NCBI GenBank assembly: GCA_038245295.1
Contig: JBBRSP010000016.1
Coordinates: forward strand, 32,001 to 96,000
Reading direction: 5' to 3'
DNA from: Candidatus Binatia bacterium
GTDB lineage: Bacteria; Desulfobacterota; Binatia; HRBIN30
DNA: 64,000 bases
Within the stretch, counting starts at the first letter, position 1. Each line of letters opens with the position of its first letter. Position numbers and translations under genes: made by a program. The notes below the pieces were generated by a model. It ran no database searches, was not told the origin of the DNA, and saw only the letters and a program-made list of their open reading frames with translations. Positions 1 through 64,000 of this stretch are shown in pieces.

Positions 1-1975
1 ATTGGCGCGTCTGGAACGGCGGCACGTCCTGGGTGAAGAGATAGTCCAGAAAGAAGACAAACTGCGCCGGCGAGCGGCGGTCCGGCGCCAAGGTATGATT
101 CGCCCATGCCTCGAGCCGCGTATCTTGCGAGGTCAAATTGAAGGCGTGGAAATCCCACACGGCGATGCCTTTGAGCGGCATCGTGGCGTAAACACCGGTT
201 GGGAACGCGGTGCTGGTCACCGGACCGAGACCAAGCCCGAGCAGGTGCAGATCAAAATGCGGTGGTCCGCAAAGACTGGCCCCACCGGGCCCGACGCGGC
301 TGGCGCAGAGCCCGGCGCCACACGCGCCGGCGGCACTCGGATCACACGAAGCTCCATCATTGGCCCCGCCGGCACACTGCCAGTCGCCCCACAGCGGCGC
401 CATGAAGTCGGCGTCGCCGGCATAGATCATCTCCCAAAGATGATGCCCTTGCGGATCTTCGACAACCGTCTGGCTGTGATACGGCAGGCACTTCCCGGCA
501 TTGTTGCCATGATCATTGGTGCCGGGAAAACTTCCCGGACAGTCGACGAGCAGATCCGCCGGCACGGCTCCGGGAGCGCTCAGATCGTAGTATGCCGCCA
601 GGCACCGCTCGCCTTCCGAGTGCGCCGGTAGAACCCAGGACGGCATTGCCAGCTGCACGCCAACATTGGACGCCGGCACCGGTGGCTGCGGCAACTTCGG
701 CGGGCTCGCCGCCGGCAAGCAGGCGTTCAGGAGGGCCGCCGTACCTTCGACGACGCCCCTGGCGGAAGCGCCGTTGTGGATCCACAGGCGTACCGCCTCG
801 AGCTCGTCGGTCGACAACGGCGGCGCACTCAGGGGCATCGGGGAAAGCGGCAGCCTGTCCGGCGAGGGCTCGCCCAACGTCTTTGCCGCCAGCTTCAGAT
901 ACAGCATGCTGGTGCTCTCGGAGCCCGGAACGATACGCCTGACGTTTGGGTCGGCCTGCGAGCTGTGTCCGACTAGATTGGCCAGCGACTCCGGCGAGCG
1001 TAGATCCAAGCCACCCTGCTGGGCGCTGCCGTGGCAAAGCTGATCGGTGCACTGATGCTTCTCGAAGATCGCCTTCTGCAGTAACGCGAACGTGCTGGCG
1101 AAGGTCTCGCAGGTCGTGCTCGTGCAGTCGTTGCGGCACGAGTCGTCATTGGTGGAATTGCCATCGTCGCATTGCTCGCCGTGTTCTTGCATGCCGTTGC
1201 CGCACACGGGAAGCGGACAGGTGATCTGCGATTGGACATAGACGCCGCCGGCGAAGCAGTCGCTGCGTGACGCAATCATGCCGAGGAAGGAATCGACATC
1301 GCGACCGTACATCGCACGGAACGTGTCGGCCGGGCACGCCGCCTCGATCTGGCGGCGCAGGACGGCGGCCGCATGGGTGATGCGGGTGGTGGCGTGCGCC
1401 ACCAGCTCAATCTTGCGGGACGGCGTCATATCGCGGCTGGCCATGCGATTGAACGCATCGCGTCGGGCGCGCGTCGCGAAACGCAGCAACTGCGATGCGT
1501 GCTGGACGGTGGCGTTGAGGCAAACTCGGGTCGCGGAGCTCACCGCGGTTGCATTTGCACCAGTCAGTACCGCGCCAAAGGTCAGCGAGCTCAGTGCCGG
1601 GACGGCATCACGGCATACGCTACTGACATTCTGTTGCGCATCTTCGAGACCGCCGAATTGCAGAGTCGCCGTGCTCTCCGGTGAGCACGCTTTGGCAACG
1701 AGTGCGCGGGCCTCTTCCTGGGCGGCGTCTAACGCCGCATCACTGGTACAAGTTTGCCCGTCGAGCTGAGCGTTGAGGCACGCTGTGCGAGCCCGGACCG
1801 ACTTCGCCACACAGCGGTCCGCCGCGTGCGCGATGGCGCGCTGGCATTTTGCGACCGTGGGTGGGAAGCCACCGAAGAACGCCAGGGATGGAACGTTGAC
1901 GTGAGCCTGCGCCGTGCCCATCGCGATTGGCATCACGAACGCGATTACCGCAGCGAGTACTCGAGACTGGAACAT
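1..1975 (-). CDS. Secreted Cys-rich multidomain protein (signal peptide, helical Cys-rich domain, DUF4215 repeat, CX4CH cytochrome-c-like domain, probable copper type II monooxygenase-like domain); 3' end runs off the window
   Basis: Absent from the ORF track because it has no stop in the window. Manual translation from ATG 1975: MFQSRVLAAVIAFVMPIAMGTAQA-HVNVPSLAFFGG...CPLPVCGNGMQEHGEQCDDGN...KHQCTDQLCHG...SPMPL...DPQGHHLWEMIY...WDFHAFNLT...DVPPFQTRQ. Clear paralog of 14520-15806. Confidence 0.8.
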   Translation of the reverse strand, partial: MFQSRVLAAVIAFVMPIAMGTAQAHVNVPSLAFFGGFPPTVAKCQRAIAHAADRCVAKSVRARTACLNAQLDGQTCTSDAALDAAQEEARALVAKACSPESTATLQFGGLEDAQQNVSSVCRDAVPALSSLTFGAVLTGANATAVSSATRVCLNATVQHASQLLRFATRARRDAFNRMASRDMTPSRKIELVAHATTRITHAAAVLRRQIEAACPADTFRAMYGRDVDSFLGMIASRSDCFAGGVYVQSQITCPLPVCGNGMQEHGEQCDDGNSTNDDSCRNDCTSTTCETFASTFALLQKAIFEKHQCTDQLCHGSAQQGGLDLRSPESLANLVGHSSQADPNVRRIVPGSESTSMLYLKLAAKTLGEPSPDRLPLSPMPLSAPPLSTDELEAVRLWIHNGASARGVVEGTAALLNACLPAASPPKLPQPPVPASNVGVQLAMPSWVLPAHSEGERCLAAYYDLSAPGAVPADLLVDCPGSFPGTNDHGNNAGKCLPYHSQTVVEDPQGHHLWEMIYAGDADFMAPLWGDWQCAGGANDGASCDPSAAGACGAGLCASRVGPGGASLCGPPHFDLHLLGLGLGPVTSTAFPTGVYATMPLKGIAVWDFHAFNLTSQDTRLEAWANHTLAPDRRSPAQFVFFLDYLFTQDVPPFQTRQ

Positions 1976-2111
1976 TGGATTCTGCCGACCGTGGTAGCTT
2001 GTAATGGATGACACAGCGCTCTCGCAAGGCACAAACGACCGCGGCGCGAGGCCAGTTCTTGCGCGCTGTTGGGTGCTGAGGTAATCGCCACAGCGTCATT
2101 GGACATTCTGG

Positions 2112-3269
2112 ATGGCTGTGAATCGCCCCGACACGCCGGAACGCGTGCCCTTCCTCCGGCCCGAGATGCCTGAGATTGAAGTCATCGTCGAGGACCTGGC
2201 GGCGATCTATCGCTCGCATCAGTTCTCCAACGGTGGCGCCTTCGAGGAAAAATTGGCCGGGGCGCTAGCGACCTACCTGGGTGTTCGCTTCTGCGTTCCC
2301 GTCGCCAATGCGACATTGGGGTTGATGGTCGCCGTCAATGCCGTCCTACGCTGCGGCCGAGCCAACAAGTTCCTGGTTCCGTCGTTCACCTTCGCAGCAT
2401 CGGCCTTGGCGGCGGAATGGCGCGGGCTCGAGCCGGTCTTCTGCGACATCGATCCGCAAACCTGGCAAGCGACGGTCGACGCCGACACACTCTACGCCCG
2501 GCGCGACGAGTTCGCCCTCATCGTCTTGTGCAACACCTTCGGCGCGCCGGCCGACATCGCTTTCTGGAAATCTTTGGCGGCGCGCTGCGACATCCCCATG
2601 ATCATGGATTCCGCCGCCGGGCTCGGTGCGTCTTATGCCGACGGAACGGGGTTCGGGCAGGCTGGGCATCTGGAGGTCTTCTCCATGCACGCCACGAAAG
2701 CCTTTGGGATCGGCGAAGGCGGCGTCGTGGTAACGGATGATCCGGAGATGTACCGGCACTTGCGTGCCCTCAAGGATTTCGGCCTCGACGGCGACCGCAA
2801 CTGTGCGGCGCTCGGCATAAATGCCAAGCTATCGGAATTTCATGCAGCGATCGCCTGCCGGGTCCTGGAACATTACCCCGGCATCCTGTCGAAGCGACGC
2901 GCCATCGCGGCTCACTATCGTGAGCGACTCGAACCACACGGCTTTGTGTTCCAGCGCCACGGCGAGCTCTCCGCCTACCCGTTCGTGTCGGCGCGTGTTC
3001 CGGCTGGCGCCTCGCGCTTGCATCTGCGGCAACAGGCAGAGTGTCATGGCATCGAAATTCGGCAGTACTTCTCGCCGCCGCTGCATCACCAGCCGCGTTA
3101 CCGGGCGTGCGAGAGTCTCGGGGACTTGGCCGTCACCAATGGCGTGGCGAATGCGATCCTGTCGCTGCCGATCAGCAACTCCATGAGCGCCGCCACCGTC
3201 GATCGCATTTGCGACTGCCTTGTCGAGTCCCTGTCGCCGTCGCTGGCGCGTGCGGCGGCCGGCGAGTAA
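2112..3269 (+). CDS. DegT/DnrJ/EryC1/StrS PLP-dependent sugar aminotransferase
   Basis: ANATLGL, PSFTFAAS, DSAAGLG, FSMHATKAFGIGEGG (PLP Lys), GINAKLSE motifs. Confidence 0.93.
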   Translation: MAVNRPDTPERVPFLRPEMPEIEVIVEDLAAIYRSHQFSNGGAFEEKLAGALATYLGVRFCVPVANATLGLMVAVNAVLRCGRANKFLVPSFTFAASALAAEWRGLEPVFCDIDPQTWQATVDADTLYARRDEFALIVLCNTFGAPADIAFWKSLAARCDIPMIMDSAAGLGASYADGTGFGQAGHLEVFSMHATKAFGIGEGGVVVTDDPEMYRHLRALKDFGLDGDRNCAALGINAKLSEFHAAIACRVLEHYPGILSKRRAIAAHYRERLEPHGFVFQRHGELSAYPFVSARVPAGASRLHLRQQAECHGIEIRQYFSPPLHHQPRYRACESLGDLAVTNGVANAILSLPISNSMSAATVDRICDCLVESLSPSLARAAAGE

Positions 3270-3279
3270 GCGTGTCGCG

Positions 3280-3936
3280 TCAGCGCTGCAGCTTCTTGGC
3301 CGGGATGCCGACAACCGTAATGTCAGGTTCGTCGATATCCCGCACGACGCAGGCATGGGCGCCGGTGACAACACCGGGTGCGATCGTGACGCCGGGAATA
3401 ATGACCGTGCCGGCCCCCAGAACAACCCGTTCGCCAAGCTTCACGTCGCCCGACACCTTACACCCCGGGTAACAAGTGACGTAGTCGCCAACGATGTCGT
3501 GGTGACCGATGGTCGTATCGAGGACAAGTACGTAGTCACCGAGGGTGGCGTTCGTCGTGAGCTGGGAATGGGCAACGATGAGGCCACCATGCCCAAGGCG
3601 ACAATCCGGACGCACCAGCGTGCGTGGATGGACGATGGTCGGAGCCGGCTGCAGACCGGCCGCAAGCGCTTTCTGCACCATGGCCTGCTTGGCCGGTGGC
3701 TCGGCCACACCGATGACAAACTGTTCGAAGCCGCCATCGGCACGACCGCGGCGGGCCGGCGAAAAATCCCAATCTTTCACCACCGGGACGAGTTTGCCGG
3801 CAAGGTCCATCGCCGTTGCCGGGCTGACATCATCGACAAAGACGATATCGATGCCTGGATACGTATCCTGCACGAACCAATACATCTCACGCGCGCAGCC
3901 GCCGGCGCCGAGGATGACCAGGGACTTCAACATCAT
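3280..3936 (-). CDS. NeuD/PglD-family sugar acetyltransferase (hexapeptide repeats)
   Basis: N-terminal LVILGAGG, TIGHHDIVGD, left-handed beta-helix repeats, terminal VVGIPAK; AGGAG RBS upstream. Confidence 0.9.
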   Translation of the reverse strand: MMLKSLVILGAGGCAREMYWFVQDTYPGIDIVFVDDVSPATAMDLAGKLVPVVKDWDFSPARRGRADGGFEQFVIGVAEPPAKQAMVQKALAAGLQPAPTIVHPRTLVRPDCRLGHGGLIVAHSQLTTNATLGDYVLVLDTTIGHHDIVGDYVTCYPGCKVSGDVKLGERVVLGAGTVIIPGVTIAPGVVTGAHACVVRDIDEPDITVVGIPAKKLQR

Positions 3937-4053
3937 TCATACTCCTCTTTCGATCTCGAGCCCCTGGCGCCGATACCGAAGCGCCGCATCACGCGTTGGT
4001 GGCTCGAAGCCGGGAGGGTCATCACATACTCGCCCCGACACGTCGAGTCTTGC

Positions 4054-5037
4054 TTGATTTACGACCGAAGCGATGCGAACGAGCCAGATATCTTGAGAGT
4101 TGGTGAAGACTACGGAGAGTACCCGGTCGAGTTTTCGGCCGTGATCAGCTGCTACTTCGAAGAGGTCACAATCCGTGAGTTCCATCGGCGCCTGCGCGCG
4201 GCGTTGCAAGCGACCGGGCACTCCTTCGAAATCGTCTACGTCAATGACGGCAGCACGGATGGAACCCTAGCGGCCCTTCTGGAGATCTACGAAGCCGACA
4301 CCGCGGTCGGCATCGTCATCGACCTGATGAAAAACTCCGGCTCCGCCGCCGCGGTAGCCGCCGGATGCGTCGAAGCGCGCGGGCGCCACTTCATCTTCCT
4401 CGACAGCGATCTGCAACTCGAACCGGAAGACCTGCCGCGACTGATGCAGGAGTTCGATAAGGGTGCCGATCTGGTCAATGGGCTGCGTCGCACACGCAAC
4501 GACACGTGGATGCGCACGACGGCGTCGCGACTGCTGCAACCCGGGCTGCGATGGCTCTCGGGAGCCCAACTGGCCGATCTGTTCTGCACCTTCAAAGTCG
4601 TACACGGGCAACTGGTACGCGGCCTGGGCCCAGGTCCACGGCGCGTGCTCAACCCGGTGCATTTGGCGGCGGCGGCGCGCGATTGGGCCGACGTGTTGGT
4701 CGAGCACCACCCACGTCCGCACGGGTCGTCCAACTGGACCGTCGCCGGCCTGCTCGGTCTGATCCTCGACACCCTCTTCGGCCTGCCGCGTAATCCCTTC
4801 CGTCTGATCGGCGAGGCGGCGGTGCTCTCGAGCGTATTGCTGGCGCTTTACGTCGCGTTCGGTTCGCTTGCGGGCGAGGCAGCGAAGGCGCTGACGCCCC
4901 CGGTCCTGGCCCTCGGGTTGTCGGTCGTCATTGTCGTGTTGTGGCTGATCGGCGAGTACCTTCTGCAGCTCCATCGCTCCCTGTACGGCGCACCGCGCTA
5001 TATGGTGCGCGCCCTTTGGCGTCGAACGCTGGGATGA
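4054..5037 (+). CDS. GT2 polyprenol-phosphate glycosyltransferase (ArnC/GtrB-like); start approximate
   Basis: VNDGSTDGT, FLDSDLQLEPED (DxD), two C-terminal TM helices ending IGEYL..PRY. The ORF-track upstream extension is antisense to the acetyltransferase. Confidence 0.85.
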   Translation: MIYDRSDANEPDILRVGEDYGEYPVEFSAVISCYFEEVTIREFHRRLRAALQATGHSFEIVYVNDGSTDGTLAALLEIYEADTAVGIVIDLMKNSGSAAAVAAGCVEARGRHFIFLDSDLQLEPEDLPRLMQEFDKGADLVNGLRRTRNDTWMRTTASRLLQPGLRWLSGAQLADLFCTFKVVHGQLVRGLGPGPRRVLNPVHLAAAARDWADVLVEHHPRPHGSSNWTVAGLLGLILDTLFGLPRNPFRLIGEAAVLSSVLLALYVAFGSLAGEAAKALTPPVLALGLSVVIVVLWLIGEYLLQLHRSLYGAPRYMVRALWRRTLG

Positions 5038-5111
5038 CGGGCCGATTCCCGCTCTCACCATTGTAAACCCCTCATCTTCTCGGGTACGTTTGCCGATGGA
5101 GGGATGTCCGA

Positions 5112-5747
5112 ATGTTCTACGATACAAAATTCTTCCCCTTCGTCGAAACGATGGAGAAGAATTGGCAGCCGATCCGCAAAGAGCTCGATCAGTTGACGCA
5201 AGAAGATTTCCACACATACCGCAATTTTACCCCGTGGAAGGTGTTCATCTTCCGCAAGGGTTTTGATCCGAAGAACCTCGAGTACAATCGTGAGAATTGT
5301 GAACGCTGCCCGGAAACCATGCGCATTCTCGACTCGATCCCCGGCGTCACCTCGGCGGCCTTCTCGCGCCTGCTGCCCGGAACCCATCTATGGCCGCATC
5401 GTTGCAACAATACGCCGGTACGCTGCCATCTCGGACTGAAAGTCGTCGACGGCTGCGGCATCCGCGTCGGTGGCATGGTGCGCGGCTGGCAAGAAGGCAA
5501 GTGCATGATCTTCAATGCCCGGCATCTACACGAGGCCTGGAACAAGAACACGTTGCCACGCACCGTCCTGCTGTTCGACGTAAACCCCAGCACCCTCAGC
5601 ACACCGCCGGAGCAACACGCCATTCCCAAGACGTTCAGCGAATCTTTGTCAGGCCTATGGCTGTACGCCCGTTACGCGCGACGCAAAAACTGGGAGCGAG
5701 TGCGCGAAGTCGTTGGTATGCCGGTAATCCCGGACCACACGCACTGA
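5112..5747 (+). CDS. Aspartyl/asparaginyl beta-hydroxylase family (AspH/LpxO-like) Fe/2OG oxygenase
   Basis: CPETMRIL, FSRLLPGTHLWPH, RCHLGL, WQEGKC..F...HEAWN..R.VLLFDV. Confidence 0.88.
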   Translation: MFYDTKFFPFVETMEKNWQPIRKELDQLTQEDFHTYRNFTPWKVFIFRKGFDPKNLEYNRENCERCPETMRILDSIPGVTSAAFSRLLPGTHLWPHRCNNTPVRCHLGLKVVDGCGIRVGGMVRGWQEGKCMIFNARHLHEAWNKNTLPRTVLLFDVNPSTLSTPPEQHAIPKTFSESLSGLWLYARYARRKNWERVREVVGMPVIPDHTH

Positions 5748-5841
5748 GGCGCACAGAGGAGATACCCGTGGCTCAGCGCTGCCGGCATAGATCCCGGAAC
5801 GCCCTTGTCGCCGGCACGCGCTTGAGCCTGATGAATTCGCT

Positions 5842-7029
5842 ATGCATGAAATCCCCCTAGAGGTCTTCGACGAAACCCTGCGCGACGGAGAGCAGCAATC
5901 CGGCTTGTGCTGTTCGTACGAAGCGAAGCTCGAGCTGGCCAAGCTGATCGCCGCCACCGGCGTTCACCAGCTCGACCTGATGCCCGCGATCGATGAAGCA
6001 GAGGCCCAATTGGCGTGCACTCTGGTCCGCCATGGCCTCGGCGACATTCTCACGGCGGCGACGCCGATCGGCAAGTCCTACGTCGACCTGGCGAAGGCGT
6101 GCGGGCTGAAGCGGATTGTTCTCTTCTACGCGACGTCGGATCGACTTCTCGTGCTGCGCGATCCGGAACTGCGCCTCGACGACGCCCTGCAGGGTAAAAC
6201 CATCGACGACGACATCCCGGCCGCTGCCGTGCAGCGAGCCCGTGACGGAATGTTGCAGCGGGTCCTCGAAACCCTGCACTACGCCATCAGCAAAGGCATG
6301 GACCTCAAGGTCGACTTTGCCGCCGAGGACGCCAACCGCGCCGACCCCGACTTCCTGCTGCAATGCATCCGCGAGCTCGCACCGTTCCTCGGTCACTTCC
6401 TTTTGTGTGACACGGTTGGAGCTCTGCAGCCGGAGAGAGCGAGCCGTTGGCTGACCGACCTACGCAAGAGCGCCCCGCATGCCCGCCTGGGAGTCCACTT
6501 CCACAACGATATGGGGCTCGCCCTCGAGAACACGCTGCAAGCGGTGATGGCGGGTGCGACGATGGTGTCGGGAACCTTCGGAGGTATCGGCGAACGTGCC
6601 GGCAACGTCGCGCTCGATCAGGTGCTGAACGGATTGCGACTGCGTTACGACCGCCGCGTCGCGGGTATCGACTATGAGGCGATCGACGCCGTGACGGCGC
6701 GCCTCGACGCCCTCGGACTCCGTCCGGCAGCACCGTACTCCCGGCAGGCACAGCGGCACACATCGGGAATCCACGTACAATCCCTGTTGCAAGATCGACG
6801 CAGCTACACGATCTTCCCGGAGCAGGAGCCCGAGATCTGGTTTGGCAAGATGAGCGGTGCCGCCAACTTTCAGTACCTGTTCGAAAAGCGCCTCGGACGA
6901 CCGCTGGCCAAGGACGAGTACGTCCGTCTCAGCGCCGTCTTGAAGCGCCGCGCCCGCACCGAGCAACGCTGCTACTCGAGCGAGGAAGTCCTGCACTTGC
7001 TGGCGACGGGAGCCCTCGATGGCCAATGA
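5842..7029 (+). CDS. Short DRE-TIM acyl-CoA:2-oxoacid synthase (LeuA/homocitrate synthase family), resembling cyanobacterial HphA benzylmalate synthase
   Basis: [29 protein letters not shown]; 395 aa without the LeuA regulatory domain; insertion [21 protein letters not shown] recalled from HphA-type proteins. Confidence 0.8.
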
Positions 7030-8728
7030 AACCCTGGTGCTCGGCGACGACGTCAACACCGACGACATCATTCCGGCACGCCGCTGCACGAGCGCCGACC
7101 CTGATCATCTCAAGCAGTACGCGCTCGAGTACGTCATCGGCGAGGGGATTCTCCTATCGCGCTACGACAAAATCGAGGCCGGACGGAATTTCGGCTGTGG
7201 GTCGAGCCGCGAGCATGCTCCACTGGCTTTGAAGGCGGCCGGCGTGCGCGAGATTCGGGCTCAATCGTTCGGTGAAATTTTCTATCGCAACAGCATCAAC
7301 ATCGGCCTGCCCTTGCGGCACGCGGCGCACGCCGACCACGATCCGGTTGTCGCCGAGATCATCGGTGCAGGCGGCTTATCGGAGTTCAACCTGCGCCGCC
7401 GCGCGGCGCGCACGACGATCCCGAAGAACACGACGACGGCGCGGCCGATGACGTTGGCGGAGAAACTGCTGGCGCGCGCCTCCGGAAATTCTTTCGTGCA
7501 ACCGGGGGAAACCGTATTCGCGCGGGTCGATTTGGCCATGTCCCATGATGCAGTCGCCGGTCCGACGGCCAAGTTGTTTCACGAGCGCTTCGGCGCCGAC
7601 GCGAAGGTCTGGGATGCGTCGAAGATCGCCCTGGTCGCCGATCATTTCATCCAAGTCAACGAGATCCGTAACGATCCGCGGGTTGCCGTGTTGCATGCGC
7701 AGATGACACGGTTTGCCGCCGAACAAGGTTGCCGTCTGTTCGACACCGTGACGCCCGGCAACGCCTTGGGCATCTGTCATGTCCTGCTTCCCGAAGAGGG
7801 CCTCGTCCGACCGGGCATGGTGATCGCCGGCACCGACTCTCATTCGTGCACGTACGGCGCCTTCGGCAGCTTCGCCGTCGGCGTCGGCACGACGGACATG
7901 GCCAACCTGTTCGCCATGGGCGACCTGTGGATCCGTGTGCCGCCAACCCATCTGTTCGAGCTCAACGGCGAGTTGCCGAAACCGTGCTGCGCCAAGGATG
8001 TAATGCTCTTCCTGCTCGGTCAGATCGGCTGCGACGGCGCTCGCGGCGCCATGATGGAGTTCCGCGGTGAAGTCATCGATCGCATGTCGATGGACGAGCG
8101 CATGACCCTGTGCAATATGGCCGTTGAATGCGGCGCCATCGGCGGCCTGATCGTGGCGGACGCGCAAACCAGGGCCTACGTGGAGCAGCGAGGCGGCATG
8201 GCAGGTGACGAAATCCGTGCGGACGCGGCGGCGATGTACGAGCGACACTATGCTTTCGACTTGAGTCGCCTCGAGCCACAAGTGGCGCGACCGCCGAAAC
8301 CCGACCAGGTGACGGGGATTAGCGCCCTCGGGCATGTCGCCATCACCAAGGCGTTCATCGGCTCGTGCACCGGGGGAAAATTGGACGATCTGGCGCAGGC
8401 GGCGGCGGTGCTCAAAGGACGCAAGGTTGCGCCGAGCGTTGCCCTGTTCATCGTGCCGGCGACCCAGCACGTGCGCCGCGAGGCGGAACGCCTCGGCTAC
8501 ATGGAGATCTTCGAACAGGCAGGCGCAACAATTCTCGCTTCGGGCTGTGGCGCCTGCATGAATGCCGGCCGCGGCAATCTCGGCAAAGACGAGGTTGGGC
8601 TCTACGCAATCAACCGCAACTTCACGGGGCGCAGCGGCGATCCGTCGTCCCAGTGCTACCTGGCTTCGCCACACATCGTTGCCACGTCTGCGATACAAGC
8701 GGTCATTACCGACAAGCTCGAAGGCTGA
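7019..8728 (+). CDS. Fused LeuD-LeuC isopropylmalate-isomerase/aconitase-family enzyme (HphCD-like)
   Basis: N-terminal swivel domain ([32 protein letters not shown]) fused to large subunit ([21 protein letters not shown] Fe-S Cys, NRNF.GR.G); overlaps the upstream gene. Confidence 0.9.
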
Positions 8729-8745
8729 GAGGAACGTACCGCGCC

Positions 8746-10770
8746 ATGCTCCGACTCGTCACACACCCGCATCGAACCAAACTGAGCCGGGTCTTGGGCC
8801 GACGCCTGTTGCTCGCCGCTGTGCTCAGTCTCCCTTGCTTACGGATGGCCGCGGCGTGCACAGGAGATTGCAACGGCGATGGCGAGGTGACGGTCGATGA
8901 GATCCTCGTCGGCGTGAACGTTGCTCTCGACCACACGGCACTCGCGACCTGCCCCAACTTCGACAGCGACGCGAACGGAGCGGTCACCGTCGATGAGCTC
9001 ATCGGCGCGGTGCGATCGGCACTGAACGGTTGTCCTGCCACCGCAACGCCCACCTCCAGCGCCACGGTGACCGCGACACCGACTCCAACCGCCACCACGA
9101 CGCCGACTGGTACGCCGACACCGACGAACACCGAAGTGCCGACCGCAACTCCTACCGCCACGCCGCTGACGCCAACGCCGCTGTTCAGCGATGTGACGGT
9201 CGCCGCCGGCCTCGACTACCTGCAATATGTCCTGCCCAACTTCCCGCCGTTGAGCGAAGCCGACTACTTCAGCGGCGGAGCGGCGGCTGGAGATTACGAC
9301 GGCGACGGCTGGGTCGACCTCTACGTCACCCGTCTCGACGCTCCCGGCATACTCTTTCACAACAAAGGCGACGGCACGTTCGAAGATCGTACCGACGAGG
9401 CTCTCGGAAAACGCGCCAACTGGAACGGTGCGGCGTGGGGCGACGTCGACAACGACGGCGACCTCGATCTGTATGTCACGACGATCCACGACACCCGTTA
9501 CTACTTGTTCATCAACGACGGCACCGGCCACTTCACCGAAGAGGGTCAAGCACGCCACGCCGCCATCGATGAGCCGCAGATCCACGATGGCTTCAGCCCC
9601 GCCTTCGGCGACTTCGATCGCGACGGTTACCTCGACATCTTTGTTGGCGAGTGGCTGTACGGCCGTGACAACACGGAGTTGCACTCGAGCGCTCGCCTAC
9701 TCCACAATCGCGGCAAAGAAGCACCTGGCGTTTTCGAGGATGTCACGATTCCTGCCGGGGTGCGCTTCGATCTAGTGACACCAACCGAGCCGCGCGTGAC
9801 GGGAACGTTTCCGTTCACGCCGCGTTTTGCCGACATGGACGATGATGGTTGGCCCGACCTCGCGGTTGCCGCCGACTTCGGAACGAGCCGGCTGTATTGG
9901 AACAACCACGACGGCACCTTCACCGATGGCACCGTCGCCGCGAATGTCGGCCATGAAGAAAACGGCATGGGTTCGGCGATTGGCGACTATGACGGCGACG
10001 GACATCTCGACTGGTTCGTCACCGCCATTCGCGACCCCGACTACTTTTGCGCCCTGCCCGGCCAGGGTTGCTTCTGGGGCACGAGCGGCAATCGGCTGTA
10101 CCACAACAACGGCAATCGAACGTTTACGGACACCACCGACGCCATGGGCGTGCGCGACGGCTATTGGGGTTGGGGAACAGCCTTTTTCGACTTCGACAAT
10201 GACGCGGACCTCGATCTCGTCATGACCGATGGCCTGCGATTTGGATTCGCCGATCCGGACGACCCGAACCTGTTCGTCATCGGTCGATTCATGAACGACC
10301 CGATGCGTTTATGGCGCAACGACAACGGCAGCATGACGGAGATGGCGGTGGCAGCCGGTCTCACCAATGTCGATTCGGGCAAGGGACTGCTCACCTTCGA
10401 TTACGACAACGACGGTGACCTCGACCTCTTCGTCGTCAACAACACCGGCCATCCGGTGCTTTACCGCAACAACGGAACTGGCAACGGCTGGCTGCGCGTT
10501 CGAACAATCGGCGTCGACTCCAACCGCAACGGAATTGGCACCCGTGTGTGGGTCAAATCGACCGTTGGCGGCCCCTCACAGTTGCGCGAGATCGACGGTG
10601 GCAGTCACTTCCTGTCGCAAAGCGAGTTCACGGCTCACTTCGGCCTCGGGGCCGGGGATGCGCCGCTGGCGGAGGTTCGCATCGAGTGGCCCAAGACCGG
10701 GCGCGTCCAGCGCTTGTTCGATGTGCCGCGCAACACCCTGCTCGTGGTCACAGAACCGCCGGCACCCTGA
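8746..10770 (+). CDS. Secreted CRTAC1/ASPIC-UnbV FG-GAP beta-propeller protein with N-terminal dockerin-like module and P/T linker
   Basis: CTGDCNGDGEVTVDE x2, TPTATPT linker, many GDYDGDGWxDL repeats, C-terminal NRNGIGTRV..GGSHFLSQS..HFGLG. Confidence 0.9.
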   Translation: MLRLVTHPHRTKLSRVLGRRLLLAAVLSLPCLRMAAACTGDCNGDGEVTVDEILVGVNVALDHTALATCPNFDSDANGAVTVDELIGAVRSALNGCPATATPTSSATVTATPTPTATTTPTGTPTPTNTEVPTATPTATPLTPTPLFSDVTVAAGLDYLQYVLPNFPPLSEADYFSGGAAAGDYDGDGWVDLYVTRLDAPGILFHNKGDGTFEDRTDEALGKRANWNGAAWGDVDNDGDLDLYVTTIHDTRYYLFINDGTGHFTEEGQARHAAIDEPQIHDGFSPAFGDFDRDGYLDIFVGEWLYGRDNTELHSSARLLHNRGKEAPGVFEDVTIPAGVRFDLVTPTEPRVTGTFPFTPRFADMDDDGWPDLAVAADFGTSRLYWNNHDGTFTDGTVAANVGHEENGMGSAIGDYDGDGHLDWFVTAIRDPDYFCALPGQGCFWGTSGNRLYHNNGNRTFTDTTDAMGVRDGYWGWGTAFFDFDNDADLDLVMTDGLRFGFADPDDPNLFVIGRFMNDPMRLWRNDNGSMTEMAVAAGLTNVDSGKGLLTFDYDNDGDLDLFVVNNTGHPVLYRNNGTGNGWLRVRTIGVDSNRNGIGTRVWVKSTVGGPSQLREIDGGSHFLSQSEFTAHFGLGAGDAPLAEVRIEWPKTGRVQRLFDVPRNTLLVVTEPPAP

Positions 10771-10800
10771 ATTGTTGTGCGAAGCCTCGAAGGCGGAACC

Positions 10801-13800
10801 CTACGGTTCGCCCTCGACGATCTCGATACGTTGTCCCGCGGTCAGCGACACCTCGTGAACGGTCCCGCTCGGCCAGGTGATGGTCGCGGTGCCGGTCGTG
10901 GTGTCACCCAGATTGAGCAGCAACCACGCACTATTTTGACTTTGAAAGCCCTGCGCCGAATGCACCGTATAGAAGTGGGTCGCCGAGCCGTGGACCTCGA
11001 TGCGCGCGCCGATCGCATCACGGTTGCTACGCGTACCAACCAGATGAATCGTCGTGGTATTCGCGCGCAGCGCCGGCTGCCGAATATACAGTGCGTTGAA
11101 CTGTCGTTGTTCGATTCCGTCGGGATTCACACCCCCGAGGCCGCCCTTCGGGTGTCCTCCGAGGCTGTAGAACACGTCGGTGTCGCCATCATGGTCAGGG
11201 TCACCGAGGATGATGCCGTGGGTACGCGTTAGACCATGGCCGCTGATGACCGGATCGCTGCAGCGGTGGAACTGCACCGGATGCATCGGGTCACCAACGA
11301 TGCCGTCGTTGCAGAAGATGATATCGACATCGGCGCGGCGCGGACTGCCGGTGCCGATCAAGACGTCGGGAAAACCATCGTCGTTGAGATCACCGACACC
11401 AAGCCCCATCGTGTTCTCTCCAGGGTCGGGATCATTGCGCATACCCAGGCCGACATTGTCGGCAAAGGCGACGAACGTACCGTCGCCCTGGTTGATCATC
11501 ACCAGATCCTGCGTCGACCAGCGGCCTAGGTAGAGATCGGGCAACCCGTCCTGGTTGAAATCAGCGGCGGCGGCCGAGAACACCAGCGAGTAGAGCTCCG
11601 GGCCATACTGGGAAATCAGGTTCTGCGTCACCTCCGTGAAGCCGGCGGCGCCGTCGTTACGATACAAATGATGCTGGTACATGCTCGGGATATACAGATC
11701 CTGATCACCGTCGAGGTCGTAGTCGAACCAAACCGGGTCTTTGCCTTCGATCAGCACGGCGTTGACGCCCAGGGCCGCCGCCACCTCGTCGAAATGGCCG
11801 TCGCCCCGATTGTGGTAGATCAGCGGGCGCCCATCGAGCTGCGTTGCGGCAAAGTCGAGCCAGCCGTCGTTGTCGTAGTCGGCCCAGGAAACGCCCCACC
11901 AAGGTCGCAGTGCGGGGCTAAGCCCGGCCTGCGCGGATACTTTCGTGAAGCGACCCAGCTGGCGCAGATCGTTGCGATACAAGGCCAGGTTCGAGTTGCC
12001 GCTGTAGCCGCCATTGGCGAGAAGGAGGTCGGGATCACCGTCGTTGTCGAAATCGCCAAACGCCTGGCCCCACGCGAGATACAAGTCACCGGCATCTACA
12101 CCGATGTCGACGGGAGAGAAGCGCGCGTGCCCCAGGTTGTGGTAGAGGCGCGACGTCCCATAGCCCGGAACCAAGCGGTCGTCCGTATCCGAAGCCCAGA
12201 TATCATCCCAGCCGTCGCCATCGACGTCGACAAAGGCGGCACCACGACCGTAGGCGCGCCTGTCGTTGAGGCCGGCTGCTTCGGCAAGGTTGCACATCTC
12301 AACCCCAGCCGAGCATACGAGCGGGCAACTCTGCCCGACGTTGCGTAGCGCGGCGACTAGGTCGGCGGCGCTGACCCGCCCCGTGAGCAGGGAGTCGACA
12401 CCACACGAACCGGCATGCGGGGCATCAAAAATAGCGTGGATGGTGGAGTCGATTTCATCGGCACTCACCATCGCATCGGCATTGCAATCGCCGGCGCACG
12501 CAGCCGGGCGCTGGAGCAGACTCATCACCATCGCATGGTTGGCTGCGGAAGCGTTGCCGTTCTGGCCGGTGGCACCGCCCGGAACAATGATCTTACCGCC
12601 GACGACGACTGCCGCCGCGCCCTGGCGATTCGTCAACATGTCGGGTAGCTGTTGCCAGCGATTGCTCTGCGGGGCATACGACTGCGTCTCGCCCAAAACC
12701 TGCGCCGCGGCGCTGCTCGGCGCACCGCCGAAGACGACGAGCGCTCCGTCATACACCGCTCCGGCAAAATCGGCCCGTGGACTGGGCAGATTGGGCAGAT
12801 CGTCACGCCAGGTGTTCTGCCGCGGATCATACGCTTCCAGCACGTCCAGAGGGTGGGCGTCGCGCCCGCCGACAGCATAGAGGATGTTGTCGATCGCGCC
12901 GGCCACGAGTTGCTGGCGGGCCGTGGGCATCGCCGTCAACCCGGTCCACGTGTCCGTGTCGACGTCATACGTGGCAAGATCTGCAACCGCCCTTCCGTCG
13001 CGTTGACCGCCAACGACATAGATCTGGCTACCGATCACCACCGCCGCCGCCGCCCCACGCGCCGTCGGAAGATCGGCGCGCCGTTCCCAGTGATCGGCGT
13101 CCGCATCGTAGGCATAGACCGCGCGCACCGCGGTCGCCCCGGAGCCGCTCAAACCGCCGATGGCATAAAGGCGATCGCCCGCAACAGCCACGGCGACGTG
13201 ATGCAAGGCCTGCGGCAACGACGCGGCGGCGAACCAATTGTTGAGGATCGGATCGTAGGACTCGACGCTATCCAACACCTCGCCGCGGCTACCGCTGCCG
13301 CCGACGACGTAGACTCGGCCGCGCAGCAGCGCCGCGCCTGCTGCCTGCCGTGCCTCCGGCATGGGAATGAGCGATTCCCAATACGGCAACCGCACTGGAC
13401 CCATGGACGGCGTCGGGGAACGAGTCGGCGTCGCGCTTGCCCGCAACGTCGGGGTGGCCGTTCTTGTCGGCACGAGAAGCGATGCCGTCGGCGTCGGGGT
13501 GTCGCCTGCTGCGGTCGGGGTCGGACTTGCCGGCATCCCACCGCACGTCGCCTGCACCGTTCCCAAAGCTACGCCGTCCGGCGAAGGCCCGACCGGGATC
13601 GTTGCCACGACCTGATTTGTGGCCGTGTCGATGACCGACACGCTGTCGGAAAAGAAGTTGCTTACGTAGAGCGTCTGGCCGGACGGATCGAAGGCGAGAT
13701 CCGCAGGACCGTTGCCCACCATGATCGAGTCGACAACCATGTCCGTCGTTGTGTCGAGCACAAGCACGAAATTATTTTCTTGACTGGCAATGTAGGCGAA

Positions 13801-14523
13801 GCGGGCATCCTGGCTCAGCCGGATCGCGACAAAATCACCGTAATCCAAGACGATCGTCCGCTTCACGGCTCGAGTTGTCGTGTCGATGACCGAGATGGAG
13901 TGATCGCCGGCGTTGGCGACGTAGGCCAAGCCACCGACCGGAGTAAACGTCAGCGCCATCGGCGCAACGCCGACGGGTATTGTATCGATCACCGCCTGGC
14001 GCTGCGTATCGATGACAGAGACAGTGTTGTCATTCGCGTTGGTGACGTAGACGAACGCGCCGTCGGGGGTGACGTCGAGTCGGCCCGGACGCCGCCCAAC
14101 ACCGATCACCGTCTTCGCCTCGTTGGTGGCTGTGTCGATGACGGAGACCGAGTCGTCGAGACTATTCGAGACGTACAGGAATGACCCGTCGGGATTCAGT
14201 ACCGCCGCTTTCGATCCGGCGGCGGCGCGTGCATAGGCCACGGCCATGTTGATCCTGGTATCGATGACGGCGACGAAAAACCCACCCTGACCGTTGAATT
14301 GCCCAGGAAACTCGCTGGTAACGTAGACACGTTCGCCGTTCGGGTGCACCACCGGGAAGGCGGGGGCTGGACCGACATCGATGCGCGCCTGCGTCAGGCG
14401 CGTCGTCGTGTCGACGACGGAGAGCGTGCTGTCGCGGCGGTTCGCCACGTAGAGACAGGTGGCGGGCCACACCGGTTCGACCAAGGCGATGAGCACCAAC
14501 GCACAGACCCAAAAGAGCTTCAC
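10801..14523 (-). CDS. Large secreted protein: YVTN beta-propeller, P/T linker, Kelch propeller, dockerin-like module, FG-GAP/ASPIC-UnbV domain
   Basis: GTG start overlapping the upstream stop (GTGA); YVTN/YVAN..VSVIDT repeats; VYVVGG/LYAIGG Kelch repeats; CAGDCNAD; DxDxDG repeats; NRDAIGARI. Confidence 0.88.
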   Translation of the reverse strand: MKLFWVCALVLIALVEPVWPATCLYVANRRDSTLSVVDTTTRLTQARIDVGPAPAFPVVHPNGERVYVTSEFPGQFNGQGGFFVAVIDTRINMAVAYARAAAGSKAAVLNPDGSFLYVSNSLDDSVSVIDTATNEAKTVIGVGRRPGRLDVTPDGAFVYVTNANDNTVSVIDTQRQAVIDTIPVGVAPMALTFTPVGGLAYVANAGDHSISVIDTTTRAVKRTIVLDYGDFVAIRLSQDARFAYIASQENNFVLVLDTTTDMVVDSIMVGNGPADLAFDPSGQTLYVSNFFSDSVSVIDTATNQVVATIPVGPSPDGVALGTVQATCGGMPASPTPTAAGDTPTPTASLLVPTRTATPTLRASATPTRSPTPSMGPVRLPYWESLIPMPEARQAAGAALLRGRVYVVGGSGSRGEVLDSVESYDPILNNWFAAASLPQALHHVAVAVAGDRLYAIGGLSGSGATAVRAVYAYDADADHWERRADLPTARGAAAAVVIGSQIYVVGGQRDGRAVADLATYDVDTDTWTGLTAMPTARQQLVAGAIDNILYAVGGRDAHPLDVLEAYDPRQNTWRDDLPNLPSPRADFAGAVYDGALVVFGGAPSSAAAQVLGETQSYAPQSNRWQQLPDMLTNRQGAAAVVVGGKIIVPGGATGQNGNASAANHAMVMSLLQRPAACAGDCNADAMVSADEIDSTIHAIFDAPHAGSCGVDSLLTGRVSAADLVAALRNVGQSCPLVCSAGVEMCNLAEAAGLNDRRAYGRGAAFVDVDGDGWDDIWASDTDDRLVPGYGTSRLYHNLGHARFSPVDIGVDAGDLYLAWGQAFGDFDNDGDPDLLLANGGYSGNSNLALYRNDLRQLGRFTKVSAQAGLSPALRPWWGVSWADYDNDGWLDFAATQLDGRPLIYHNRGDGHFDEVAAALGVNAVLIEGKDPVWFDYDLDGDQDLYIPSMYQHHLYRNDGAAGFTEVTQNLISQYGPELYSLVFSAAAADFNQDGLPDLYLGRWSTQDLVMINQGDGTFVAFADNVGLGMRNDPDPGENTMGLGVGDLNDDGFPDVLIGTGSPRRADVDIIFCNDGIVGDPMHPVQFHRCSDPVISGHGLTRTHGIILGDPDHDGDTDVFYSLGGHPKGGLGGVNPDGIEQRQFNALYIRQPALRANTTTIHLVGTRSNRDAIGARIEVHGSATHFYTVHSAQGFQSQNSAWLLLNLGDTTTGTATITWPSGTVHEVSLTAGQRIEIVEGEP

Positions 14524-15806
14524 GGTTGAGTCTCCGTTGCAGGCAGACAGCCGTGCAGTTGCAAGTCGGAACCCGGCAAGATCGCGGTCGGGGACGCGCC
14601 GGTGCGAATCCACTGCGCCAACGCATCGAGGGCATCGCGGCTGACGGGCGCGAATCCAAGCGGCATGGGGGTGCCTGGCAAGTCGGCACGGCCGAGGGTT
14701 GCCTTGGCCAGGCGAACCCACAACACGCTGTGCTCTTCATCGCCGGGAGAAATCAGCTTGAACGGGCTCGAGGTCGAGTCGACTCCGACCAGGCGATCGT
14801 AGGAACCGTCGGCACGCAGGTCCAAGCCACCGCTACGCGCCTGCCCGTGGCAGGCACCGCTCGTGCAACCGTGACGCTCGAAAATGGCTCGTTGAATCAG
14901 AGCGTACGTGCTCGGTAGAACCTCGCAGTTCTTGCTGACGCAATCGGAACGGCACTCGTCGTCATTTACCGAGTTGCCGTCGTCGCATTCCTCGCCGGCT
15001 TCCTGCATGCCGTTGCCACACACGGGGGCCGGACACGTGACACCAGTTTGCGCGAACACCGCCCCGGCAAAACAATCGGAACGCTGCCCGATCGCGTCCA
15101 GCAGCGTGCCGGCGCCGGTCGGATAGGTGGTCGAGGTCGAACAAGCGTCTTGCACGTGTTGCTGCAATCGCGCCCGCACGCGCGCCAGGCGCTGTGTCGC
15201 CGCCGCGACAAGTCCCAACTTCGCGCTCGGCCCGTAATAGCGCGCGGCGATACGTCCGAAGGAAACTTCACGGGCGCGCAACCCGGTGCGGATCAGCTTC
15301 TCCGCCGCCCGCGAAACGGCACTCACACACGCATCGGGCGTGGTCGACGCAACGGCCACCGGCGCGCTTGTTTGCATTGGGCCGTACACCGCTGAAACCA
15401 GACTGGTCTCCAAATCGACACAGGTGTTGCGTACATGGTCCTGGGCATCGGCGATGGTACCCAATCCAAGTGCCGCAACTTCTTCGGGGGTGCAGGACGC
15501 TTGCACGGCTTGCGCCGCATGCTGTCGTTCGGCCAGCGAGCGCGCGCTCAAGGTATCCTGGTCGCACTGTGCTGCCGTTTCTTTGCCGGCCAGACAGCTG
15601 CGATGCGCCGTCCAGGTTCGATCGACGCATTGGCGAGCCGCCACGGCAACAGCTCGTTGGCAGCGTGCGGCGGTGCCGTAGTCACCCCAGAACAGCAGAT
15701 CGACGGCGCCATTGTGAGCGGCGGCGCTGCGGCTGATCAGAAGTACGAGACCAAGAACTACCTTATTGGGGATGGCGGTAGAGGAACCCCAGGTGAACCG
15801 AAGCAT
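14520..15806 (-). CDS. Secreted Cys-rich DUF4215 / CX4CH cytochrome-c-like protein (shorter paralog of 1-1975)
   Basis: Signal peptide ending SAAA-H; CGNGMQEAGEECDDGN; HGCTSGACHG; GTPMPLG; WIRTGA. Confidence 0.8.
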   Translation of the reverse strand: MLRFTWGSSTAIPNKVVLGLVLLISRSAAAHNGAVDLLFWGDYGTAARCQRAVAVAARQCVDRTWTAHRSCLAGKETAAQCDQDTLSARSLAERQHAAQAVQASCTPEEVAALGLGTIADAQDHVRNTCVDLETSLVSAVYGPMQTSAPVAVASTTPDACVSAVSRAAEKLIRTGLRAREVSFGRIAARYYGPSAKLGLVAAATQRLARVRARLQQHVQDACSTSTTYPTGAGTLLDAIGQRSDCFAGAVFAQTGVTCPAPVCGNGMQEAGEECDDGNSVNDDECRSDCVSKNCEVLPSTYALIQRAIFERHGCTSGACHGQARSGGLDLRADGSYDRLVGVDSTSSPFKLISPGDEEHSVLWVRLAKATLGRADLPGTPMPLGFAPVSRDALDALAQWIRTGASPTAILPGSDLQLHGCLPATETQP

Positions 15807-15953
15807 GCTGCGATAGAGGCGGCCAGCACTATCCGCCGCACAGCGGTCTGACAAGACGAATTTCCGCAGACGGTCATTTTGCTGGGCTCAGCGGTCAGTA
15901 GGAGCAATGAACCTGGCGCCCTGCTCTCAATCCGTGATTTGAGGCGACGAGTG

Positions 15954-16757
15954 TTAGGATCGGCGCCGGTCGACAACCCACATCTCGCCGGCAAGATGTT
16001 GCCCGCCGGTGACGTCGAGAGTCGTCCCGGTGGTCCAGGCCGAAGCCGGCGAGGCGAGGAAGACAACCGCCGACGCAACCTCTTCGACGCTGCCGAGTCG
16101 GCCCAGGGGAAGGTCGCCGGCGGCATCGACAACGCTGGCGTCGTAGCGGCTGTCAAAGCCGGAAGCCGCGATCGGTCCCGGCGCGACCGCATTGATACGG
16201 ATGCCATATTCAGCCCACTCCAAGGCCAGGGTCTTGGTCAAGTTCGCCACCCCGGCACGGGCTGCCGACGTATGGGCGTTGCCGGGAATGCCGCGGTAGT
16301 GGTTGGCGATGACATTGACGATGCGCCCACTGCCGGCAGCGATCATGCGGCGGCCGAAGGCCTGCGTCGCGTACCAGGTGCCATTGAGATTGGTGTTGAT
16401 GACGGCGTTCCAGCCGTTGGTCGAGTATTGCTCGGCGCGCTGGGCGAACTGGCCGCCGGCGTTGTTGACCAGGACATCGACGCGACCGTGGTGTTCGACG
16501 ACGAACTCCGCCAGCGCCTCGAGCTGATCTGGCTGCCGAATGTCACACACCTTGCTCAATGGTTTAACGCCGGTGGCCTGCTCAATCGCGGCGACCCCGT
16601 CTTCGAGGTGCGTCGGTTGCCGGCTGGCGATGACGACGCGCGCGCCGCAATCGATCAATGCGGTGGCAATCGCCCGACCGATACCGGTGCCACCGCCGGT
16701 GACCACGACGACATCGTCCTGCATCAGGTCATTGGCAAAGAAGCGCCCAGCACGCAT
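15954..16757 (-). CDS. Classical SDR (2,4-dienoyl-CoA / trans-2-enoyl-CoA reductase-like)
   Basis: TGGGTGIG, NNAGGQF, HTSAARAGV (non-canonical catalytic motif typical of this subfamily), NAVAPG. Confidence 0.88.
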   Translation of the reverse strand: MRAGRFFANDLMQDDVVVVTGGGTGIGRAIATALIDCGARVVIASRQPTHLEDGVAAIEQATGVKPLSKVCDIRQPDQLEALAEFVVEHHGRVDVLVNNAGGQFAQRAEQYSTNGWNAVINTNLNGTWYATQAFGRRMIAAGSGRIVNVIANHYRGIPGNAHTSAARAGVANLTKTLALEWAEYGIRINAVAPGPIAASGFDSRYDASVVDAAGDLPLGRLGSVEEVASAVVFLASPASAWTTGTTLDVTGGQHLAGEMWVVDRRRS

Positions 16758-16848
16758 GCGCAGCGAAATAGCCCTCGCCATCTGGAAACACCACAAGCAC
16801 CGGGAGGCGCCCTCCCGATGGAGACTGCCGAGAAACTCGGAGCCACCC

Positions 16849-17094
16849 CGTCATCCCGGCGAAAGAGGGTGTCGATTTACTCGGAAACCATACTTGAAAC
16901 CGAGCAGACCTATCGGTCATACCGGCGACAGCCGGTATCTCGCCAGCTTTCGAGGCTTCCGGCAGGGGGAGATCCCGGTTTTCACCGGGATGACGTTGCT
17001 CCACTTTGGTTTTACGCCCGTCTCGAAAGCCGGGATCTCCTCGGCCGGAATCGCAGAAATGCTGGGGAGATTCCGGCTTTCGCCGGAATGACGG
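16849..17094. repeat. Cluster of GTCAT(T/C)CCGGCGAAAGCCGG-type palindromic REP elements
   Basis: cgtcatcccggcgaaag (16849), ggtcataccggcgacagccggtatctc...gagatcccggttttcaccgggatgacg (16915-16995), ...gagattccggctttcgccggaatgacgg (to 17094). Confidence 0.8.
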
Positions 17095-17262
17095 AGGCAT
17101 TTGTAGGCCTTCAAACGCGCCATCAGAGACAATCGACAGTCTCCATGGCTTGGATGTCACTTGCGTGAGCCTCGCTGTCGAGTGAAGCTAGGACCGACTC
17201 AAGGGCGGCGGCTGGGCGGCACTGAAACCGGCCGACGCAACCGAACAAGCGGGCTGACAGCA

Positions 17263-18555
17263 ATGCATTTGCAGGACTTTCGGGTGGAGATGATTGGCCA
17301 TGCCACGCTGCGTGCGCATTGCAACGGGCGCACGTTGCTCACCGATCCGTGGTTGATCGATCCGATCGTGCTGAACAGCACGTTTCATTTCCCTCGCCTC
17401 GTGCACGACCCGAAGCAACTCGCTGCCGGCACCGACGCCATCTACATCTCCCACGTCCATCCCGACCATTTACATCCGCCGAGTCTGGATCTGTTCTCCA
17501 GGACAACGCCGATCTTCATCGGCGAACACCGCAAGAAGGGCTTCCGCGACAGCCTGCGAAGCCTCGGTTTCCCGGTAGTCGAGCTGCCGTTCAACCGGGA
17601 GGCCGCCGTCCCCGGCACCGACTTCCGCATCACCATCATCGACCACGACTTCGAAGAGAGTGCGGCCCACGACTCGGCAATGCTTCTACGCACCCCCGAG
17701 TTCAGCTTGTTCAACAACAACGACTGCGTCCTGCACGCGGCAAAATACGAGTGGATACGCCGTCGTGGGAGCATCGACTACGCATTCCTCGGCTACTCGC
17801 CCGCGTCGTTCTTTCCAATCTGCTTCGAGCTCGATGCGCGAGAAAAGGACGCCTTGCTAACGGCCTCGGTAGAACACCGATACGATCGTTTTGTCGAAGC
17901 GGCCCTGACCTTACGCCCGGGACTCACCGTGCCGTTCGCCAGCGGCCTGCGATTTCTGGAGACGCGCGCCCTATGGAAGAATGCCGCCTTCAGCTCGGCT
18001 CCGGAGGCAGCCCGGCGGTTGACGGCCCTCGGCCTGCGCGCCGAAGTGATGGGTCCGGGGGATCGCCTGCGGACCGACGGTAGCATCGAACGTGTCAGCC
18101 CTATCCTGGAGGGCGACGCAGAAACCACAGCCATCGCCGCGTACGCTCGGCAGATTGAAGGATGGGTGGCCGAACTGACGCAACGCGAACCGGCGCCGCA
18201 GCCCGATCTCGTCGATCGGTTCCGCCGCTACGTTCTGCAGCGCTGGGAGCAAACATGCGAACGACTGCCCGGCATCCGCAGCCATGTCATCGCCTACGTA
18301 CTGAGTGGCGCGCAGGAGCACCGATTCTATTTCGATTTTTCAAAGCCACCCGAGAACGTGTTCCACTGGGGTGACCCAGAGTCCTACGACATGCGCTACA
18401 CCTACGACGCCGCCGCGCTGCAGCAGAAACTCGACGGGCAGATCGATTGGGACGAGTTGCATTTCACCGCCACGTCGGTGCACCAGGTGCGTTATGCCCG
18501 CGACTTCTACATCATGCTGCGCAGCGAAACGCTTGATCTGGATCGCTGCGTATGA
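17263..18555 (+). CDS. Metallo-beta-lactamase-fold protein, CMP-Neu5Ac hydroxylase/NamH/UlaG-like
   Basis: GHATL..LLTDPWL, YISHVHPDHLH (HxHxDH), DSAMLL..FNNNDC, VPFASG. Confidence 0.75.
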   Translation: MHLQDFRVEMIGHATLRAHCNGRTLLTDPWLIDPIVLNSTFHFPRLVHDPKQLAAGTDAIYISHVHPDHLHPPSLDLFSRTTPIFIGEHRKKGFRDSLRSLGFPVVELPFNREAAVPGTDFRITIIDHDFEESAAHDSAMLLRTPEFSLFNNNDCVLHAAKYEWIRRRGSIDYAFLGYSPASFFPICFELDAREKDALLTASVEHRYDRFVEAALTLRPGLTVPFASGLRFLETRALWKNAAFSSAPEAARRLTALGLRAEVMGPGDRLRTDGSIERVSPILEGDAETTAIAAYARQIEGWVAELTQREPAPQPDLVDRFRRYVLQRWEQTCERLPGIRSHVIAYVLSGAQEHRFYFDFSKPPENVFHWGDPESYDMRYTYDAAALQQKLDGQIDWDELHFTATSVHQVRYARDFYIMLRSETLDLDRCV

Positions 18556-18628
18556 ACCGGCGCGAGGTGCGACTGCTCTTGGCCGCACGCGTCGCCATGT
18601 TGAGTCACTACCGGGATGATACTAGAGG

Positions 18629-19975
18629 GTGCTGCCTGTGATGATGTTGGAGTGCCCTCCCGGCGGCCTACCGCAAGGCCCAGACCTATCGCCCGAAGAG
18701 ACAACGTTTCGCTGGCTCGGGCGGCCCTACGCCTTCCTCGACGACTGTGCGGCCCAATACGGCGACAGCTTCACACTGCACTTCAAGCGCTTCGGCACAC
18801 ACGTGGTGGTAAGCCACCCGGAGGATGTTTTCGCCGTGTTTTCCGGCGATCGGAACGTCCTGCATGCCGGGCGCGGCAATGCTTTGCTCGAGCCGGTGCT
18901 CGGAGCCGGCTCCGTTCTGCTCGCCGATGGCGACGAACACCTGGCGCAGCGGGTGCTCCTGCAACCGGCCTTTCGCAGCGACTCGTTGCCCGCCTATGCG
19001 CGCGCTGTCGTCGAAGCGACGCGACGCTGGACGGCAACGTGGGAGGACGGTGAGCAGGTCAGCATCCAGAACACGGCTCTGGAGATTTCCAAGGAAGTGA
19101 TCCTGCGCATTGTCTTCGGCCTGTCCGGCAGCAGCCTCACCGAGATGAGCAAACTCGTGCACGAGCTCATGATGCTGGTCGCGACCAACGCGACGTTCGA
19201 CGAGCAGAGCACCGAGGCGCGCCTGTTGCAGCGCTTCCGCAGCGCCAAGGCGGCGCTCGACGAACACCTGCAAGATCTCATCGAACGGCGGCGCCGCGAG
19301 ACAACGATCGTGGGCAACGATGTTTTGTCGACTCTCGTCGCGGCGCGGACAACGGGTGGTGGAGAGCTGAGCGACGCCGCGATTCGCGATCAGCTCGTCA
19401 CGATGATCCTCGCCGGCCACGAAACAACCGCCAGCTCGATCACCTGGGCGCTTGTCTGCTTGCACAATGAGACACCGGTGTTGCAACGGCTGACGGCCGA
19501 AATCGATGCTGGCAAACACCTACCCGACGCGCATCTCGGCGAACTTCCGTATTTGCAGGCGGTGGCCTTGGAAACCTTGCGGCTGCGTCCGGTCATCCCA
19601 GTCGTCTCGCGCCAGGTGCAGGCGCCGTTCCGCTTGCGTGACCGCACTTTGGAGCCGGGCGTCTATGTGACGCCGTGCGCCTATCTCGCCCACCGGCGCG
19701 CCGACAGCTTTGCGGATCCACAGGTGTTCCGTCCCGAGCGCTTCCTCGATCGACGCTACGCCCCGTACGTCTATTTCCCGTTCGGCGGTGGCGTCCGCCG
19801 CTGCATGGGCATGTCCTTTGCGTTGCTCGAGATGCAAATCGTCGTCGGCATCTTGCTGCGCACGTTCCGCTTCGCGCCGCTCATCGGCGCCTCCGTGCGT
19901 CCGGTCCGTCGGGCCGTTACCATTGTTGCTTCGGGTGGTGGCAAGATGAAGATTGCCACCCGCGCCGCAGCATAG
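18629..19975 (+). CDS. Cytochrome P450
   Basis: AGHETT I-helix, ETLR, FRPERF, PFGGGVRRCMG heme-Cys motif. Confidence 0.96.
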   Translation: MLPVMMLECPPGGLPQGPDLSPEETTFRWLGRPYAFLDDCAAQYGDSFTLHFKRFGTHVVVSHPEDVFAVFSGDRNVLHAGRGNALLEPVLGAGSVLLADGDEHLAQRVLLQPAFRSDSLPAYARAVVEATRRWTATWEDGEQVSIQNTALEISKEVILRIVFGLSGSSLTEMSKLVHELMMLVATNATFDEQSTEARLLQRFRSAKAALDEHLQDLIERRRRETTIVGNDVLSTLVAARTTGGGELSDAAIRDQLVTMILAGHETTASSITWALVCLHNETPVLQRLTAEIDAGKHLPDAHLGELPYLQAVALETLRLRPVIPVVSRQVQAPFRLRDRTLEPGVYVTPCAYLAHRRADSFADPQVFRPERFLDRRYAPYVYFPFGGGVRRCMGMSFALLEMQIVVGILLRTFRFAPLIGASVRPVRRAVTIVASGGGKMKIATRAAA

Positions 19976-19999
19976 GAGTGCCCCGGAACGAGGTTACCC

Positions 20000-20290
20000 A
20001 TGGAGAATGGACACATCAGCCCCGATCGCCCCGCGGTGCTCGCCAAAGTTCGCCACGCGATCGCCGAGGTGCTGGCTGACAACCGCGTCGAGGTGAAGGT
20101 CGCCGATCACCTGGTTGACGACCTTGGCCTCGACTCAACCAGCATCGCCAGCCTGACGATCGCTCTCGAGGACGAGTTCGATGAAGTCTTGCTCCTCAAC
20201 GATTGGATCGCCGAGGCGCATAGCCCGAGTGATCTCACTGTCGATTCGCTGGTCGACTATCTGATGGGTTTGCTAGCGGAGAGTGATTGA
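20000..20290 (+). CDS. Acyl carrier protein
   Basis: Acidic 96 aa; DDLGLDSTSIASLTIALEDEF phosphopantetheine Ser motif. Confidence 0.9.
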   Translation: MENGHISPDRPAVLAKVRHAIAEVLADNRVEVKVADHLVDDLGLDSTSIASLTIALEDEFDEVLLLNDWIAEAHSPSDLTVDSLVDYLMGLLAESD

Positions 20291-22092
20291 TGCCGTTCGA
20301 CGTCGCCGCACAGGATGGCGTGCTCACACTGACCCTGGATACCCCCGGCTCCCCGATCAACATCTTCAACCACGCCACAGCGCATCAGTTGATCGAAATC
20401 ATGTCGACGGTCACGACGACGACAACACGCGCCGTCGTCTTCCAGACCGCGAAGCCGCATAGCTTCATCAACGGTGTCGGCTTGCTGCTGGCTCATGCGG
20501 CACAAACGTACGCGGACATCGAGCGCGCCAGCACACCGCCATGGCAGGCCTATCGCGCCGTGCGTGAGGCACCGGTGCCCACCATCGCGGTGATCCAGGG
20601 GAATTGTTTCGGTTGCGGCGTCGAGTTTGCGCTCAACTGCGACTACCGCATCGCCAGCGATACGGGCGAGACCCAGTTCTACATGACCGAGCTGAACGAC
20701 TACCTATTCATTCCATTGTTCGGCAGCACCTGGAACCTACCGGCAACCGTCGGGATGGCCGACGCCATTGATCTGCTGTTGTGGGGGGAACGCTGGGACG
20801 CGCGGCGCGCCGGCGAACGTGGTCTGATCGACGCCGTAGCTTCGCACGAAGATCTCACCGATCAGGCAGACCAGCTGGTGGCGCAGGCCATCGAGCGACC
20901 GCGACAGCGCCGCGGCGCCATCGCATGGCATGCCGACGTCGCCGCCGCGGTCGCCAGGGCGCGCCGGCGCATCGCCGAGCTGCCGGCGGAATACCAACCG
21001 GTCTATGAGGATGCCCTGCAACTGCTGATCACCGGGGCTAAGCAAACGGAGAGCTACGACACTCATCAACGCCGCGAGCTGCAGCGCTCCGCGGCCAGCG
21101 CCCTGGCACCCATCGGCAAAGCGGCCTACGCGTTCTTCTATCTGCGACAGATGGCCAGTGAACGTGCCGCTGGGCGGGCGCGCGACGAGGCGCCGGTGAT
21201 CAAGTTGGGCATCGCCGCCCAGGGCGACGCAGCGCGCGACTTCGGCGCCGTGCTGGGCCGGCGACGCCTTCCAGGGGTGACACTGACGCCGCCGGAGAGC
21301 GGCGACTTTCGCCTACATAGCCCGCCGGCCGCAGGCCTCTCCGTCGTCACGCCTGGCGTCGAGTCGGCTGGCGATGTGACGCTGCGCCTCACGGTGGCGG
21401 CTGAGCCGACCACCGACAACGAAATCTATGCACCGGCCTTCCATACGGGCGTCCGCCTGCTCGAGCTCGCCACGCGCCCCCGCGACGGCGCGACCGGCAA
21501 CCCTACTCTGGCACCGCTGGCGCGAACTCTGCAGCGCTTCGGTTTTGTCGTGGCACGTACAACGCCGACAAGCCGCTTCGTCACAACGCGGCTCCTGGTG
21601 GCCTATCTTTCTCCCCTCTTGCGCGAGTTGGCCAATGGTGGCGATGCAGCGATCATCAACCGCAGCCTGCGCGCGGCGGGATTCATTCGATTGCCGGGCA
21701 ACGTGCTCGGCGGAGTCGATCTGGCGGCACTGGCGCAGCAGATCGTCCCCGCGGGCCCTGGAGTCGGGGCCGAGGTTGCCCTGCAAACCCTATGTGACAC
21801 GGCGATCGGTGACCGACAGAACCCGGCGATCATCAATGCGTTGTGCCTCTCCCTTCTGGCGGCGACGCTGTCGACACGTGAGGAGAGAGCCGTGCGCGAT
21901 CCGAGCATCATCGATGTGATTGCTCGCGAGCTGCTCGATTTCCCGCGCCATCTCTGTAGCCTATGCACGTGGCTCAAGCGGGCGCGGGTGGGCGTGGCGC
22001 TGCAAGACCACCGCGCCCTGGAGCTGGTCGACGGAGCAACCTTGGAAATGGCGCGGGCCTTCTTGGCCGAGGGGCGGGAGTTCTATCGATGA
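20290..22092 (+). CDS. Crotonase/enoyl-CoA hydratase-fold protein with degenerate FadJ/FadB-like C-terminal region
   Basis: TLTLDTPGSPINIF, PTIAVIQGNCFGCGVEFALNCDYRIASD, GLIDAV; C-terminal half lacks an intact GxGxxG. Confidence 0.75.
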   Translation: MPFDVAAQDGVLTLTLDTPGSPINIFNHATAHQLIEIMSTVTTTTTRAVVFQTAKPHSFINGVGLLLAHAAQTYADIERASTPPWQAYRAVREAPVPTIAVIQGNCFGCGVEFALNCDYRIASDTGETQFYMTELNDYLFIPLFGSTWNLPATVGMADAIDLLLWGERWDARRAGERGLIDAVASHEDLTDQADQLVAQAIERPRQRRGAIAWHADVAAAVARARRRIAELPAEYQPVYEDALQLLITGAKQTESYDTHQRRELQRSAASALAPIGKAAYAFFYLRQMASERAAGRARDEAPVIKLGIAAQGDAARDFGAVLGRRRLPGVTLTPPESGDFRLHSPPAAGLSVVTPGVESAGDVTLRLTVAAEPTTDNEIYAPAFHTGVRLLELATRPRDGATGNPTLAPLARTLQRFGFVVARTTPTSRFVTTRLLVAYLSPLLRELANGGDAAIINRSLRAAGFIRLPGNVLGGVDLAALAQQIVPAGPGVGAEVALQTLCDTAIGDRQNPAIINALCLSLLAATLSTREERAVRDPSIIDVIARELLDFPRHLCSLCTWLKRARVGVALQDHRALELVDGATLEMARAFLAEGREFYR

Positions 22093-23942
22093 GCGCCGCG
22101 GCAAAACAACAACGCGTGGCGGAATCGCTGGCGTGTCCCGCCTATCCGTCGCACATCACCAGTCTTCTCGGTGTGCTGCTGCACCAGCAACAGACGCTGG
22201 CGGAGCGTACAGTATGCCATCGTGTCCGTCGCGAGCGCCACGGCATCGTCGCCGAGCCCATGAGTATCGGTACGCTCCTCGAGCGCGCCCAACGTGGCGC
22301 AGCGAAACTACAGGCGGCGGGGGTGCGGCAAGGCGATCGGGTCATCCTGTCGCTGAGTAATCCGCACGACTTTCTCGTCGCGTTCTTTTCGACGCTCGCA
22401 GCCGGAGCCGCCGCGGTACCGCTCCCAACGGTGGCGGAGTCGGGCACACCGCGGTCATTCGCCACACGTGTGCGCGAAGTCAGTCAGGATTGTGGGCCCA
22501 CCGCCGGCATTGTGGAAAGCATCCAACGGTTCAAGGCCGTGGTCGGCGAGCTGCCGACGGACATGGCGCTGATCGAAGTGGCCAACCTTACCGATGCTAC
22601 CGTCGGCGCTGGCCCGCCATTGCGGGACCAGCCCGCGGCGGCGTCGGCGTTCATCCAATACACCTCCGGCAGCACGGGCAAGCCGAAGGGCGTCGTCATC
22701 ACCCACGGCAACATCCTGGCCAATTGCAGCGCCATCCGCGATGCCACGGAGTATTCGCGCGCCGACCGCATGGTGTCGTGGCTGCCGTTGCACCACGACA
22801 TGGGTTTGGTGGGTGGTCTGTTGACGAGCATCTACTGCGCCGCCGAAACCTGGCTCATGTCGCCACTCGCGTTTCTCGGACGACCCGTCACCTGGCTCGA
22901 GGCCATCACGGCTTTCTCGGCAACGCTGACCGTCGGACCGACGTTCGCGTACAGCCTCTGCGCCCGCAAAATTCCCGACAAGCAGCTTACCGGAATTGAT
23001 CTATCGAGCCTGCGCCTCGCCTATATCGGTGCCGAGCCCATCGACCCGGCAACTCTCCGCGCCTTCAGCGATCGCTATGTCGACTACGGATTGTCGCGGC
23101 TGGCTCTCTACCCAGTCTACGGTCTTGCCGAGGCAACCCTTGCTGTAAGCTTCCCGAAGGCCGGCACACCCCTGCGTTACGACACGGTCGACCGCCACCG
23201 CCTGGCAGCCGACCACACGGCAGTACCGGCAACAGCGGACGGGCCGAATGCCGTCACCTTCGTCTCCGTCGGACACCCCTTGCCGCGCCATCACGTGACG
23301 ATTGTCGCTACACGCACGGGCCAAGCGGTAAGTGAACGTCAGGTCGGTGAGCTTATCGTCGGCGGCGCTTCCATCTCGCCGCGATACTTCTCGGACAAAC
23401 CTGATGTGGAATGTACCGAACTGCATACGGGGGATCTCGCGTACTTCGCGAACGACCATCTGTACATCGTCGATCGCATCAAAGATCTGGTCATCATCGC
23501 CGGACAGAATTACGCGCCGTCCGATATCGAAAATGCGGTGGCTCAGGTGGAAGGTATCCGCCGTGGACGCGTCGTGGCTTTTTCGCGTTCCGGCAGCATG
23601 GGCACCGAGGAGTTGCACATCGTCGCCGAGGTAACGCCGGATTCGTGGCGCGCACCGAGCGAACTGGAGAAGGACGTCGCGCGGAAGGTTCGTGAAGAGA
23701 TCGGCTTGACACCGGCAACCGTAACGATGGTCGTGGCCGGGAGTCTCGAGCGCACGTCGAGCGGGAAAATCAAGCGTTCCGCCTGCGCCGCCGCGCATCA
23801 AGCCGGGACACTGACGACGCTGGGCAGCCGTTCACAAATGGTGGGTTCCAAGCTGGCACGGCAACGCGCCCTGCTCTGGCATCGAACGACGCAGGTCGTC
23901 GACGGCCTGCGTCGGCGCCTCGGCCTCACTCGTACCGATTGA
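22089..23942 (+). CDS. Fatty acyl-AMP ligase (FAAL)
   Basis: FIQYTSGSTGKPKG, SWLPLHHDMGLVG, YGLAEATL, TGDL, RIKDLVII.GQN..P.DIE, TSSGKIKR; ATGA coupling to the upstream gene. Confidence 0.92.
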   Translation: MSAAAKQQRVAESLACPAYPSHITSLLGVLLHQQQTLAERTVCHRVRRERHGIVAEPMSIGTLLERAQRGAAKLQAAGVRQGDRVILSLSNPHDFLVAFFSTLAAGAAAVPLPTVAESGTPRSFATRVREVSQDCGPTAGIVESIQRFKAVVGELPTDMALIEVANLTDATVGAGPPLRDQPAAASAFIQYTSGSTGKPKGVVITHGNILANCSAIRDATEYSRADRMVSWLPLHHDMGLVGGLLTSIYCAAETWLMSPLAFLGRPVTWLEAITAFSATLTVGPTFAYSLCARKIPDKQLTGIDLSSLRLAYIGAEPIDPATLRAFSDRYVDYGLSRLALYPVYGLAEATLAVSFPKAGTPLRYDTVDRHRLAADHTAVPATADGPNAVTFVSVGHPLPRHHVTIVATRTGQAVSERQVGELIVGGASISPRYFSDKPDVECTELHTGDLAYFANDHLYIVDRIKDLVIIAGQNYAPSDIENAVAQVEGIRRGRVVAFSRSGSMGTEELHIVAEVTPDSWRAPSELEKDVARKVREEIGLTPATVTMVVAGSLERTSSGKIKRSACAAAHQAGTLTTLGSRSQMVGSKLARQRALLWHRTTQVVDGLRRRLGLTRTD

Positions 23943-23950
23943 CACCCGCG

Positions 23951-26725
23951 TCAACGGACTTCCAACGTCGCCAACCGCTGCGACGCGTAGGTCTGTATGT
24001 CGGCGCGCCCGGCGCGGCGCGCCAGTTCGAGGGCGCTGCCATACTCACGCATTGCCTCGGCAGTTTGCCCTTGCTGCACCAACACATCGGCAAGCCCAAG
24101 ATGAGCTTCCGGCATGCCTGGATTGGCGCTGACGGCGTGGCGCAGGTGAATCAACGCTTCGATCAGCTCGCCACGTCCGGCCAGCACCGCCCCGAGGTTC
24201 AACAATCCACGCGGATCGTCGGGACTAATGTGCACCGCTTCGCGATAGTGTTCGAGCGCCTCATCCAGACGACCCTTGCCTTCCAAGGCGATCGCCAGAT
24301 TGTTGTGCGCCGGCGCCAGCCGCGGGTCGAGTCGAATTGCCTCCTGGTACTCGGCAATCGCCGCATCGAGATCATGCTGGGCGGCAAGCATCTGACCAAG
24401 GCCGTTGTGCGCAACCGGCCGGGCAGGATCGAGCCGAACAGCTTCGGAATAGCTTGCCCGTGCCTCGGCAAGCTTACCCTCGTCGGCCAGCTTCTGGGCC
24501 ATCGCTTCGTGCCCTGAGGCTCGCAGCGGCGCGCATGACGGGGCCGTCGTCAAGCGATCGCGGCATGACGATTCGGCCCACTGCGAAGGAGGTAAGGTTG
24601 GGCTCCACGGTTCGCCCTGCAGACGTGCGCCGAAGGCACGCGACAAGCCGGCGGCGTCGTGAAACAGATAGAGCGTCGCGTCGGGCCAGCAGCGGCAGAT
24701 CTGAGTCTGCACCGACTCCTGTTCTTCCAGCGAAGGACTCCAGAAGAGCAACCGAGCGATCGGTACGTCGCCATCAAGCGCCGCCAGCAGCGAGCCGCCA
24801 TTTTCGTAAGCCCGAGTCCGCAGAGGATCGGCCGGGAGGAAGTGGCCGATCTCGGCGATATGAAGCCAATCATTAGGCGGGTTGCCGGGTTCGAGGAGCA
24901 TGATGGACGAGCTCGGTGTTTCCGCCAAGGCGGGCAACGTCAGTCCCAACCAGGTCCGCGCCACGATGCGCGGGTTGACGATGTCGAAGAGGATGCTGCC
25001 GCTGAGCACGACGACCGCTGCCACCGAAACCGACACCCAATCCGACAACATCCGCCAACCCAGCAAGCGGGCAATACGACTGACACCAACAACCGAAAAC
25101 AAAGGCAACAGGAGCGGCAACACCATGGCCCGATTGAGGGAGGCACGGTCCGTAGCGGAGGCAATAGCGGCGGGGAAAACAGCAACGAGCCAGCAGAGCA
25201 GGAGCGCCTGGGTCGTTCGCTGCCGTCGCCCGTAGATGCAAGCAACCAACCCGACCGCGGCCAGTGCGGCTGAGATGGGCTCGAAGTAGACATCGCCGCA
25301 CAAACGGACGGGGGTGCGCGGCACGGCGAACGGTTGCAACACGGCGGCAAGCGGAACGTCGGCGACGCCACGCTCGCCCGAGCGCCACAGCTCGCTCACC
25401 TCGCGGTGCGTGTAGTGCTTCTGCCCCATGACAAGCTGCAAAAGTGGCTCGCCGGCGCCGCGACGCTCCGCATACGTCTCGCTGATTGCCGGCAGGTTGA
25501 ACAAGATGGGGACCACCGGAGTCACGGCAGCGATGCCGACGACGACGGCGATCACCCAGTCCAGCAGCGACGGCCGGCGACGCCACAGACGCGGCAAAAT
25601 CGCCAAACCAGCAACCCCAGCCCACAACGTCAGGTGAAGAAACGTCGACGACAGACCCGCCATGGCGCCGAAGGCGACGATATCACTCGAGCGCGCCTCG
25701 ATCGGCGCGGCATAGATGCGGCATACGACGATCAACAGGCCGGCGGCGAAAGCAACCAGCAGCGCGAAGGGCGTCGGACTGAGCGCCATCGACAACATGA
25801 ACGGCGAGAATAGGAAAGCGGCGACGGCAATCGGCATGGCTTGTAAGCCAACGAGGCGACGAGTCAGGGCGGCGACTCCAAGTGCCGCCAACACAGCCCA
25901 AGCGCCATGTATGGTTTGCACAAAGGCAAAGCTGGCCTCGAGCCGGCCCGGTCCCACGAACGGCAGGCCGATGAGCAACAAATACGTGTTGGCGAAGCCG
26001 ACTTCGTAGGCCTGGGCGAGATCGTCGTGCGGCCGATTGGCGGCATCGAGGAAGAAATCGAAATTCTTCCACATGTCCACCATGTCGGCGGCACGCGCAT
26101 CGTGGTGTGCGGCGACGACGCGCCAAACAAACCACACGCCAATCAGCAGCACCGCGATACCCCACCACACCAGTGTCGTAGCGGGAACCGCGGCGCGTGG
26201 CGTCGGGTCGGCGCGGGATTCCGAGAAACGCAGGATGGCTGCCGGTAAGGCGAGCATGAGGATCATGCTAAGTTGCGCGACATGTGGAAAGGCGGCGGAC
26301 GTTGCCGTCAGAGGAATCAGCACGAGGGCAATCGCCAACGCTGCCCACTGGTAGGTACTCGACGGCCGAGGCAGTGCCGGGAGCGTCTCTGTCGCAGCCA
26401 CGCCTGGCGCCTGCGAGGCAACCGACTCGCCGTAGCCGAGGAGCGCCGCGGCCGCGGCCAGAGCCATCAGCCGCCAAGCCACCCACCAACCCGGCGCGTT
26501 CGGGAAAATCCGCGTCCAGGTTCCGGTCGCCGGTGTGATCACCGCGGTCACCGTCGCGGGTGGTGCAAAGAGCGGCACCACATAGAGGCCGAGAAGGAAA
26601 ACTCCCGCGAACGCGAGCAGTTGCTGCCGCCGCGCATCGTCGGCCCGGGTACGCTGCATTGGGACAAAACTCGCATGGCATTCCGTGCAAGACAACAAGG
26701 CGCTCAGGGCGCGATCGATATTCAT
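23951..26725 (-). CDS. Polytopic membrane protein (GT-C/PMT-like) with C-terminal TPR repeats; start uncertain
   Basis: More than 10 hydrophobic helices; C-terminal AHNGLG/AHNNLA/AHLGLA TPR repeats. Confidence 0.7.
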   Translation of the reverse strand: MNIDRALSALLSCTECHASFVPMQRTRADDARRQQLLAFAGVFLLGLYVVPLFAPPATVTAVITPATGTWTRIFPNAPGWWVAWRLMALAAAAALLGYGESVASQAPGVAATETLPALPRPSSTYQWAALAIALVLIPLTATSAAFPHVAQLSMILMLALPAAILRFSESRADPTPRAAVPATTLVWWGIAVLLIGVWFVWRVVAAHHDARAADMVDMWKNFDFFLDAANRPHDDLAQAYEVGFANTYLLLIGLPFVGPGRLEASFAFVQTIHGAWAVLAALGVAALTRRLVGLQAMPIAVAAFLFSPFMLSMALSPTPFALLVAFAAGLLIVVCRIYAAPIEARSSDIVAFGAMAGLSSTFLHLTLWAGVAGLAILPRLWRRRPSLLDWVIAVVVGIAAVTPVVPILFNLPAISETYAERRGAGEPLLQLVMGQKHYTHREVSELWRSGERGVADVPLAAVLQPFAVPRTPVRLCGDVYFEPISAALAAVGLVACIYGRRQRTTQALLLCWLVAVFPAAIASATDRASLNRAMVLPLLLPLFSVVGVSRIARLLGWRMLSDWVSVSVAAVVVLSGSILFDIVNPRIVARTWLGLTLPALAETPSSSIMLLEPGNPPNDWLHIAEIGHFLPADPLRTRAYENGGSLLAALDGDVPIARLLFWSPSLEEQESVQTQICRCWPDATLYLFHDAAGLSRAFGARLQGEPWSPTLPPSQWAESSCRDRLTTAPSCAPLRASGHEAMAQKLADEGKLAEARASYSEAVRLDPARPVAHNGLGQMLAAQHDLDAAIAEYQEAIRLDPRLAPAHNNLAIALEGKGRLDEALEHYREAVHISPDDPRGLLNLGAVLAGRGELIEALIHLRHAVSANPGMPEAHLGLADVLVQQGQTAEAMREYGSALELARRAGRADIQTYASQRLATLEVR

Positions 26726-26933
26726 TGCAACCCGCGAGGATGGCAGGTTACAACGCCAGCGACGGCAACGGACGCAGTCCCGCTCGGTTCAATGTCGCGT
26801 ACGCGGCCAAGGCAGAGGGCCTGAGGAACAATTCCTTGCAATCCAAAACATCGCCAGTATACAACCAGCCGAATGTGGGCGACCGATGTGTGTACGTTGG
26901 AATTCCGCCCGAGGAAAGGTCGCGCAAGTCAAC

Positions 26934-27743
26934 ATGGTAGCCACGACAGTCAACGATCTTCCCAGCGATGAGAAGGCGGCGGTGCCGTCCCGCCCGCAGG
27001 GCGGTGCCGTGGAGCAACCCTACTACCGCACGGATGGCCGTTACGAAGGTAGCGCCCCTTTCTTTTACGAAATTGGTCGCTTCCCCTGGGCTCGCCAGGT
27101 GGAGGAATCTTGGAAGACCATCCGCACGGAATACGAGGCCAACCTGCGGCAAGGGAAGAGCCAGGTGGTCGACGTGTTCAATCCCGTCGGACCGACGATT
27201 CCTGGTTGGAAGTCTGTAAACCTGCAAACCTATCGATGGCGGTACCATCCGGCCTACAATTCGTTTCCCAAGACGGCGGCGCTTCTGAGCACCATTCCCG
27301 GGCTGACCTCCGCCTTCATCAACGTTCTGGAACCCAATTCCAAGATCCCGCCGCACCAGGGTGATTCGAACACCATCGTTCGATTCCATCTTGGGCTTGA
27401 TGTGCCGAACGGCGACTGCGGTGTGCAGGTCGGTCCGGAGACCCGCCGGTGCCAGAACGGCACCATGATCGCGTTTTGCGACGCCCATTGGCACTCCTCC
27501 TGGAATGCCACGCCGGAGAGCCGTCTCGTGATGGTTTTCGACGTCATGCGTCCGGAGTATCTGGGGCAGCAACGGCGGATCTCGGCCAATGTCCTCGGGG
27601 CCACCGTGGTGCTCTGGCTCGAGACAAAGCTGCGCTTGCGATCCCCGCTACCGCGGCCCCTGCGATCCCTCCTGCGTTCCGCCATCGGCGTCGCGTTCTT
27701 GCTCGTCACACCAATACAAAGGCGACTGCATCATGCGGCGTAG
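26934..27743 (+). CDS. Second AspH/LpxO-family Fe/2OG beta-hydroxylase
   Basis: FPKTAALL, LEPNSKIPPHQG, RFHLGLDVP, FCDAHWHSSWN..RLVMVFDV. Confidence 0.87.
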   Translation: MVATTVNDLPSDEKAAVPSRPQGGAVEQPYYRTDGRYEGSAPFFYEIGRFPWARQVEESWKTIRTEYEANLRQGKSQVVDVFNPVGPTIPGWKSVNLQTYRWRYHPAYNSFPKTAALLSTIPGLTSAFINVLEPNSKIPPHQGDSNTIVRFHLGLDVPNGDCGVQVGPETRRCQNGTMIAFCDAHWHSSWNATPESRLVMVFDVMRPEYLGQQRRISANVLGATVVLWLETKLRLRSPLPRPLRSLLRSAIGVAFLLVTPIQRRLHHAA

Positions 27744-27758
27744 CGATTGGTACGAGTC

Positions 27759-29579
27759 ATGACGCGTGTTTTGCGGACGGTGATGGTTGCGGCGTCGCGC
27801 TACAGCGGGCGTGATGTCGCGTTGTTTCGTCTCGGCATGGGGCCAAATGGTGCTTTGGGCGCACTTGCCGGCATGGCCGAGGATTACAACGACCGGCATA
27901 AGGGCCACGAGCGCATCGATTACGAGTTCTTTGACGAATACGTTCGCGAAGCCATTACTCCGGAAGTACTGAGATCGTGGCGAGACGCGGCCGCCGCGGA
28001 TGGCCAGCCGTTTGTCCTGATGATTTGCGGCGTTCAGACCGCCATGTATCCGCGCGCCCGCGATATCGCGCTCATGGCGCGGCGCGAGGGAATTGAAGTG
28101 CTGGCCGGAGGGGTTCACCTGTCGGCGCACGCGCCCTCCGTGCAGTTTTTCCTCTCCTGCGGCGTACATGTCGCGATTGGCGAAGTCGAACCCATCTGGG
28201 ACCGGATCATCGAGGACTGCATCGAAGGCAACCTGCAACCCTCCTATCGCATCACCACGGAGCAGGGAGTGCGCGTAAAAACCGTAACTTCCTACATCGC
28301 CGCGCCAGACGTGTCGCGAGTACCCTTCCCGCACATCCCGAAGGCGGCACGACAGCGCTACGTGCACCCGTCGCAGTTGTTCGTCGATAGCTCGCGTGGC
28401 TGTCCATTCCTGTGCACCTTCTGCGTCGTCAAGAACGTCTTCGGGCGCACGGTGCGTGGTCGCGACCCCGAACGGCTGGTTGCCTGGATCGTCGACCGCG
28501 TGCGCAACGACAAGGCCGCCAGTTTCTGGTTCACCGACGACAACTTCGTTCGCAATGCCGGCCACCGCGAGTTGCTCGAAAGACTCGCGGCAGCGCGAGC
28601 GGCCGGCAATAAGTTTTCACTGTCCTTGACCCTCGACGTCGAATCCACCTGCTACGCGCGCGACGATTCACCGCGTGGCGAGCAAACACGTGAATTCCTG
28701 CGACTCTGCCAAGCCGCAGGCGTGGCTCATGTCTTCATGGGTTTGGAGAGCACCAACGACGCGGCGTTGCAGGAAATGCGCAAGGGTGTGAACCGTGACC
28801 GTACCGATGTGCACGCCACCGGAAGCGGCGTCGACGGGGCGGCAGCGGCACGCGCGCGGTTAGTCGAGCGCTACAAGACGGCCGTGAGCGCGTGGCACGA
28901 GATCGGCGCGTCGGTCGAGTGCGGGTATCTCATCGGGTTCGAAGCGGATGGGCCCGGCGTTGGCCTGCAAGCGGCTCGCGATATCGTTGCGATCGGGGTC
29001 GACATTGCGACGTTCTACCTGGTGTCGCCGCTCCCTGGGTCGGAAGACTACGCCACGGCGTTCGAGAAGGGCACCCTCCTCGAGCCGGACTTCAACGAGT
29101 ACTTTCGCGACACGGCGATGATTGCTCATCCGACGATGTCAGCCAGCGACATGGAGGCCGAATTGCGAGCGGCGATTCGGGCCACATGGACGTGGCGCAA
29201 CGTGGTTCGTCGCTTGGCGCGACGTGTCCTCGGGCTCAGTGGCAAACGTGTCGTTACACCGTGGCGCTACATCAAACGTCAAGTTGGCACCAAGCTGATC
29301 ATCAGCACCGGCATGTTGACGTATGCGCAAGGCGGTTTGTTGCGCCGTCATGATGCGGGGCGCAATCTGCGCCTGGCGATCTCCGATGAAGAGGCTCGGC
29401 TTGTCTACCTTGGGGAGGCGAGCCCCAGCCCGAGCGCCAGGCAGACCGTCGAGCCCAGCATGCTTTCTTTGCCAGTATACCTCGACACGCCGGTGAGCGC
29501 CCCGGCCGGCCGTGACACCGACGTGCCAAAGCCGGCAGCTGTGCCACGCGAGGTGTGGACAACCGGGACCGTCGCATGA
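27759..29579 (+). CDS. Radical SAM enzyme, probable cobalamin-binding class (HpnP/HpnJ-like architecture)
   Basis: GGVH..GEVE N-domain, SRGCPFLCTFC (CX3CX2C), FTDDNF, GLES, PLPGS. Confidence 0.85.
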   Translation: MTRVLRTVMVAASRYSGRDVALFRLGMGPNGALGALAGMAEDYNDRHKGHERIDYEFFDEYVREAITPEVLRSWRDAAAADGQPFVLMICGVQTAMYPRARDIALMARREGIEVLAGGVHLSAHAPSVQFFLSCGVHVAIGEVEPIWDRIIEDCIEGNLQPSYRITTEQGVRVKTVTSYIAAPDVSRVPFPHIPKAARQRYVHPSQLFVDSSRGCPFLCTFCVVKNVFGRTVRGRDPERLVAWIVDRVRNDKAASFWFTDDNFVRNAGHRELLERLAAARAAGNKFSLSLTLDVESTCYARDDSPRGEQTREFLRLCQAAGVAHVFMGLESTNDAALQEMRKGVNRDRTDVHATGSGVDGAAAARARLVERYKTAVSAWHEIGASVECGYLIGFEADGPGVGLQAARDIVAIGVDIATFYLVSPLPGSEDYATAFEKGTLLEPDFNEYFRDTAMIAHPTMSASDMEAELRAAIRATWTWRNVVRRLARRVLGLSGKRVVTPWRYIKRQVGTKLIISTGMLTYAQGGLLRRHDAGRNLRLAISDEEARLVYLGEASPSPSARQTVEPSMLSLPVYLDTPVSAPAGRDTDVPKPAAVPREVWTTGTVA

Positions 29580-30376
29580 CCAGCGGCGCGTTATTGGGCT
29601 CGCCCCTCTACGTTTACCTCACCTATTGCCTGGAGTTCGGACTGCGCTACTTCGCACTGGCCGGTGGGGCGTACTGGCTGCTGCACGTGGCCTTTCGAGG
29701 CCGCTTTCTCACCTATCGCATCCAGGAGAAGTTCCCCGAGTCGACGGAGATTCGGCATGAGATTCGCTGGTCGATGTCGAACATGTGTTGCACCGGATTC
29801 TCAACCGTTCTCACCTACGAGCTGACCCACAACGGGTACAGTAATCTGTACTACGGCGTGCTCGATCATGGTGTCCTCTGGCTCGCTCTGTCTGCCGTCT
29901 TGTGCGTGGTTGGTTACGATACCTGGCTCTACTGGGAGCATCGGCTCCTCCACACGGATTGGCTGTTCCAGCATGCGCATCGGGTGCATCACCGCGTCGG
30001 CAACCCGACACCGTTGGCAACCTTCGCCCATCATCCAATCGAAACACTGATGGGTAACGTCTACTTTGTCCTATTCGCCGTGCTGGTCCCCGTACACCCC
30101 TTGGCTCTGGCTGCGGCGGGTCTTTACATGTTTCTCTTTGGCATCGTCGGTCACCTGGGCTACGAGTTCTACCCGCGATGGTTCTCACGAACCGTTCTCT
30201 TCAAGATCCTGAATACGGCCACCTACCACAACATCCACCACCGGCAGGTCCGCTGTAACTACGGTGCCTATTTCATCTTCTGGGACCACTGGATGGGCAC
30301 AGCCAACCCGTCGTACGAAGAGACATTCGACGTCGTAACGGCGCGCCGTTCCGACGCTACGCTGACGGCTCTCTGA
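29576..30376 (+). CDS. Sterol desaturase / fatty-acid hydroxylase family membrane diiron enzyme
   Basis: His boxes HRLLH, HRVHH, GHLG, HNIHH; NYG..F.FWDHWMGT. Confidence 0.92.
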   Translation: MTSGALLGSPLYVYLTYCLEFGLRYFALAGGAYWLLHVAFRGRFLTYRIQEKFPESTEIRHEIRWSMSNMCCTGFSTVLTYELTHNGYSNLYYGVLDHGVLWLALSAVLCVVGYDTWLYWEHRLLHTDWLFQHAHRVHHRVGNPTPLATFAHHPIETLMGNVYFVLFAVLVPVHPLALAAAGLYMFLFGIVGHLGYEFYPRWFSRTVLFKILNTATYHNIHHRQVRCNYGAYFIFWDHWMGTANPSYEETFDVVTARRSDATLTAL

Positions 30377-30448
30377 CGCAGCGTCAACCTTTCCGGGCAG
30401 AGACTGTCGAGCCTTCCGCAAACCTAGGCAGGCAGTACCGCGCGTAGT

Positions 30449-31369
30449 ATGGGGCCACTGGAGCGACTTACGTTGAATGCCATCGACTTGTCCGTCGTAA
30501 CACCCGTTTACAACAACGCCGCGACGCTCGACGAGCTGCTCGACCGCATCATCAAGGTGGTTGAGCCGATTACCGCTGATTTCGAAATCATCCTGGTCGA
30601 CGACGGCTCGCGCGATGAGAGCTTGTCGATTCTACGACGACGCGCTGCCGCCGACCCACGGATTCGACCACTGTCGCTGGTACGCAACTTCGGCAGCCAG
30701 GCCGCCGCCTGCGCCGGGTTGGACCATGTGCGCGGACGGCGCATGGTTTCGATCGACGCCGACCTGGAGAATTGTCCGGAGGACATCCCGGCGTTACTCG
30801 AGCCGCTCGACCGCGGCTACGATCTAGTGTGTGGCTATCGTGAAACACGCGACGCCCCCTGGCTTCGACGCAAGCTCCCTTCCTTGATCATGAACGCCTA
30901 CATCCGATACCAGCTTGGCACCCGCGTACGAGACCTGGGCTGCGGGATGCGGGCCATGCACTCGTGGGTCATCCGTGATCTCGAGTCCGAAGGTGAAAAC
31001 CGCCGACTGCTGACACCGATCATTCTACGCCGCGTTCGTAAGGTCGCGGAAGTTCCGATTCGCCCCGGCATCCAACGTACCTCGAGCGCCCACTCCTTCC
31101 TCACTCTGCTCGGCATGGCCATGGATTACTACTTGCTCTCGGCGCGGCGCCCATTCCTGATCAGCGGCCTCACTTCTGTTCTCGTCGTGGGGGTGGGAAG
31201 CACGCTGCTGCTCTTTGGTCCGAGATTGGCGGGGCTCGTATTGTTCGCGTCGGGGTGGCTTGGCGCCCTGATGTCTCTTCTCGGCGAATACCTGCAGCGC
31301 AGCTACCAACTGGCTCAACGCGTGCCCTTCTACAAACTCAGGCAGCCGGACGAACCAGGCAATCCCTGA
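30449..31369 (+). CDS. GT2 ArnC/GtrB-like polyprenol-phosphate glycosyltransferase
   Basis: LSVVTPVYN, VDDGSRD, RNFGSQAA..AG, IDADLEN.PEDIP, DLGCGMRA, C-terminal TMs ending LGEYL. Confidence 0.9.
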   Translation: MGPLERLTLNAIDLSVVTPVYNNAATLDELLDRIIKVVEPITADFEIILVDDGSRDESLSILRRRAAADPRIRPLSLVRNFGSQAAACAGLDHVRGRRMVSIDADLENCPEDIPALLEPLDRGYDLVCGYRETRDAPWLRRKLPSLIMNAYIRYQLGTRVRDLGCGMRAMHSWVIRDLESEGENRRLLTPIILRRVRKVAEVPIRPGIQRTSSAHSFLTLLGMAMDYYLLSARRPFLISGLTSVLVVGVGSTLLLFGPRLAGLVLFASGWLGALMSLLGEYLQRSYQLAQRVPFYKLRQPDEPGNP

Positions 31370-31430
31370 TCCTCCGCTACGGACTAGATTCGGCGACAGC
31401 GGCACCCGATGGCACGCGATGGTTCGCGCA

Positions 31431-33113
31431 TCATTTCCAGCCTTCAACGAGCAGCAACGGCAGATTCTCCCAGGCGTTGATCGGTCCAACATCCGGAAGG
31501 GGCACCTTCAGGCGGTCTCGGCCGTGGGCGGCGATCAGGCTACCGAACTGCAGTTCCCAGTTTTGGAGGTAGATGCCGGCGGACACGCGGCCAATCTCTC
31601 GCGGCAGCGGGTCCAGCGGCTGGCCCGCCACCGGTACTTCCGGGACTCCGACGATCCACACCTTCCCCCCACGCCGAAGAGTAGCCTCCACACGTGCCAG
31701 GTCGGGCTCGACAGCCGCCTCTCCCGCCTTCATCTTCTCCGCCACCAGATGATGTCGATGAAACTTGTGCTCTTCAAAATCCGGGATCGTGATCCACGCA
31801 GCTCGTCCACGATAGTAGCGCTGGAAGGTGATCCCACAGTACCAGGGGAAGACCACGATAAGATCATCGGGCCGCGCGCTCACGTTCAGCTCGGCGGCAA
31901 TCACATCAAGGTTGGTAAGGCGCACGTTCAGCGTCTCCCAAACGGCCGGTATTGCCATCAGCAAACCTAGAACCACCAACCCGACGCGGCCGTGTTCCCC
32001 CCAAGGTATGCGTTGGACCAAGGAGCGAACGCCGATCTCGCAAGCCAGTGCACTCACGATGATCACCGATAGGTAGTGCCAATACTGCGTCGGTATACGC
32101 AGCTGCCCATAGATCGCGAACGTGACGACGAAGCCAAGCGACCACGACAGCAGCGTGTACAGCAAGCGATCGAGCTCTTTTTCGGTCGCGGGAGAATAGA
32201 GACCAACAACAAATCCGGCGACGGCAATGGTGGCCGCGATCGCCCAGGCGACGCTCAAACCCAGGGCGCCGGGGCCCAACGAATGCCCGAACACCTGCAA
32301 CAGCCAACCATAGCTCCAGTAGTGCGCCTGCTCGATCGGAGCGGCCGACGCGAAGGCACGCAGCGTCGGCACATTTATGCCGAACAACAACACGGACGTG
32401 ATCGTACCCAGGGCAATCAGCATCCGGAGAACCGGCCAGTCACGTCGACGTAGACAGACGACCGCCGCGGCAACCCCGATTGCCGCGAACAAGACGCAGT
32501 TCGCGAAGGAGACTTGCGTCGCCACCAGCGCCGCCAATTGGGCAACCAGGAAGCGGCGCCGATCAGGCCGCTCGAGCAACGCCCACGTCGCTCCGAACGA
32601 CCAGGCGATGCCGAGCGCCGCGATTCCGTAACCGCGCACCTCGTCGCCATAGAGGACGATCGATGGGCTGAGACCACACAGCAGCAGCGAAACCAGAGGC
32701 GGCCCGATCCCCAGGCGCCAGCCGGTCCACCAGAGCACCCCAATCGTCATCAACCCAATGAGCAACCCGAATCGCCGCAGACCGGCGTCGGTGTCGCCGA
32801 GTCCGGCATCGGTCCAAAGACGAAGGAGCGCCGCCCAACCGAGCGGAAACGAGTCGAGGCCCAGATTGGCCACAACCTCCGTGAAGGTGGGCATCTGCAC
32901 CAGGTTGACGCTGTTGACCTCATCGCGCCAAAGACCGCCGACATGCCGATGACTGTGGATGTGCAACGCGACCAGCGCCAGCGTCATCAGGATACCGGCG
33001 GCCAACGCAAGGCGGGCGTCGAGACTACGCTGCACCGGGTTCTCGTCTGGCTGAGTTGGCAGCGCGGACCCGCCGATCCGAGAAAGTTGGCGGCGGCACC
33101 AAAGCCCCGTCAA
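31431..33113 (-). CDS. GT-C (ArnT/PMT-like) integral membrane glycosyltransferase
   Basis: GGLWRDE after the first TM, EVRGY motif, about 11 TMs, periplasmic C-terminal domain. Confidence 0.75.
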   Translation of the reverse strand: MTGLWCRRQLSRIGGSALPTQPDENPVQRSLDARLALAAGILMTLALVALHIHSHRHVGGLWRDEVNSVNLVQMPTFTEVVANLGLDSFPLGWAALLRLWTDAGLGDTDAGLRRFGLLIGLMTIGVLWWTGWRLGIGPPLVSLLLCGLSPSIVLYGDEVRGYGIAALGIAWSFGATWALLERPDRRRFLVAQLAALVATQVSFANCVLFAAIGVAAAVVCLRRRDWPVLRMLIALGTITSVLLFGINVPTLRAFASAAPIEQAHYWSYGWLLQVFGHSLGPGALGLSVAWAIAATIAVAGFVVGLYSPATEKELDRLLYTLLSWSLGFVVTFAIYGQLRIPTQYWHYLSVIIVSALACEIGVRSLVQRIPWGEHGRVGLVVLGLLMAIPAVWETLNVRLTNLDVIAAELNVSARPDDLIVVFPWYCGITFQRYYRGRAAWITIPDFEEHKFHRHHLVAEKMKAGEAAVEPDLARVEATLRRGGKVWIVGVPEVPVAGQPLDPLPREIGRVSAGIYLQNWELQFGSLIAAHGRDRLKVPLPDVGPINAWENLPLLLVEGWK

Positions 33114-33223
33114 AATGATTCATGCCAGACGCCGTCGGGGCTCAGCTCCGAAAAACTGTCGGCACGGGATGAGAGACATAGCCGCCGGTTCTTGCACGAA
33201 TCACCCTACCATCGCAATTTCTT

Positions 33224-33325
33224 GGTAGTGTCTCAATTTGGGATCCACACCCACCGATGGGTTCTAATCGGAGCGATGGGATCCACCACCCGCCAGCCGC
33301 CAACAGGTCAAACTGAGACACCACC
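33224..33325. mobile_element. 102-bp MITE with 17-bp terminal inverted repeats and 9-bp target-site duplication
   Basis: Left TIR ggtagtgtctcaatttg (33224-33240), right TIR caaactgagacaccacc (33309-33325); caatttctt flanks both sides (33215-33223, 33326-33334). Confidence 0.85.
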
Positions 33326-33420
33326 CAATTTCTTGGCGAGTTCCCTGCTCGGCGCCTAAAAACCTAGGCATATGCCTGGGCGCATAGTATTGGGAGGATC
33401 TAGTTCGCAGGAAAGGGCCC

Positions 33421-35457
33421 ATGAATCGTCCGATCTCGATCTTCTTGGGGGACATGCTTCACCCCAGCAATCAGAACAAAACATTTCCCTATGCGGGCGG
33501 ATGCGTCGGCGCCTACGTGGCCGAGGCGCTTGGTGATCGTGTCGTAGTTGAAGTGTTCCGTTCCCCGGAAGACATGGATGCCGCCTTCCAGCGTTGCCAA
33601 CCCGACATCATCGGCTTCAGCAACTACCTATGGACCCTCGAGCTTACCTACGAAGTCATCCGTCGCCTCAAGGCAAAGATGCCAAACGTCCCCGTCATCA
33701 TGGGCGGCCCGAATTACCCAACCGACGCGGCGGATCAGCGGGCGTTTCTGACGCGCTACTCTCTGGTCGATTTCTACGTGGTGAAGGAGGGTGAGGCGCC
33801 GTTCCTGGCGCTCATCGAGCAGCTTCTGGAGCTCAGGCTCGACGGCGCCGTATTCAAGGAGCAGCGCCGTACAATTCCCGCCGTCCACTATCTTATCAAC
33901 GAGGATTTCGTCGCTCCGCCACCGGCGCCACGGCAGCGCGACCTCGACGCCTTTCCTTCGGCGTATTTGAGTGGTCTGCTCGACAAGTTTTTCACGCGCC
34001 ACGACCTCACGCCATTGATCCAAACCAAACGTGGTTGTCCGTTTCAGTGCACGTTCTGCGTCGAGGGCGAGGACTACTACACCAAGGTCGGTTCGGTGAC
34101 CACGACGCGTTTTCGCGCCGAGTTGGAATACATCGCCAGCCGAATGGCTAACGGCTCGCCGTTGCTGCAGATCGCCGATTCGAATTTCGGCATGTTCGAA
34201 CACGACCTCGAAGTATGCGACGTCATCGCCGAGGTGCGTGACACGTACGGCTGGCCACAAACCATCGAGGTATCAACCGGGAAAAATCGCAAGGAACGCG
34301 TCCTCGAGGCGGTACGCCGCACCAAAGGCGCCATGCGGTTTGGTCCGGCGCTGCAAACCACCGATCGCCAAACCCTGCAGAATATCAAACGCTCCAACAT
34401 TTCCGAAACCGTCCTGATCGAGATGGCGAGCGCGGCAAAAGATTCCGACCAGCGATCCTATACGGAACTGATCCTCAATTTGCCGGGCGATACGATCGCC
34501 TCGCACCTGACTTCGATTCGCGCCGCGATGGAAGCCGGGATGCAACGGATCAAAATGTATCCCCTGATGCTGCTCCCCGGCACGGAGATGGCCTCCGAGG
34601 AGTCGCGCCGCGAATTCGGCATTGAGACACGCTTCCGTGTCTTGCCGACGTGTTACGGCAACTACACGTTCCTTGGCGAGACGTTTCCAAGCGTCGAGAT
34701 CGCCGAGTTGGTCGTCGCCACCAATTCCATGAACTTCGCCGACTATCTGCACTGCAAGCGCTTCGAGCTATCGGTGGAGATCTTCTACAACGACATCTAC
34801 CTCGAAGAGATCCACGGCCTGGCACGCGCGCTCAATCTACCGATGTTCACCTTCGTCGAGCGCTGCCATGCCCAGTTCGACAGCTTCCCGGCGGAGCTCA
34901 AAGAGGTCTACAGCGCCCTCGAGCACGGCGTCTGCGACAATCTCTTCGACTCGCGCGACGCTTGCCTCGAGCATTTCCGCGATCCGGACCATCTGCTTCG
35001 CTATGCGCGCGAGGAATACAAGAACAGCCTCGGCGCTTTGAAGGCGATCGCCCTGGTGGAGCATATCGAGCCGCTGTTGGTGATCGCCCGCCGGGCCTTC
35101 TGGGAGTGTATGGAAGCAGCAGGACTGGGGCAGCCGTCCCTCGCCGAGTACCTCGATGAGCTCATCGAATACAGCCGCCTGCGACGCCGCCAGATCCTCG
35201 ACATCGAAGTCGAGCCGGAAGGAACGTTCCAGTTTGCCTTCGACCAGATCGGTGAACGCGCGTTCCGCGTCGATCCGCGCGACTTCCGCCTGCGGCAGCC
35301 GCAACGCATGCGCTTCTGGCACGACGAGGCGCAAGCCCGCGACTTGCGGCGACTGCGCAGCGACGTATCCAATCCGATCCTACGGGCCCGCTCATTCATC
35401 TACCCGGCCACCGATCCGGGCGTGAACCCGTATCTGCGTCACGCACGTTTCTGCTGA
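33421..35457 (+). CDS. B12-binding-domain radical SAM protein
   Basis: PDIIGFSNYLW, MGGPN, EGE, TKRGCPFQCTFC, ADSNFG, LPGDT, LLPGTEM. Confidence 0.9.
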   Translation: MNRPISIFLGDMLHPSNQNKTFPYAGGCVGAYVAEALGDRVVVEVFRSPEDMDAAFQRCQPDIIGFSNYLWTLELTYEVIRRLKAKMPNVPVIMGGPNYPTDAADQRAFLTRYSLVDFYVVKEGEAPFLALIEQLLELRLDGAVFKEQRRTIPAVHYLINEDFVAPPPAPRQRDLDAFPSAYLSGLLDKFFTRHDLTPLIQTKRGCPFQCTFCVEGEDYYTKVGSVTTTRFRAELEYIASRMANGSPLLQIADSNFGMFEHDLEVCDVIAEVRDTYGWPQTIEVSTGKNRKERVLEAVRRTKGAMRFGPALQTTDRQTLQNIKRSNISETVLIEMASAAKDSDQRSYTELILNLPGDTIASHLTSIRAAMEAGMQRIKMYPLMLLPGTEMASEESRREFGIETRFRVLPTCYGNYTFLGETFPSVEIAELVVATNSMNFADYLHCKRFELSVEIFYNDIYLEEIHGLARALNLPMFTFVERCHAQFDSFPAELKEVYSALEHGVCDNLFDSRDACLEHFRDPDHLLRYAREEYKNSLGALKAIALVEHIEPLLVIARRAFWECMEAAGLGQPSLAEYLDELIEYSRLRRRQILDIEVEPEGTFQFAFDQIGERAFRVDPRDFRLRQPQRMRFWHDEAQARDLRRLRSDVSNPILRARSFIYPATDPGVNPYLRHARFC

Positions 35458-36458
35458 TCGAGACGCATGTGGAAGCTTGCCGCCGAACGCAAGCACTGGT
35501 GCCCGAGCTTGCCGAACACGTTGATGCTCTGAATGGTCGACGTCTGGGTTTCATTCTCCAGATAACTGGCGCCGAGCGGGCGCGTCGCCGCACACTCCTT
35601 CTGTAGGGCGGTGAACAAGCCGCGATAGCCCGGCAACGTTCCGCCGATGCCGCGACCGACGATGCGAACGCCAGCCGCCTCCGACAAATCGGGCATGATC
35701 ATCATCGTGTGGAAAGCAACGATCTCCGCGCCGTCGCGCACGACCAGAAGCACGTCGGCCCATTCACCGGTCAGCGCCTTCTGCGTCCACACTTGATAGA
35801 TTCCTAGAGCCCGCTCATGCGGCACGCCGCGATCAAACACATATGGGCCGCGATCAAAGGCCGTGGCCGTCCAGGCGTATAGCCGTTGCCAGGACGAGGG
35901 ATCGATATCGGCAATCGCAGGCTTCTCGATTAACTCGATGCGCAGCCCGCTCGGCAAATCATGCGGTGCACGTTGCCCCGTGAGGGCCTGCATCCAGGAG
36001 ATCTTGGTCCCGACGTAAAACGCTCCGAGTTGCTGCAGCGCCCACCAGGCAGTGCGATCGTGCGTCGAAGTGACCGCCGAGAAATGTTGAAACCGGCGCT
36101 CACGAAGAATTTCGCAAGCCGCTCCGTAGAGAGCTTGCAAGGGTTCCAGCCTTGCTTCTTCGTCGGCACTCGCCAATGGCGGCTCGATCTTGGCCATCGA
36201 CAGGCCGAAGTGTTGTGACTCGAAGTGCCGCCGACCGATTTGCAGGGCCGCCAACGCTTGCCCGCCGGCATCACGCGCCACCAGTACACTCTGCGCGCTG
36301 CCGGCATCACGCCAAGCCCGCCGATGCACTGTCAGGGCGCCCCCATCGCGGACCATGGGCGCAAAGTTCATGTAGGTTAGATAGGGCTCCCGCGGCAGCA
36401 ATGCGTCCAGTGCTTCCTCCAGGAGAGCGCCTTGCTCCAGCGCCACGCGTATCGGCAT
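35439..36458 (-). CDS. Tandem GNAT-like acetyltransferase (WecD/RffC-like)
   Basis: FESQHFG..., Y..W..., PGYRGLFTAL, ETQTSTIQSINVFGKLG resembling the WecD TQxxN motif; lies downstream of an aminotransferase. Confidence 0.6.
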   Translation of the reverse strand: MPIRVALEQGALLEEALDALLPREPYLTYMNFAPMVRDGGALTVHRRAWRDAGSAQSVLVARDAGGQALAALQIGRRHFESQHFGLSMAKIEPPLASADEEARLEPLQALYGAACEILRERRFQHFSAVTSTHDRTAWWALQQLGAFYVGTKISWMQALTGQRAPHDLPSGLRIELIEKPAIADIDPSSWQRLYAWTATAFDRGPYVFDRGVPHERALGIYQVWTQKALTGEWADVLLVVRDGAEIVAFHTMMIMPDLSEAAGVRIVGRGIGGTLPGYRGLFTALQKECAATRPLGASYLENETQTSTIQSINVFGKLGHQCLRSAASFHMRLDQQKRA

Positions 36459-36599
36459 CGCGGCGAGCTATACATTCGCGCCAGACACGGGGGAAGAGGC
36501 AGCGGACGATCGATTCGCTCGCCCGCTTTTCTCACCGAGTCGCTTAACGACAGCACCGAGTGTGCATCGGATCAGGGCTCGCGCAGCGATGACACAGGG

Positions 36600-37799
36600 C
36601 TAGCGCCGGTAATACAGAAGAATCCGCCGCAGCGCGGCGATGACGTCGTCGTGGTCGGCGTCCGACATCGCCGGATACAGTGGCAGGGATAGGATGCGCG
36701 ACGACGCATCGTTCGCCACCGGCGTGTGGGCGCGCGTTTCTCCCTCGACATCCTGGAAGTAGCGTTGCGTCGTCAAGGAGCGGAAATGCACGCCCACCCC
36801 GATATTGTCGGCAAGCAGCGCTTCGAGAAGCTGATCGCGGGACAAACGCAGGGCGCCGAGATCGAGCAGCACAGGGAAGAGATGTGCCGCGGTCTGCGAC
36901 TCGGCCGGACCGGACACGCAAGTCAGCTCCGGACGATCGGCAAACGCCGCGCGATACCGCGCATCGAGATCACGCCGGCGCGCCAGGAAGGCGGGGAGTT
37001 TCTTCAATTGCTCGATGCCGAGGGCGGCGCCGATGTCGCTCATGTTGTACTTCCACCCGGCAGACACCGCCTCCCAGTGACGATAGCTCTTGCCGATGCG
37101 CTGACTGGCATCGACGTCGATGCCCTGCAGCCGCTCGCGCCGCATGCGTTCGACGAACTCGGGGTGGCTTGTTGTGATCATGCCACCCTCCCCCGTCGTG
37201 ATGTTCTTGGTGGCGTAGAAACTGAAGACTGCCGCGTCGCCGAGCGCACCGGCGGCAACGCCGTGGTAGGTCGCGCCCAGAGCGTGCGCCGCGTCTTCGA
37301 TCAACCGCGCTCCCGCCTGAGCGGCGATCTGTCGCAGGGCGTTCATCTCGGAAGGCCATCCGGCGAACTGTACCGGCAGGATGACTCGCGTACGCGGCGT
37401 GATCGCCTCTTGCACGCGTGCCGGGTCGAGCGTCAGTTGGTCGGGTAACACGTCGGCGAATACCGGGCGGGCGGCACAGTGCAAGATGGCGTTCGCCGTG
37501 GCGGGAAACGTAATCGGCGACGTGATGACTTCGTCGCCAGGCCCCACCCCGGCGGCACGTAACGCCAGATGCAACCCGGCTGTGCAGGACGACACGGCGA
37601 TGGCGTGCGGCACACCAACAAACGCCGCGAATTCGCGTTCGAACCTGTCACTGCGCGGGCCGGTCCCGAGCCAACCGGAGCGCAACACCTCGACGACCGC
37701 GCGCTCCTCTTCTTCGCCAAGCTGCGGTCGGGCGAAAGCCAGCAGCGACTCTCGCACCGGCGCGCCGCCTGCCATTGCCGGGATGTCGTTCCGACCCAT
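36600..37799 (-). CDS. DegT/ArnB/PseC-family sugar aminotransferase
   Basis: SGWLGTGP, VSSCTAGLHLAL, IEDAAHALG, FSFYATKNITTGEGGM, LSLPLYP. Confidence 0.95.
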   Translation of the reverse strand: MGRNDIPAMAGGAPVRESLLAFARPQLGEEEERAVVEVLRSGWLGTGPRSDRFEREFAAFVGVPHAIAVSSCTAGLHLALRAAGVGPGDEVITSPITFPATANAILHCAARPVFADVLPDQLTLDPARVQEAITPRTRVILPVQFAGWPSEMNALRQIAAQAGARLIEDAAHALGATYHGVAAGALGDAAVFSFYATKNITTGEGGMITTSHPEFVERMRRERLQGIDVDASQRIGKSYRHWEAVSAGWKYNMSDIGAALGIEQLKKLPAFLARRRDLDARYRAAFADRPELTCVSGPAESQTAAHLFPVLLDLGALRLSRDQLLEALLADNIGVGVHFRSLTTQRYFQDVEGETRAHTPVANDASSRILSLPLYPAMSDADHDDVIAALRRILLYYRR

Positions 37800-37829
37800 C
37801 GATTCGATCTCCTTGTTGCAGCCGTGCGG

Positions 37830-38639
37830 TCAGGCGCGCCAGAAGCGCATTTCGAGGGAAATGCGGGTGAGATTGTGGTTGAAGTTCCGCGCCCCGCCAT
37901 GGATGAGATACGGCGAGAATACCAGGCAGTGATCGTCCGGCACGTCGGGCCGCTCGAGCGCCACCGGGCGGCGCGCGCCGGTTACGGCGGGAACCGTGTA
38001 GACACGTGCATCGGCGGTCGCCCCACCCAGCGTGCGCTCGATGTCCGACTCCGGCCAGTGATGACTGGCAGCGACAAGTGGCAGAGACGACAGAGCATTC
38101 GAGCCAAACAAGGGAGCGTAGATGTTGATCGCGTCGCGCAAGCGATCGATCCAGACGTCACGGTGCGGCGGATTGTTGTCGGTCGAACCCGGTCGCACGA
38201 TGCGAAAAGCACCGTACGCGGCCCCCAGGTGCGGTGAGAATGCCGTGACCCGCATGCCACACACATCGCTGACGGCATCTTCAATCTCTGCCACAGGGAC
38301 CGGGCCGCCGGCTGCTTCAAAGCCGCGCCGCACCCCTTCGACAAACGCATGGTGCAGCGCCGGTTCGAGCGCGGCGATCTCGTGATAGCGGGTCCATTCG
38401 ACCGGCGCGCCGACATACCCGAGTGCGCGCAATTGCTGTTCAAGAAACGCAGCGACGTCACGGCGCATCTTGGCGCGCGAATCTGCCGTCAGGAAAGGTT
38501 CGACGGTGTATCCGATCGCCGACCAGGGCTGCCCCGCCGTGAGATCATCGTCGTTGTCGAGGAGCACCACCTCGGCGCCGTATCCTCTTGGTCCGTCGCC
38601 GATATCCGGCAACTCTTCACCATTGAGGATCCAACGCAT
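37830..38639 (-). CDS. PhyH-like Fe(II)/2OG dioxygenase
   Basis: NPPHRD (HxD), LPLVAASH, LIHGGARN..TRISLEMR. Confidence 0.75.
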   Translation of the reverse strand: MRWILNGEELPDIGDGPRGYGAEVVLLDNDDDLTAGQPWSAIGYTVEPFLTADSRAKMRRDVAAFLEQQLRALGYVGAPVEWTRYHEIAALEPALHHAFVEGVRRGFEAAGGPVPVAEIEDAVSDVCGMRVTAFSPHLGAAYGAFRIVRPGSTDNNPPHRDVWIDRLRDAINIYAPLFGSNALSSLPLVAASHHWPESDIERTLGGATADARVYTVPAVTGARRPVALERPDVPDDHCLVFSPYLIHGGARNFNHNLTRISLEMRFWRA

Positions 38640-38688
38640 GAGAACGCAGTACCACAGCGTTCAATTGCCCAGCAACGGGCGACGCCGC

Positions 38689-39696
38689 TCAACCATAGGA
38701 GCGCAGCCCCTCGATGGCCGCAGTCAGCGGGCGTTTGAAAAGCATATTGAACTCGAGCATCGGACCAACCGTGCAAACGGTGCACGGCGTCTCACGATTC
38801 CAGGTGCGGCGCCAATCGTCGGCCAACAGGTCCACCGACACCGTCGTACCCTTGGTGTACGCGCAGGGGTATGCGTGGCCCAGCGGGTCGACATAGATGT
38901 AGCCGTGTCCGGCGGGACAACGCTCGTTCGGATCCTTGTACGCCGAAACCGAGAAGTCTTCCCAACGCGATAGATACTCGAGGTAAGGCGTTGAGCTGAC
39001 AATCGGCCGCCCTTTGCGTTTCTCCTCGAGGAGATGTTGCCAAAAGGCACGGAACTGTTGGTTCGAAATCGTCGTGTCGATGGCGCCGCGAACGATTTCC
39101 GTATCCACGCATTGCGGCTGGAAGTGCATCCGGAAGCCGATGGTCTCGGCTTGTTGCAGCAGGTACTCGGCTTGCGCCAGACTGTGCTGGGTGACGACAC
39201 AGATGGCGATGACGGGTTTGCCGCTGCGCAGCAACTGGGTGATGCTCTCCATGACCCCCTCGTACGCATGAGCGCCGCGCGCCGCGACATGGGCCGCCGC
39301 ATCGCCATCCAGGCTGGTGTACACGAGGTCTGCCTGCGCCAGACGCTCGGGATGCCGAGCAAACAGAGTGAGATTCGAGTTGACGCTCACGTAGAACTTT
39401 TGGCGCTTGGCCAGATCGATGATTTCACCCAGGTCGGCGCGCAGCAGAGGTTCGCCTCCCGCGATACCTAGGCGACGGATGCCCATTTCCCTCAATCGCT
39501 CGAAGAGAACGGCGATGCGATCAAGTCCGAGGTTCTTTGGATCGATGAAGGGACAGTTGCAGTACTCGCAGCGCAGATTGCAGCGGTTCGTAACGACGAA
39601 GGTGGCGGAAAACGGCCGTGGTGCGCCATCAACCATGTACGAAAGTAGACTCGTCGCGTACGAGTAGCCGACCGCGAGTTTCTCACCCAACAGCAC
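38689..39696 (-). CDS. Radical SAM protein with twitch/SPASM-type auxiliary cluster
   Basis: TNRCNLRCEYC, GGEPLLR, SLDG, C-terminal CPAG..YVDPLG..YPC...CTVC. Confidence 0.9.
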   Translation of the reverse strand: MLLGEKLAVGYSYATSLLSYMVDGAPRPFSATFVVTNRCNLRCEYCNCPFIDPKNLGLDRIAVLFERLREMGIRRLGIAGGEPLLRADLGEIIDLAKRQKFYVSVNSNLTLFARHPERLAQADLVYTSLDGDAAAHVAARGAHAYEGVMESITQLLRSGKPVIAICVVTQHSLAQAEYLLQQAETIGFRMHFQPQCVDTEIVRGAIDTTISNQQFRAFWQHLLEEKRKGRPIVSSTPYLEYLSRWEDFSVSAYKDPNERCPAGHGYIYVDPLGHAYPCAYTKGTTVSVDLLADDWRRTWNRETPCTVCTVGPMLEFNMLFKRPLTAAIEGLRSYG

Positions 39697-40552
39697 TGGT
39701 AGTCCCCAGCAGGTAGAGCCACAGGACGCCGAAGTACGCCTTCGTCAGCAGCCATCCCGTGCGCGCATTGCTGAACGAGAAGTAAATCACCAACGGGACA
39801 AATGCCGTGGTCGCCCACGCCGAACCGACGGGCTCGCGCAGGGCCATGTACAGAAAGAGCGTCAACGCCGCGAGTACAGTCGCGGACAGCCCAGCGGATC
39901 GTACGGCGGTGGTGGTAATCAAATTCGCAGCATCCGCGGCACGATCGCCAAGCGTCTGGTAGAGATGGCAAACCGCCGTCATCAATCCCACGAGAAGAAG
40001 CTCCGATGACGAGGAGCTCACAATCGCCGCATAGACAGCACCCCAGAGGCCGCACCAGACAACATCCATGACGGCGACACCCTTGAGCTTCGTCGAGTAG
40101 AGAATATTGACGAGCATGACCCCGGCAACCGCTGCCGCGGCACGAAGGTCGAGGGTGACGTAAGCGGCGACGACCGTCAGGAGCTTCAAGGTCAGGACTA
40201 CCACTCCGGACAGCCAGCGATGCGCCAAATAGATCGAGACAACCTCTTGATCCTTCTTCGGATTGTTCGAATCCGTCGGGGCGTCGTACAGATCATTGAA
40301 GGCGTACATGAGAGCAATCGCCAACAGCGAAATGAGTATCTGTGTGATCTCTCGCGATGCGATCAATCCACCCTTCAGAATCAGCGAAACATTGATCGCG
40401 AATAAAGCCCCTTCGCCCCCACGCGCGCGATGCAACGTCGACGCAGCACCCGCCCACAACAACTCGCTCACGGCAGTCGCGCTCGTCGACAAACTCACCC
40501 GTCCAGGCACGGTCGTGCTGTCGTCGGCTGGAATCGTTTCCGAAGGGGGCAT
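39683..40552 (-). CDS. UbiA-family prenyltransferase
   Basis: YAFNDLYDAPTD..NPKK, YS.KLK..AVMDV, second Asp motif GDRAAD; multiple TMs. Confidence 0.82.
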   Translation of the reverse strand: MPPSETIPADDSTTVPGRVSLSTSATAVSELLWAGAASTLHRARGGEGALFAINVSLILKGGLIASREITQILISLLAIALMYAFNDLYDAPTDSNNPKKDQEVVSIYLAHRWLSGVVVLTLKLLTVVAAYVTLDLRAAAAVAGVMLVNILYSTKLKGVAVMDVVWCGLWGAVYAAIVSSSSSELLLVGLMTAVCHLYQTLGDRAADAANLITTTAVRSAGLSATVLAALTLFLYMALREPVGSAWATTAFVPLVIYFSFSNARTGWLLTKAYFGVLWLYLLGTTSAVG

Positions 40553-40668
40553 TTGAGGGTCAGTAGCACGCGCTGTAAGCGTCAGGCAACGAAGATCGGG
40601 GCAGCGCTGCCGCGCCTGCCTGAGCCGTGATTGACAAACCCCAGACCTCGTTCCAATGCTCCGGACGA

Positions 40669-41508
40669 ATGCTGCAATCGTCTGAAGCGCTGCCTTTGCC
40701 CGTCACGCCTGCCGATCTCCACGTAGAGGAGTTGGAACGTCTCCCCGCCCCCGACAAAGACGAGTTCGAGCGTGATTTCTTGCGCCGCCGTCGGCCGGCC
40801 GTTTTCACTGGCATGACCGATGGCTGGGCTCCGCCGGCGCAATGGACGTTGGACTCTATGGCAAGGAAGTTTGGGGCGGCGCGTGTTGTCGCCGCGGTCC
40901 TCAGTCAGGGGACGCTGTTCGATGATCCGGCCACGGGAGTTGTCTTTCGCCACATCTCCCTGGGTGAATTCATTGCGTCCCTGGCCGATGCCAAGACGGC
41001 CAGCCACTACGTCATGGCCCCAACCTGGAACTTCCCGCCCAGTTTTCAAAATGATTTTCGGGTTCCGCCCTATTGCGTCGGCGCGCCGCACTACCGGGCC
41101 AAGGTCTGGGTCGGCAAAGCTGGGACCGTCACGCCGGTGCACTATGACATCCCGCACAACCTGCACGTTCACCTGACCGGCCGTAAACGTTGGCTCTTGT
41201 TCCCACCGGGTCGCGGCAGGATGTATCCGCGCGGGCTGCTTTCGGGCATGCCGAACTTCTCGGAAGTGAACCCGGAGAATCCCGACTACGATCGCCATCC
41301 GCGTCTGCGCGAAGTTACGGCGCTCGGAGCCACACTCGAGGCCGGTGAAACGTTGTTCATCCCGCACGGCTGGTGGCACCACGCGCGCTCGCTCGACGAT
41401 ATCGTGTCGATGAATTTCTGGTGGGGCGGCCAGGTGGTGCAGCTGGCGTCACTGGCGTCAACCACCTTCAAGCGTCTGCGACGCATTCGCCGCGACGAGT
41501 GGGGCTAA
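40669..41508 (+). CDS. JmjC/cupin-8 Fe/2OG hydroxylase (start could be 40627)
   Basis: WVGKAGTVTPVHYD..HN, GRKRWLLFPP, LEAGETLFIPHGWWH, SMNFWW. Confidence 0.92.
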   Translation: MLQSSEALPLPVTPADLHVEELERLPAPDKDEFERDFLRRRRPAVFTGMTDGWAPPAQWTLDSMARKFGAARVVAAVLSQGTLFDDPATGVVFRHISLGEFIASLADAKTASHYVMAPTWNFPPSFQNDFRVPPYCVGAPHYRAKVWVGKAGTVTPVHYDIPHNLHVHLTGRKRWLLFPPGRGRMYPRGLLSGMPNFSEVNPENPDYDRHPRLREVTALGATLEAGETLFIPHGWWHHARSLDDIVSMNFWWGGQVVQLASLASTTFKRLRRIRRDEWG

Positions 41509-41583
41509 ACCCCCGTAGGGCATTTGCGTCGGCGGTCGGGGTGAACACGCCAGACGCACCACGCCCTACCCCTATCAGGGTTG

Positions 41584-42609
41584 TTACTCCCAGCTCACGA
41601 CGACCTTGCCGATCGAAGCGCGGCCCTCGAGGAAGCTGTGTGCGGCAGCGATCTGGCTGACGGGATAGCGGCCACCGACGTGCGGCTTGATCTCACCATC
41701 GACGGCCAGCTTGACGCAGGCTTGCAGCACACGCTGCAACACGAGAGGCCGATCGTCGGAGATATGCAGCATGTTGACGCCAAGGATCGACTTCGAGTGG
41801 ATCAGGAGCGGTATCGGATGTTGGAACCCAAAGGATAACGCGAAACGAACGTCCTTGAGGATCTGCAGACTTCCCGCCTCACGCGACGCCGCACCAAAAC
41901 AGACGATACGGCCGCCCGAGGCAAGGAGCTTGATGCCGTCACGCACCGCCGCTCCGCCGAGTGAATCGAAAACCACGTCTAGCCCGTCGCTGCCACGCAG
42001 CTTCTTGACGGCGTCGAAGAAGCTGGTGCGCCGGTAGTTGATTGGATGGTCGACACCGATCGACCGGAGATAGTCGAGCTTGTCATCGGAGCCGGCCGTA
42101 CCGTAAACAACGGCGCCGCGCCGTTTGGCGAGCTGAACCAGCGCCGTCCCGACACCACCGGCGGCGGCCTGCACGAGGACGTGATCCCCAGGGTAGAGGC
42201 GCACCATCTCTTCGGCGCAGTAGTATGCCGTGCCGTACTGCGTCGCCAAGGCCGTCGCCACACCAGCGTCCATCGAGTCGGGAATCGGCACGGCGGCGCG
42301 CGCATCGGTCAGCGCGTGCGTCGCGTACCCACCAAAACGCGTCAGGGCTGTGACCCGCGTACCCAGCGCCGGCTCACTCACCCCGGCCCCAAGCTTCTCG
42401 ACGCGCCCGACAACTTCGTAGCCGATCACCGAGGGCAGTGGAGGCGCGTCCTGGTAGGTACCGTGCCGCGCCGAGACATCGGCATAGTTCAATCCGAAGG
42501 CCTCCACCGCGATGCGCACCTGGCCCGCCGCCGGCTCCGGAGTCGGCAGATCACGAATCGAGAACGCCTCTTCACTGGAACCATGCTTGATAAGGACAAC
42601 GGCTTTCAT
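41584..42609 (-). CDS. MDR-family NADPH:quinone oxidoreductase (VAT-1-like)
   Basis: GLNYAD..R.G.Y, GYEVVG, AAAGGVGTA, VFDSLGG, IGKVVV. Confidence 0.92.
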   Translation of the reverse strand: MKAVVLIKHGSSEEAFSIRDLPTPEPAAGQVRIAVEAFGLNYADVSARHGTYQDAPPLPSVIGYEVVGRVEKLGAGVSEPALGTRVTALTRFGGYATHALTDARAAVPIPDSMDAGVATALATQYGTAYYCAEEMVRLYPGDHVLVQAAAGGVGTALVQLAKRRGAVVYGTAGSDDKLDYLRSIGVDHPINYRRTSFFDAVKKLRGSDGLDVVFDSLGGAAVRDGIKLLASGGRIVCFGAASREAGSLQILKDVRFALSFGFQHPIPLLIHSKSILGVNMLHISDDRPLVLQRVLQACVKLAVDGEIKPHVGGRYPVSQIAAAHSFLEGRASIGKVVVSWE

Positions 42610-42775
42610 GCGCGCCCCATACAAGGGTGGGCGGGCAAGCCGCAAGGTCATTTGGCCATCTCGCCATTTGGCCAACTAGAGCCGTTCACCGTCCTGCCAT
42701 TTGATCCTGGCATTTGCGGCAAGCCTTGGCCAAACGACAAATGGCCAAATGGCAAGAGGGCAAGATGGCTACGCC

Positions 42776-42806
42776 TTGACAGGTCGGCGGGAACAGCCCT
42801 TATATC
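42776..42806 (+). promoter_or_regulatory. Possible sigma70 promoter for the ADO-like cassette
   Basis: Perfect TTGACA at 42776-42781 and TTATAT/TATATC at 42800-42806; AAGGAG RBS before ATG 42829. Confidence 0.4.
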
Positions 42807-42828
42807 CATGGTCCGAGAAGGAGTGCCA

Positions 42829-43569
42829 ATGACTGCTGCCGGAGAGACCTCGACTATACAAACAACCGAAGAACGGGAGTCCGCCGGAAAGCTGATGGGA
42901 CTCGTCGTTTTTGGCGAGATGGTCGCCGCACGCACTTATAAACTGATGGCTGATCTGCGACCCGAGTTCGCAACGATTCTGCGCAAGTTCGCCTCGATGG
43001 AAGGCCAGCATGCCACCTGGTTCCGCGACACCAGCCAGCGCAACGGCATCGAGCTCGACAAGGATTTTGCCGATAAAGAGCTCGGTTACCTGATCGATCA
43101 AGTCGACAACTACTCGGCCCAGAAAGACTTCGACGCCTTGATGATTGTGCAAGGCTTCATCGTCGAGAGTCTGGCCATCGCCACCTATGAGCCTTTCCTG
43201 GAGATCGCCCCGAAGTACGAGGGTGCCAGTGCCGCGTTCGCGCAGGCGTTGGCCGACGAGCGTTATCACGTCGACTGGGTGACTCGTTACCTGCGGCTGC
43301 GCTTCTTCGACAACCACGACGAGTTCATGTCGCTGACCGACCGCGTCAATGTCCAAGGCATCGATTGCGTCGGCGGCACACTCATGAGCATCGCCAACGG
43401 CTTGAAAAGCGTTGGCCTTTCGGCGGCCGATTGCACGGGCGCGATGATGGACGAATACACGAGCCTCCTCGAGAATGTCGGCGTCGAGTCGCGACGCGCC
43501 ACCAAGGCCGTAGTCAGCTTGTTCGTACCGTTGGCGCAAAAGTATCGCCGCCGCCCAGAAGCGCACTGA
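42829..43569 (+). CDS. Ferritin-like diiron protein homologous to cyanobacterial aldehyde-deformylating oxygenase (ADO)
   Basis: GE30, ME58xxH61, Q..IVE113SLAIATY, DE144xxH147; ligand spacing 28/3/52/31/3 versus 28/3/52/29/3 recalled for ADO. Confidence 0.82.
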   Translation: MTAAGETSTIQTTEERESAGKLMGLVVFGEMVAARTYKLMADLRPEFATILRKFASMEGQHATWFRDTSQRNGIELDKDFADKELGYLIDQVDNYSAQKDFDALMIVQGFIVESLAIATYEPFLEIAPKYEGASAAFAQALADERYHVDWVTRYLRLRFFDNHDEFMSLTDRVNVQGIDCVGGTLMSIANGLKSVGLSAADCTGAMMDEYTSLLENVGVESRRATKAVVSLFVPLAQKYRRRPEAH

Positions 43570-43598
43570 GTAAACCGGAAGCGAAAGGCGCTTTCCCC

Positions 43599-44225
43599 AT
43601 GGAGGACTCACTCGAAGCACTCTTCTGGGCGATTCTGCGGCGCTTCGAGAGTGCCGCGATCCGCCAGTATGACCGTGTTGCGCCAGAGCTGGCCGAGGCC
43701 GCCAAGCGTGCCTATGTCGCCCGGCTCCAAGACTGTGGCGCCACCGATGCGGTGCTCGATGCCAGCGAGTTGGCCGCACCGGTGCGAGACCTTCTAGCCA
43801 CCGCCGCCAATAATGATCTGGTGACGACGTTGATCGTCCAGGGCTTATTTCTCGAGCATCTTGGTCGAGCCATCTATCGCGTCGCCGGCGAGCAAGATTC
43901 CATGAGCCCGGAAAGCCGCGCCCTCGCCGCCGATGGCATCGTCGCCAGTGATGCCGTGGTGGCGCGCTGCACGGAATTGCTGGCCCGCACGATTCCCAAC
44001 GGAGAAGATTTGTTCCACCGCTTTGTCGACGCCTCGCGCGACCTGGTCGAGCGGCTCGACACACTGGGCGAGGCGGTCGACCATGTGTTCGGCGAACGCT
44101 TCCACCTGCACTTCCGCGACATCATGGGCGACTTCACCGCCGACCTGCTGCCGGCCTGCGTCGAGCTCGGCATGACACGCCGAAAAGTCGTGGCGCATTT
44201 GACCGGCGCACTCATGGGGATCTGA
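43599..44225 (+). CDS. Divergent ADO-like paralog lacking both ExxH metal motifs
   Basis: FESAAIRQY, LVTTLIVQGLFLEHLGRAIY and GDFTADLLPACVELGMTRR align by eye to ADO helices; no ExxH. Confidence 0.65.
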   Translation: MEDSLEALFWAILRRFESAAIRQYDRVAPELAEAAKRAYVARLQDCGATDAVLDASELAAPVRDLLATAANNDLVTTLIVQGLFLEHLGRAIYRVAGEQDSMSPESRALAADGIVASDAVVARCTELLARTIPNGEDLFHRFVDASRDLVERLDTLGEAVDHVFGERFHLHFRDIMGDFTADLLPACVELGMTRRKVVAHLTGALMGI

Positions 44226-44233
44226 CCGACTCG

Positions 44234-45403
44234 ATGCGCGTCGCCAGCGGAGAAGCGGTTTGCATCACCGGCGCCAGCGGCTACGTCGGCCGTCTCGTCG
44301 CCGCGGCGTTGCTGGCATACGAGGACGTCGATCTCGTCATCCCGGTGCGCGAGAAGTACAGCGCCGCCGATATTGCCACTGCGGTTGCCAAGGAGTGCGA
44401 GACCCTCGGCACACCGGCTTCGCCCGAGATGCTGCGTCGCCTGCACGTGGTGGCGCTACCCCCGACAAGCGAAATGGCATCACTCGGGCCGCTGCTGCGC
44501 CAGCATCGGGTTCGCCAGATCATCCACTGTGCCGGCTCCCTCAGTTACTTCAGCGCCAGCAAGCTGAAGGAAGGCAACCTCGATCTGACGCGCGCCCTGC
44601 TCGATGTCGCCAAGGCCAACGGCGTCCATCGATTCCTCTACATGTCGACCGCCTTCAGCGCCGGCTTCGTTGCCGGACAGGTGCGGGAAGCCCTGCACCA
44701 CGATCCGCCCGAGGACCCAACCGAATATACGCGTTCGAAGCGCCAGACCGAACACATGGTCGCCGACAGCGGGCTCGATTACGTCATCCTGCGGCCGTCG
44801 ATCGTCATCGGCCACAGCCGCAGCGGCCTCTACTCGGGGCGACCGTATGGCCTCTACCAACTGTGGAACGCCGGCGAACGGTTCATGAGTGACCGCTACA
44901 CCCCCGTCTTGCACGCCATCGCCCCGCGCGTTCCGCTGCAGGTCGTGCATCAAGACGCCGTGCAGGCGGCGGTATTGGCCGCCTACCGCGAGATTCCAAG
45001 CGGCGGTGTGTTGCACATTGTGTCGCGCGAAGCCTCGCTACCGACGGTGCGCGAGATGTGGGATTTGTGGTTCGGCGCCTGGGCGCGTCCACAAGAGATG
45101 CACTACTACGACACGCTCGAAGAAGTGCCCATGCAGGAGCTCGACCGCCAACAGCGCTGGCTCGTCGAGTTCGCCGCCGCCAATATCGAAATCTCGACCC
45201 ATCCCTGGCATTTTGCGGCGCATCGCCTGGACGCCCTGCGCCGGGACGGCCTCGCCTTTACCGATGCCAGCATCGAAACCGTGGCCAACTCGCAGCGCGT
45301 CTTCATGCAGAACTCGCCGCGCATTCGCCGCTTCCTCGAAGCGCATGCCGATAAGATTCCGGCAGCGTCGGCCACCGCGCCGCATTCCGCCGGCTCGGAG
45401 TGA
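44234..45403 (+). CDS. Extended SDR, fatty acyl-CoA/thioester reductase (NAD_binding_4) type
   Basis: TGASGYVG, IHCAG, YMSTAF, YTRSK, LRPSIVIG. Confidence 0.82.
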   Translation: MRVASGEAVCITGASGYVGRLVAAALLAYEDVDLVIPVREKYSAADIATAVAKECETLGTPASPEMLRRLHVVALPPTSEMASLGPLLRQHRVRQIIHCAGSLSYFSASKLKEGNLDLTRALLDVAKANGVHRFLYMSTAFSAGFVAGQVREALHHDPPEDPTEYTRSKRQTEHMVADSGLDYVILRPSIVIGHSRSGLYSGRPYGLYQLWNAGERFMSDRYTPVLHAIAPRVPLQVVHQDAVQAAVLAAYREIPSGGVLHIVSREASLPTVREMWDLWFGAWARPQEMHYYDTLEEVPMQELDRQQRWLVEFAAANIEISTHPWHFAAHRLDALRRDGLAFTDASIETVANSQRVFMQNSPRIRRFLEAHADKIPAASATAPHSAGSE

Positions 45404-45522
45404 ATCATCTTCCGCCGTCGCCGCGGCCCTCGCCCTGCGCCTACACAGACGTGGTGAATTCATCTTCCAGAGTTGACACGAAAGCGCGGCCGGCGGCACC
45501 TGAGTGGTGAAGGAGTCGATGT

Positions 45523-46578
45523 ATGGATCGGTCCAACTACACCCATCTCGACGAAGCGTTCGACATGCTGACGGACTGCGGTCCCGACATGAAGAATGGC
45601 TTTACAAATCACGGCCCGATGGCAGCCGAAGCCCTTTGTGCGCTTGGCCGCGCCGATGCCGTGCTCGATTGGGTGGAGAATTACCGTCGCGGCGGCCTGC
45701 CCTGGGCGCCGTCGCGCCAAACCATCGATCAGAACAACTGGCGGGAGGCGTTGGCCCGGGAAGACCGCATCAGCGATTGGCGCGCCTTCTTTCACGCAGA
45801 GATGCAGGGAGCGACGTGGCAGGAGGTCCTGAACCGTTGGGCCGGCCAACTCGCACCGGGCATCTGCGCCGCCGCAGCCCATGGCGTCATCCGCGTCGGC
45901 CACGCGGCGCGTGCCCTCGGCGCCGAGGAAACAGCGCTGCGGCGCGCCGAGCTCGCCGACGCACTGGCCTCGTGGGCCTACGCGTATCAAGAGTTGCCGA
46001 CGCAAACACCGATTTCGCCGGGCACGCTCACCCCGCATCAGGCCTTCGGCCGGGTACCGCTGATGCCACCGGAACAGCGGCGCTTCAGTGGCACGATTGT
46101 GTCCTCTCTCTATGCTTTGAATGACTTCCCCGCGTTTGCACCGGTGATTGGATTGATCGATGTCCGCGGCGAACCCCAGCGCCTGGTCGGCCAGATGACC
46201 GAGGTCTTTGCCCGGGTCTATCTAGAAAACGCCAAGGACGTTCTGACGTCGATCGTTTTCATCCATGGCGTCACCGGCATCGACGCACTCGGCAACATGC
46301 TTCCGTACCTCGACGACGCAACGGCGCGCACGGCGCTAGGGTATGCGTGGCAAGCGAGTTGCGGACTTTACGCGGCGTTCGGCACACACCCCCTGGGCGG
46401 AAGCGAAATCGAAGCGCCCCGCGAAAACGACGAAACGCTCGTCGAGATGGCTGTCGGCCACGGCGACGAACACGTCATCAAGTTTACCGAAGCGTGTTTG
46501 CACCAGCATTCGCTCAACCCTTCACCCGCCTACCTTGCCGCCGCTCGCCACGTCATCGACGCACTACCGCGCTCATAA
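45523..46578 (+). CDS. Questin oxidase-like (DUF4243) protein
   Basis: NHGPMAAEAL, AAAHGVIRVGHA, HGVTG, GDEHVIKFTEAC. Confidence 0.82.
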   Translation: MDRSNYTHLDEAFDMLTDCGPDMKNGFTNHGPMAAEALCALGRADAVLDWVENYRRGGLPWAPSRQTIDQNNWREALAREDRISDWRAFFHAEMQGATWQEVLNRWAGQLAPGICAAAAHGVIRVGHAARALGAEETALRRAELADALASWAYAYQELPTQTPISPGTLTPHQAFGRVPLMPPEQRRFSGTIVSSLYALNDFPAFAPVIGLIDVRGEPQRLVGQMTEVFARVYLENAKDVLTSIVFIHGVTGIDALGNMLPYLDDATARTALGYAWQASCGLYAAFGTHPLGGSEIEAPRENDETLVEMAVGHGDEHVIKFTEACLHQHSLNPSPAYLAAARHVIDALPRS

Positions 46579-46647
46579 GACGGTTCGAGAACCGCCGCTT
46601 GCGTTAGGCTAAACCCGTATGCGAGAAACCGCGACGGTGGGTGCAGA

Positions 46648-47394
46648 GTGAATAAAGAAGCTCAGCGTCGAGTCGAACAGGATCGTCTGTTCGCCGAAGA
46701 GCGTCGAACGATCCAGGATTTCAACTTCGGTGCCGATACCGCCGCCGTCTTCGACGATATGCTCGGCCGCTCGGTGCCGTTTTACGACGAAATCCAGCGC
46801 ATGATTGCCGAGATGGTCGACGATCTCGGTGTCGACGGCACCAACGTCTACGACCTCGGCTGCTCGACGTGCGCCACGTTCCGTCAGCTGGCCGGCGTCA
46901 GCAAGGACGTCAACTTCATCGGCATCGACGACTCACGCGCCATGCTGGATCGCGCCGAAAAGGAACTGGCGGCCGCCGGCTTCAACCGACGCTACGAGTT
47001 GCGCGAACAGGACCTCCACAAAGGTCTGCAGATCGAGAACGCCTCGGTCGTCATCTTGAATCTCACCTTGCAGTTTGTGCGTCCGTTGTATCGCGAGCGT
47101 TTGCTGAAGACGATTTTCGACGGCCTGCAGCATCAAGGCGCTTTGATCATGGTCGAAAAGGTGCTGGCGAAGGGAACATTGGAGAGTCGCCTGTTCATCA
47201 AGTACTACCACGCGATGAAACGGCGCAACGGCTACTCGCTCACCGAGATCAACCAGAAGCGCGAGGCGCTCGAGAATGTCTTGATTCCCTACCGCCTCGA
47301 GGAAAACGAGCTGCTGCTGCGGGAGACCGGCTTTACGGGCGTCGAGATCTTCTTCAAGTGGTACAACTTCTGCGGCCTGGTGGCGCTGAAATGA
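46648..47394 (+). CDS. cmoA: Carboxy-S-adenosyl-L-methionine synthase CmoA family
   Basis: DFNF....A.VFDDMLGRSVPFY, YDLGCS, LNLTLQF, EINQKREALENVL, KWYNF. Confidence 0.88.
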   Translation: MNKEAQRRVEQDRLFAEERRTIQDFNFGADTAAVFDDMLGRSVPFYDEIQRMIAEMVDDLGVDGTNVYDLGCSTCATFRQLAGVSKDVNFIGIDDSRAMLDRAEKELAAAGFNRRYELREQDLHKGLQIENASVVILNLTLQFVRPLYRERLLKTIFDGLQHQGALIMVEKVLAKGTLESRLFIKYYHAMKRRNGYSLTEINQKREALENVLIPYRLEENELLLRETGFTGVEIFFKWYNFCGLVALK

Positions 47395-48188
47395 CCGCCG
47401 TACCGCCACTCAGCGAGGCGGCGTCGAGTCCGGGCGCGAAGTTATTCTCGGCACTCGGCCGTTTTGTCTTCCGCTACCGCGATTACCTGGCGCCGGTCAT
47501 CGCGATTCTCATACTGCTGCTGACCGAGCCGTGGCCATTTCTTGGCAGCCCCTATGCCGATCGCTGGCTCGGATTCTTCGGCTTCGTGGTGGCGTTGCTC
47601 GGGCAGGCGATCCGCATGACGGTCATCGGCTACGCCTACATCGTGCGTGGCGGCGTCAACAAGGAGATTGCGGCGCCGCGCCTGGTCGCGGAAGGCTTCT
47701 ACGCCCACAGCCGCAATCCGATGTATCTCGGAAACTTCCTGCTCATCATCGGTTTGGCGCTGGTCTATAACTCGCCGGCCGTCTACCTGGTCGGCCTGCC
47801 TCTGTGTATCATCGGCCTGGTTTCGATCGTGCGGGCCGAAGAGGAATTTCTGCTCGGCCGCTTCGGTGCCGAGTACGCCGAGTATTGCAGACGGGTACCG
47901 CGTTTCATTCCCAACATGCGGGGCTTGTATGCGACCTTGTCGGGCATGCAGTTCGACTGGCGTCGCGTGCTGCGCAAGGAGTACGGTACGACGCTGGCAT
48001 GGACCAGCGCGATGACGATCTTCCTCGCCGTCGAGCAAGTCCATTGGGACGGCTTGTCGGAAAGCGACGACGAGCTGACCGCTCTGGGCGTCTCCTGGGC
48101 CGTCGTCTTCGCCGCCTACCTGATCGTGCGCTGGCTCAAAAAAAGTCGCCGCCTGGAAAGTGCGCCGGCCGCATCCGCCGTCCGGTAG
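47391..48188 (+). CDS. ICMT/PEMT-family integral membrane methyltransferase
   Basis: LVAEGFYAHSRNPMYLG, EEEFL..RFG.EY.EY.RRVPRFIP; ATGA overlap with cmoA. Confidence 0.87.
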   Translation: MTAVPPLSEAASSPGAKLFSALGRFVFRYRDYLAPVIAILILLLTEPWPFLGSPYADRWLGFFGFVVALLGQAIRMTVIGYAYIVRGGVNKEIAAPRLVAEGFYAHSRNPMYLGNFLLIIGLALVYNSPAVYLVGLPLCIIGLVSIVRAEEEFLLGRFGAEYAEYCRRVPRFIPNMRGLYATLSGMQFDWRRVLRKEYGTTLAWTSAMTIFLAVEQVHWDGLSESDDELTALGVSWAVVFAAYLIVRWLKKSRRLESAPAASAVR

Positions 48189-48240
48189 AAGAGCGTTCGG
48201 AGCCGGGCCTCAGCGCCCTCGGCTTCTGCGGTGCAGTTTC

Positions 48241-48963
48241 TCAGGCGAGGTTGTGGAAGACCCTCTGTACGTCGTCATCCTGCTCCAGGCCATCGACGAG
48301 CTTGAGCACCGCGGTTGATTGCTCCGTGGCCAACTCCGTTGGCGTCATCGGGATGTACTCCGACTCGGCCAACAACGGCTTGATGCCGCGATCTTCGAGA
48401 GCCTTCTGCAAACGGCCGAAGTCGGCAAAGGCACAGCGCAGCAGCAGCTGAGCTTCGCCTTTCTCACCGGTGGTGTCGCCCATCTCTTCGAGTCCGTGAT
48501 CGATCATCTCGAGCTCGAACTCTTCCTGATCGAGTCCGGCCGGGTCTAGACGGAACACACCCATCCGTTTGAACAGGAACCCGACGCTGCCGTTGGTTCC
48601 TAGATTGCCGCCGCCTTTGTTGAACAGGTTGCGCAGATTGGAGACGGTGCGGGTTGGGTTGTCGGTGGCGGTTTCGACCAGAATGGCAATGCCGTGCGGT
48701 GCGTAGCCTTCGTAGAGAATTTCCTCATAGGCCGCCGCATCCTGGCCCGAAGCACGCTTGATCGCCGCTTCGACCTTCTCCTTCGGCATGTTGACGGCAC
48801 GGGCATTTTGGATCACTCGGCGCAGCTGCGGGTTCGCTGCCGGGTCGGTCCCGCCCGCTTTCACCGCGATGACAATTTCTTTGCCGCAGCGGGTGAACGC
48901 CTTGGCCATGCGGTCCCAACGCGCGAACATGGTGTGTTTACGAGTCTCGAAAATACGTCCCAT
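48241..48963 (-). CDS. yebC: YebC/PmpR family protein
   Basis: [34 protein letters not shown]. Confidence 0.95.
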
Positions 48964-49066
48964 AGGTCGTCAACTCCGCCGTGAGGTTCTGATTCAAACG
49001 CCGATATCTAGCGTTGCCGTTGCGGCGGAGTAAAGGCTCCTGTTCGGGCTGGCGACTTCGCCGCTC

Positions 49067-49804
49067 TTACTTCAGGATAGCCTTGAGTGCAGCGGCGGCG
49101 GCCGAGATTGCCAGATCGAAGCCATCATAGGTGGTTGCGGCCGGTGGATAGTCCGCGGCGGCGCCGCCGGTGAGCCTTTCGGTTCGCAAACGCGCCCGCT
49201 CTTGTTCGAGCTCCTCGATCTCGCGGGTGCGAGACTTCGCCATTCCACCGGACCGAAGGAACTCCACCAGACGCCGTAGCTCATCGCGATCGAACCACGT
49301 GCCGTGCTGCCGGCATACGTCGATAATGACGCGCGAGCAACGTGCGAAGTTGACGCGATTCATGAGGCCGTTGCAGCGCGGACAAGGAACGTAGCGCACA
49401 CTCTCCATGCCAACCGCATCGTCGGGTGTCTTTGGCGCCGGCATGCCGAGCACGGCCGCCTGCTTTTCGCGATCGGCACAGACTTCGGTGAGCGCGTCGG
49501 CGTCCAGCCACAAGCCCTGGCATTTGGCACATTCGCGCAAACTGATCTCGCCGACGGCAGCGGCGTTCATCGCCACGCGGCAGCGTGGGCAAAGCTGCGG
49601 CTTCGCGTCGGCAAGGTCGACGCGATTTGCTTTGGCACCGCAATGCGCGCAAAACTTGGTGCCGACGAAGACCATGCCAAAGCAAGACGGACAGGCGACA
49701 GTGGCCAGCCGCGCCCCGCAATGCCCGCATGCCGTCGCCTCCGTCGAAGCCGGGGCGCCACACATCGGGCAGTTGAGTGTTTCAGCGACCATCGTGGTTC
49801 CCAC
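49067..49804 (-). CDS. Multi-zinc-ribbon protein (double zinc ribbon plus zf-TFIIB domains)
   Basis: Repeated CxxC pairs, C..C.GLWLD, DVCRQHGTWFDRDEL. Confidence 0.8.
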   Translation of the reverse strand: MGTTMVAETLNCPMCGAPASTEATACGHCGARLATVACPSCFGMVFVGTKFCAHCGAKANRVDLADAKPQLCPRCRVAMNAAAVGEISLRECAKCQGLWLDADALTEVCADREKQAAVLGMPAPKTPDDAVGMESVRYVPCPRCNGLMNRVNFARCSRVIIDVCRQHGTWFDRDELRRLVEFLRSGGMAKSRTREIEELEQERARLRTERLTGGAAADYPPAATTYDGFDLAISAAAAALKAILK

Positions 49805-49905
49805 TTTCCATCAACTGTTTCTTTCGCCGTGGTACATGTAGATTGATGCACTTTCCAGAGGTACGTAGTTCGCGCCTGGGGTAGAACCAATCGAAAGGAG
49901 CGCTC

Positions 49906-50949
49906 ATGGGCTTGACCGACTATCTAAAGGGACAGTTCCTCGAGATCATCGAATGGCAGGACAACTCACGCGACACCCTTTCGTATCGCTACCCGGACGC
50001 AGATCGAGAGATCAAACGCGGCGCCCAGCTCATCGTGCGCGAATCGCAGGTCGCACAGTTCATCTACCTCGGTCAGTTCGGCGATACGTTCAAACCGGGG
50101 AAGTGGACGCTCACAACCGACAACATCCCCATCCTGTCGACACTCAAGGGTTGGAAGTACGGGTTTGAGTCACCATTCAAAGCCGACGTCTATTACATCA
50201 CGACGCGCCTCTTCACCGGCAACAAGTGGGGCACCACCAACCCGGTGATGACGCGCGATCCGGAGTTGGGCGTCGTGCGCGTGCGCGCCTATGGGACGTT
50301 CGATTTCCGTGTCATCGATGCGAAGCTCTTCCTGCGGGAGGTTGCCGGGACCGACGATGACTTCCGGCTTGATGAATTCACCGACACGATGCGTTCGCGG
50401 ATCGTCAGTGTCTTCAGCGACGCCCTCGCATCGGCGAAACTTCCGGTGTTCGACCTTGCCTCACGGTACCAGGCGCTTGGCGAAGCGCTGCTCCCCGTGA
50501 TCAACCCGATCGTCAGCCGCAAGTACGGCCTCGAGATCCCGAGCTTCATCGTCGAAAACATCTCGGTCCCACCCGAAGTCGCCGAGTCAATCGATAAGCG
50601 CTCGAGTATGGCGGCGGTGGGTGACCTCAACGAGTACGTAAAGTTCCAGATCGCGGAAAGCATGACGAAAGGTTCGGGCGGCAACCTGGCCAGCGCCGCG
50701 GCGCAGCTCGGCGGTGGTGTCGCGATGGGCCAACAATTGATGAGCGCCCTCAGCACTGGGCAGCCGGCCGGCGCGGCGGTCGGCGCCGGCGCCACACCGG
50801 AGCTGCTCAGTGTGGCAGAGGTGGCAAAGGCATTGGGCGTGCCCGAGGCCGATGCGCTGACGACCCTCGAGAAGGGTGAACTGAAGGGCAAGAAGATTGG
50901 CGAGACGTGGCGGGTACCCCGCGCCGCCCTCGACGAATTCTTGCGCTGA
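49906..50949 (+). CDS. SPFH (YdjI-like) domain protein with C-terminal HTH_17
   Basis: EIKRGAQLIVRESQ, FESPFKA, KWGT.NP, C-terminal LLSVAEVA..GELKGKKIG.TWR. Confidence 0.88.
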   Translation: MGLTDYLKGQFLEIIEWQDNSRDTLSYRYPDADREIKRGAQLIVRESQVAQFIYLGQFGDTFKPGKWTLTTDNIPILSTLKGWKYGFESPFKADVYYITTRLFTGNKWGTTNPVMTRDPELGVVRVRAYGTFDFRVIDAKLFLREVAGTDDDFRLDEFTDTMRSRIVSVFSDALASAKLPVFDLASRYQALGEALLPVINPIVSRKYGLEIPSFIVENISVPPEVAESIDKRSSMAAVGDLNEYVKFQIAESMTKGSGGNLASAAAQLGGGVAMGQQLMSALSTGQPAGAAVGAGATPELLSVAEVAKALGVPEADALTTLEKGELKGKKIGETWRVPRAALDEFLR

Positions 50950-51099
50950 GGCGCCCACCACCACCAGAGGTGGCGCCGCCGTGCGAATCGCGGCTCGCGA
51001 ATACCCAAGTTTCGGAAGGGTCTACGAGACAACTTGTCTCGGCCTTTCCGGCATACAAAGGTCATCGCTGTGGCGCGCTACTTGCGGTAGAAGGCGGGT

Positions 51100-51471
51100 A
51101 TGGCACTCCCAATCCAGATCACCTTTCGTAACATGCCGGCATCGCCGGCGATCGAAGCAGCGATCAACGAAAAAGCGGCACGGCTTGAGCGCTTCGCTTC
51201 GCACATCACCTCCTTCCGTGTCGTCGTCGAAGAGCCGCATCGACACCACCATCAAGGTCGCCTCTACAATGCGCGCATCGATGTGGGCGTGGCGGGCGGT
51301 GAGCTTGTGGTGAACCGCGCTCCGGCCGAGCATCACGAGTTCGAAGACGTCTATGTCGCGATCCGGGATGCGTTCGACGCCATTACGCGCCAGCTCGAGG
51401 ATTTCGTCCGCCGGCAACGCGGCGAGACCAAACACCACGAGCCGCGGGCCGAGCGTTCGATTCCAGAATAG
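51100..51471 (+). CDS. hpf: HPF/RaiA ribosome-associated protein
   Basis: PIQITFRNM..SPAIE, EDVYVAIRDAFDA..RQL. Confidence 0.88.
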   Translation: MALPIQITFRNMPASPAIEAAINEKAARLERFASHITSFRVVVEEPHRHHHQGRLYNARIDVGVAGGELVVNRAPAEHHEFEDVYVAIRDAFDAITRQLEDFVRRQRGETKHHEPRAERSIPE

Positions 51472-51807
51472 ACCGCCGCCCTCTCATTTGCCTAAAATCC
51501 CGGCACCGAATCCGCGCCTCAGACGCAATAGGAAGCCCTAGGAGACGCGATCACGGGCCGGGATGGCTTACCCTACGTACACAAACTCAACGTTTTTTGG
51601 CTTTCGCCCGTCTTCCGACCGTTCCGCCCCTTGAATTGATTGAGGAATTGTCGCGGCCCGTGGGCCTCGACTCGTCGAATTGTCGGTGATCCCGGCCCGA
51701 TTCGACGCGAACGCTACTTTCCCCAACAATTTCGCCCCCCTCGATTCTCGTTCTGAGTTCTCGACCCTGATTGGACGCCCGACCCCCAACCCCCTACCGC
51801 CTTCCAT

Positions 51808-51957
51808 CTCTAATCGGAGCGCGCCACTCCGTGGCGCCCGGGGTGGAACCTTACCCGCTACGGGTTTGGATTCCAGCGATGGGCGCCACGGAGTGTCGCG
51901 CTCCGCGACGGGATCCACCACCCGCCAGCCGCCAACAGGCCAAACCGAGACACTACC
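51808..51957. mobile_element. Partial, longer copy of the 33.2-kb MITE (right TIR only) with an internal hairpin
   Basis: Shares tctaatcggagcg and gggatccaccacccgccagccgccaacagg-caaac-gagacac-acc with the 33.2-kb element; extra ggagcgcgccactccgtggcgccc...gggcgccacggagtgtcgcgctcc. Confidence 0.75.
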
Positions 51958-52100
51958 CGCAGAACCACACATTCGATCGGCACACCAGAATGGTGTAACG
52001 ACCTGTCGAATCAATACACTTTCATTCGTCATAGGGCAGAGCAGAGATACCGCGTCGGCTCCGGCCGCCGGATCCTGCACCCAGAAAGGAATGTGTCCCG

Positions 52101-52190
52101 ATGCAACTGAATCCGCATCTGACGTTTGACGGCCAATGCGAGGCAGCGTTCAAGCTCGACGAACGCATCCTTGGCGGCAACGCCGCCTAG
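52101..52190 (+). pseudogene. N-terminal remnant of a PhnB/VOC-family gene
   Basis: MQLNPHLTFDGQCEAAFKLDERILGGNAA* matches the PhnB-type N-terminus; AAAGGA RBS; stops after 29 aa. Confidence 0.7.
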
Positions 52191-52218
52191 TCACATCAAA
52201 CCAATCTCGGAGCCATCC

Positions 52219-52746
52219 ATGATCAAGATCATCGCCATCGTCATCGTCGTCTTCATCGCCGGTATTCTCGGGTATGCCGCCACCAGGCCCGACACGTTGC
52301 GCGTGCAACGCGCGACCACCATCCACGCCGCTCCGGACAAGATCTTCGCGTTCATCAACGACTTCCGCAGCTGGCCGTCGTGGTCCCCCTACGAGAAGAA
52401 GGACCCGCTGATGAAACGAACCCTCAGCGGCGCCGCCAGCGGCAAGGGCGCCATCTATGAGTGGGACGGCGACAAGAACATCGGCAAGGGGCGGATGGAA
52501 ATCCTCGACACGACCCCAGGCTCGAAGATCGTCATCAAGCTCGATTTCTTCAGCCCGTTCGAAGGCCACAATACCGCCGAGTTCGCGCTCAGCCCGAAAG
52601 GCAACGCGACCGATCTGACGTGGCTCATGTACGGACCCAACACGTTCATGGGCAAGGTGATGGGCACCTTCATCAATATGGACAAGATGATTGGTGATGA
52701 CTTCGAGGTTGGCCTGGCGAATCTGAAGGTGATGGCCGAGCAGTGA
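52219..52746 (+). CDS. SRPBCC (polyketide cyclase/START-like) protein
   Basis: N-terminal TM, RATTIHAAPDKIF, WSPYEKKDP, IGDDFEVGLANLK. Confidence 0.9.
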   Translation: MIKIIAIVIVVFIAGILGYAATRPDTLRVQRATTIHAAPDKIFAFINDFRSWPSWSPYEKKDPLMKRTLSGAASGKGAIYEWDGDKNIGKGRMEILDTTPGSKIVIKLDFFSPFEGHNTAEFALSPKGNATDLTWLMYGPNTFMGKVMGTFINMDKMIGDDFEVGLANLKVMAEQ

Positions 52747-52780
52747 CTCGGCTTGCCCGATCAGGATTCCCGCTTGGGGA

Positions 52781-52886
52781 CCCTCACCCCTACCCTCTCC
52801 CACCAGCGACGATTCCGGTCGAGGTGGGAGAGGGGGTAACTCTCCCTCTCCCGCCATATCGGGATCATGGATTGCGGGAGAGGGTG
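52781..52886. repeat. CCCTCACCC(T/C)ACCCTCTCCC...GGGAGAGGG REP hairpins
   Basis: ccctcacccctaccctctcccacc...ggtgggagaggggg and ccctctcccgc...gcgggagaggg between convergent genes; same family at 62.3 kb. Confidence 0.75.
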
Positions 52887-52954
52887 ACCGGTCGATCGAG
52901 AACCAACCCTATCGAAGGCGCGGTGAGGATCTGGCATTGAACCCGAGGCAAACC

Positions 52955-54199
52955 CTACAACGCGGCGCGGCGTCGCTGCAGGAAGCGACGCACCGCCGGA
53001 TCGGTATTCAAGCCGATGGCGCGCTCGTAGGCGGCGTCGGCAGCGGCGACATCACCGGTCCGCGCCAGCAAGCCGGCGCGCGCCGCCCAATAGGGTTGAT
53101 AGTTGCGCAAGCGCGCATCCTCGGCGAGTGCGTCGAGCGCTGCCAGGCCGTCCGCAGCGCCGCGGTTCTCGGCTACGGCAATGGCACGATTGATGGCGAC
53201 CACGGGCGAGCCGGTGATGTTCAGGAGGACGTCGTAGATTCCTTCGATCGCTGCCCAGTCAGCACGCCCGGTGACACGACGGACGACGTGCGCCGACTGT
53301 ACCGCTGCTTCGAGCTGGTAACGTCCGCTGGTCGGCAAACGGCTAGCCCGTCGCAACAGTTCCTCGGCCTCTTCGATGAGCGCCGCATCCCACTGAGCCG
53401 CTTGCTGTTCGTCGAGCGGCACATATTCCCCGTCGCCATCACGCCGCGCCGCGTAGCGCGCCTGCGCGAAGAGCATGAGGGCCAACAGCCCCAACGCTTC
53501 CGGTTCCTCCGGCAGAAGTGTCGCCACCAGACGTGCCAACCAGATGCCTTCGGTGGCAAGGTTGCGCGGCTGCGATTCGCTGCCGGCGTGATCCGACCAG
53601 CCCTCGGCGAAGGCAGCGTAGAGAGCTTCGAGCACACCATCCAACCGCGACACGAGCTCGTCGCGCTCCGGAATGTGGAACGGAATGCCGGCTTGGCGGA
53701 TCTTGTTCTTGGCCCGCACCAGGCGCTGCGCCATCGTCGCCGGCGCCACGAGAAATGCCGAGCCGATGGCGGCGGCATCGAAACCCAGAATCGTCTGCAG
53801 GATGAGCGGGGCGTGAATACCGGCATCAAGCGCCGGGTGGGCGCAAGCAAACATGAGCGACAGGCGTTCGTCCGGCACCTTGGCCGCTTCGGCTGCCGCC
53901 GCCTCGAGCTCTTCCATCACCAGGCCGAGGTGGCTCACCGCCTCCTTGCGCGTCTTCTGCCGTCGCGACGCATCAATCATCCGGCGCCGTGCCACCGTCA
54001 GCAACCACGCCTCGGGCGCATCGGGCACGCCGTTCGTCGGCCAATCAACGAGCGCTGTAGCGAACGCGTCGGCCAGGGCATCCTCGGCTCCGGCAACATC
54101 ACTCGTGCGCGCCGCCAGGAAGGCGACGAGTTTGCCGTAGCTGCGCCGAGCTACGGCTTCGGCGGCGTCGCGGGCAATCTCGTCGTCTGTCGGCGGCAT
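52955..54199 (-). CDS. ECF sigma factor with long C-terminal extension (ECF42/DUF6596 type)
   Basis: AEDALADAF, PEAWL, DERLSLMFACAHPAL, QRLVRAK.KI, GRYQLEAA, SPVVAINRA. Confidence 0.9.
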   Translation of the reverse strand: MPPTDDEIARDAAEAVARRSYGKLVAFLAARTSDVAGAEDALADAFATALVDWPTNGVPDAPEAWLLTVARRRMIDASRRQKTRKEAVSHLGLVMEELEAAAAEAAKVPDERLSLMFACAHPALDAGIHAPLILQTILGFDAAAIGSAFLVAPATMAQRLVRAKNKIRQAGIPFHIPERDELVSRLDGVLEALYAAFAEGWSDHAGSESQPRNLATEGIWLARLVATLLPEEPEALGLLALMLFAQARYAARRDGDGEYVPLDEQQAAQWDAALIEEAEELLRRASRLPTSGRYQLEAAVQSAHVVRRVTGRADWAAIEGIYDVLLNITGSPVVAINRAIAVAENRGAADGLAALDALAEDARLRNYQPYWAARAGLLARTGDVAAADAAYERAIGLNTDPAVRRFLQRRRAAL

Positions 54200-54208
54200 C
54201 GTGGAGTC

Positions 54209-54544
54209 CTACAGAGGCCAGACCGGCCGCACCTCGACCCGACCGCGCGTCGCGCTGGGGCAGCGCGCCGCCCAGGCAAGCGCCGTGTCGAGATCGGCAA
54301 CATCGATCACGTGATACCCGCCGAGTTGCTCCTTCGCTTCGGCATACGGTCCGTCGACGACGTGCGTCTTGCCGCCGCTGACATGCACCGTGGTCGCCGT
54401 CGTCACGCCCCGCAGGCGTTCGCCGCCGATATAGATGCCCGCCTTCTTCATCGCCTCGGCATAGGCGGCACACGTCGGCATGCGATCGTCCATGTTTGCC
54501 ACCCGATCGGTGTCGTCCTCGTAGATCAACAACATGTACTTCAT
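54209..54544 (-). CDS. YciI/DGPF family protein
   Basis: MKYMLLIY, ATTV, DGPYAEAKEQLGGY, VEVRP. Confidence 0.92.
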   Translation of the reverse strand: MKYMLLIYEDDTDRVANMDDRMPTCAAYAEAMKKAGIYIGGERLRGVTTATTVHVSGGKTHVVDGPYAEAKEQLGGYHVIDVADLDTALAWAARCPSATRGRVEVRPVWPL

Positions 54545-54644
54545 ACCGGTCTCCTTTATTCGTCCCTCGCGACAACGCAAAGTACGTTTTTGAAATCATC
54601 TCGCCCCTCAGACGTTCGGCACAAGCTGGAATCGACAGACCCGC

Positions 54645-54727
54645 CGCCGCAGGCTGAAGCCTGCGCCTACCTCACCGACTCCGCAGATGAGAGGCAAACA
54701 GGTAGGCGCAAGCTTCAGCTTGCGGCG
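54645..54727. repeat. Inverted pair of GTAG-type REPs (GTAGGCGCAGGCTTCAGCCTGCG); further copies at 56221, 56971 and 63947
   Basis: gccgcaggctgaagcctgcgcctacc ... ggtaggcgcaagcttcagcttgcggc. Confidence 0.8.
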
Positions 54728-54788
54728 CAAGGCGTCCAGCCGCCAAACGCCAGGGCACCAGAATTCACAACCATAGGAGAAATTGAAG

Positions 54789-55928
54789 ATGGCCCAGACG
54801 CAACCGACAGTCGTGTTGATCGCCACCCGCAAAGGCGCCTTCTTCCTGCACGAGAAGGAGCAGCGGACGAGCTGGCAGTTGTCCGAGCCGCTGTTTCTCG
54901 GCCATATGGTGCACCACATGGTCCAGGACCCGCGCGATCCATCGCGGTTGCTGCTCGCCGCGCGCACCGGCCATCTTGGCCCGACCGTGTTTCGCTCCAA
55001 AGATTTCGGCCGACAATGGTTCGAGGCGCGCAAGCCGCCGGCGTTTCCCAAAGCGGCGGACGGTGAGAGCGGTCGCGTCGTCGACCACGTCTTCTGGCTG
55101 ACGCCCGGTCACGCCGACGAGCCCGGGGTGTGGTACGCCGGCACGTCGCCGCAGGGCTTGTTCCGCAGCGAAGATCACGGCGAAAGCTGGGAGTCGGTGG
55201 CCGGGTTCGACACCCATCCACTCAAGGCCGCGTGGGTTGGCAACACGCAGGACGGCACACCCGACGGGCCGAAGCTGCACTCTGTCCTCGTCGATCCACG
55301 CGATGCGCGACATCTCTACCTCGGCATGTCGAGCGGCGGCGTGCACGAGTCGCTCGATCGCGGCGCTACCTGGCGGCCGCTGATCGGCGGCCTGCAGGTG
55401 GTTGAGCCAATGGACGCAACCAACATCGCCTTCCACGACCCACACTGCGTGCGGCTGTGCCCGACACATCCCGATCGCCTCTACCAACAGAATCACTGCG
55501 GCATCTACCGCCTCGATCGCCCAGGCGAGACGTGGGTGCGCATCGGCAACAACATGCCGCGCGAAGAAGGTGACGCCGGGTTTCCAATGGTCGTGCATCC
55601 ACGGGATGCGGATACGTGTTTCGTCTTTCCGATGGACGGCACCGATGTTTGGCCACGCACCAGCCCCGGCGGAAAGCCGGCGGTGTATCGCACGCGTGAC
55701 GCGGGCGCGTCGTGGACACGTCTCGATCGAGGTCTGCCGCAGGCACAAGCCTGGATGACAGTGAAGCGGCAAGCGATGGCCGCCGACAGCCGCGATCCGC
55801 TCGGCCTGTATTTCGGCACCACGAATGGCGAGCTGTGGAATAGCCGCGACGAGGGCGACACTTGGCAGTGCGCCTGGCGCAACCTGCAGCACGTCTATGC
55901 GGTCGAGACGGCGGTGACACCGAGTTAG
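54789..55928 (+). CDS. BNR/Asp-box beta-propeller (sialidase-like) protein
   Basis: SKDFGRQW, SEDHGESW, SLDRGATW, TRDAGASW, SRDEGDTW Asp boxes; YQQNHCGIYR. Confidence 0.88.
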   Translation: MAQTQPTVVLIATRKGAFFLHEKEQRTSWQLSEPLFLGHMVHHMVQDPRDPSRLLLAARTGHLGPTVFRSKDFGRQWFEARKPPAFPKAADGESGRVVDHVFWLTPGHADEPGVWYAGTSPQGLFRSEDHGESWESVAGFDTHPLKAAWVGNTQDGTPDGPKLHSVLVDPRDARHLYLGMSSGGVHESLDRGATWRPLIGGLQVVEPMDATNIAFHDPHCVRLCPTHPDRLYQQNHCGIYRLDRPGETWVRIGNNMPREEGDAGFPMVVHPRDADTCFVFPMDGTDVWPRTSPGGKPAVYRTRDAGASWTRLDRGLPQAQAWMTVKRQAMAADSRDPLGLYFGTTNGELWNSRDEGDTWQCAWRNLQHVYAVETAVTPS

Positions 55929-55933
55929 CGCCG

Positions 55934-56206
55934 ATGCGCGTGCACATCCCCACGGCGCTGCGCTCCTACACCGGGCGTCAGTCGGAGGTTGAAGCGAACG
56001 GCACAACCCTCGGTGCCGTGCTCGACGATCTCGATCGCCAGTTCCCCGGCCTGCGTTTCCGCATCATCGATGAGCAAGACAACGTGCGCACCCACATCAA
56101 ACTTTTCGTGAACGGCGAACAGGTGCGCGACCTCGGCATCGGCATCGCCGCCGGCGAGGTTGCCATCGTCATGGCTCTGAGTGGTGGTGTCGCGACGTCG
56201 CGGTGA
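55934..56206 (+). CDS. MoaD/ThiS ubiquitin-like protein with a short extension after GG
   Basis: MRVHIPTALRSYT, FPGLRFRI, FVNGE, ALSGG-VATSR. Confidence 0.85.
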   Translation: MRVHIPTALRSYTGRQSEVEANGTTLGAVLDDLDRQFPGLRFRIIDEQDNVRTHIKLFVNGEQVRDLGIGIAAGEVAIVMALSGGVATSR

Positions 56207-56281
56207 GGGCGGAAGGTCGTCCGCAGGCTAAAGCCTGCGGACAGCTGAGCGCAGTCTGCAAAGCCGGGAAAGGGCAGCCCC

Positions 56282-56551
56282 CTATCCCCGACGCGCCGCC
56301 ACCACCCACAACGGATCCGCGTCAGCCGGCGAACGATCAACGAACTCCGCGGCGCCAAACCCCGCCGCTTCAAAATAGACCTGCAGCAGACGAACACGCT
56401 CCTCCGGTGTCGTGCTGTGCCACGCGAGGATTGCCTTGGTGGGGAAGCAGCGATGCGAGGTTGCAATCAGCGCCAGGCCGCCCGGCTTCAGGATCCGATG
56501 CACCGACGCATACACCTCAATCGGGCGCGTCAGATACTGCACCGACACTGC
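56282..56551 (-). pseudogene. C-terminal fragment of a class I SAM methyltransferase
   Basis: AVSVQYLTRP.EV...RILKPGG...SHRCFPTKA..W...DPLWVVAARR; no start codon or SAM-binding N-half. Confidence 0.72.
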
Positions 56552-56892
56552 CCTTGAGCATCGTCGGCCCCAGCCGCTTTCAAACGGTCGAGTACTGCCA
56601 GGTGGTAGTCTTGCGGATTGAGCCCGTCGTCCTCGCTGTGGCGAATGGCCTCCAACAACGCCTCGACCATCGCGGCGTTGCCCCACAGCGATTGGAACGC
56701 GCGCTGGTCGTACATCTCGGGCAACAACATTGGCGAGGCAATGGTGTCGCCGGACAACTGCGCCGGGGGGTTGGCGCGAATCGACTCGATGCTCTGCTCG
56801 ATCAAGGGTTCGGTCCCGGTCGCTGCCGCGGCCGGAGCCACGGCAAACCAGAGGAACGCCACCACACCCAGAATCATTCTCTCACGCCTCAC
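56530..56892 (-). pseudogene. N-terminal fragment of a YcbB-like L,D-transpeptidase (signal peptide plus scaffold domain)
   Basis: Signal peptide, MYDQRAFQSLW, DGLNPQDYH motif; truncated at 120 aa. Confidence 0.65.
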
Positions 56893-57042
56893 GTCGTTCT
56901 CCTCCCCGCTCCGCTGACCTAGCGGCGGTTCGACCTGTTAGCCGTAGCGCTAGGAGAACCGCCCTACGGCGTAGGCGCAGCAGCCAGGCTTCAGCCTGCG
57001 GCGCGCTCCGATGAGAACCGATGTGCAAATCCGCGCCGACAT

Positions 57043-58233
57043 TCACCGACGAACCGAAGCACTTGAACCGCTTCCACCTGTCGCCCTTCCCCAGTCGGAT
57101 TCGACGCAATAACGCATGATGTTGCGGAAGTAGTCTTCGACCGGCGGTGGGGAGATTCCAGCCGCTTGCAGATGCGCCTGCGCCGCGCGCGTATCGAACG
57201 AGGCGCGATAGGCGAAGTAGGGGAAGTAGACCTCGCCGGTGCGCAGCAACTCGCGGCGTTTGCCCCAGAACACGGTGTAGAGAAGGGGACGGACGAGGTT
57301 GTAGGAGAGCGAAGTCGGAATCATGACCGGCCGGCGGACGCGGAAGAACTCACACGCCATCTCGAGGAGCTCTCCACACGAGCTCTGGCGCGACGGCCCG
57401 GCGGTCAGATGGAAACAGCCGCCGACGGACTCTGGTCGGGCCCGCAGCGCCTGGAAGGCGGCGACGACGTAGTCGATCGGTACGACGTCGACCAGCCCAT
57501 CACGATCGGCTGGGACAACGATGACATAGCCGCTCGCCAACACCTTGAGCGGCCAATACAACACACGGAAGTTCGAGGTGTAACCACTGCGCGAATCACC
57601 GACGATGATGCTCGGCCGCAGGATGGCGATCGGCAGCTCGGTCTGATGTTGGCGCACCAGCTGTTCAGCCTCCCACTTGGTACGGTCGTAAGTGTTGTGA
57701 AAGCCGACGGGGCGCAGCTCATCTTCTCCGAAGCGGCCGCTCGCGTCGCCAGCTACGTAGGCCGTACTGAAATAGTCGATGCGGCGCAGACGTCCGCGTC
57801 GCTGGATAGCCGCGCCGAGATCGAGGATCTTCTGTGTCCCGCGCACGTTGACGTTACGCGCCTCGTCGAGCGGCAGGTTGAAGCGCACCGTGGCGGCGCA
57901 GTGGACGATGTCACTAATCTCTGCCGTCAATCCGTCGTACTGATCGGACGACAACCCGAGCTTGTCGTCGGCAAGATCGCCGACGATCAACGTGCAGCGG
58001 CGCTTGGCCTCGTCGCTGAGTGCCGCCTCGGGGGCATCGAGCAAACGCCGCAATCGCTCCACCGCGACACCTTCACGCCGATCATCACGCAGCAGACATA
58101 AGACACGCTGCCCCGGCTGGCTCAGCAGCTCCCACAGGACGTGACGGCCCAGGAAACCACTCGCGCCCGTGAGCAGAGTTGTCCCGTCCGTCGTCGCACC
58201 AGCACCGTTCGTCGAAATCATCTGCTTCCCCAT
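57043..58233 (-). CDS. Fatty acyl-CoA reductase-like extended SDR (NAD_binding_4)
   Basis: TGASGFLG, GDL....LGLS, HCAATVRF, NVRGT, STAYVAG, YDRTK, RPSIIVG, VDVVPIDYV. Confidence 0.9.
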   Translation of the reverse strand: MGKQMISTNGAGATTDGTTLLTGASGFLGRHVLWELLSQPGQRVLCLLRDDRREGVAVERLRRLLDAPEAALSDEAKRRCTLIVGDLADDKLGLSSDQYDGLTAEISDIVHCAATVRFNLPLDEARNVNVRGTQKILDLGAAIQRRGRLRRIDYFSTAYVAGDASGRFGEDELRPVGFHNTYDRTKWEAEQLVRQHQTELPIAILRPSIIVGDSRSGYTSNFRVLYWPLKVLASGYVIVVPADRDGLVDVVPIDYVVAAFQALRARPESVGGCFHLTAGPSRQSSCGELLEMACEFFRVRRPVMIPTSLSYNLVRPLLYTVFWGKRRELLRTGEVYFPYFAYRASFDTRAAQAHLQAAGISPPPVEDYFRNIMRYCVESDWGRATGGSGSSASVRR

Positions 58234-58363
58234 TGCCAGGGTCGGGCGATGTTCGGCAAGGGCTCGTGGTGTTTACATTCACAGGGCGCCGCCCCGCCGC
58301 GGAGGCACCATCCCTCGGATCGAGGTTTGACACGCGTTCCGATGGTCCACTAAAGGCGGGGGC

Positions 58364-59266
58364 ATGAAATCAAATCTCTGGTGGATCGTCGGAATTGCTC
58401 TCGGCGGTCTGCTTGGCTGCGGCGAGGATGCGGCGGGGCCGGACGCCGCCGTGCCCGCCAATGTCACGGTACGTCAACGCATCGCGCAGTTGGCGCCGGC
58501 CGTCACCTTTGCCCACCGCGGCCAGGGGCCGACGCGTAGCGGCAACCCGGTACCGGAGAATTCACTGGCGGCGTTTCGTGTCGCCATCGCCCAGGGGACC
58601 GACGGGCTCGAGATGGACAGTGAGCTGACCGCCGACGGCCATCTCATCCTGATGCACGACGACATCGTCGACCGCACCACCGAATGCCACGGCTGCGTCA
58701 GCATGCTGAGCTTCGACACCATCCGTCATTGCCGACTGCTCGACGGCGACGGCAACCCGACGCAAGAGGTGCCGCCGACTCTCGATGAAGTGTTCGCGCT
58801 GCAGCCGACGAATGTTCTGGTCAACGTCGAGCTCAAGATCTTCAGCGGCAACTGCCTGACGCCCGGCCACGGCCCCGTTGATATCGCCACGGAAATGGTC
58901 GCCACGCTGCGCCGGTTGGGCGTTGAACGACGCACCGTTGTGCAGTCGTTCGATCCCGATGCGTTGGCAAGCCTCAAGATGCAGGCGCCCGACCTCTACA
59001 GCGCCTTCCTCGTATCCGGCCTGCGGCCGCGCGATGTTACCACCGCGCTGGCGTTGCACGCCGACGCCATCCAACCGGGAGGACCGTTTCCATTTCTATC
59101 CCTGAGCGCCACCGACATCCGCGCCGCTCTCGATGGCGGCCTCCAGGTGATTCCCTGGACCGTCGATGATGCCGCCTCCATCAACACCCTGCTCGATAAA
59201 GGCATCAACGGATTGATCACCGACGATCCGGTGCTGGCCAAACAAGTGATCCAGGCCCGACGGTGA
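58364..59266 (+). CDS. Glycerophosphodiester phosphodiesterase, probable lipoprotein
   Basis: Lipobox LLGC; AHRG, PENSLAAF, EMD..LTADG.L..MHD, WTVD, GLITDDP. Confidence 0.92.
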   Translation: MKSNLWWIVGIALGGLLGCGEDAAGPDAAVPANVTVRQRIAQLAPAVTFAHRGQGPTRSGNPVPENSLAAFRVAIAQGTDGLEMDSELTADGHLILMHDDIVDRTTECHGCVSMLSFDTIRHCRLLDGDGNPTQEVPPTLDEVFALQPTNVLVNVELKIFSGNCLTPGHGPVDIATEMVATLRRLGVERRTVVQSFDPDALASLKMQAPDLYSAFLVSGLRPRDVTTALALHADAIQPGGPFPFLSLSATDIRAALDGGLQVIPWTVDDAASINTLLDKGINGLITDDPVLAKQVIQARR

Positions 59267-59357
59267 TGCCCCTCCGTTCAGCCGTTGCACCAAGTAGGGG
59301 GGCGCTCTGAGCACGGACTGAGGCACGCCCAGAGATCGCACCCCCACCTTGGCGTTC

Positions 59358-60140
59358 CTACCGCTCGAGATAGGACTTGGTGAACGTCTCGGGCGGGTTC
59401 TGCACGTGTTGCTTGATATCGAGAATCTCCAGACGTGAGGTCGACTGGGTCTGGACGTTCTCCATCGTCTGATCCAGCGGCGTCCACACACCGTCGACGT
59501 CTTCGAGACGCTGCGCCTGCCAGACTTTCAGAAGTGCACCCGCCGTGTCGAAGTATTCGGTTCGCAAACTGACGTTGATGTCGGGCGCAACGCAGTAATC
59601 GATCTTGCCATAGGGATAGCCCGCCTTGGTCGGCACGGCTTCGACCTTCTCGCAGGCACGGCCGTGGATCGTCGCACTGCCTTTGCGGTCGTAGCGGAAC
59701 TCATTCAGGTCCGGGATGTTGATATCGATCATGTAGAACGTCGAGCCGAGGAACGAGTGCTCGAGGGTCCACTGCGGCACACGCACGCTGCGTCGCACCA
59801 CCGGTACGAACGTGTAGTGTTCATCCTCGCCCTGGTCGCGATCAAACGACAAGAAGCGCGTTCCTTTGACGATGTAGGGCGCGGTGATTTCCATATACGT
59901 GGAGCTGCCGTTGTCATTCTGGGTGTGGCGAACTTCGAGGACATGGGTCAGCCCCCCCTGCGCCGACAGCCGCAGGTGCGCTGAAAAGGAAACCTTGGTC
60001 TGATCGAACATCGCTTTCACCAGACGACGCGCTTCGCCATCGTCGGCTCGACTCACCCCGGCCAAGAGCAGCGCACCGAACGTCAGCAGCACAGCCGTGA
60101 CAGCGCACCGAAGTTGGCGGTTTTGGTTGGTCGTGTTCAT
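59358..60140 (-). CDS. Outer-membrane lipoprotein-sorting (LolA-like) protein
   Basis: Signal peptide; P..VKGTRFL, P.VRR.VR, SFLGS.F..D, EYFD..G.LLK, FTKSYLER. Confidence 0.8.
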   Translation of the reverse strand: MNTTNQNRQLRCAVTAVLLTFGALLLAGVSRADDGEARRLVKAMFDQTKVSFSAHLRLSAQGGLTHVLEVRHTQNDNGSSTYMEITAPYIVKGTRFLSFDRDQGEDEHYTFVPVVRRSVRVPQWTLEHSFLGSTFYMIDINIPDLNEFRYDRKGSATIHGRACEKVEAVPTKAGYPYGKIDYCVAPDINVSLRTEYFDTAGALLKVWQAQRLEDVDGVWTPLDQTMENVQTQSTSRLEILDIKQHVQNPPETFTKSYLER

Positions 60141-60336
60141 ACCAGATGCCACTGCAAGCAGTGCACCGGACACGCCTTGGCAATGCTTGCGACAACGCGG
60201 CCCGCGCGCGCACCCGATCGCGGGAATCGGCCCTGACTGTTTCCCAATTCTGAATCACCACGCCGGCATCCGGCCGCGCCCCATCCGCGTCGAGCGTCTG
60301 GCACACGCCTCGCTTCGTCACTCACCAGGAGGCATT

Positions 60337-62181
60337 GTGCGCAGACGACGAGCATGGCCGCTGATCCTCTTCGGGGCAGGGTTCCTCTTCTGCTCGGAGT
60401 CCAACCCGGCGGCAGCGTTCCAGCTTCCGGAGTCGTTACAGCTCAGCGGCAACGTCGAAAGTCAGACGCTGATACGACATAGCAACCCAACCCACTTCCA
60501 ATTGGTGCAGAACCGCAATGTCTTGCGCCTGCACACCGAGTGGGACTGGCAGAAGGAGGGCCAACCCACGCCGGCCTTCTCGCTGCCCTTCGCCTCGAAT
60601 GTGCACCTGAGCCTCCTGTATCGCGGCGTGTACGACAGCTTCTACGATATCAACCCTGGGGATCGGCAGCGCGGGCAGGAACGGACCGACGATCTGGTCG
60701 GCGGACGCGTCGGCAACCTCTCACACTCACAACGCACGGATCTAAAGTTCGACAACGATCTGCGCGAGGGATTCGTCGACATGACGCTGCGAGCCCTGCC
60801 CCTGAGCTTTCGCTTCGGGCGCCAGCAGGTCGTTTGGGGGGAATCCGACCACTTCCGCTTGATGGATCTTTGGAATCCACTCGATGTCCGCTGGCACATG
60901 CATCAAGAGGCGATGTGGGACGAGATCCGCATGCCGCTGTGGCTGCTCAAGGGCGTCTACAACATCGGCACGATCGGTCCACTGAGCGATGCCTACGCCG
61001 AGCTGGTCTACAATCCCGGCGACTACCAACCAGGAATCCGCGCCGACTACCTGCCACGGCCCTGGGCGCTGCCGTTCCCCGACCCGACACGGCAGGGACA
61101 GATCCAATACGACCCGGTCACCAAAGCCAACTTCAGCCCACGCATCGATTTACAGGGCACCAGTGATCACCAGGGCGACTTCCATCGCAACCCAGCCGAA
61201 GCCAGCGAGGTCGGCACACGCGTGTACGCCAAGACACCGCACGGAATCGAATTTACCCTGAACTACTTCTACGGCCGTGGGCGCAACATCGGGGCCTCGT
61301 TGCCGGTGGCGCTGCGGGTCGAATCGGTCAACCTGCCGGGATTGCCGGGCCTCGGTGGCGTACCGATCGGCAAGTACCAGGTCGACAGCAACAACCCATC
61401 CGACGTGCGCGACGTCTATCCGGTCGACTTGAAGGCCAAGATCGTCCATCCGTACCTGAACGTCGCCGGGTTCACCGCGAAGTACTACGACGCGGCGTTC
61501 ACCAACACCTCGTATCGCATGGAGACAGCCTACGTCTTCGGCTCCCCCTTCCACACCGTCGAAAGCGACAAGCTGGTGCGCACCACCTTGCGCGGCCGTG
61601 ACATTCCGGGGCTCAATCTGCCGACCGCACCGCTGGGATTCACCAAACGCGATGTCTGGTCCGGCATGCTCGGCTTCGACCGCGCCGCGATGTTGGAGAG
61701 TGTCAACCAGGAGGCGCCGTGGATCTTCAGCGGCCAATTCTTCTGGACTTACACCACCGGCAAGTTCGTCGACCAGTTGCGCGGCAATGCCGGCACGTCC
61801 GAAGCACCCTACTTCGGCAACGTCGGCGTATGGAAACAAGGACAATACGCCGGTCGTGTGGAACGCCAGCAGGATGCGCGTCAGGTCGGCAACGGCGACG
61901 ACATCCACCGCTGGGAGCATTTGATCACCCTGAGCGCCACCAGCTTCTATCGCAACAGCACCATCGTGCCGATCCTCGCCAACGTGTTCGACCCGGTGAA
62001 TCTGAATGACTCGGTGTTGTGGTCGATCGACTACTTCATGACCAGCAACTTCATCGTCACCGTCAAGCAGTCGTTCTACACCGACTTCGGCGCCAACGTT
62101 CCCAGCAATGACCCGTGGTACGTCGGCGGCCGCCTACACCGCCGCGACGAGACCGGCGTCAAGGTTACCTACCAGTTCTAA
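60337..62181 (+). CDS. DUF1302-like outer-membrane beta-barrel protein
   Basis: Signal peptide; LREGFVD, RFGRQQVVWGESD.F...D..NPLD; C-terminal YQF. Confidence 0.78.
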   Translation: MRRRRAWPLILFGAGFLFCSESNPAAAFQLPESLQLSGNVESQTLIRHSNPTHFQLVQNRNVLRLHTEWDWQKEGQPTPAFSLPFASNVHLSLLYRGVYDSFYDINPGDRQRGQERTDDLVGGRVGNLSHSQRTDLKFDNDLREGFVDMTLRALPLSFRFGRQQVVWGESDHFRLMDLWNPLDVRWHMHQEAMWDEIRMPLWLLKGVYNIGTIGPLSDAYAELVYNPGDYQPGIRADYLPRPWALPFPDPTRQGQIQYDPVTKANFSPRIDLQGTSDHQGDFHRNPAEASEVGTRVYAKTPHGIEFTLNYFYGRGRNIGASLPVALRVESVNLPGLPGLGGVPIGKYQVDSNNPSDVRDVYPVDLKAKIVHPYLNVAGFTAKYYDAAFTNTSYRMETAYVFGSPFHTVESDKLVRTTLRGRDIPGLNLPTAPLGFTKRDVWSGMLGFDRAAMLESVNQEAPWIFSGQFFWTYTTGKFVDQLRGNAGTSEAPYFGNVGVWKQGQYAGRVERQQDARQVGNGDDIHRWEHLITLSATSFYRNSTIVPILANVFDPVNLNDSVLWSIDYFMTSNFIVTVKQSFYTDFGANVPSNDPWYVGGRLHRRDETGVKVTYQF

Positions 62182-62259
62182 GATCGCCCAACCGCCATCT
62201 CAGTGGTGGGGTCATTTCAACCGAGTGCCCATGAGCCCCCGCGTTGTTGGAGACCAAGC

Positions 62260-62408
62260 TCCCCCTCTCCCACTTAGAATGGATTTGTTGATCGGTGGGA
62301 GAGGGCCGGGGTGAGGGCTCGCGCCTGTGCTGGCTGGATCCCGCGGGCCGACGCTCACCCTAACCCTCTCCCACGGTCTGTGATCTAATTCACGGTGCGA
62401 GAGGGGAG
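62260..62408. repeat. CCCTCTCCC/GGGAGAGGG REP hairpins
   Basis: ccccctctcccac...gtgggagagggccggggtgaggg and ctcaccctaaccctctcccac...gagagggg. Confidence 0.75.
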
Positions 62409-62531
62409 TTCGCGATTCCACAACTTCTTCTGAGGAAATGACACCACTACCTCCATATGCGCCGCTCTGGCGCCTGTCGCCGACTTGCGATATCCGACGA
62501 CACCGCACGTCGCACCAGGAGCCAAACGAAC

Positions 62532-63425
62532 ATGCCGAAACTCTCGTCGATCACCGACATCGGACCCAAAACCAAGCTGTGTGCCTTGATCGGTAACCCG
62601 GTCGAGCACTCCATGTCGCCGGCCATCCACAACCGCGCCTTTGCCGAGCTCGGCCTCGACTATGTCTACGTCGCCTTCCGCGTCGAAGACGTCGGCGCTG
62701 CCATTGCCGGCATGCGCGCCTTGGAGAATTTTCGCGGCATGAGTGTGACCATTCCTCACAAGGTTGCGGTCATCCCGCACCTCGATGAGGTCAACGCCGT
62801 CGATCGCGGCATCGGCTCGGTAAACACGGTGTTGAACGACGGCGGCAAGCTGCACGGTTTCGGCACCGATGGACCAGGCGCGCTCAAGGCGCTTACGGAT
62901 GCCGGGGTCCGGGTCAGCGGCCGCAACGTCACCGTCCTCGGCACCGGCGGCGCGGCACGCGCCATTGCCTTCACGCTAGCGACCAAGGCGAAGCCAAAGT
63001 CGCTGCACCTGCTGGGTGTCGTCGCCCCCGAATTGAAAGCGCTGACACGCGATCTACAGCGCAAGACCAAGGCCGCTGTCAGCGGAGCAATGCTCGATCC
63101 GCAAAGCCTCGAGGCGCGGCTCGCCGATACCCACGTGCTCGTCCACTGCACCCCGATCGGCATGCATCCGAACGTCAAGAACAGCGTCGTACCGAAGTCG
63201 CTGCTGCATCGCGATCTGGCGGTGATGGACATCGTCTACAACCCGATCAAGACGCAGCTGCTCGCCGACGCGCAGTCGCGCGGGCTGACCACCGTCTCCG
63301 GCGTCGACATGTTCGTCAACCAGGCCGTCCTGCAATTCGAATTGTGGACCGGCAAGAAGGCGCCGCGCGACATCATGCGCAAAGTTGTCCTGGCGCATCT
63401 CGGTGGCAAGGCGCACAAGAAATGA
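62532..63425 (+). CDS. aroE: Shikimate dehydrogenase
   Basis: GNPVEHSMSPAIHN, SVTIPHK, VNT, TDG.G, GTGGAARA, DIVYNP. Confidence 0.95.
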   Translation: MPKLSSITDIGPKTKLCALIGNPVEHSMSPAIHNRAFAELGLDYVYVAFRVEDVGAAIAGMRALENFRGMSVTIPHKVAVIPHLDEVNAVDRGIGSVNTVLNDGGKLHGFGTDGPGALKALTDAGVRVSGRNVTVLGTGGAARAIAFTLATKAKPKSLHLLGVVAPELKALTRDLQRKTKAAVSGAMLDPQSLEARLADTHVLVHCTPIGMHPNVKNSVVPKSLLHRDLAVMDIVYNPIKTQLLADAQSRGLTTVSGVDMFVNQAVLQFELWTGKKAPRDIMRKVVLAHLGGKAHKK

Positions 63426-63928
63426 ATCTGGTACTGATCGGTTATCGCGGCACCGGCAAGTCGACCATCGGCCGGCGCCTCGCCGGCAAACTAAATCGGC
63501 AAGTGGTCAGCCTCGACCAGGAGATCGTCCGTCACGCCGGCCGACCGATTCCCGAAATCGTCAAGGAACACGGCTGGCCGCACTTCCGCGACATGGAAGC
63601 GGAGATCACCAAGAAGTTTGCGGCGCAGGACAATCTGGTCATCGATTGTGGTGGCGGCGTCATCTTGCGCCCCGACAATGTCGAGAACTTGCGGAGCAAC
63701 GGCATGTTGTTCTGGCTGCGCGCCGCGGTACCGACGATCGTGGCGCGCATCGAAGGCGGCACGCAGCGACCGGCGCTCACCGAGGGCAAGAGCTTCACCG
63801 AAGAGGTCGAAGAGGTTCTGCGCGAACGCACGCCGCTGTATGCCGCCGCGGCGCACCACACGGTCGACACCGACGGCCGACGGCCCGATCAGCTCGTCGC
63901 CGATATCGCGCGGCTGTTCGGCGCCTGA
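63422..63928 (+). CDS. aroK: Shikimate kinase
   Basis: GYRGTGKST P-loop, FRDME, CGGG, RP.L, RTPLY; ATGA overlap with aroE. Confidence 0.95.
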   Translation: MNLVLIGYRGTGKSTIGRRLAGKLNRQVVSLDQEIVRHAGRPIPEIVKEHGWPHFRDMEAEITKKFAAQDNLVIDCGGGVILRPDNVENLRSNGMLFWLRAAVPTIVARIEGGTQRPALTEGKSFTEEVEEVLRERTPLYAAAAHHTVDTDGRRPDQLVADIARLFGA

Positions 63929-64000
63929 GGATACACCGGTTCTGCACCGCAGGCTGAAGAGGTTGTCTCAACACCTAGGCTCACCCTTCGTCCTTCGACA

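Follow-up and report, generated by a model that had tools for sequence, protein, structure and literature searches.

The window, the whole stretch of 64,000 nucleotides from a Candidatus Binatia bacterium analysed here, carries three adjoining genes (A, B and R) and raises the question of whether hydrocarbons can be formed outside the cyanobacterial pairing of the diiron aldehyde deformylase ADO with acyl-ACP reductase (AAR); ADO is described, in a passage of one published account (PMC5699528), as restricted to photosynthetic cyanobacteria. The reading preferred here, with a probability of about 0.5, is that the trio provides an AAR-independent route from an acyl-thioester through an aldehyde to a Cn-1 hydrocarbon. 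The three ORFs share the + strand and lie close together, as an earlier sequence-only reading had stated, 29 bp separating A from B and 8 bp B from R (Table 1), in a cassette whose GC content of 0.59-0.65 is similar to that of its flanks. No sigma-70 site was found by the promoter scan of the cassette stretch, terminators in the corresponding scan were fewer than in shuffles, and a search of the plasmid collection gave no match to the cassette. A flanking zinc-type oxidoreductase gene, a flanking questin-oxidase-like gene and the P450/ACP/ECH/FAAL operon were each considered as cassette members and rejected, because their orthologues do not recur with the trio in 112 related loci.

Table 1. 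Features of the cassette and of the distant FAAL operon (positions in the window)
Feature	Position	Strand	Length	Remarks
Gene A	42829-43569	+	246 aa	ADO-subfamily diiron protein
Gene B	43599-44225	+	208 aa	Metal-less ADO-fold paralog; predicted partner of A
Gene R	44234-45403	+	389 aa	Stand-alone thioester-reductase (R-domain/FAR-like) extended SDR
Shine-Dalgarno-like AAGGAG	42818-42823	+		Read in the sequence, putative function; 5 nt ahead of the gene A ATG
ACP / enoyl-CoA-hydratase-like / FAAL operon	20000-23942	+		Real genes; cassette membership unsupported
ACP gene	20000-20290	+		Real gene
FAAL gene	about 22089-23942	+		Real gene

Gene A is an ADO-subfamily protein, lying outside the ADO equivalog. 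Its best fold match is ADO 5UX2 (Z 32.1, rmsd 1.5 Å over 218 residues), followed among ADOs by 5UWZ (Z 29.1), with structural identities to ADOs of 22-24%, whereas the best non-ADO ferritin-like entry reaches Z 20.3 and R2lox, R2, MMO and PaaAC score 19.1, 17.9, 17.0 and 16.2, respectively; MiaE and AurF are absent among the best 50 fold matches listed. On this comparison (Z 32.1 vs at most 20.3), identification of gene A as a PaaA/C, R2lox, RNR R2, sMMO-type or rubrerythrin-like protein was rejected. Profile searches agree in favouring ADO over other ferritin-like families, since the Pfam Ald_deCOase model scores 66.6 bits over residues 16-226, above its gathering score of 28 bits, and the Rubrerythrin profile scores 28.9 bits over residues 28-88 only, while all of the top 20 PDB sequence matches are aldehyde decarbonylases; the TIGR04059 score of 67.7 bits falls below the equivalog cut-off of 222.65. 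ADO-fold proteins also adjoin olefin synthase in genomes lacking AAR, so the fold alone does not settle function, and the tree is a quick version in which long branches meet, for which reason it is not read for a root, a donor or a sequence of events.

The six ADO-type ligands noticed in the letters hold up in alignment: E30, E58, H61, E113, E144 and H147 correspond to ADO E32, E60, H63, E115, E144 and H147 with near-cyanobacterial spacing (28/3/52/31/3 vs 28/3/52/29/3), and they are invariant in all 32 orthologous loci; of 119 database homologues, 118 have E30 and all have the other five. Retained in the same 32 loci are the second-shell residues Y37, Q108 and Y120 (ADO Y39, Q110 and Y122) as well as G29 and A116, equivalent to G31 and A118, the small residues adjoining the aldehyde in ADO (PMC5007808), and the equivalent of ADO position 143 is D or E throughout the family. 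Other positions depart from ADO. R62, whose replacement by Ala in SeADO removes 91% of kcat (PMC5356278), corresponds to Q60 (Gln in 83 and Arg in 21 of the 119 homologues), C70 and Y21 are not retained, and F86 is replaced by Glu (E84) in all 119 homologues, which may signal a more polar substrate. E84, C180 and G182 are invariant and C202 near-invariant as family-specific residues.

The four differences from ADO at R62, C70, Y21 and F86, together with the conserved family-specific E84, C180 and C202, are what lends weight to a rather unlikely alternative, in which R would make a fatty aldehyde or alcohol and A/B would oxidise it to a non-alkane product, for instance a chain shortened to the n-1 alcohol or aldehyde, one that is hydroxylated or desaturated, or an ether or other membrane-lipid precursor, B being structural in the manner of PaaC or the methane-monooxygenase beta chain. 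These two proteins are structural partners of a catalytic diiron subunit. Such a product would also be in keeping with the MMPL, LolA-like and MlaE lipid-transport genes that flank several loci (L007, L008, L009, L020, L023, L137, L157 and L164), which fit an exported or envelope lipid, and with the n-1 aldehydes and alcohols known among ADO side products (PMC5356278). However, the first metal shell, and the second for the most part, are those of ADO, and the lead of the ADO fold over other diiron oxygenases exceeds 11 Z units.

The gene B product has its best fold matches, in predicted structure, among ADOs (Z 20.6 and 19.5, next 16.4; PaaAC 13.5, AurF 9.8), and hence the label of ADO-like paralog given to it on sequence holds, despite the absence of detectable A-B similarity in BLASTP and of any match in the Pfam search; the A-B profile match is weak (E 0.0057, probability 6.5%), and Atlas features also link the two genes. 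Its description as a dead paralog stands in one respect, as the diiron ligand set is incomplete: only the E32 and E115 equivalents (E17 and E86, 32/32 loci) remain of the six, the E60/H63 segment being deleted and E144 and H147 replaced, while the counterparts of Y39, Q110 and Y122 are kept as Y24, Q81 and Y93. The other sense of the word fails, for a decaying pseudogene is rejected by dN/dS values of 0.07-0.35 in 6/6 close pairs (dS approaches saturation for L001/L002), which denote purifying selection. Gene B is a selected metal-less subunit that probably binds gene A, as modelling of the pair suggests. The A-B complex prediction scored 0.80, the best of 3 controls scoring 0.00, at a mark reached by 116/157 solved complexes and 2/215 mismatched pairs (counts that are rough here); the runs agreed in at least 97% of contacts with a partner pLDDT of at least 89, although the score may reflect resemblance to solved ADO-fold pairs. 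The predicted contact is the helix 7/8 face, where AAR binds ADO. In ADO the acidic helix 7 residues E196, E200 and D201 dock AAR (PMC7089970); their gene A equivalents are A200 (Ala in 31/32), G204 (27 Gly, 5 Ala) and the variable position 205. Five cyanobacterial genomes whose ADOs are divergent gave no match in a gene B search run without a positive control.

Gene R is, by its sequence, a stand-alone thioester-reductase-type SDR. The sequence-only reading had called it an NAD_binding_4 FAR-type SDR, of which the first part applies (NAD_binding_4 66.6 bits and Epimerase 67.9, a tie) and the second is to be amended, since it lies nearer to NRPS/PKS R domains than to two-domain FARs: R domains are its nearest solved relatives in a profile search (MxaA, E 5e-18; gene R alone against the PDB gave one weak epimerase match), and the PRK07201-type FAR, a two-domain SDR of about 657 aa, was rejected because gene R is too short and scores 55.5 bits vs a cut-off of 549, over model positions 4-288 only. 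TIGR01746 is matched by all 28 family members, with gene R itself at 63.9 bits, below the curated cut-off of 213.35. Its motifs comprise G13xxG16xxG19, R39, S138/T139 and Y165xxxK169, and G13, G16, G19, R39, S138, Y165 and K169 are invariant in 28/28 members. R domains are able to reduce further to the alcohol. A constant partner of an aldehyde-forming reductase type is what deformylation requires, and this again speaks against a non-alkane oxidation by A/B.

The partnership itself is conserved. Of 32 genome loci, 31 have B after A and 30 have R, the incomplete ones being at contig ends, and among testable metagenome loci B is found in 61/62 and R in 42/43, so that the proposed linkage with the reductase is confirmed; as exceptions, L115 has A without B and L030 has A split in two. 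The hosts are uncultured non-photosynthetic lineages under at least eight phylum-level labels. The lack of an AAR-like gene, observed before in the window, extends to the source genome (96.6% complete), where no TIGR04058 match was found by a search in which the control, Synechococcus AAR, passed the cut-off; no OleD over the cut-off was found in this genome either. On the other hand, the earlier suggestion that the chain is supplied by the FAAL/ACP genes at 20-24 kb is unsupported, as this operon lies about 19 kb from the trio beyond genes on both strands, neither the ACP nor the ECH gene of the window is matched in any of the 112 related loci, and FAAL-type genes (33-36% identity) adjoin the trio in only 3 of them.

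Gene contexts elsewhere bear on two further alternatives. In the first, an improbable one, the trio would serve to release a specialised acyl chain, whether polyunsaturated, branched, very long or carrying polar groups, from the dedicated FAS or FAAL-ACP line that made it. Ordinary C16-C18 aldehydes would be poor substrates, and the A/B tunnels would accommodate a chain of greater length, perhaps with C180 or C202 as its tether. Consistent with it are dedicated contexts, namely FAS-II operons co-oriented with the trio in L001, L002 and L010 and the order R / FAAL-ACP / A / B / desaturase in L027 and L147 (L131 is truncated), as well as the smaller channel residues of gene A (F87 and F117 to Leu, V28 mostly to Ala, and the W178 gate to Gly in 32/32 loci) and the position of the window in a region that the Pfam domain search found rich in tailoring enzymes; the acyl-supply genes of these contexts favour the preferred deformylation route as well. 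Most loci, on the other hand, have no lipid gene adjoining the trio, which counts against the preferred route. Against the release module, the trio in most loci stands alone among housekeeping genes, no window neighbour recurs, and gene A is highly conserved, at 57-66% identity, across differing genomic contexts. The second, a catabolic or detoxifying role in which aldehydes are scavenged or blocked fatty acids shortened by one carbon, is highly improbable: a patchy distribution among heterotrophs of soil and sediment and the lack of a constant biosynthetic neighbour would suit it, but the informative contexts are anabolic (FabH, FabF, FabD, ACP, PPTase and FAAL-ACP) and the family of R is one of reductive release.

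Under the preferred AAR-independent deformylation route, R, as its family and intact motifs suggest, would use NAD(P)H to turn a thioester-bound acyl chain, on ACP or CoA, into the fatty aldehyde. A and B are predicted to pair as a pseudo-symmetric heterodimer, with helices 7 and 8 as the contact, a face that in cyanobacterial ADO is the substrate entry side as well as the AAR docking site, and B, having a conserved polar pocket in place of a diiron site, may act as a scaffold or aldehyde relay that takes over the docking role of AAR. With O2 and electrons from a ferredoxin that would come from the host and not from the cassette, the diiron centre of A would, by analogy with ADO chemistry, remove C1 as formate and yield the Cn-1 alkane, or possibly an alkene at loci with a linked desaturase. 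We propose, tentatively, that this would constitute a third soluble bacterial alkane/alkene pathway, in which an active ADO-like subunit and its pseudo-enzyme twin make up a heterodimeric deformylase with tunnels joined face to face, fed by a stand-alone R-domain reductase. The three genes would have spread together among uncultured bacteria of soil, sediment and water that belong to at least eight phyla, non-photosynthetic relatives of cyanobacteria among them, and the family would form the deepest known ADO branch with its own substrate delivery.

Compared with the AAR-ADO system (ADO PF11266/TIGR04059, PDB 4RC5, 5UX2 and 5UWZ; AAR TIGR04058; complex 6JZU), the trio shares the eight-helix fold and six diiron ligands of gene A, the Y39/Q110/Y122 second shell, the hydrophobic channel with G31 and A118 and an adjoining acyl reductase gene, but it differs in having an unrelated R-domain-type SDR instead of AAR, a nearly constant metal-less ADO-fold subunit predicted on the AAR face, non-retention of E196/E200, R62, C70 and W178, and non-photosynthetic hosts. 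With NRPS/PKS R domains (MxaA 4U7W, 8V1X, Mtb Nrp 4DQV, AusA; TIGR01746) R has in common the extended SDR architecture, GxxGxxG, the Ser/Thr-Tyr-Lys set and the RPS motif, whereas it is stand-alone, matches them chiefly in its N-terminal 200-280 residues and has a diiron enzyme, not an assembly line, as its partner. A catalytic diiron subunit with a ligand-depleted paralog is also found in PaaA/PaaC and in methane/toluene monooxygenase alpha/beta, but A and B are both nearer to ADO (PaaAC Z 16.2 and 13.5 vs ADO 32.1 and 20.6) and the trio encodes no dedicated reductase/ferredoxin or regulatory subunit. In plants, CER1/CER3 couples acyl reduction to C1 removal; unlike A and B, these are membrane proteins and have a different fold.

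Should the trio deformylate, non-phototrophs would have to be counted among the biogenic hydrocarbon sources of soils and sediments, and the system would offer a new reductase partner together with a natural example of a pseudo-enzyme subunit feeding or activating ADO; if it performs other chemistry, a reaction so far unknown would take place on the ADO scaffold. Automatic annotation tags some gene A family members as 'aldehyde decarbonylase' or 'rubrerythrin', and hence environmental surveys of ado genes may count gene A relatives without support. Low turnover of ADO limits bio-alkane engineering (PMC5356278). The trio consists of three small soluble genes.

By sequence, the three genes listed below form a real, conserved and uncharacterised cassette related to the aldehyde deformylating oxygenase (ADO) of cyanobacteria, and they lie as the sequence-only reading had placed them, with intergenic gaps of 29 bp (A-B) and 8 bp (B-R).

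Genes of the ADO-like cassette
Feature	Position	Strand	Source
Gene A, ADO-subfamily diiron protein, 246 aa	42829-43569	+	ORF in window
Gene B, metal-less ADO-fold paralog, 208 aa	43599-44225	+	ORF in window
Gene R, R-domain-type SDR, 389 aa	44234-45403	+	ORF in window

Gene A is a divergent ADO-subfamily member, since profile scores, PDB matches and fold match point to ADO. It scores 66.6 bits with Pfam Ald_deCOase (cut-off 28), the top 20 matches in a PDB sequence search are all aldehyde decarbonylases, and its structure model (pLDDT 87.8) matches ADO 5UX2 with Z 32.1 and an rmsd of 1.5 Å over 218 residues and ADO 5UWZ with Z 29.1; the next entry after ADOs has Z 20.3, R2lox reaches 19.1 and PaaAC 16.2. 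Its score with the TIGR04059 equivalog is 67.7 bits, below the cut-off of 222.65, and the acyl-ACP reductase (AAR) partner of ADO, whose absence had been claimed, was not found in the whole genome of the window (G000, 96.6% complete).

In an alignment of 32 A, 32 B, 30 canonical cyanobacterial ADO and three olefin-synthase-linked ADO-like proteins, leaving out duplicates and the split gene A of locus L030, all 32 A proteins keep the six diiron ligands claimed for gene A together with residues equivalent to Y39, Q110 and Y122; among 119 further homologues, five ligands are kept in 119/119 and E30 in 118/119. Out of 17 channel residues of Synechococcus ADO (SeADO) listed in PMC5007808, every A protein shares G31, F67, A118 and Y122; the other positions are mostly still hydrophobic and often smaller (F87L, F117L, V28 mostly Ala). 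The position of R62, whose replacement by Ala lowers the SeADO kcat by 91% (PMC5356278), carries Gln in the window's gene A and Arg in only 21/119 homologues. ADO residues C70 and Y21 are missing, and an invariant Glu (E84) stands in place of F86. Family-specific cysteines, C180 (119/119 homologues) and C202 (117/119), are placed on helices around the ADO entrance, probably in proximity.

Gene B has no link to gene A detectable by BLASTP and a weak match in profile comparison (E 0.0057). Its structure model (pLDDT 93.8) retrieves ADOs as the best matches (Z 20.6 and 19.5; next 16.4), and Ald_deCOase clusters occupy ranks 2-3 among its Atlas neighbours. The equivalents of E32, Y39, Q110, E115 and Y122 are kept in 32/32 aligned B proteins; judged from the alignment, gene B cannot build an ADO diiron site, because the segment bearing E60/H63 is lost and small or hydrophobic residues replace E144 and H147. 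The earlier term "dead paralog" was apt as to the ADO fold and the incomplete ligand set, but gene B is not decaying, since dN/dS is 0.07-0.35 in 6/6 close pairs, one with dS near saturation (gene A, 0.01-0.17).

An A-B complex was predicted with a score of 0.80 (best control 0.00), a mark reached by 116/157 solved complexes and 2/215 mismatched pairs, counts that are rough for the alignments used here. Contact agreement between runs was at least 97% and partner pLDDT at least 89, and the predicted interface is pseudo-symmetric (A 198-208 and 221-240, B 172-185 and 194-208). As described in PMC7089970, cyanobacterial ADO binds AAR through helix 7 (E196, E200, D201), and substrate enters between helices 7 and 8 with W178 as gate. 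Because gene A carries Ala, Gly and a variable residue at the three docking positions, and Gly at W178 in 32/32 A proteins, the AAR-docking surface is lost at exactly the predicted seat of B. The modelled complex supports A-B binding; in part, its score may come from resemblance to solved ADO-fold pairs.

Gene R, previously called a FAR-type SDR, is indeed an extended SDR with intact motifs (G13/G16/G19, R39, S138, Y165 and K169 invariant in 28/28 members), but its family profile first retrieves NRPS/PKS thioester-reductase domains, with MxaA at the top (E 5e-18), followed by a PKS R domain, Mtb Nrp and AusA. TIGR01746 and PRK07201 are both matched by 28/28 members; protein P0003 is under the cut-off of both. 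"Stand-alone R-domain-type acyl reductase" is a better label than FAR, and gene R probably reduces an acyl thioester.

In the most likely working of the cassette, R would reduce acyl-ACP or acyl-CoA to aldehyde, B would dock on the entrance face of A, relaying or shielding the aldehyde, and A, by analogy with ADO, would use O2 and electrons from the host to deformylate it, giving formate and a Cn-1 alkane or alkene. The probability of this deformylation route is kept at about one half, because R62 is lost, E84 and the cysteines are new, and ADO-fold genes adjoin olefin synthase in AAR-less cyanobacteria. Another kind of diiron reaction acting on this reduced lipid is a less probable alternative. 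The trio would work like the AAR-ADO pathway, but is not a member of it, since the equivalog score is too low, no AAR was found and the AAR-docking residues are not kept.

At L032:9986-19580, L033:159-6378, L034:9938-20136 and L096:8040-17466, divergent cyanobacterial ADO-like genes are immediately followed by a large FAAL-PKS (FAAL, fatty acyl-AMP ligase). Those of L032-L034 have all six ligands, the FAAL-PKS of L032 and L034 shows an olefin-synthase sulfotransferase/thioesterase end, and no AAR was found in three tested genomes with this arrangement. As the ADO and olefin-synthase pathways are said to be mutually exclusive (PMC6361979), these ADO-like proteins may have another job. At L097:6486-8179, a cyanobacterial genome carries a second, divergent ADO whose operon also includes a rubrerythrin-domain gene; heme oxygenase, radical SAM and phosphoketolase genes lie nearby.

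ADO activity was reportedly found in non-cyanobacterial ferritin-like proteins by Mak et al. 2020, and no published description of the A-B-R trio was found in full-text literature whose coverage leaves out most subscription journals. Two environmental surveys contain ado-type annotations outside cyanobacteria, uncharacterised in their accessible portions (PMC13488336, PMC10176705), which could include members of the trio family.

Linkage of the trio, noted earlier in the window, extends across genomes. Of 34 loci from the genome collection, 31 are non-cyanobacterial (57-65% identity) and 3 cyanobacterial (24-28%). One more locus, from the class search, brings the set to 32, of which 31 have B and 30 have R, loci with missing genes (L012, L025) stopping at contig edges, and the order is A-B-R in 25 and R first in five. 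Among metagenome loci (82 confirmed, 80 kept, some repeating genome loci or one another), B occurs in 61/62 with room for it and R in 42/43; in L115 a kinase comes after an intact A, with only 290 nt upstream, and L131 starts inside an upstream FAAL-ACP (acyl carrier protein). Labelled records, all metagenome-assembled genomes, cover Planctomycetota, Myxococcota, Binatota, Pseudomonadota, Chloroflexota, Armatimonadota, Vulcanimicrobiota and Melainabacteria. The distribution is patchy, since only 6/201 genomes of the window's class have a full-length match (unpublished G087 and G177 counting only in this denominator). In a quick, unrooted tree in which long branches meet, B forms one group (support 100), A is separate from canonical ADO and encloses three divergent proteins, and several sub-groups recur in both, consistent with A and B having travelled jointly. 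At L030:9998-10729 two separate ORFs take the place of gene A beside whole B and R, by sequencing error or as a broken copy. Divergent proteins P0150, P0157 and P0158 (30-44% identity to A), and P0182 and P0183 on a separate branch, suggest by sequence further uncharacterised ADO subfamilies.

Neighbours were scanned as a subset, 119 proteins (from 214 picked near genome loci, plus a few others) and 76/136 for metagenome loci; the majority are housekeeping genes, and the informative ones concern fatty-acyl supply. L010 encodes PPTase, an enoyl-reductase-like SDR, two FabA/Z, ACP, FabH and FabF, then A-B-R, then FabD; a comparable group of FAS-II genes is present in L001 and L002. The order R, FAAL-ACP, A, B, desaturase is seen in L027 and L147, and in L131 without its 5' end; a desaturase adjoins the trio in L023 and L030, and MMPL, LolA-like or MlaE genes occur in eight loci. 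Release of a specialised acyl chain is an improbable role for the trio and a catabolic one more improbable still, deformylation of an R-derived aldehyde being preferred to both. No recurring ferredoxin or flavin reductase was found among scanned trio neighbours; canonical ADO takes electrons from host ferredoxin (PMC9743570). A Pfam-less protein of ~300 aa inside the FAS-II operons (L001:6449-7345, L002:6328-7263) carries an ACP-like serine motif, similar to the one in the small ACP at L010:7458-7706, and could be a fusion with an ACP.

The genes of the P450/ACP/ECH/FAAL operon at 18.6-23.9 kb are real, and among them is the one strong match that the genome has to the L027 FAAL (32%). Aldehyde supply from FAAL/ACP at 20-24 kb, as once proposed, is possible but unsupported: the operon lies ~19 kb from the trio, and neither its ACP nor its ECH is matched in 112 related loci. 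The wider stretch 15954-23942 (SDR, metallo-beta-lactamase-like gene, P450, ACP, a 601-aa ECH with unannotated C-terminal half, FAAL) is a fatty-acyl tailoring operon. A dense tailoring run at 26685-41508, with an Asp/Asn beta-hydroxylase, three radical SAM genes (one B12-binding), fatty acid hydroxylase, GT2, DegT aminotransferase, UbiA-like and JmjC cupin genes, may be a glycolipid or secondary-metabolite region. Downstream of the cassette on the same strand (45523-48188) follow a questin-oxidase-like gene, unmatched in the 112 related loci, a methyltransferase and a PEMT-like gene, and at 57043-58233 (-), 12 kb downstream and near a DUF1302 gene, there is another, higher-scoring NAD_binding_4 reductase (196.5 bits).
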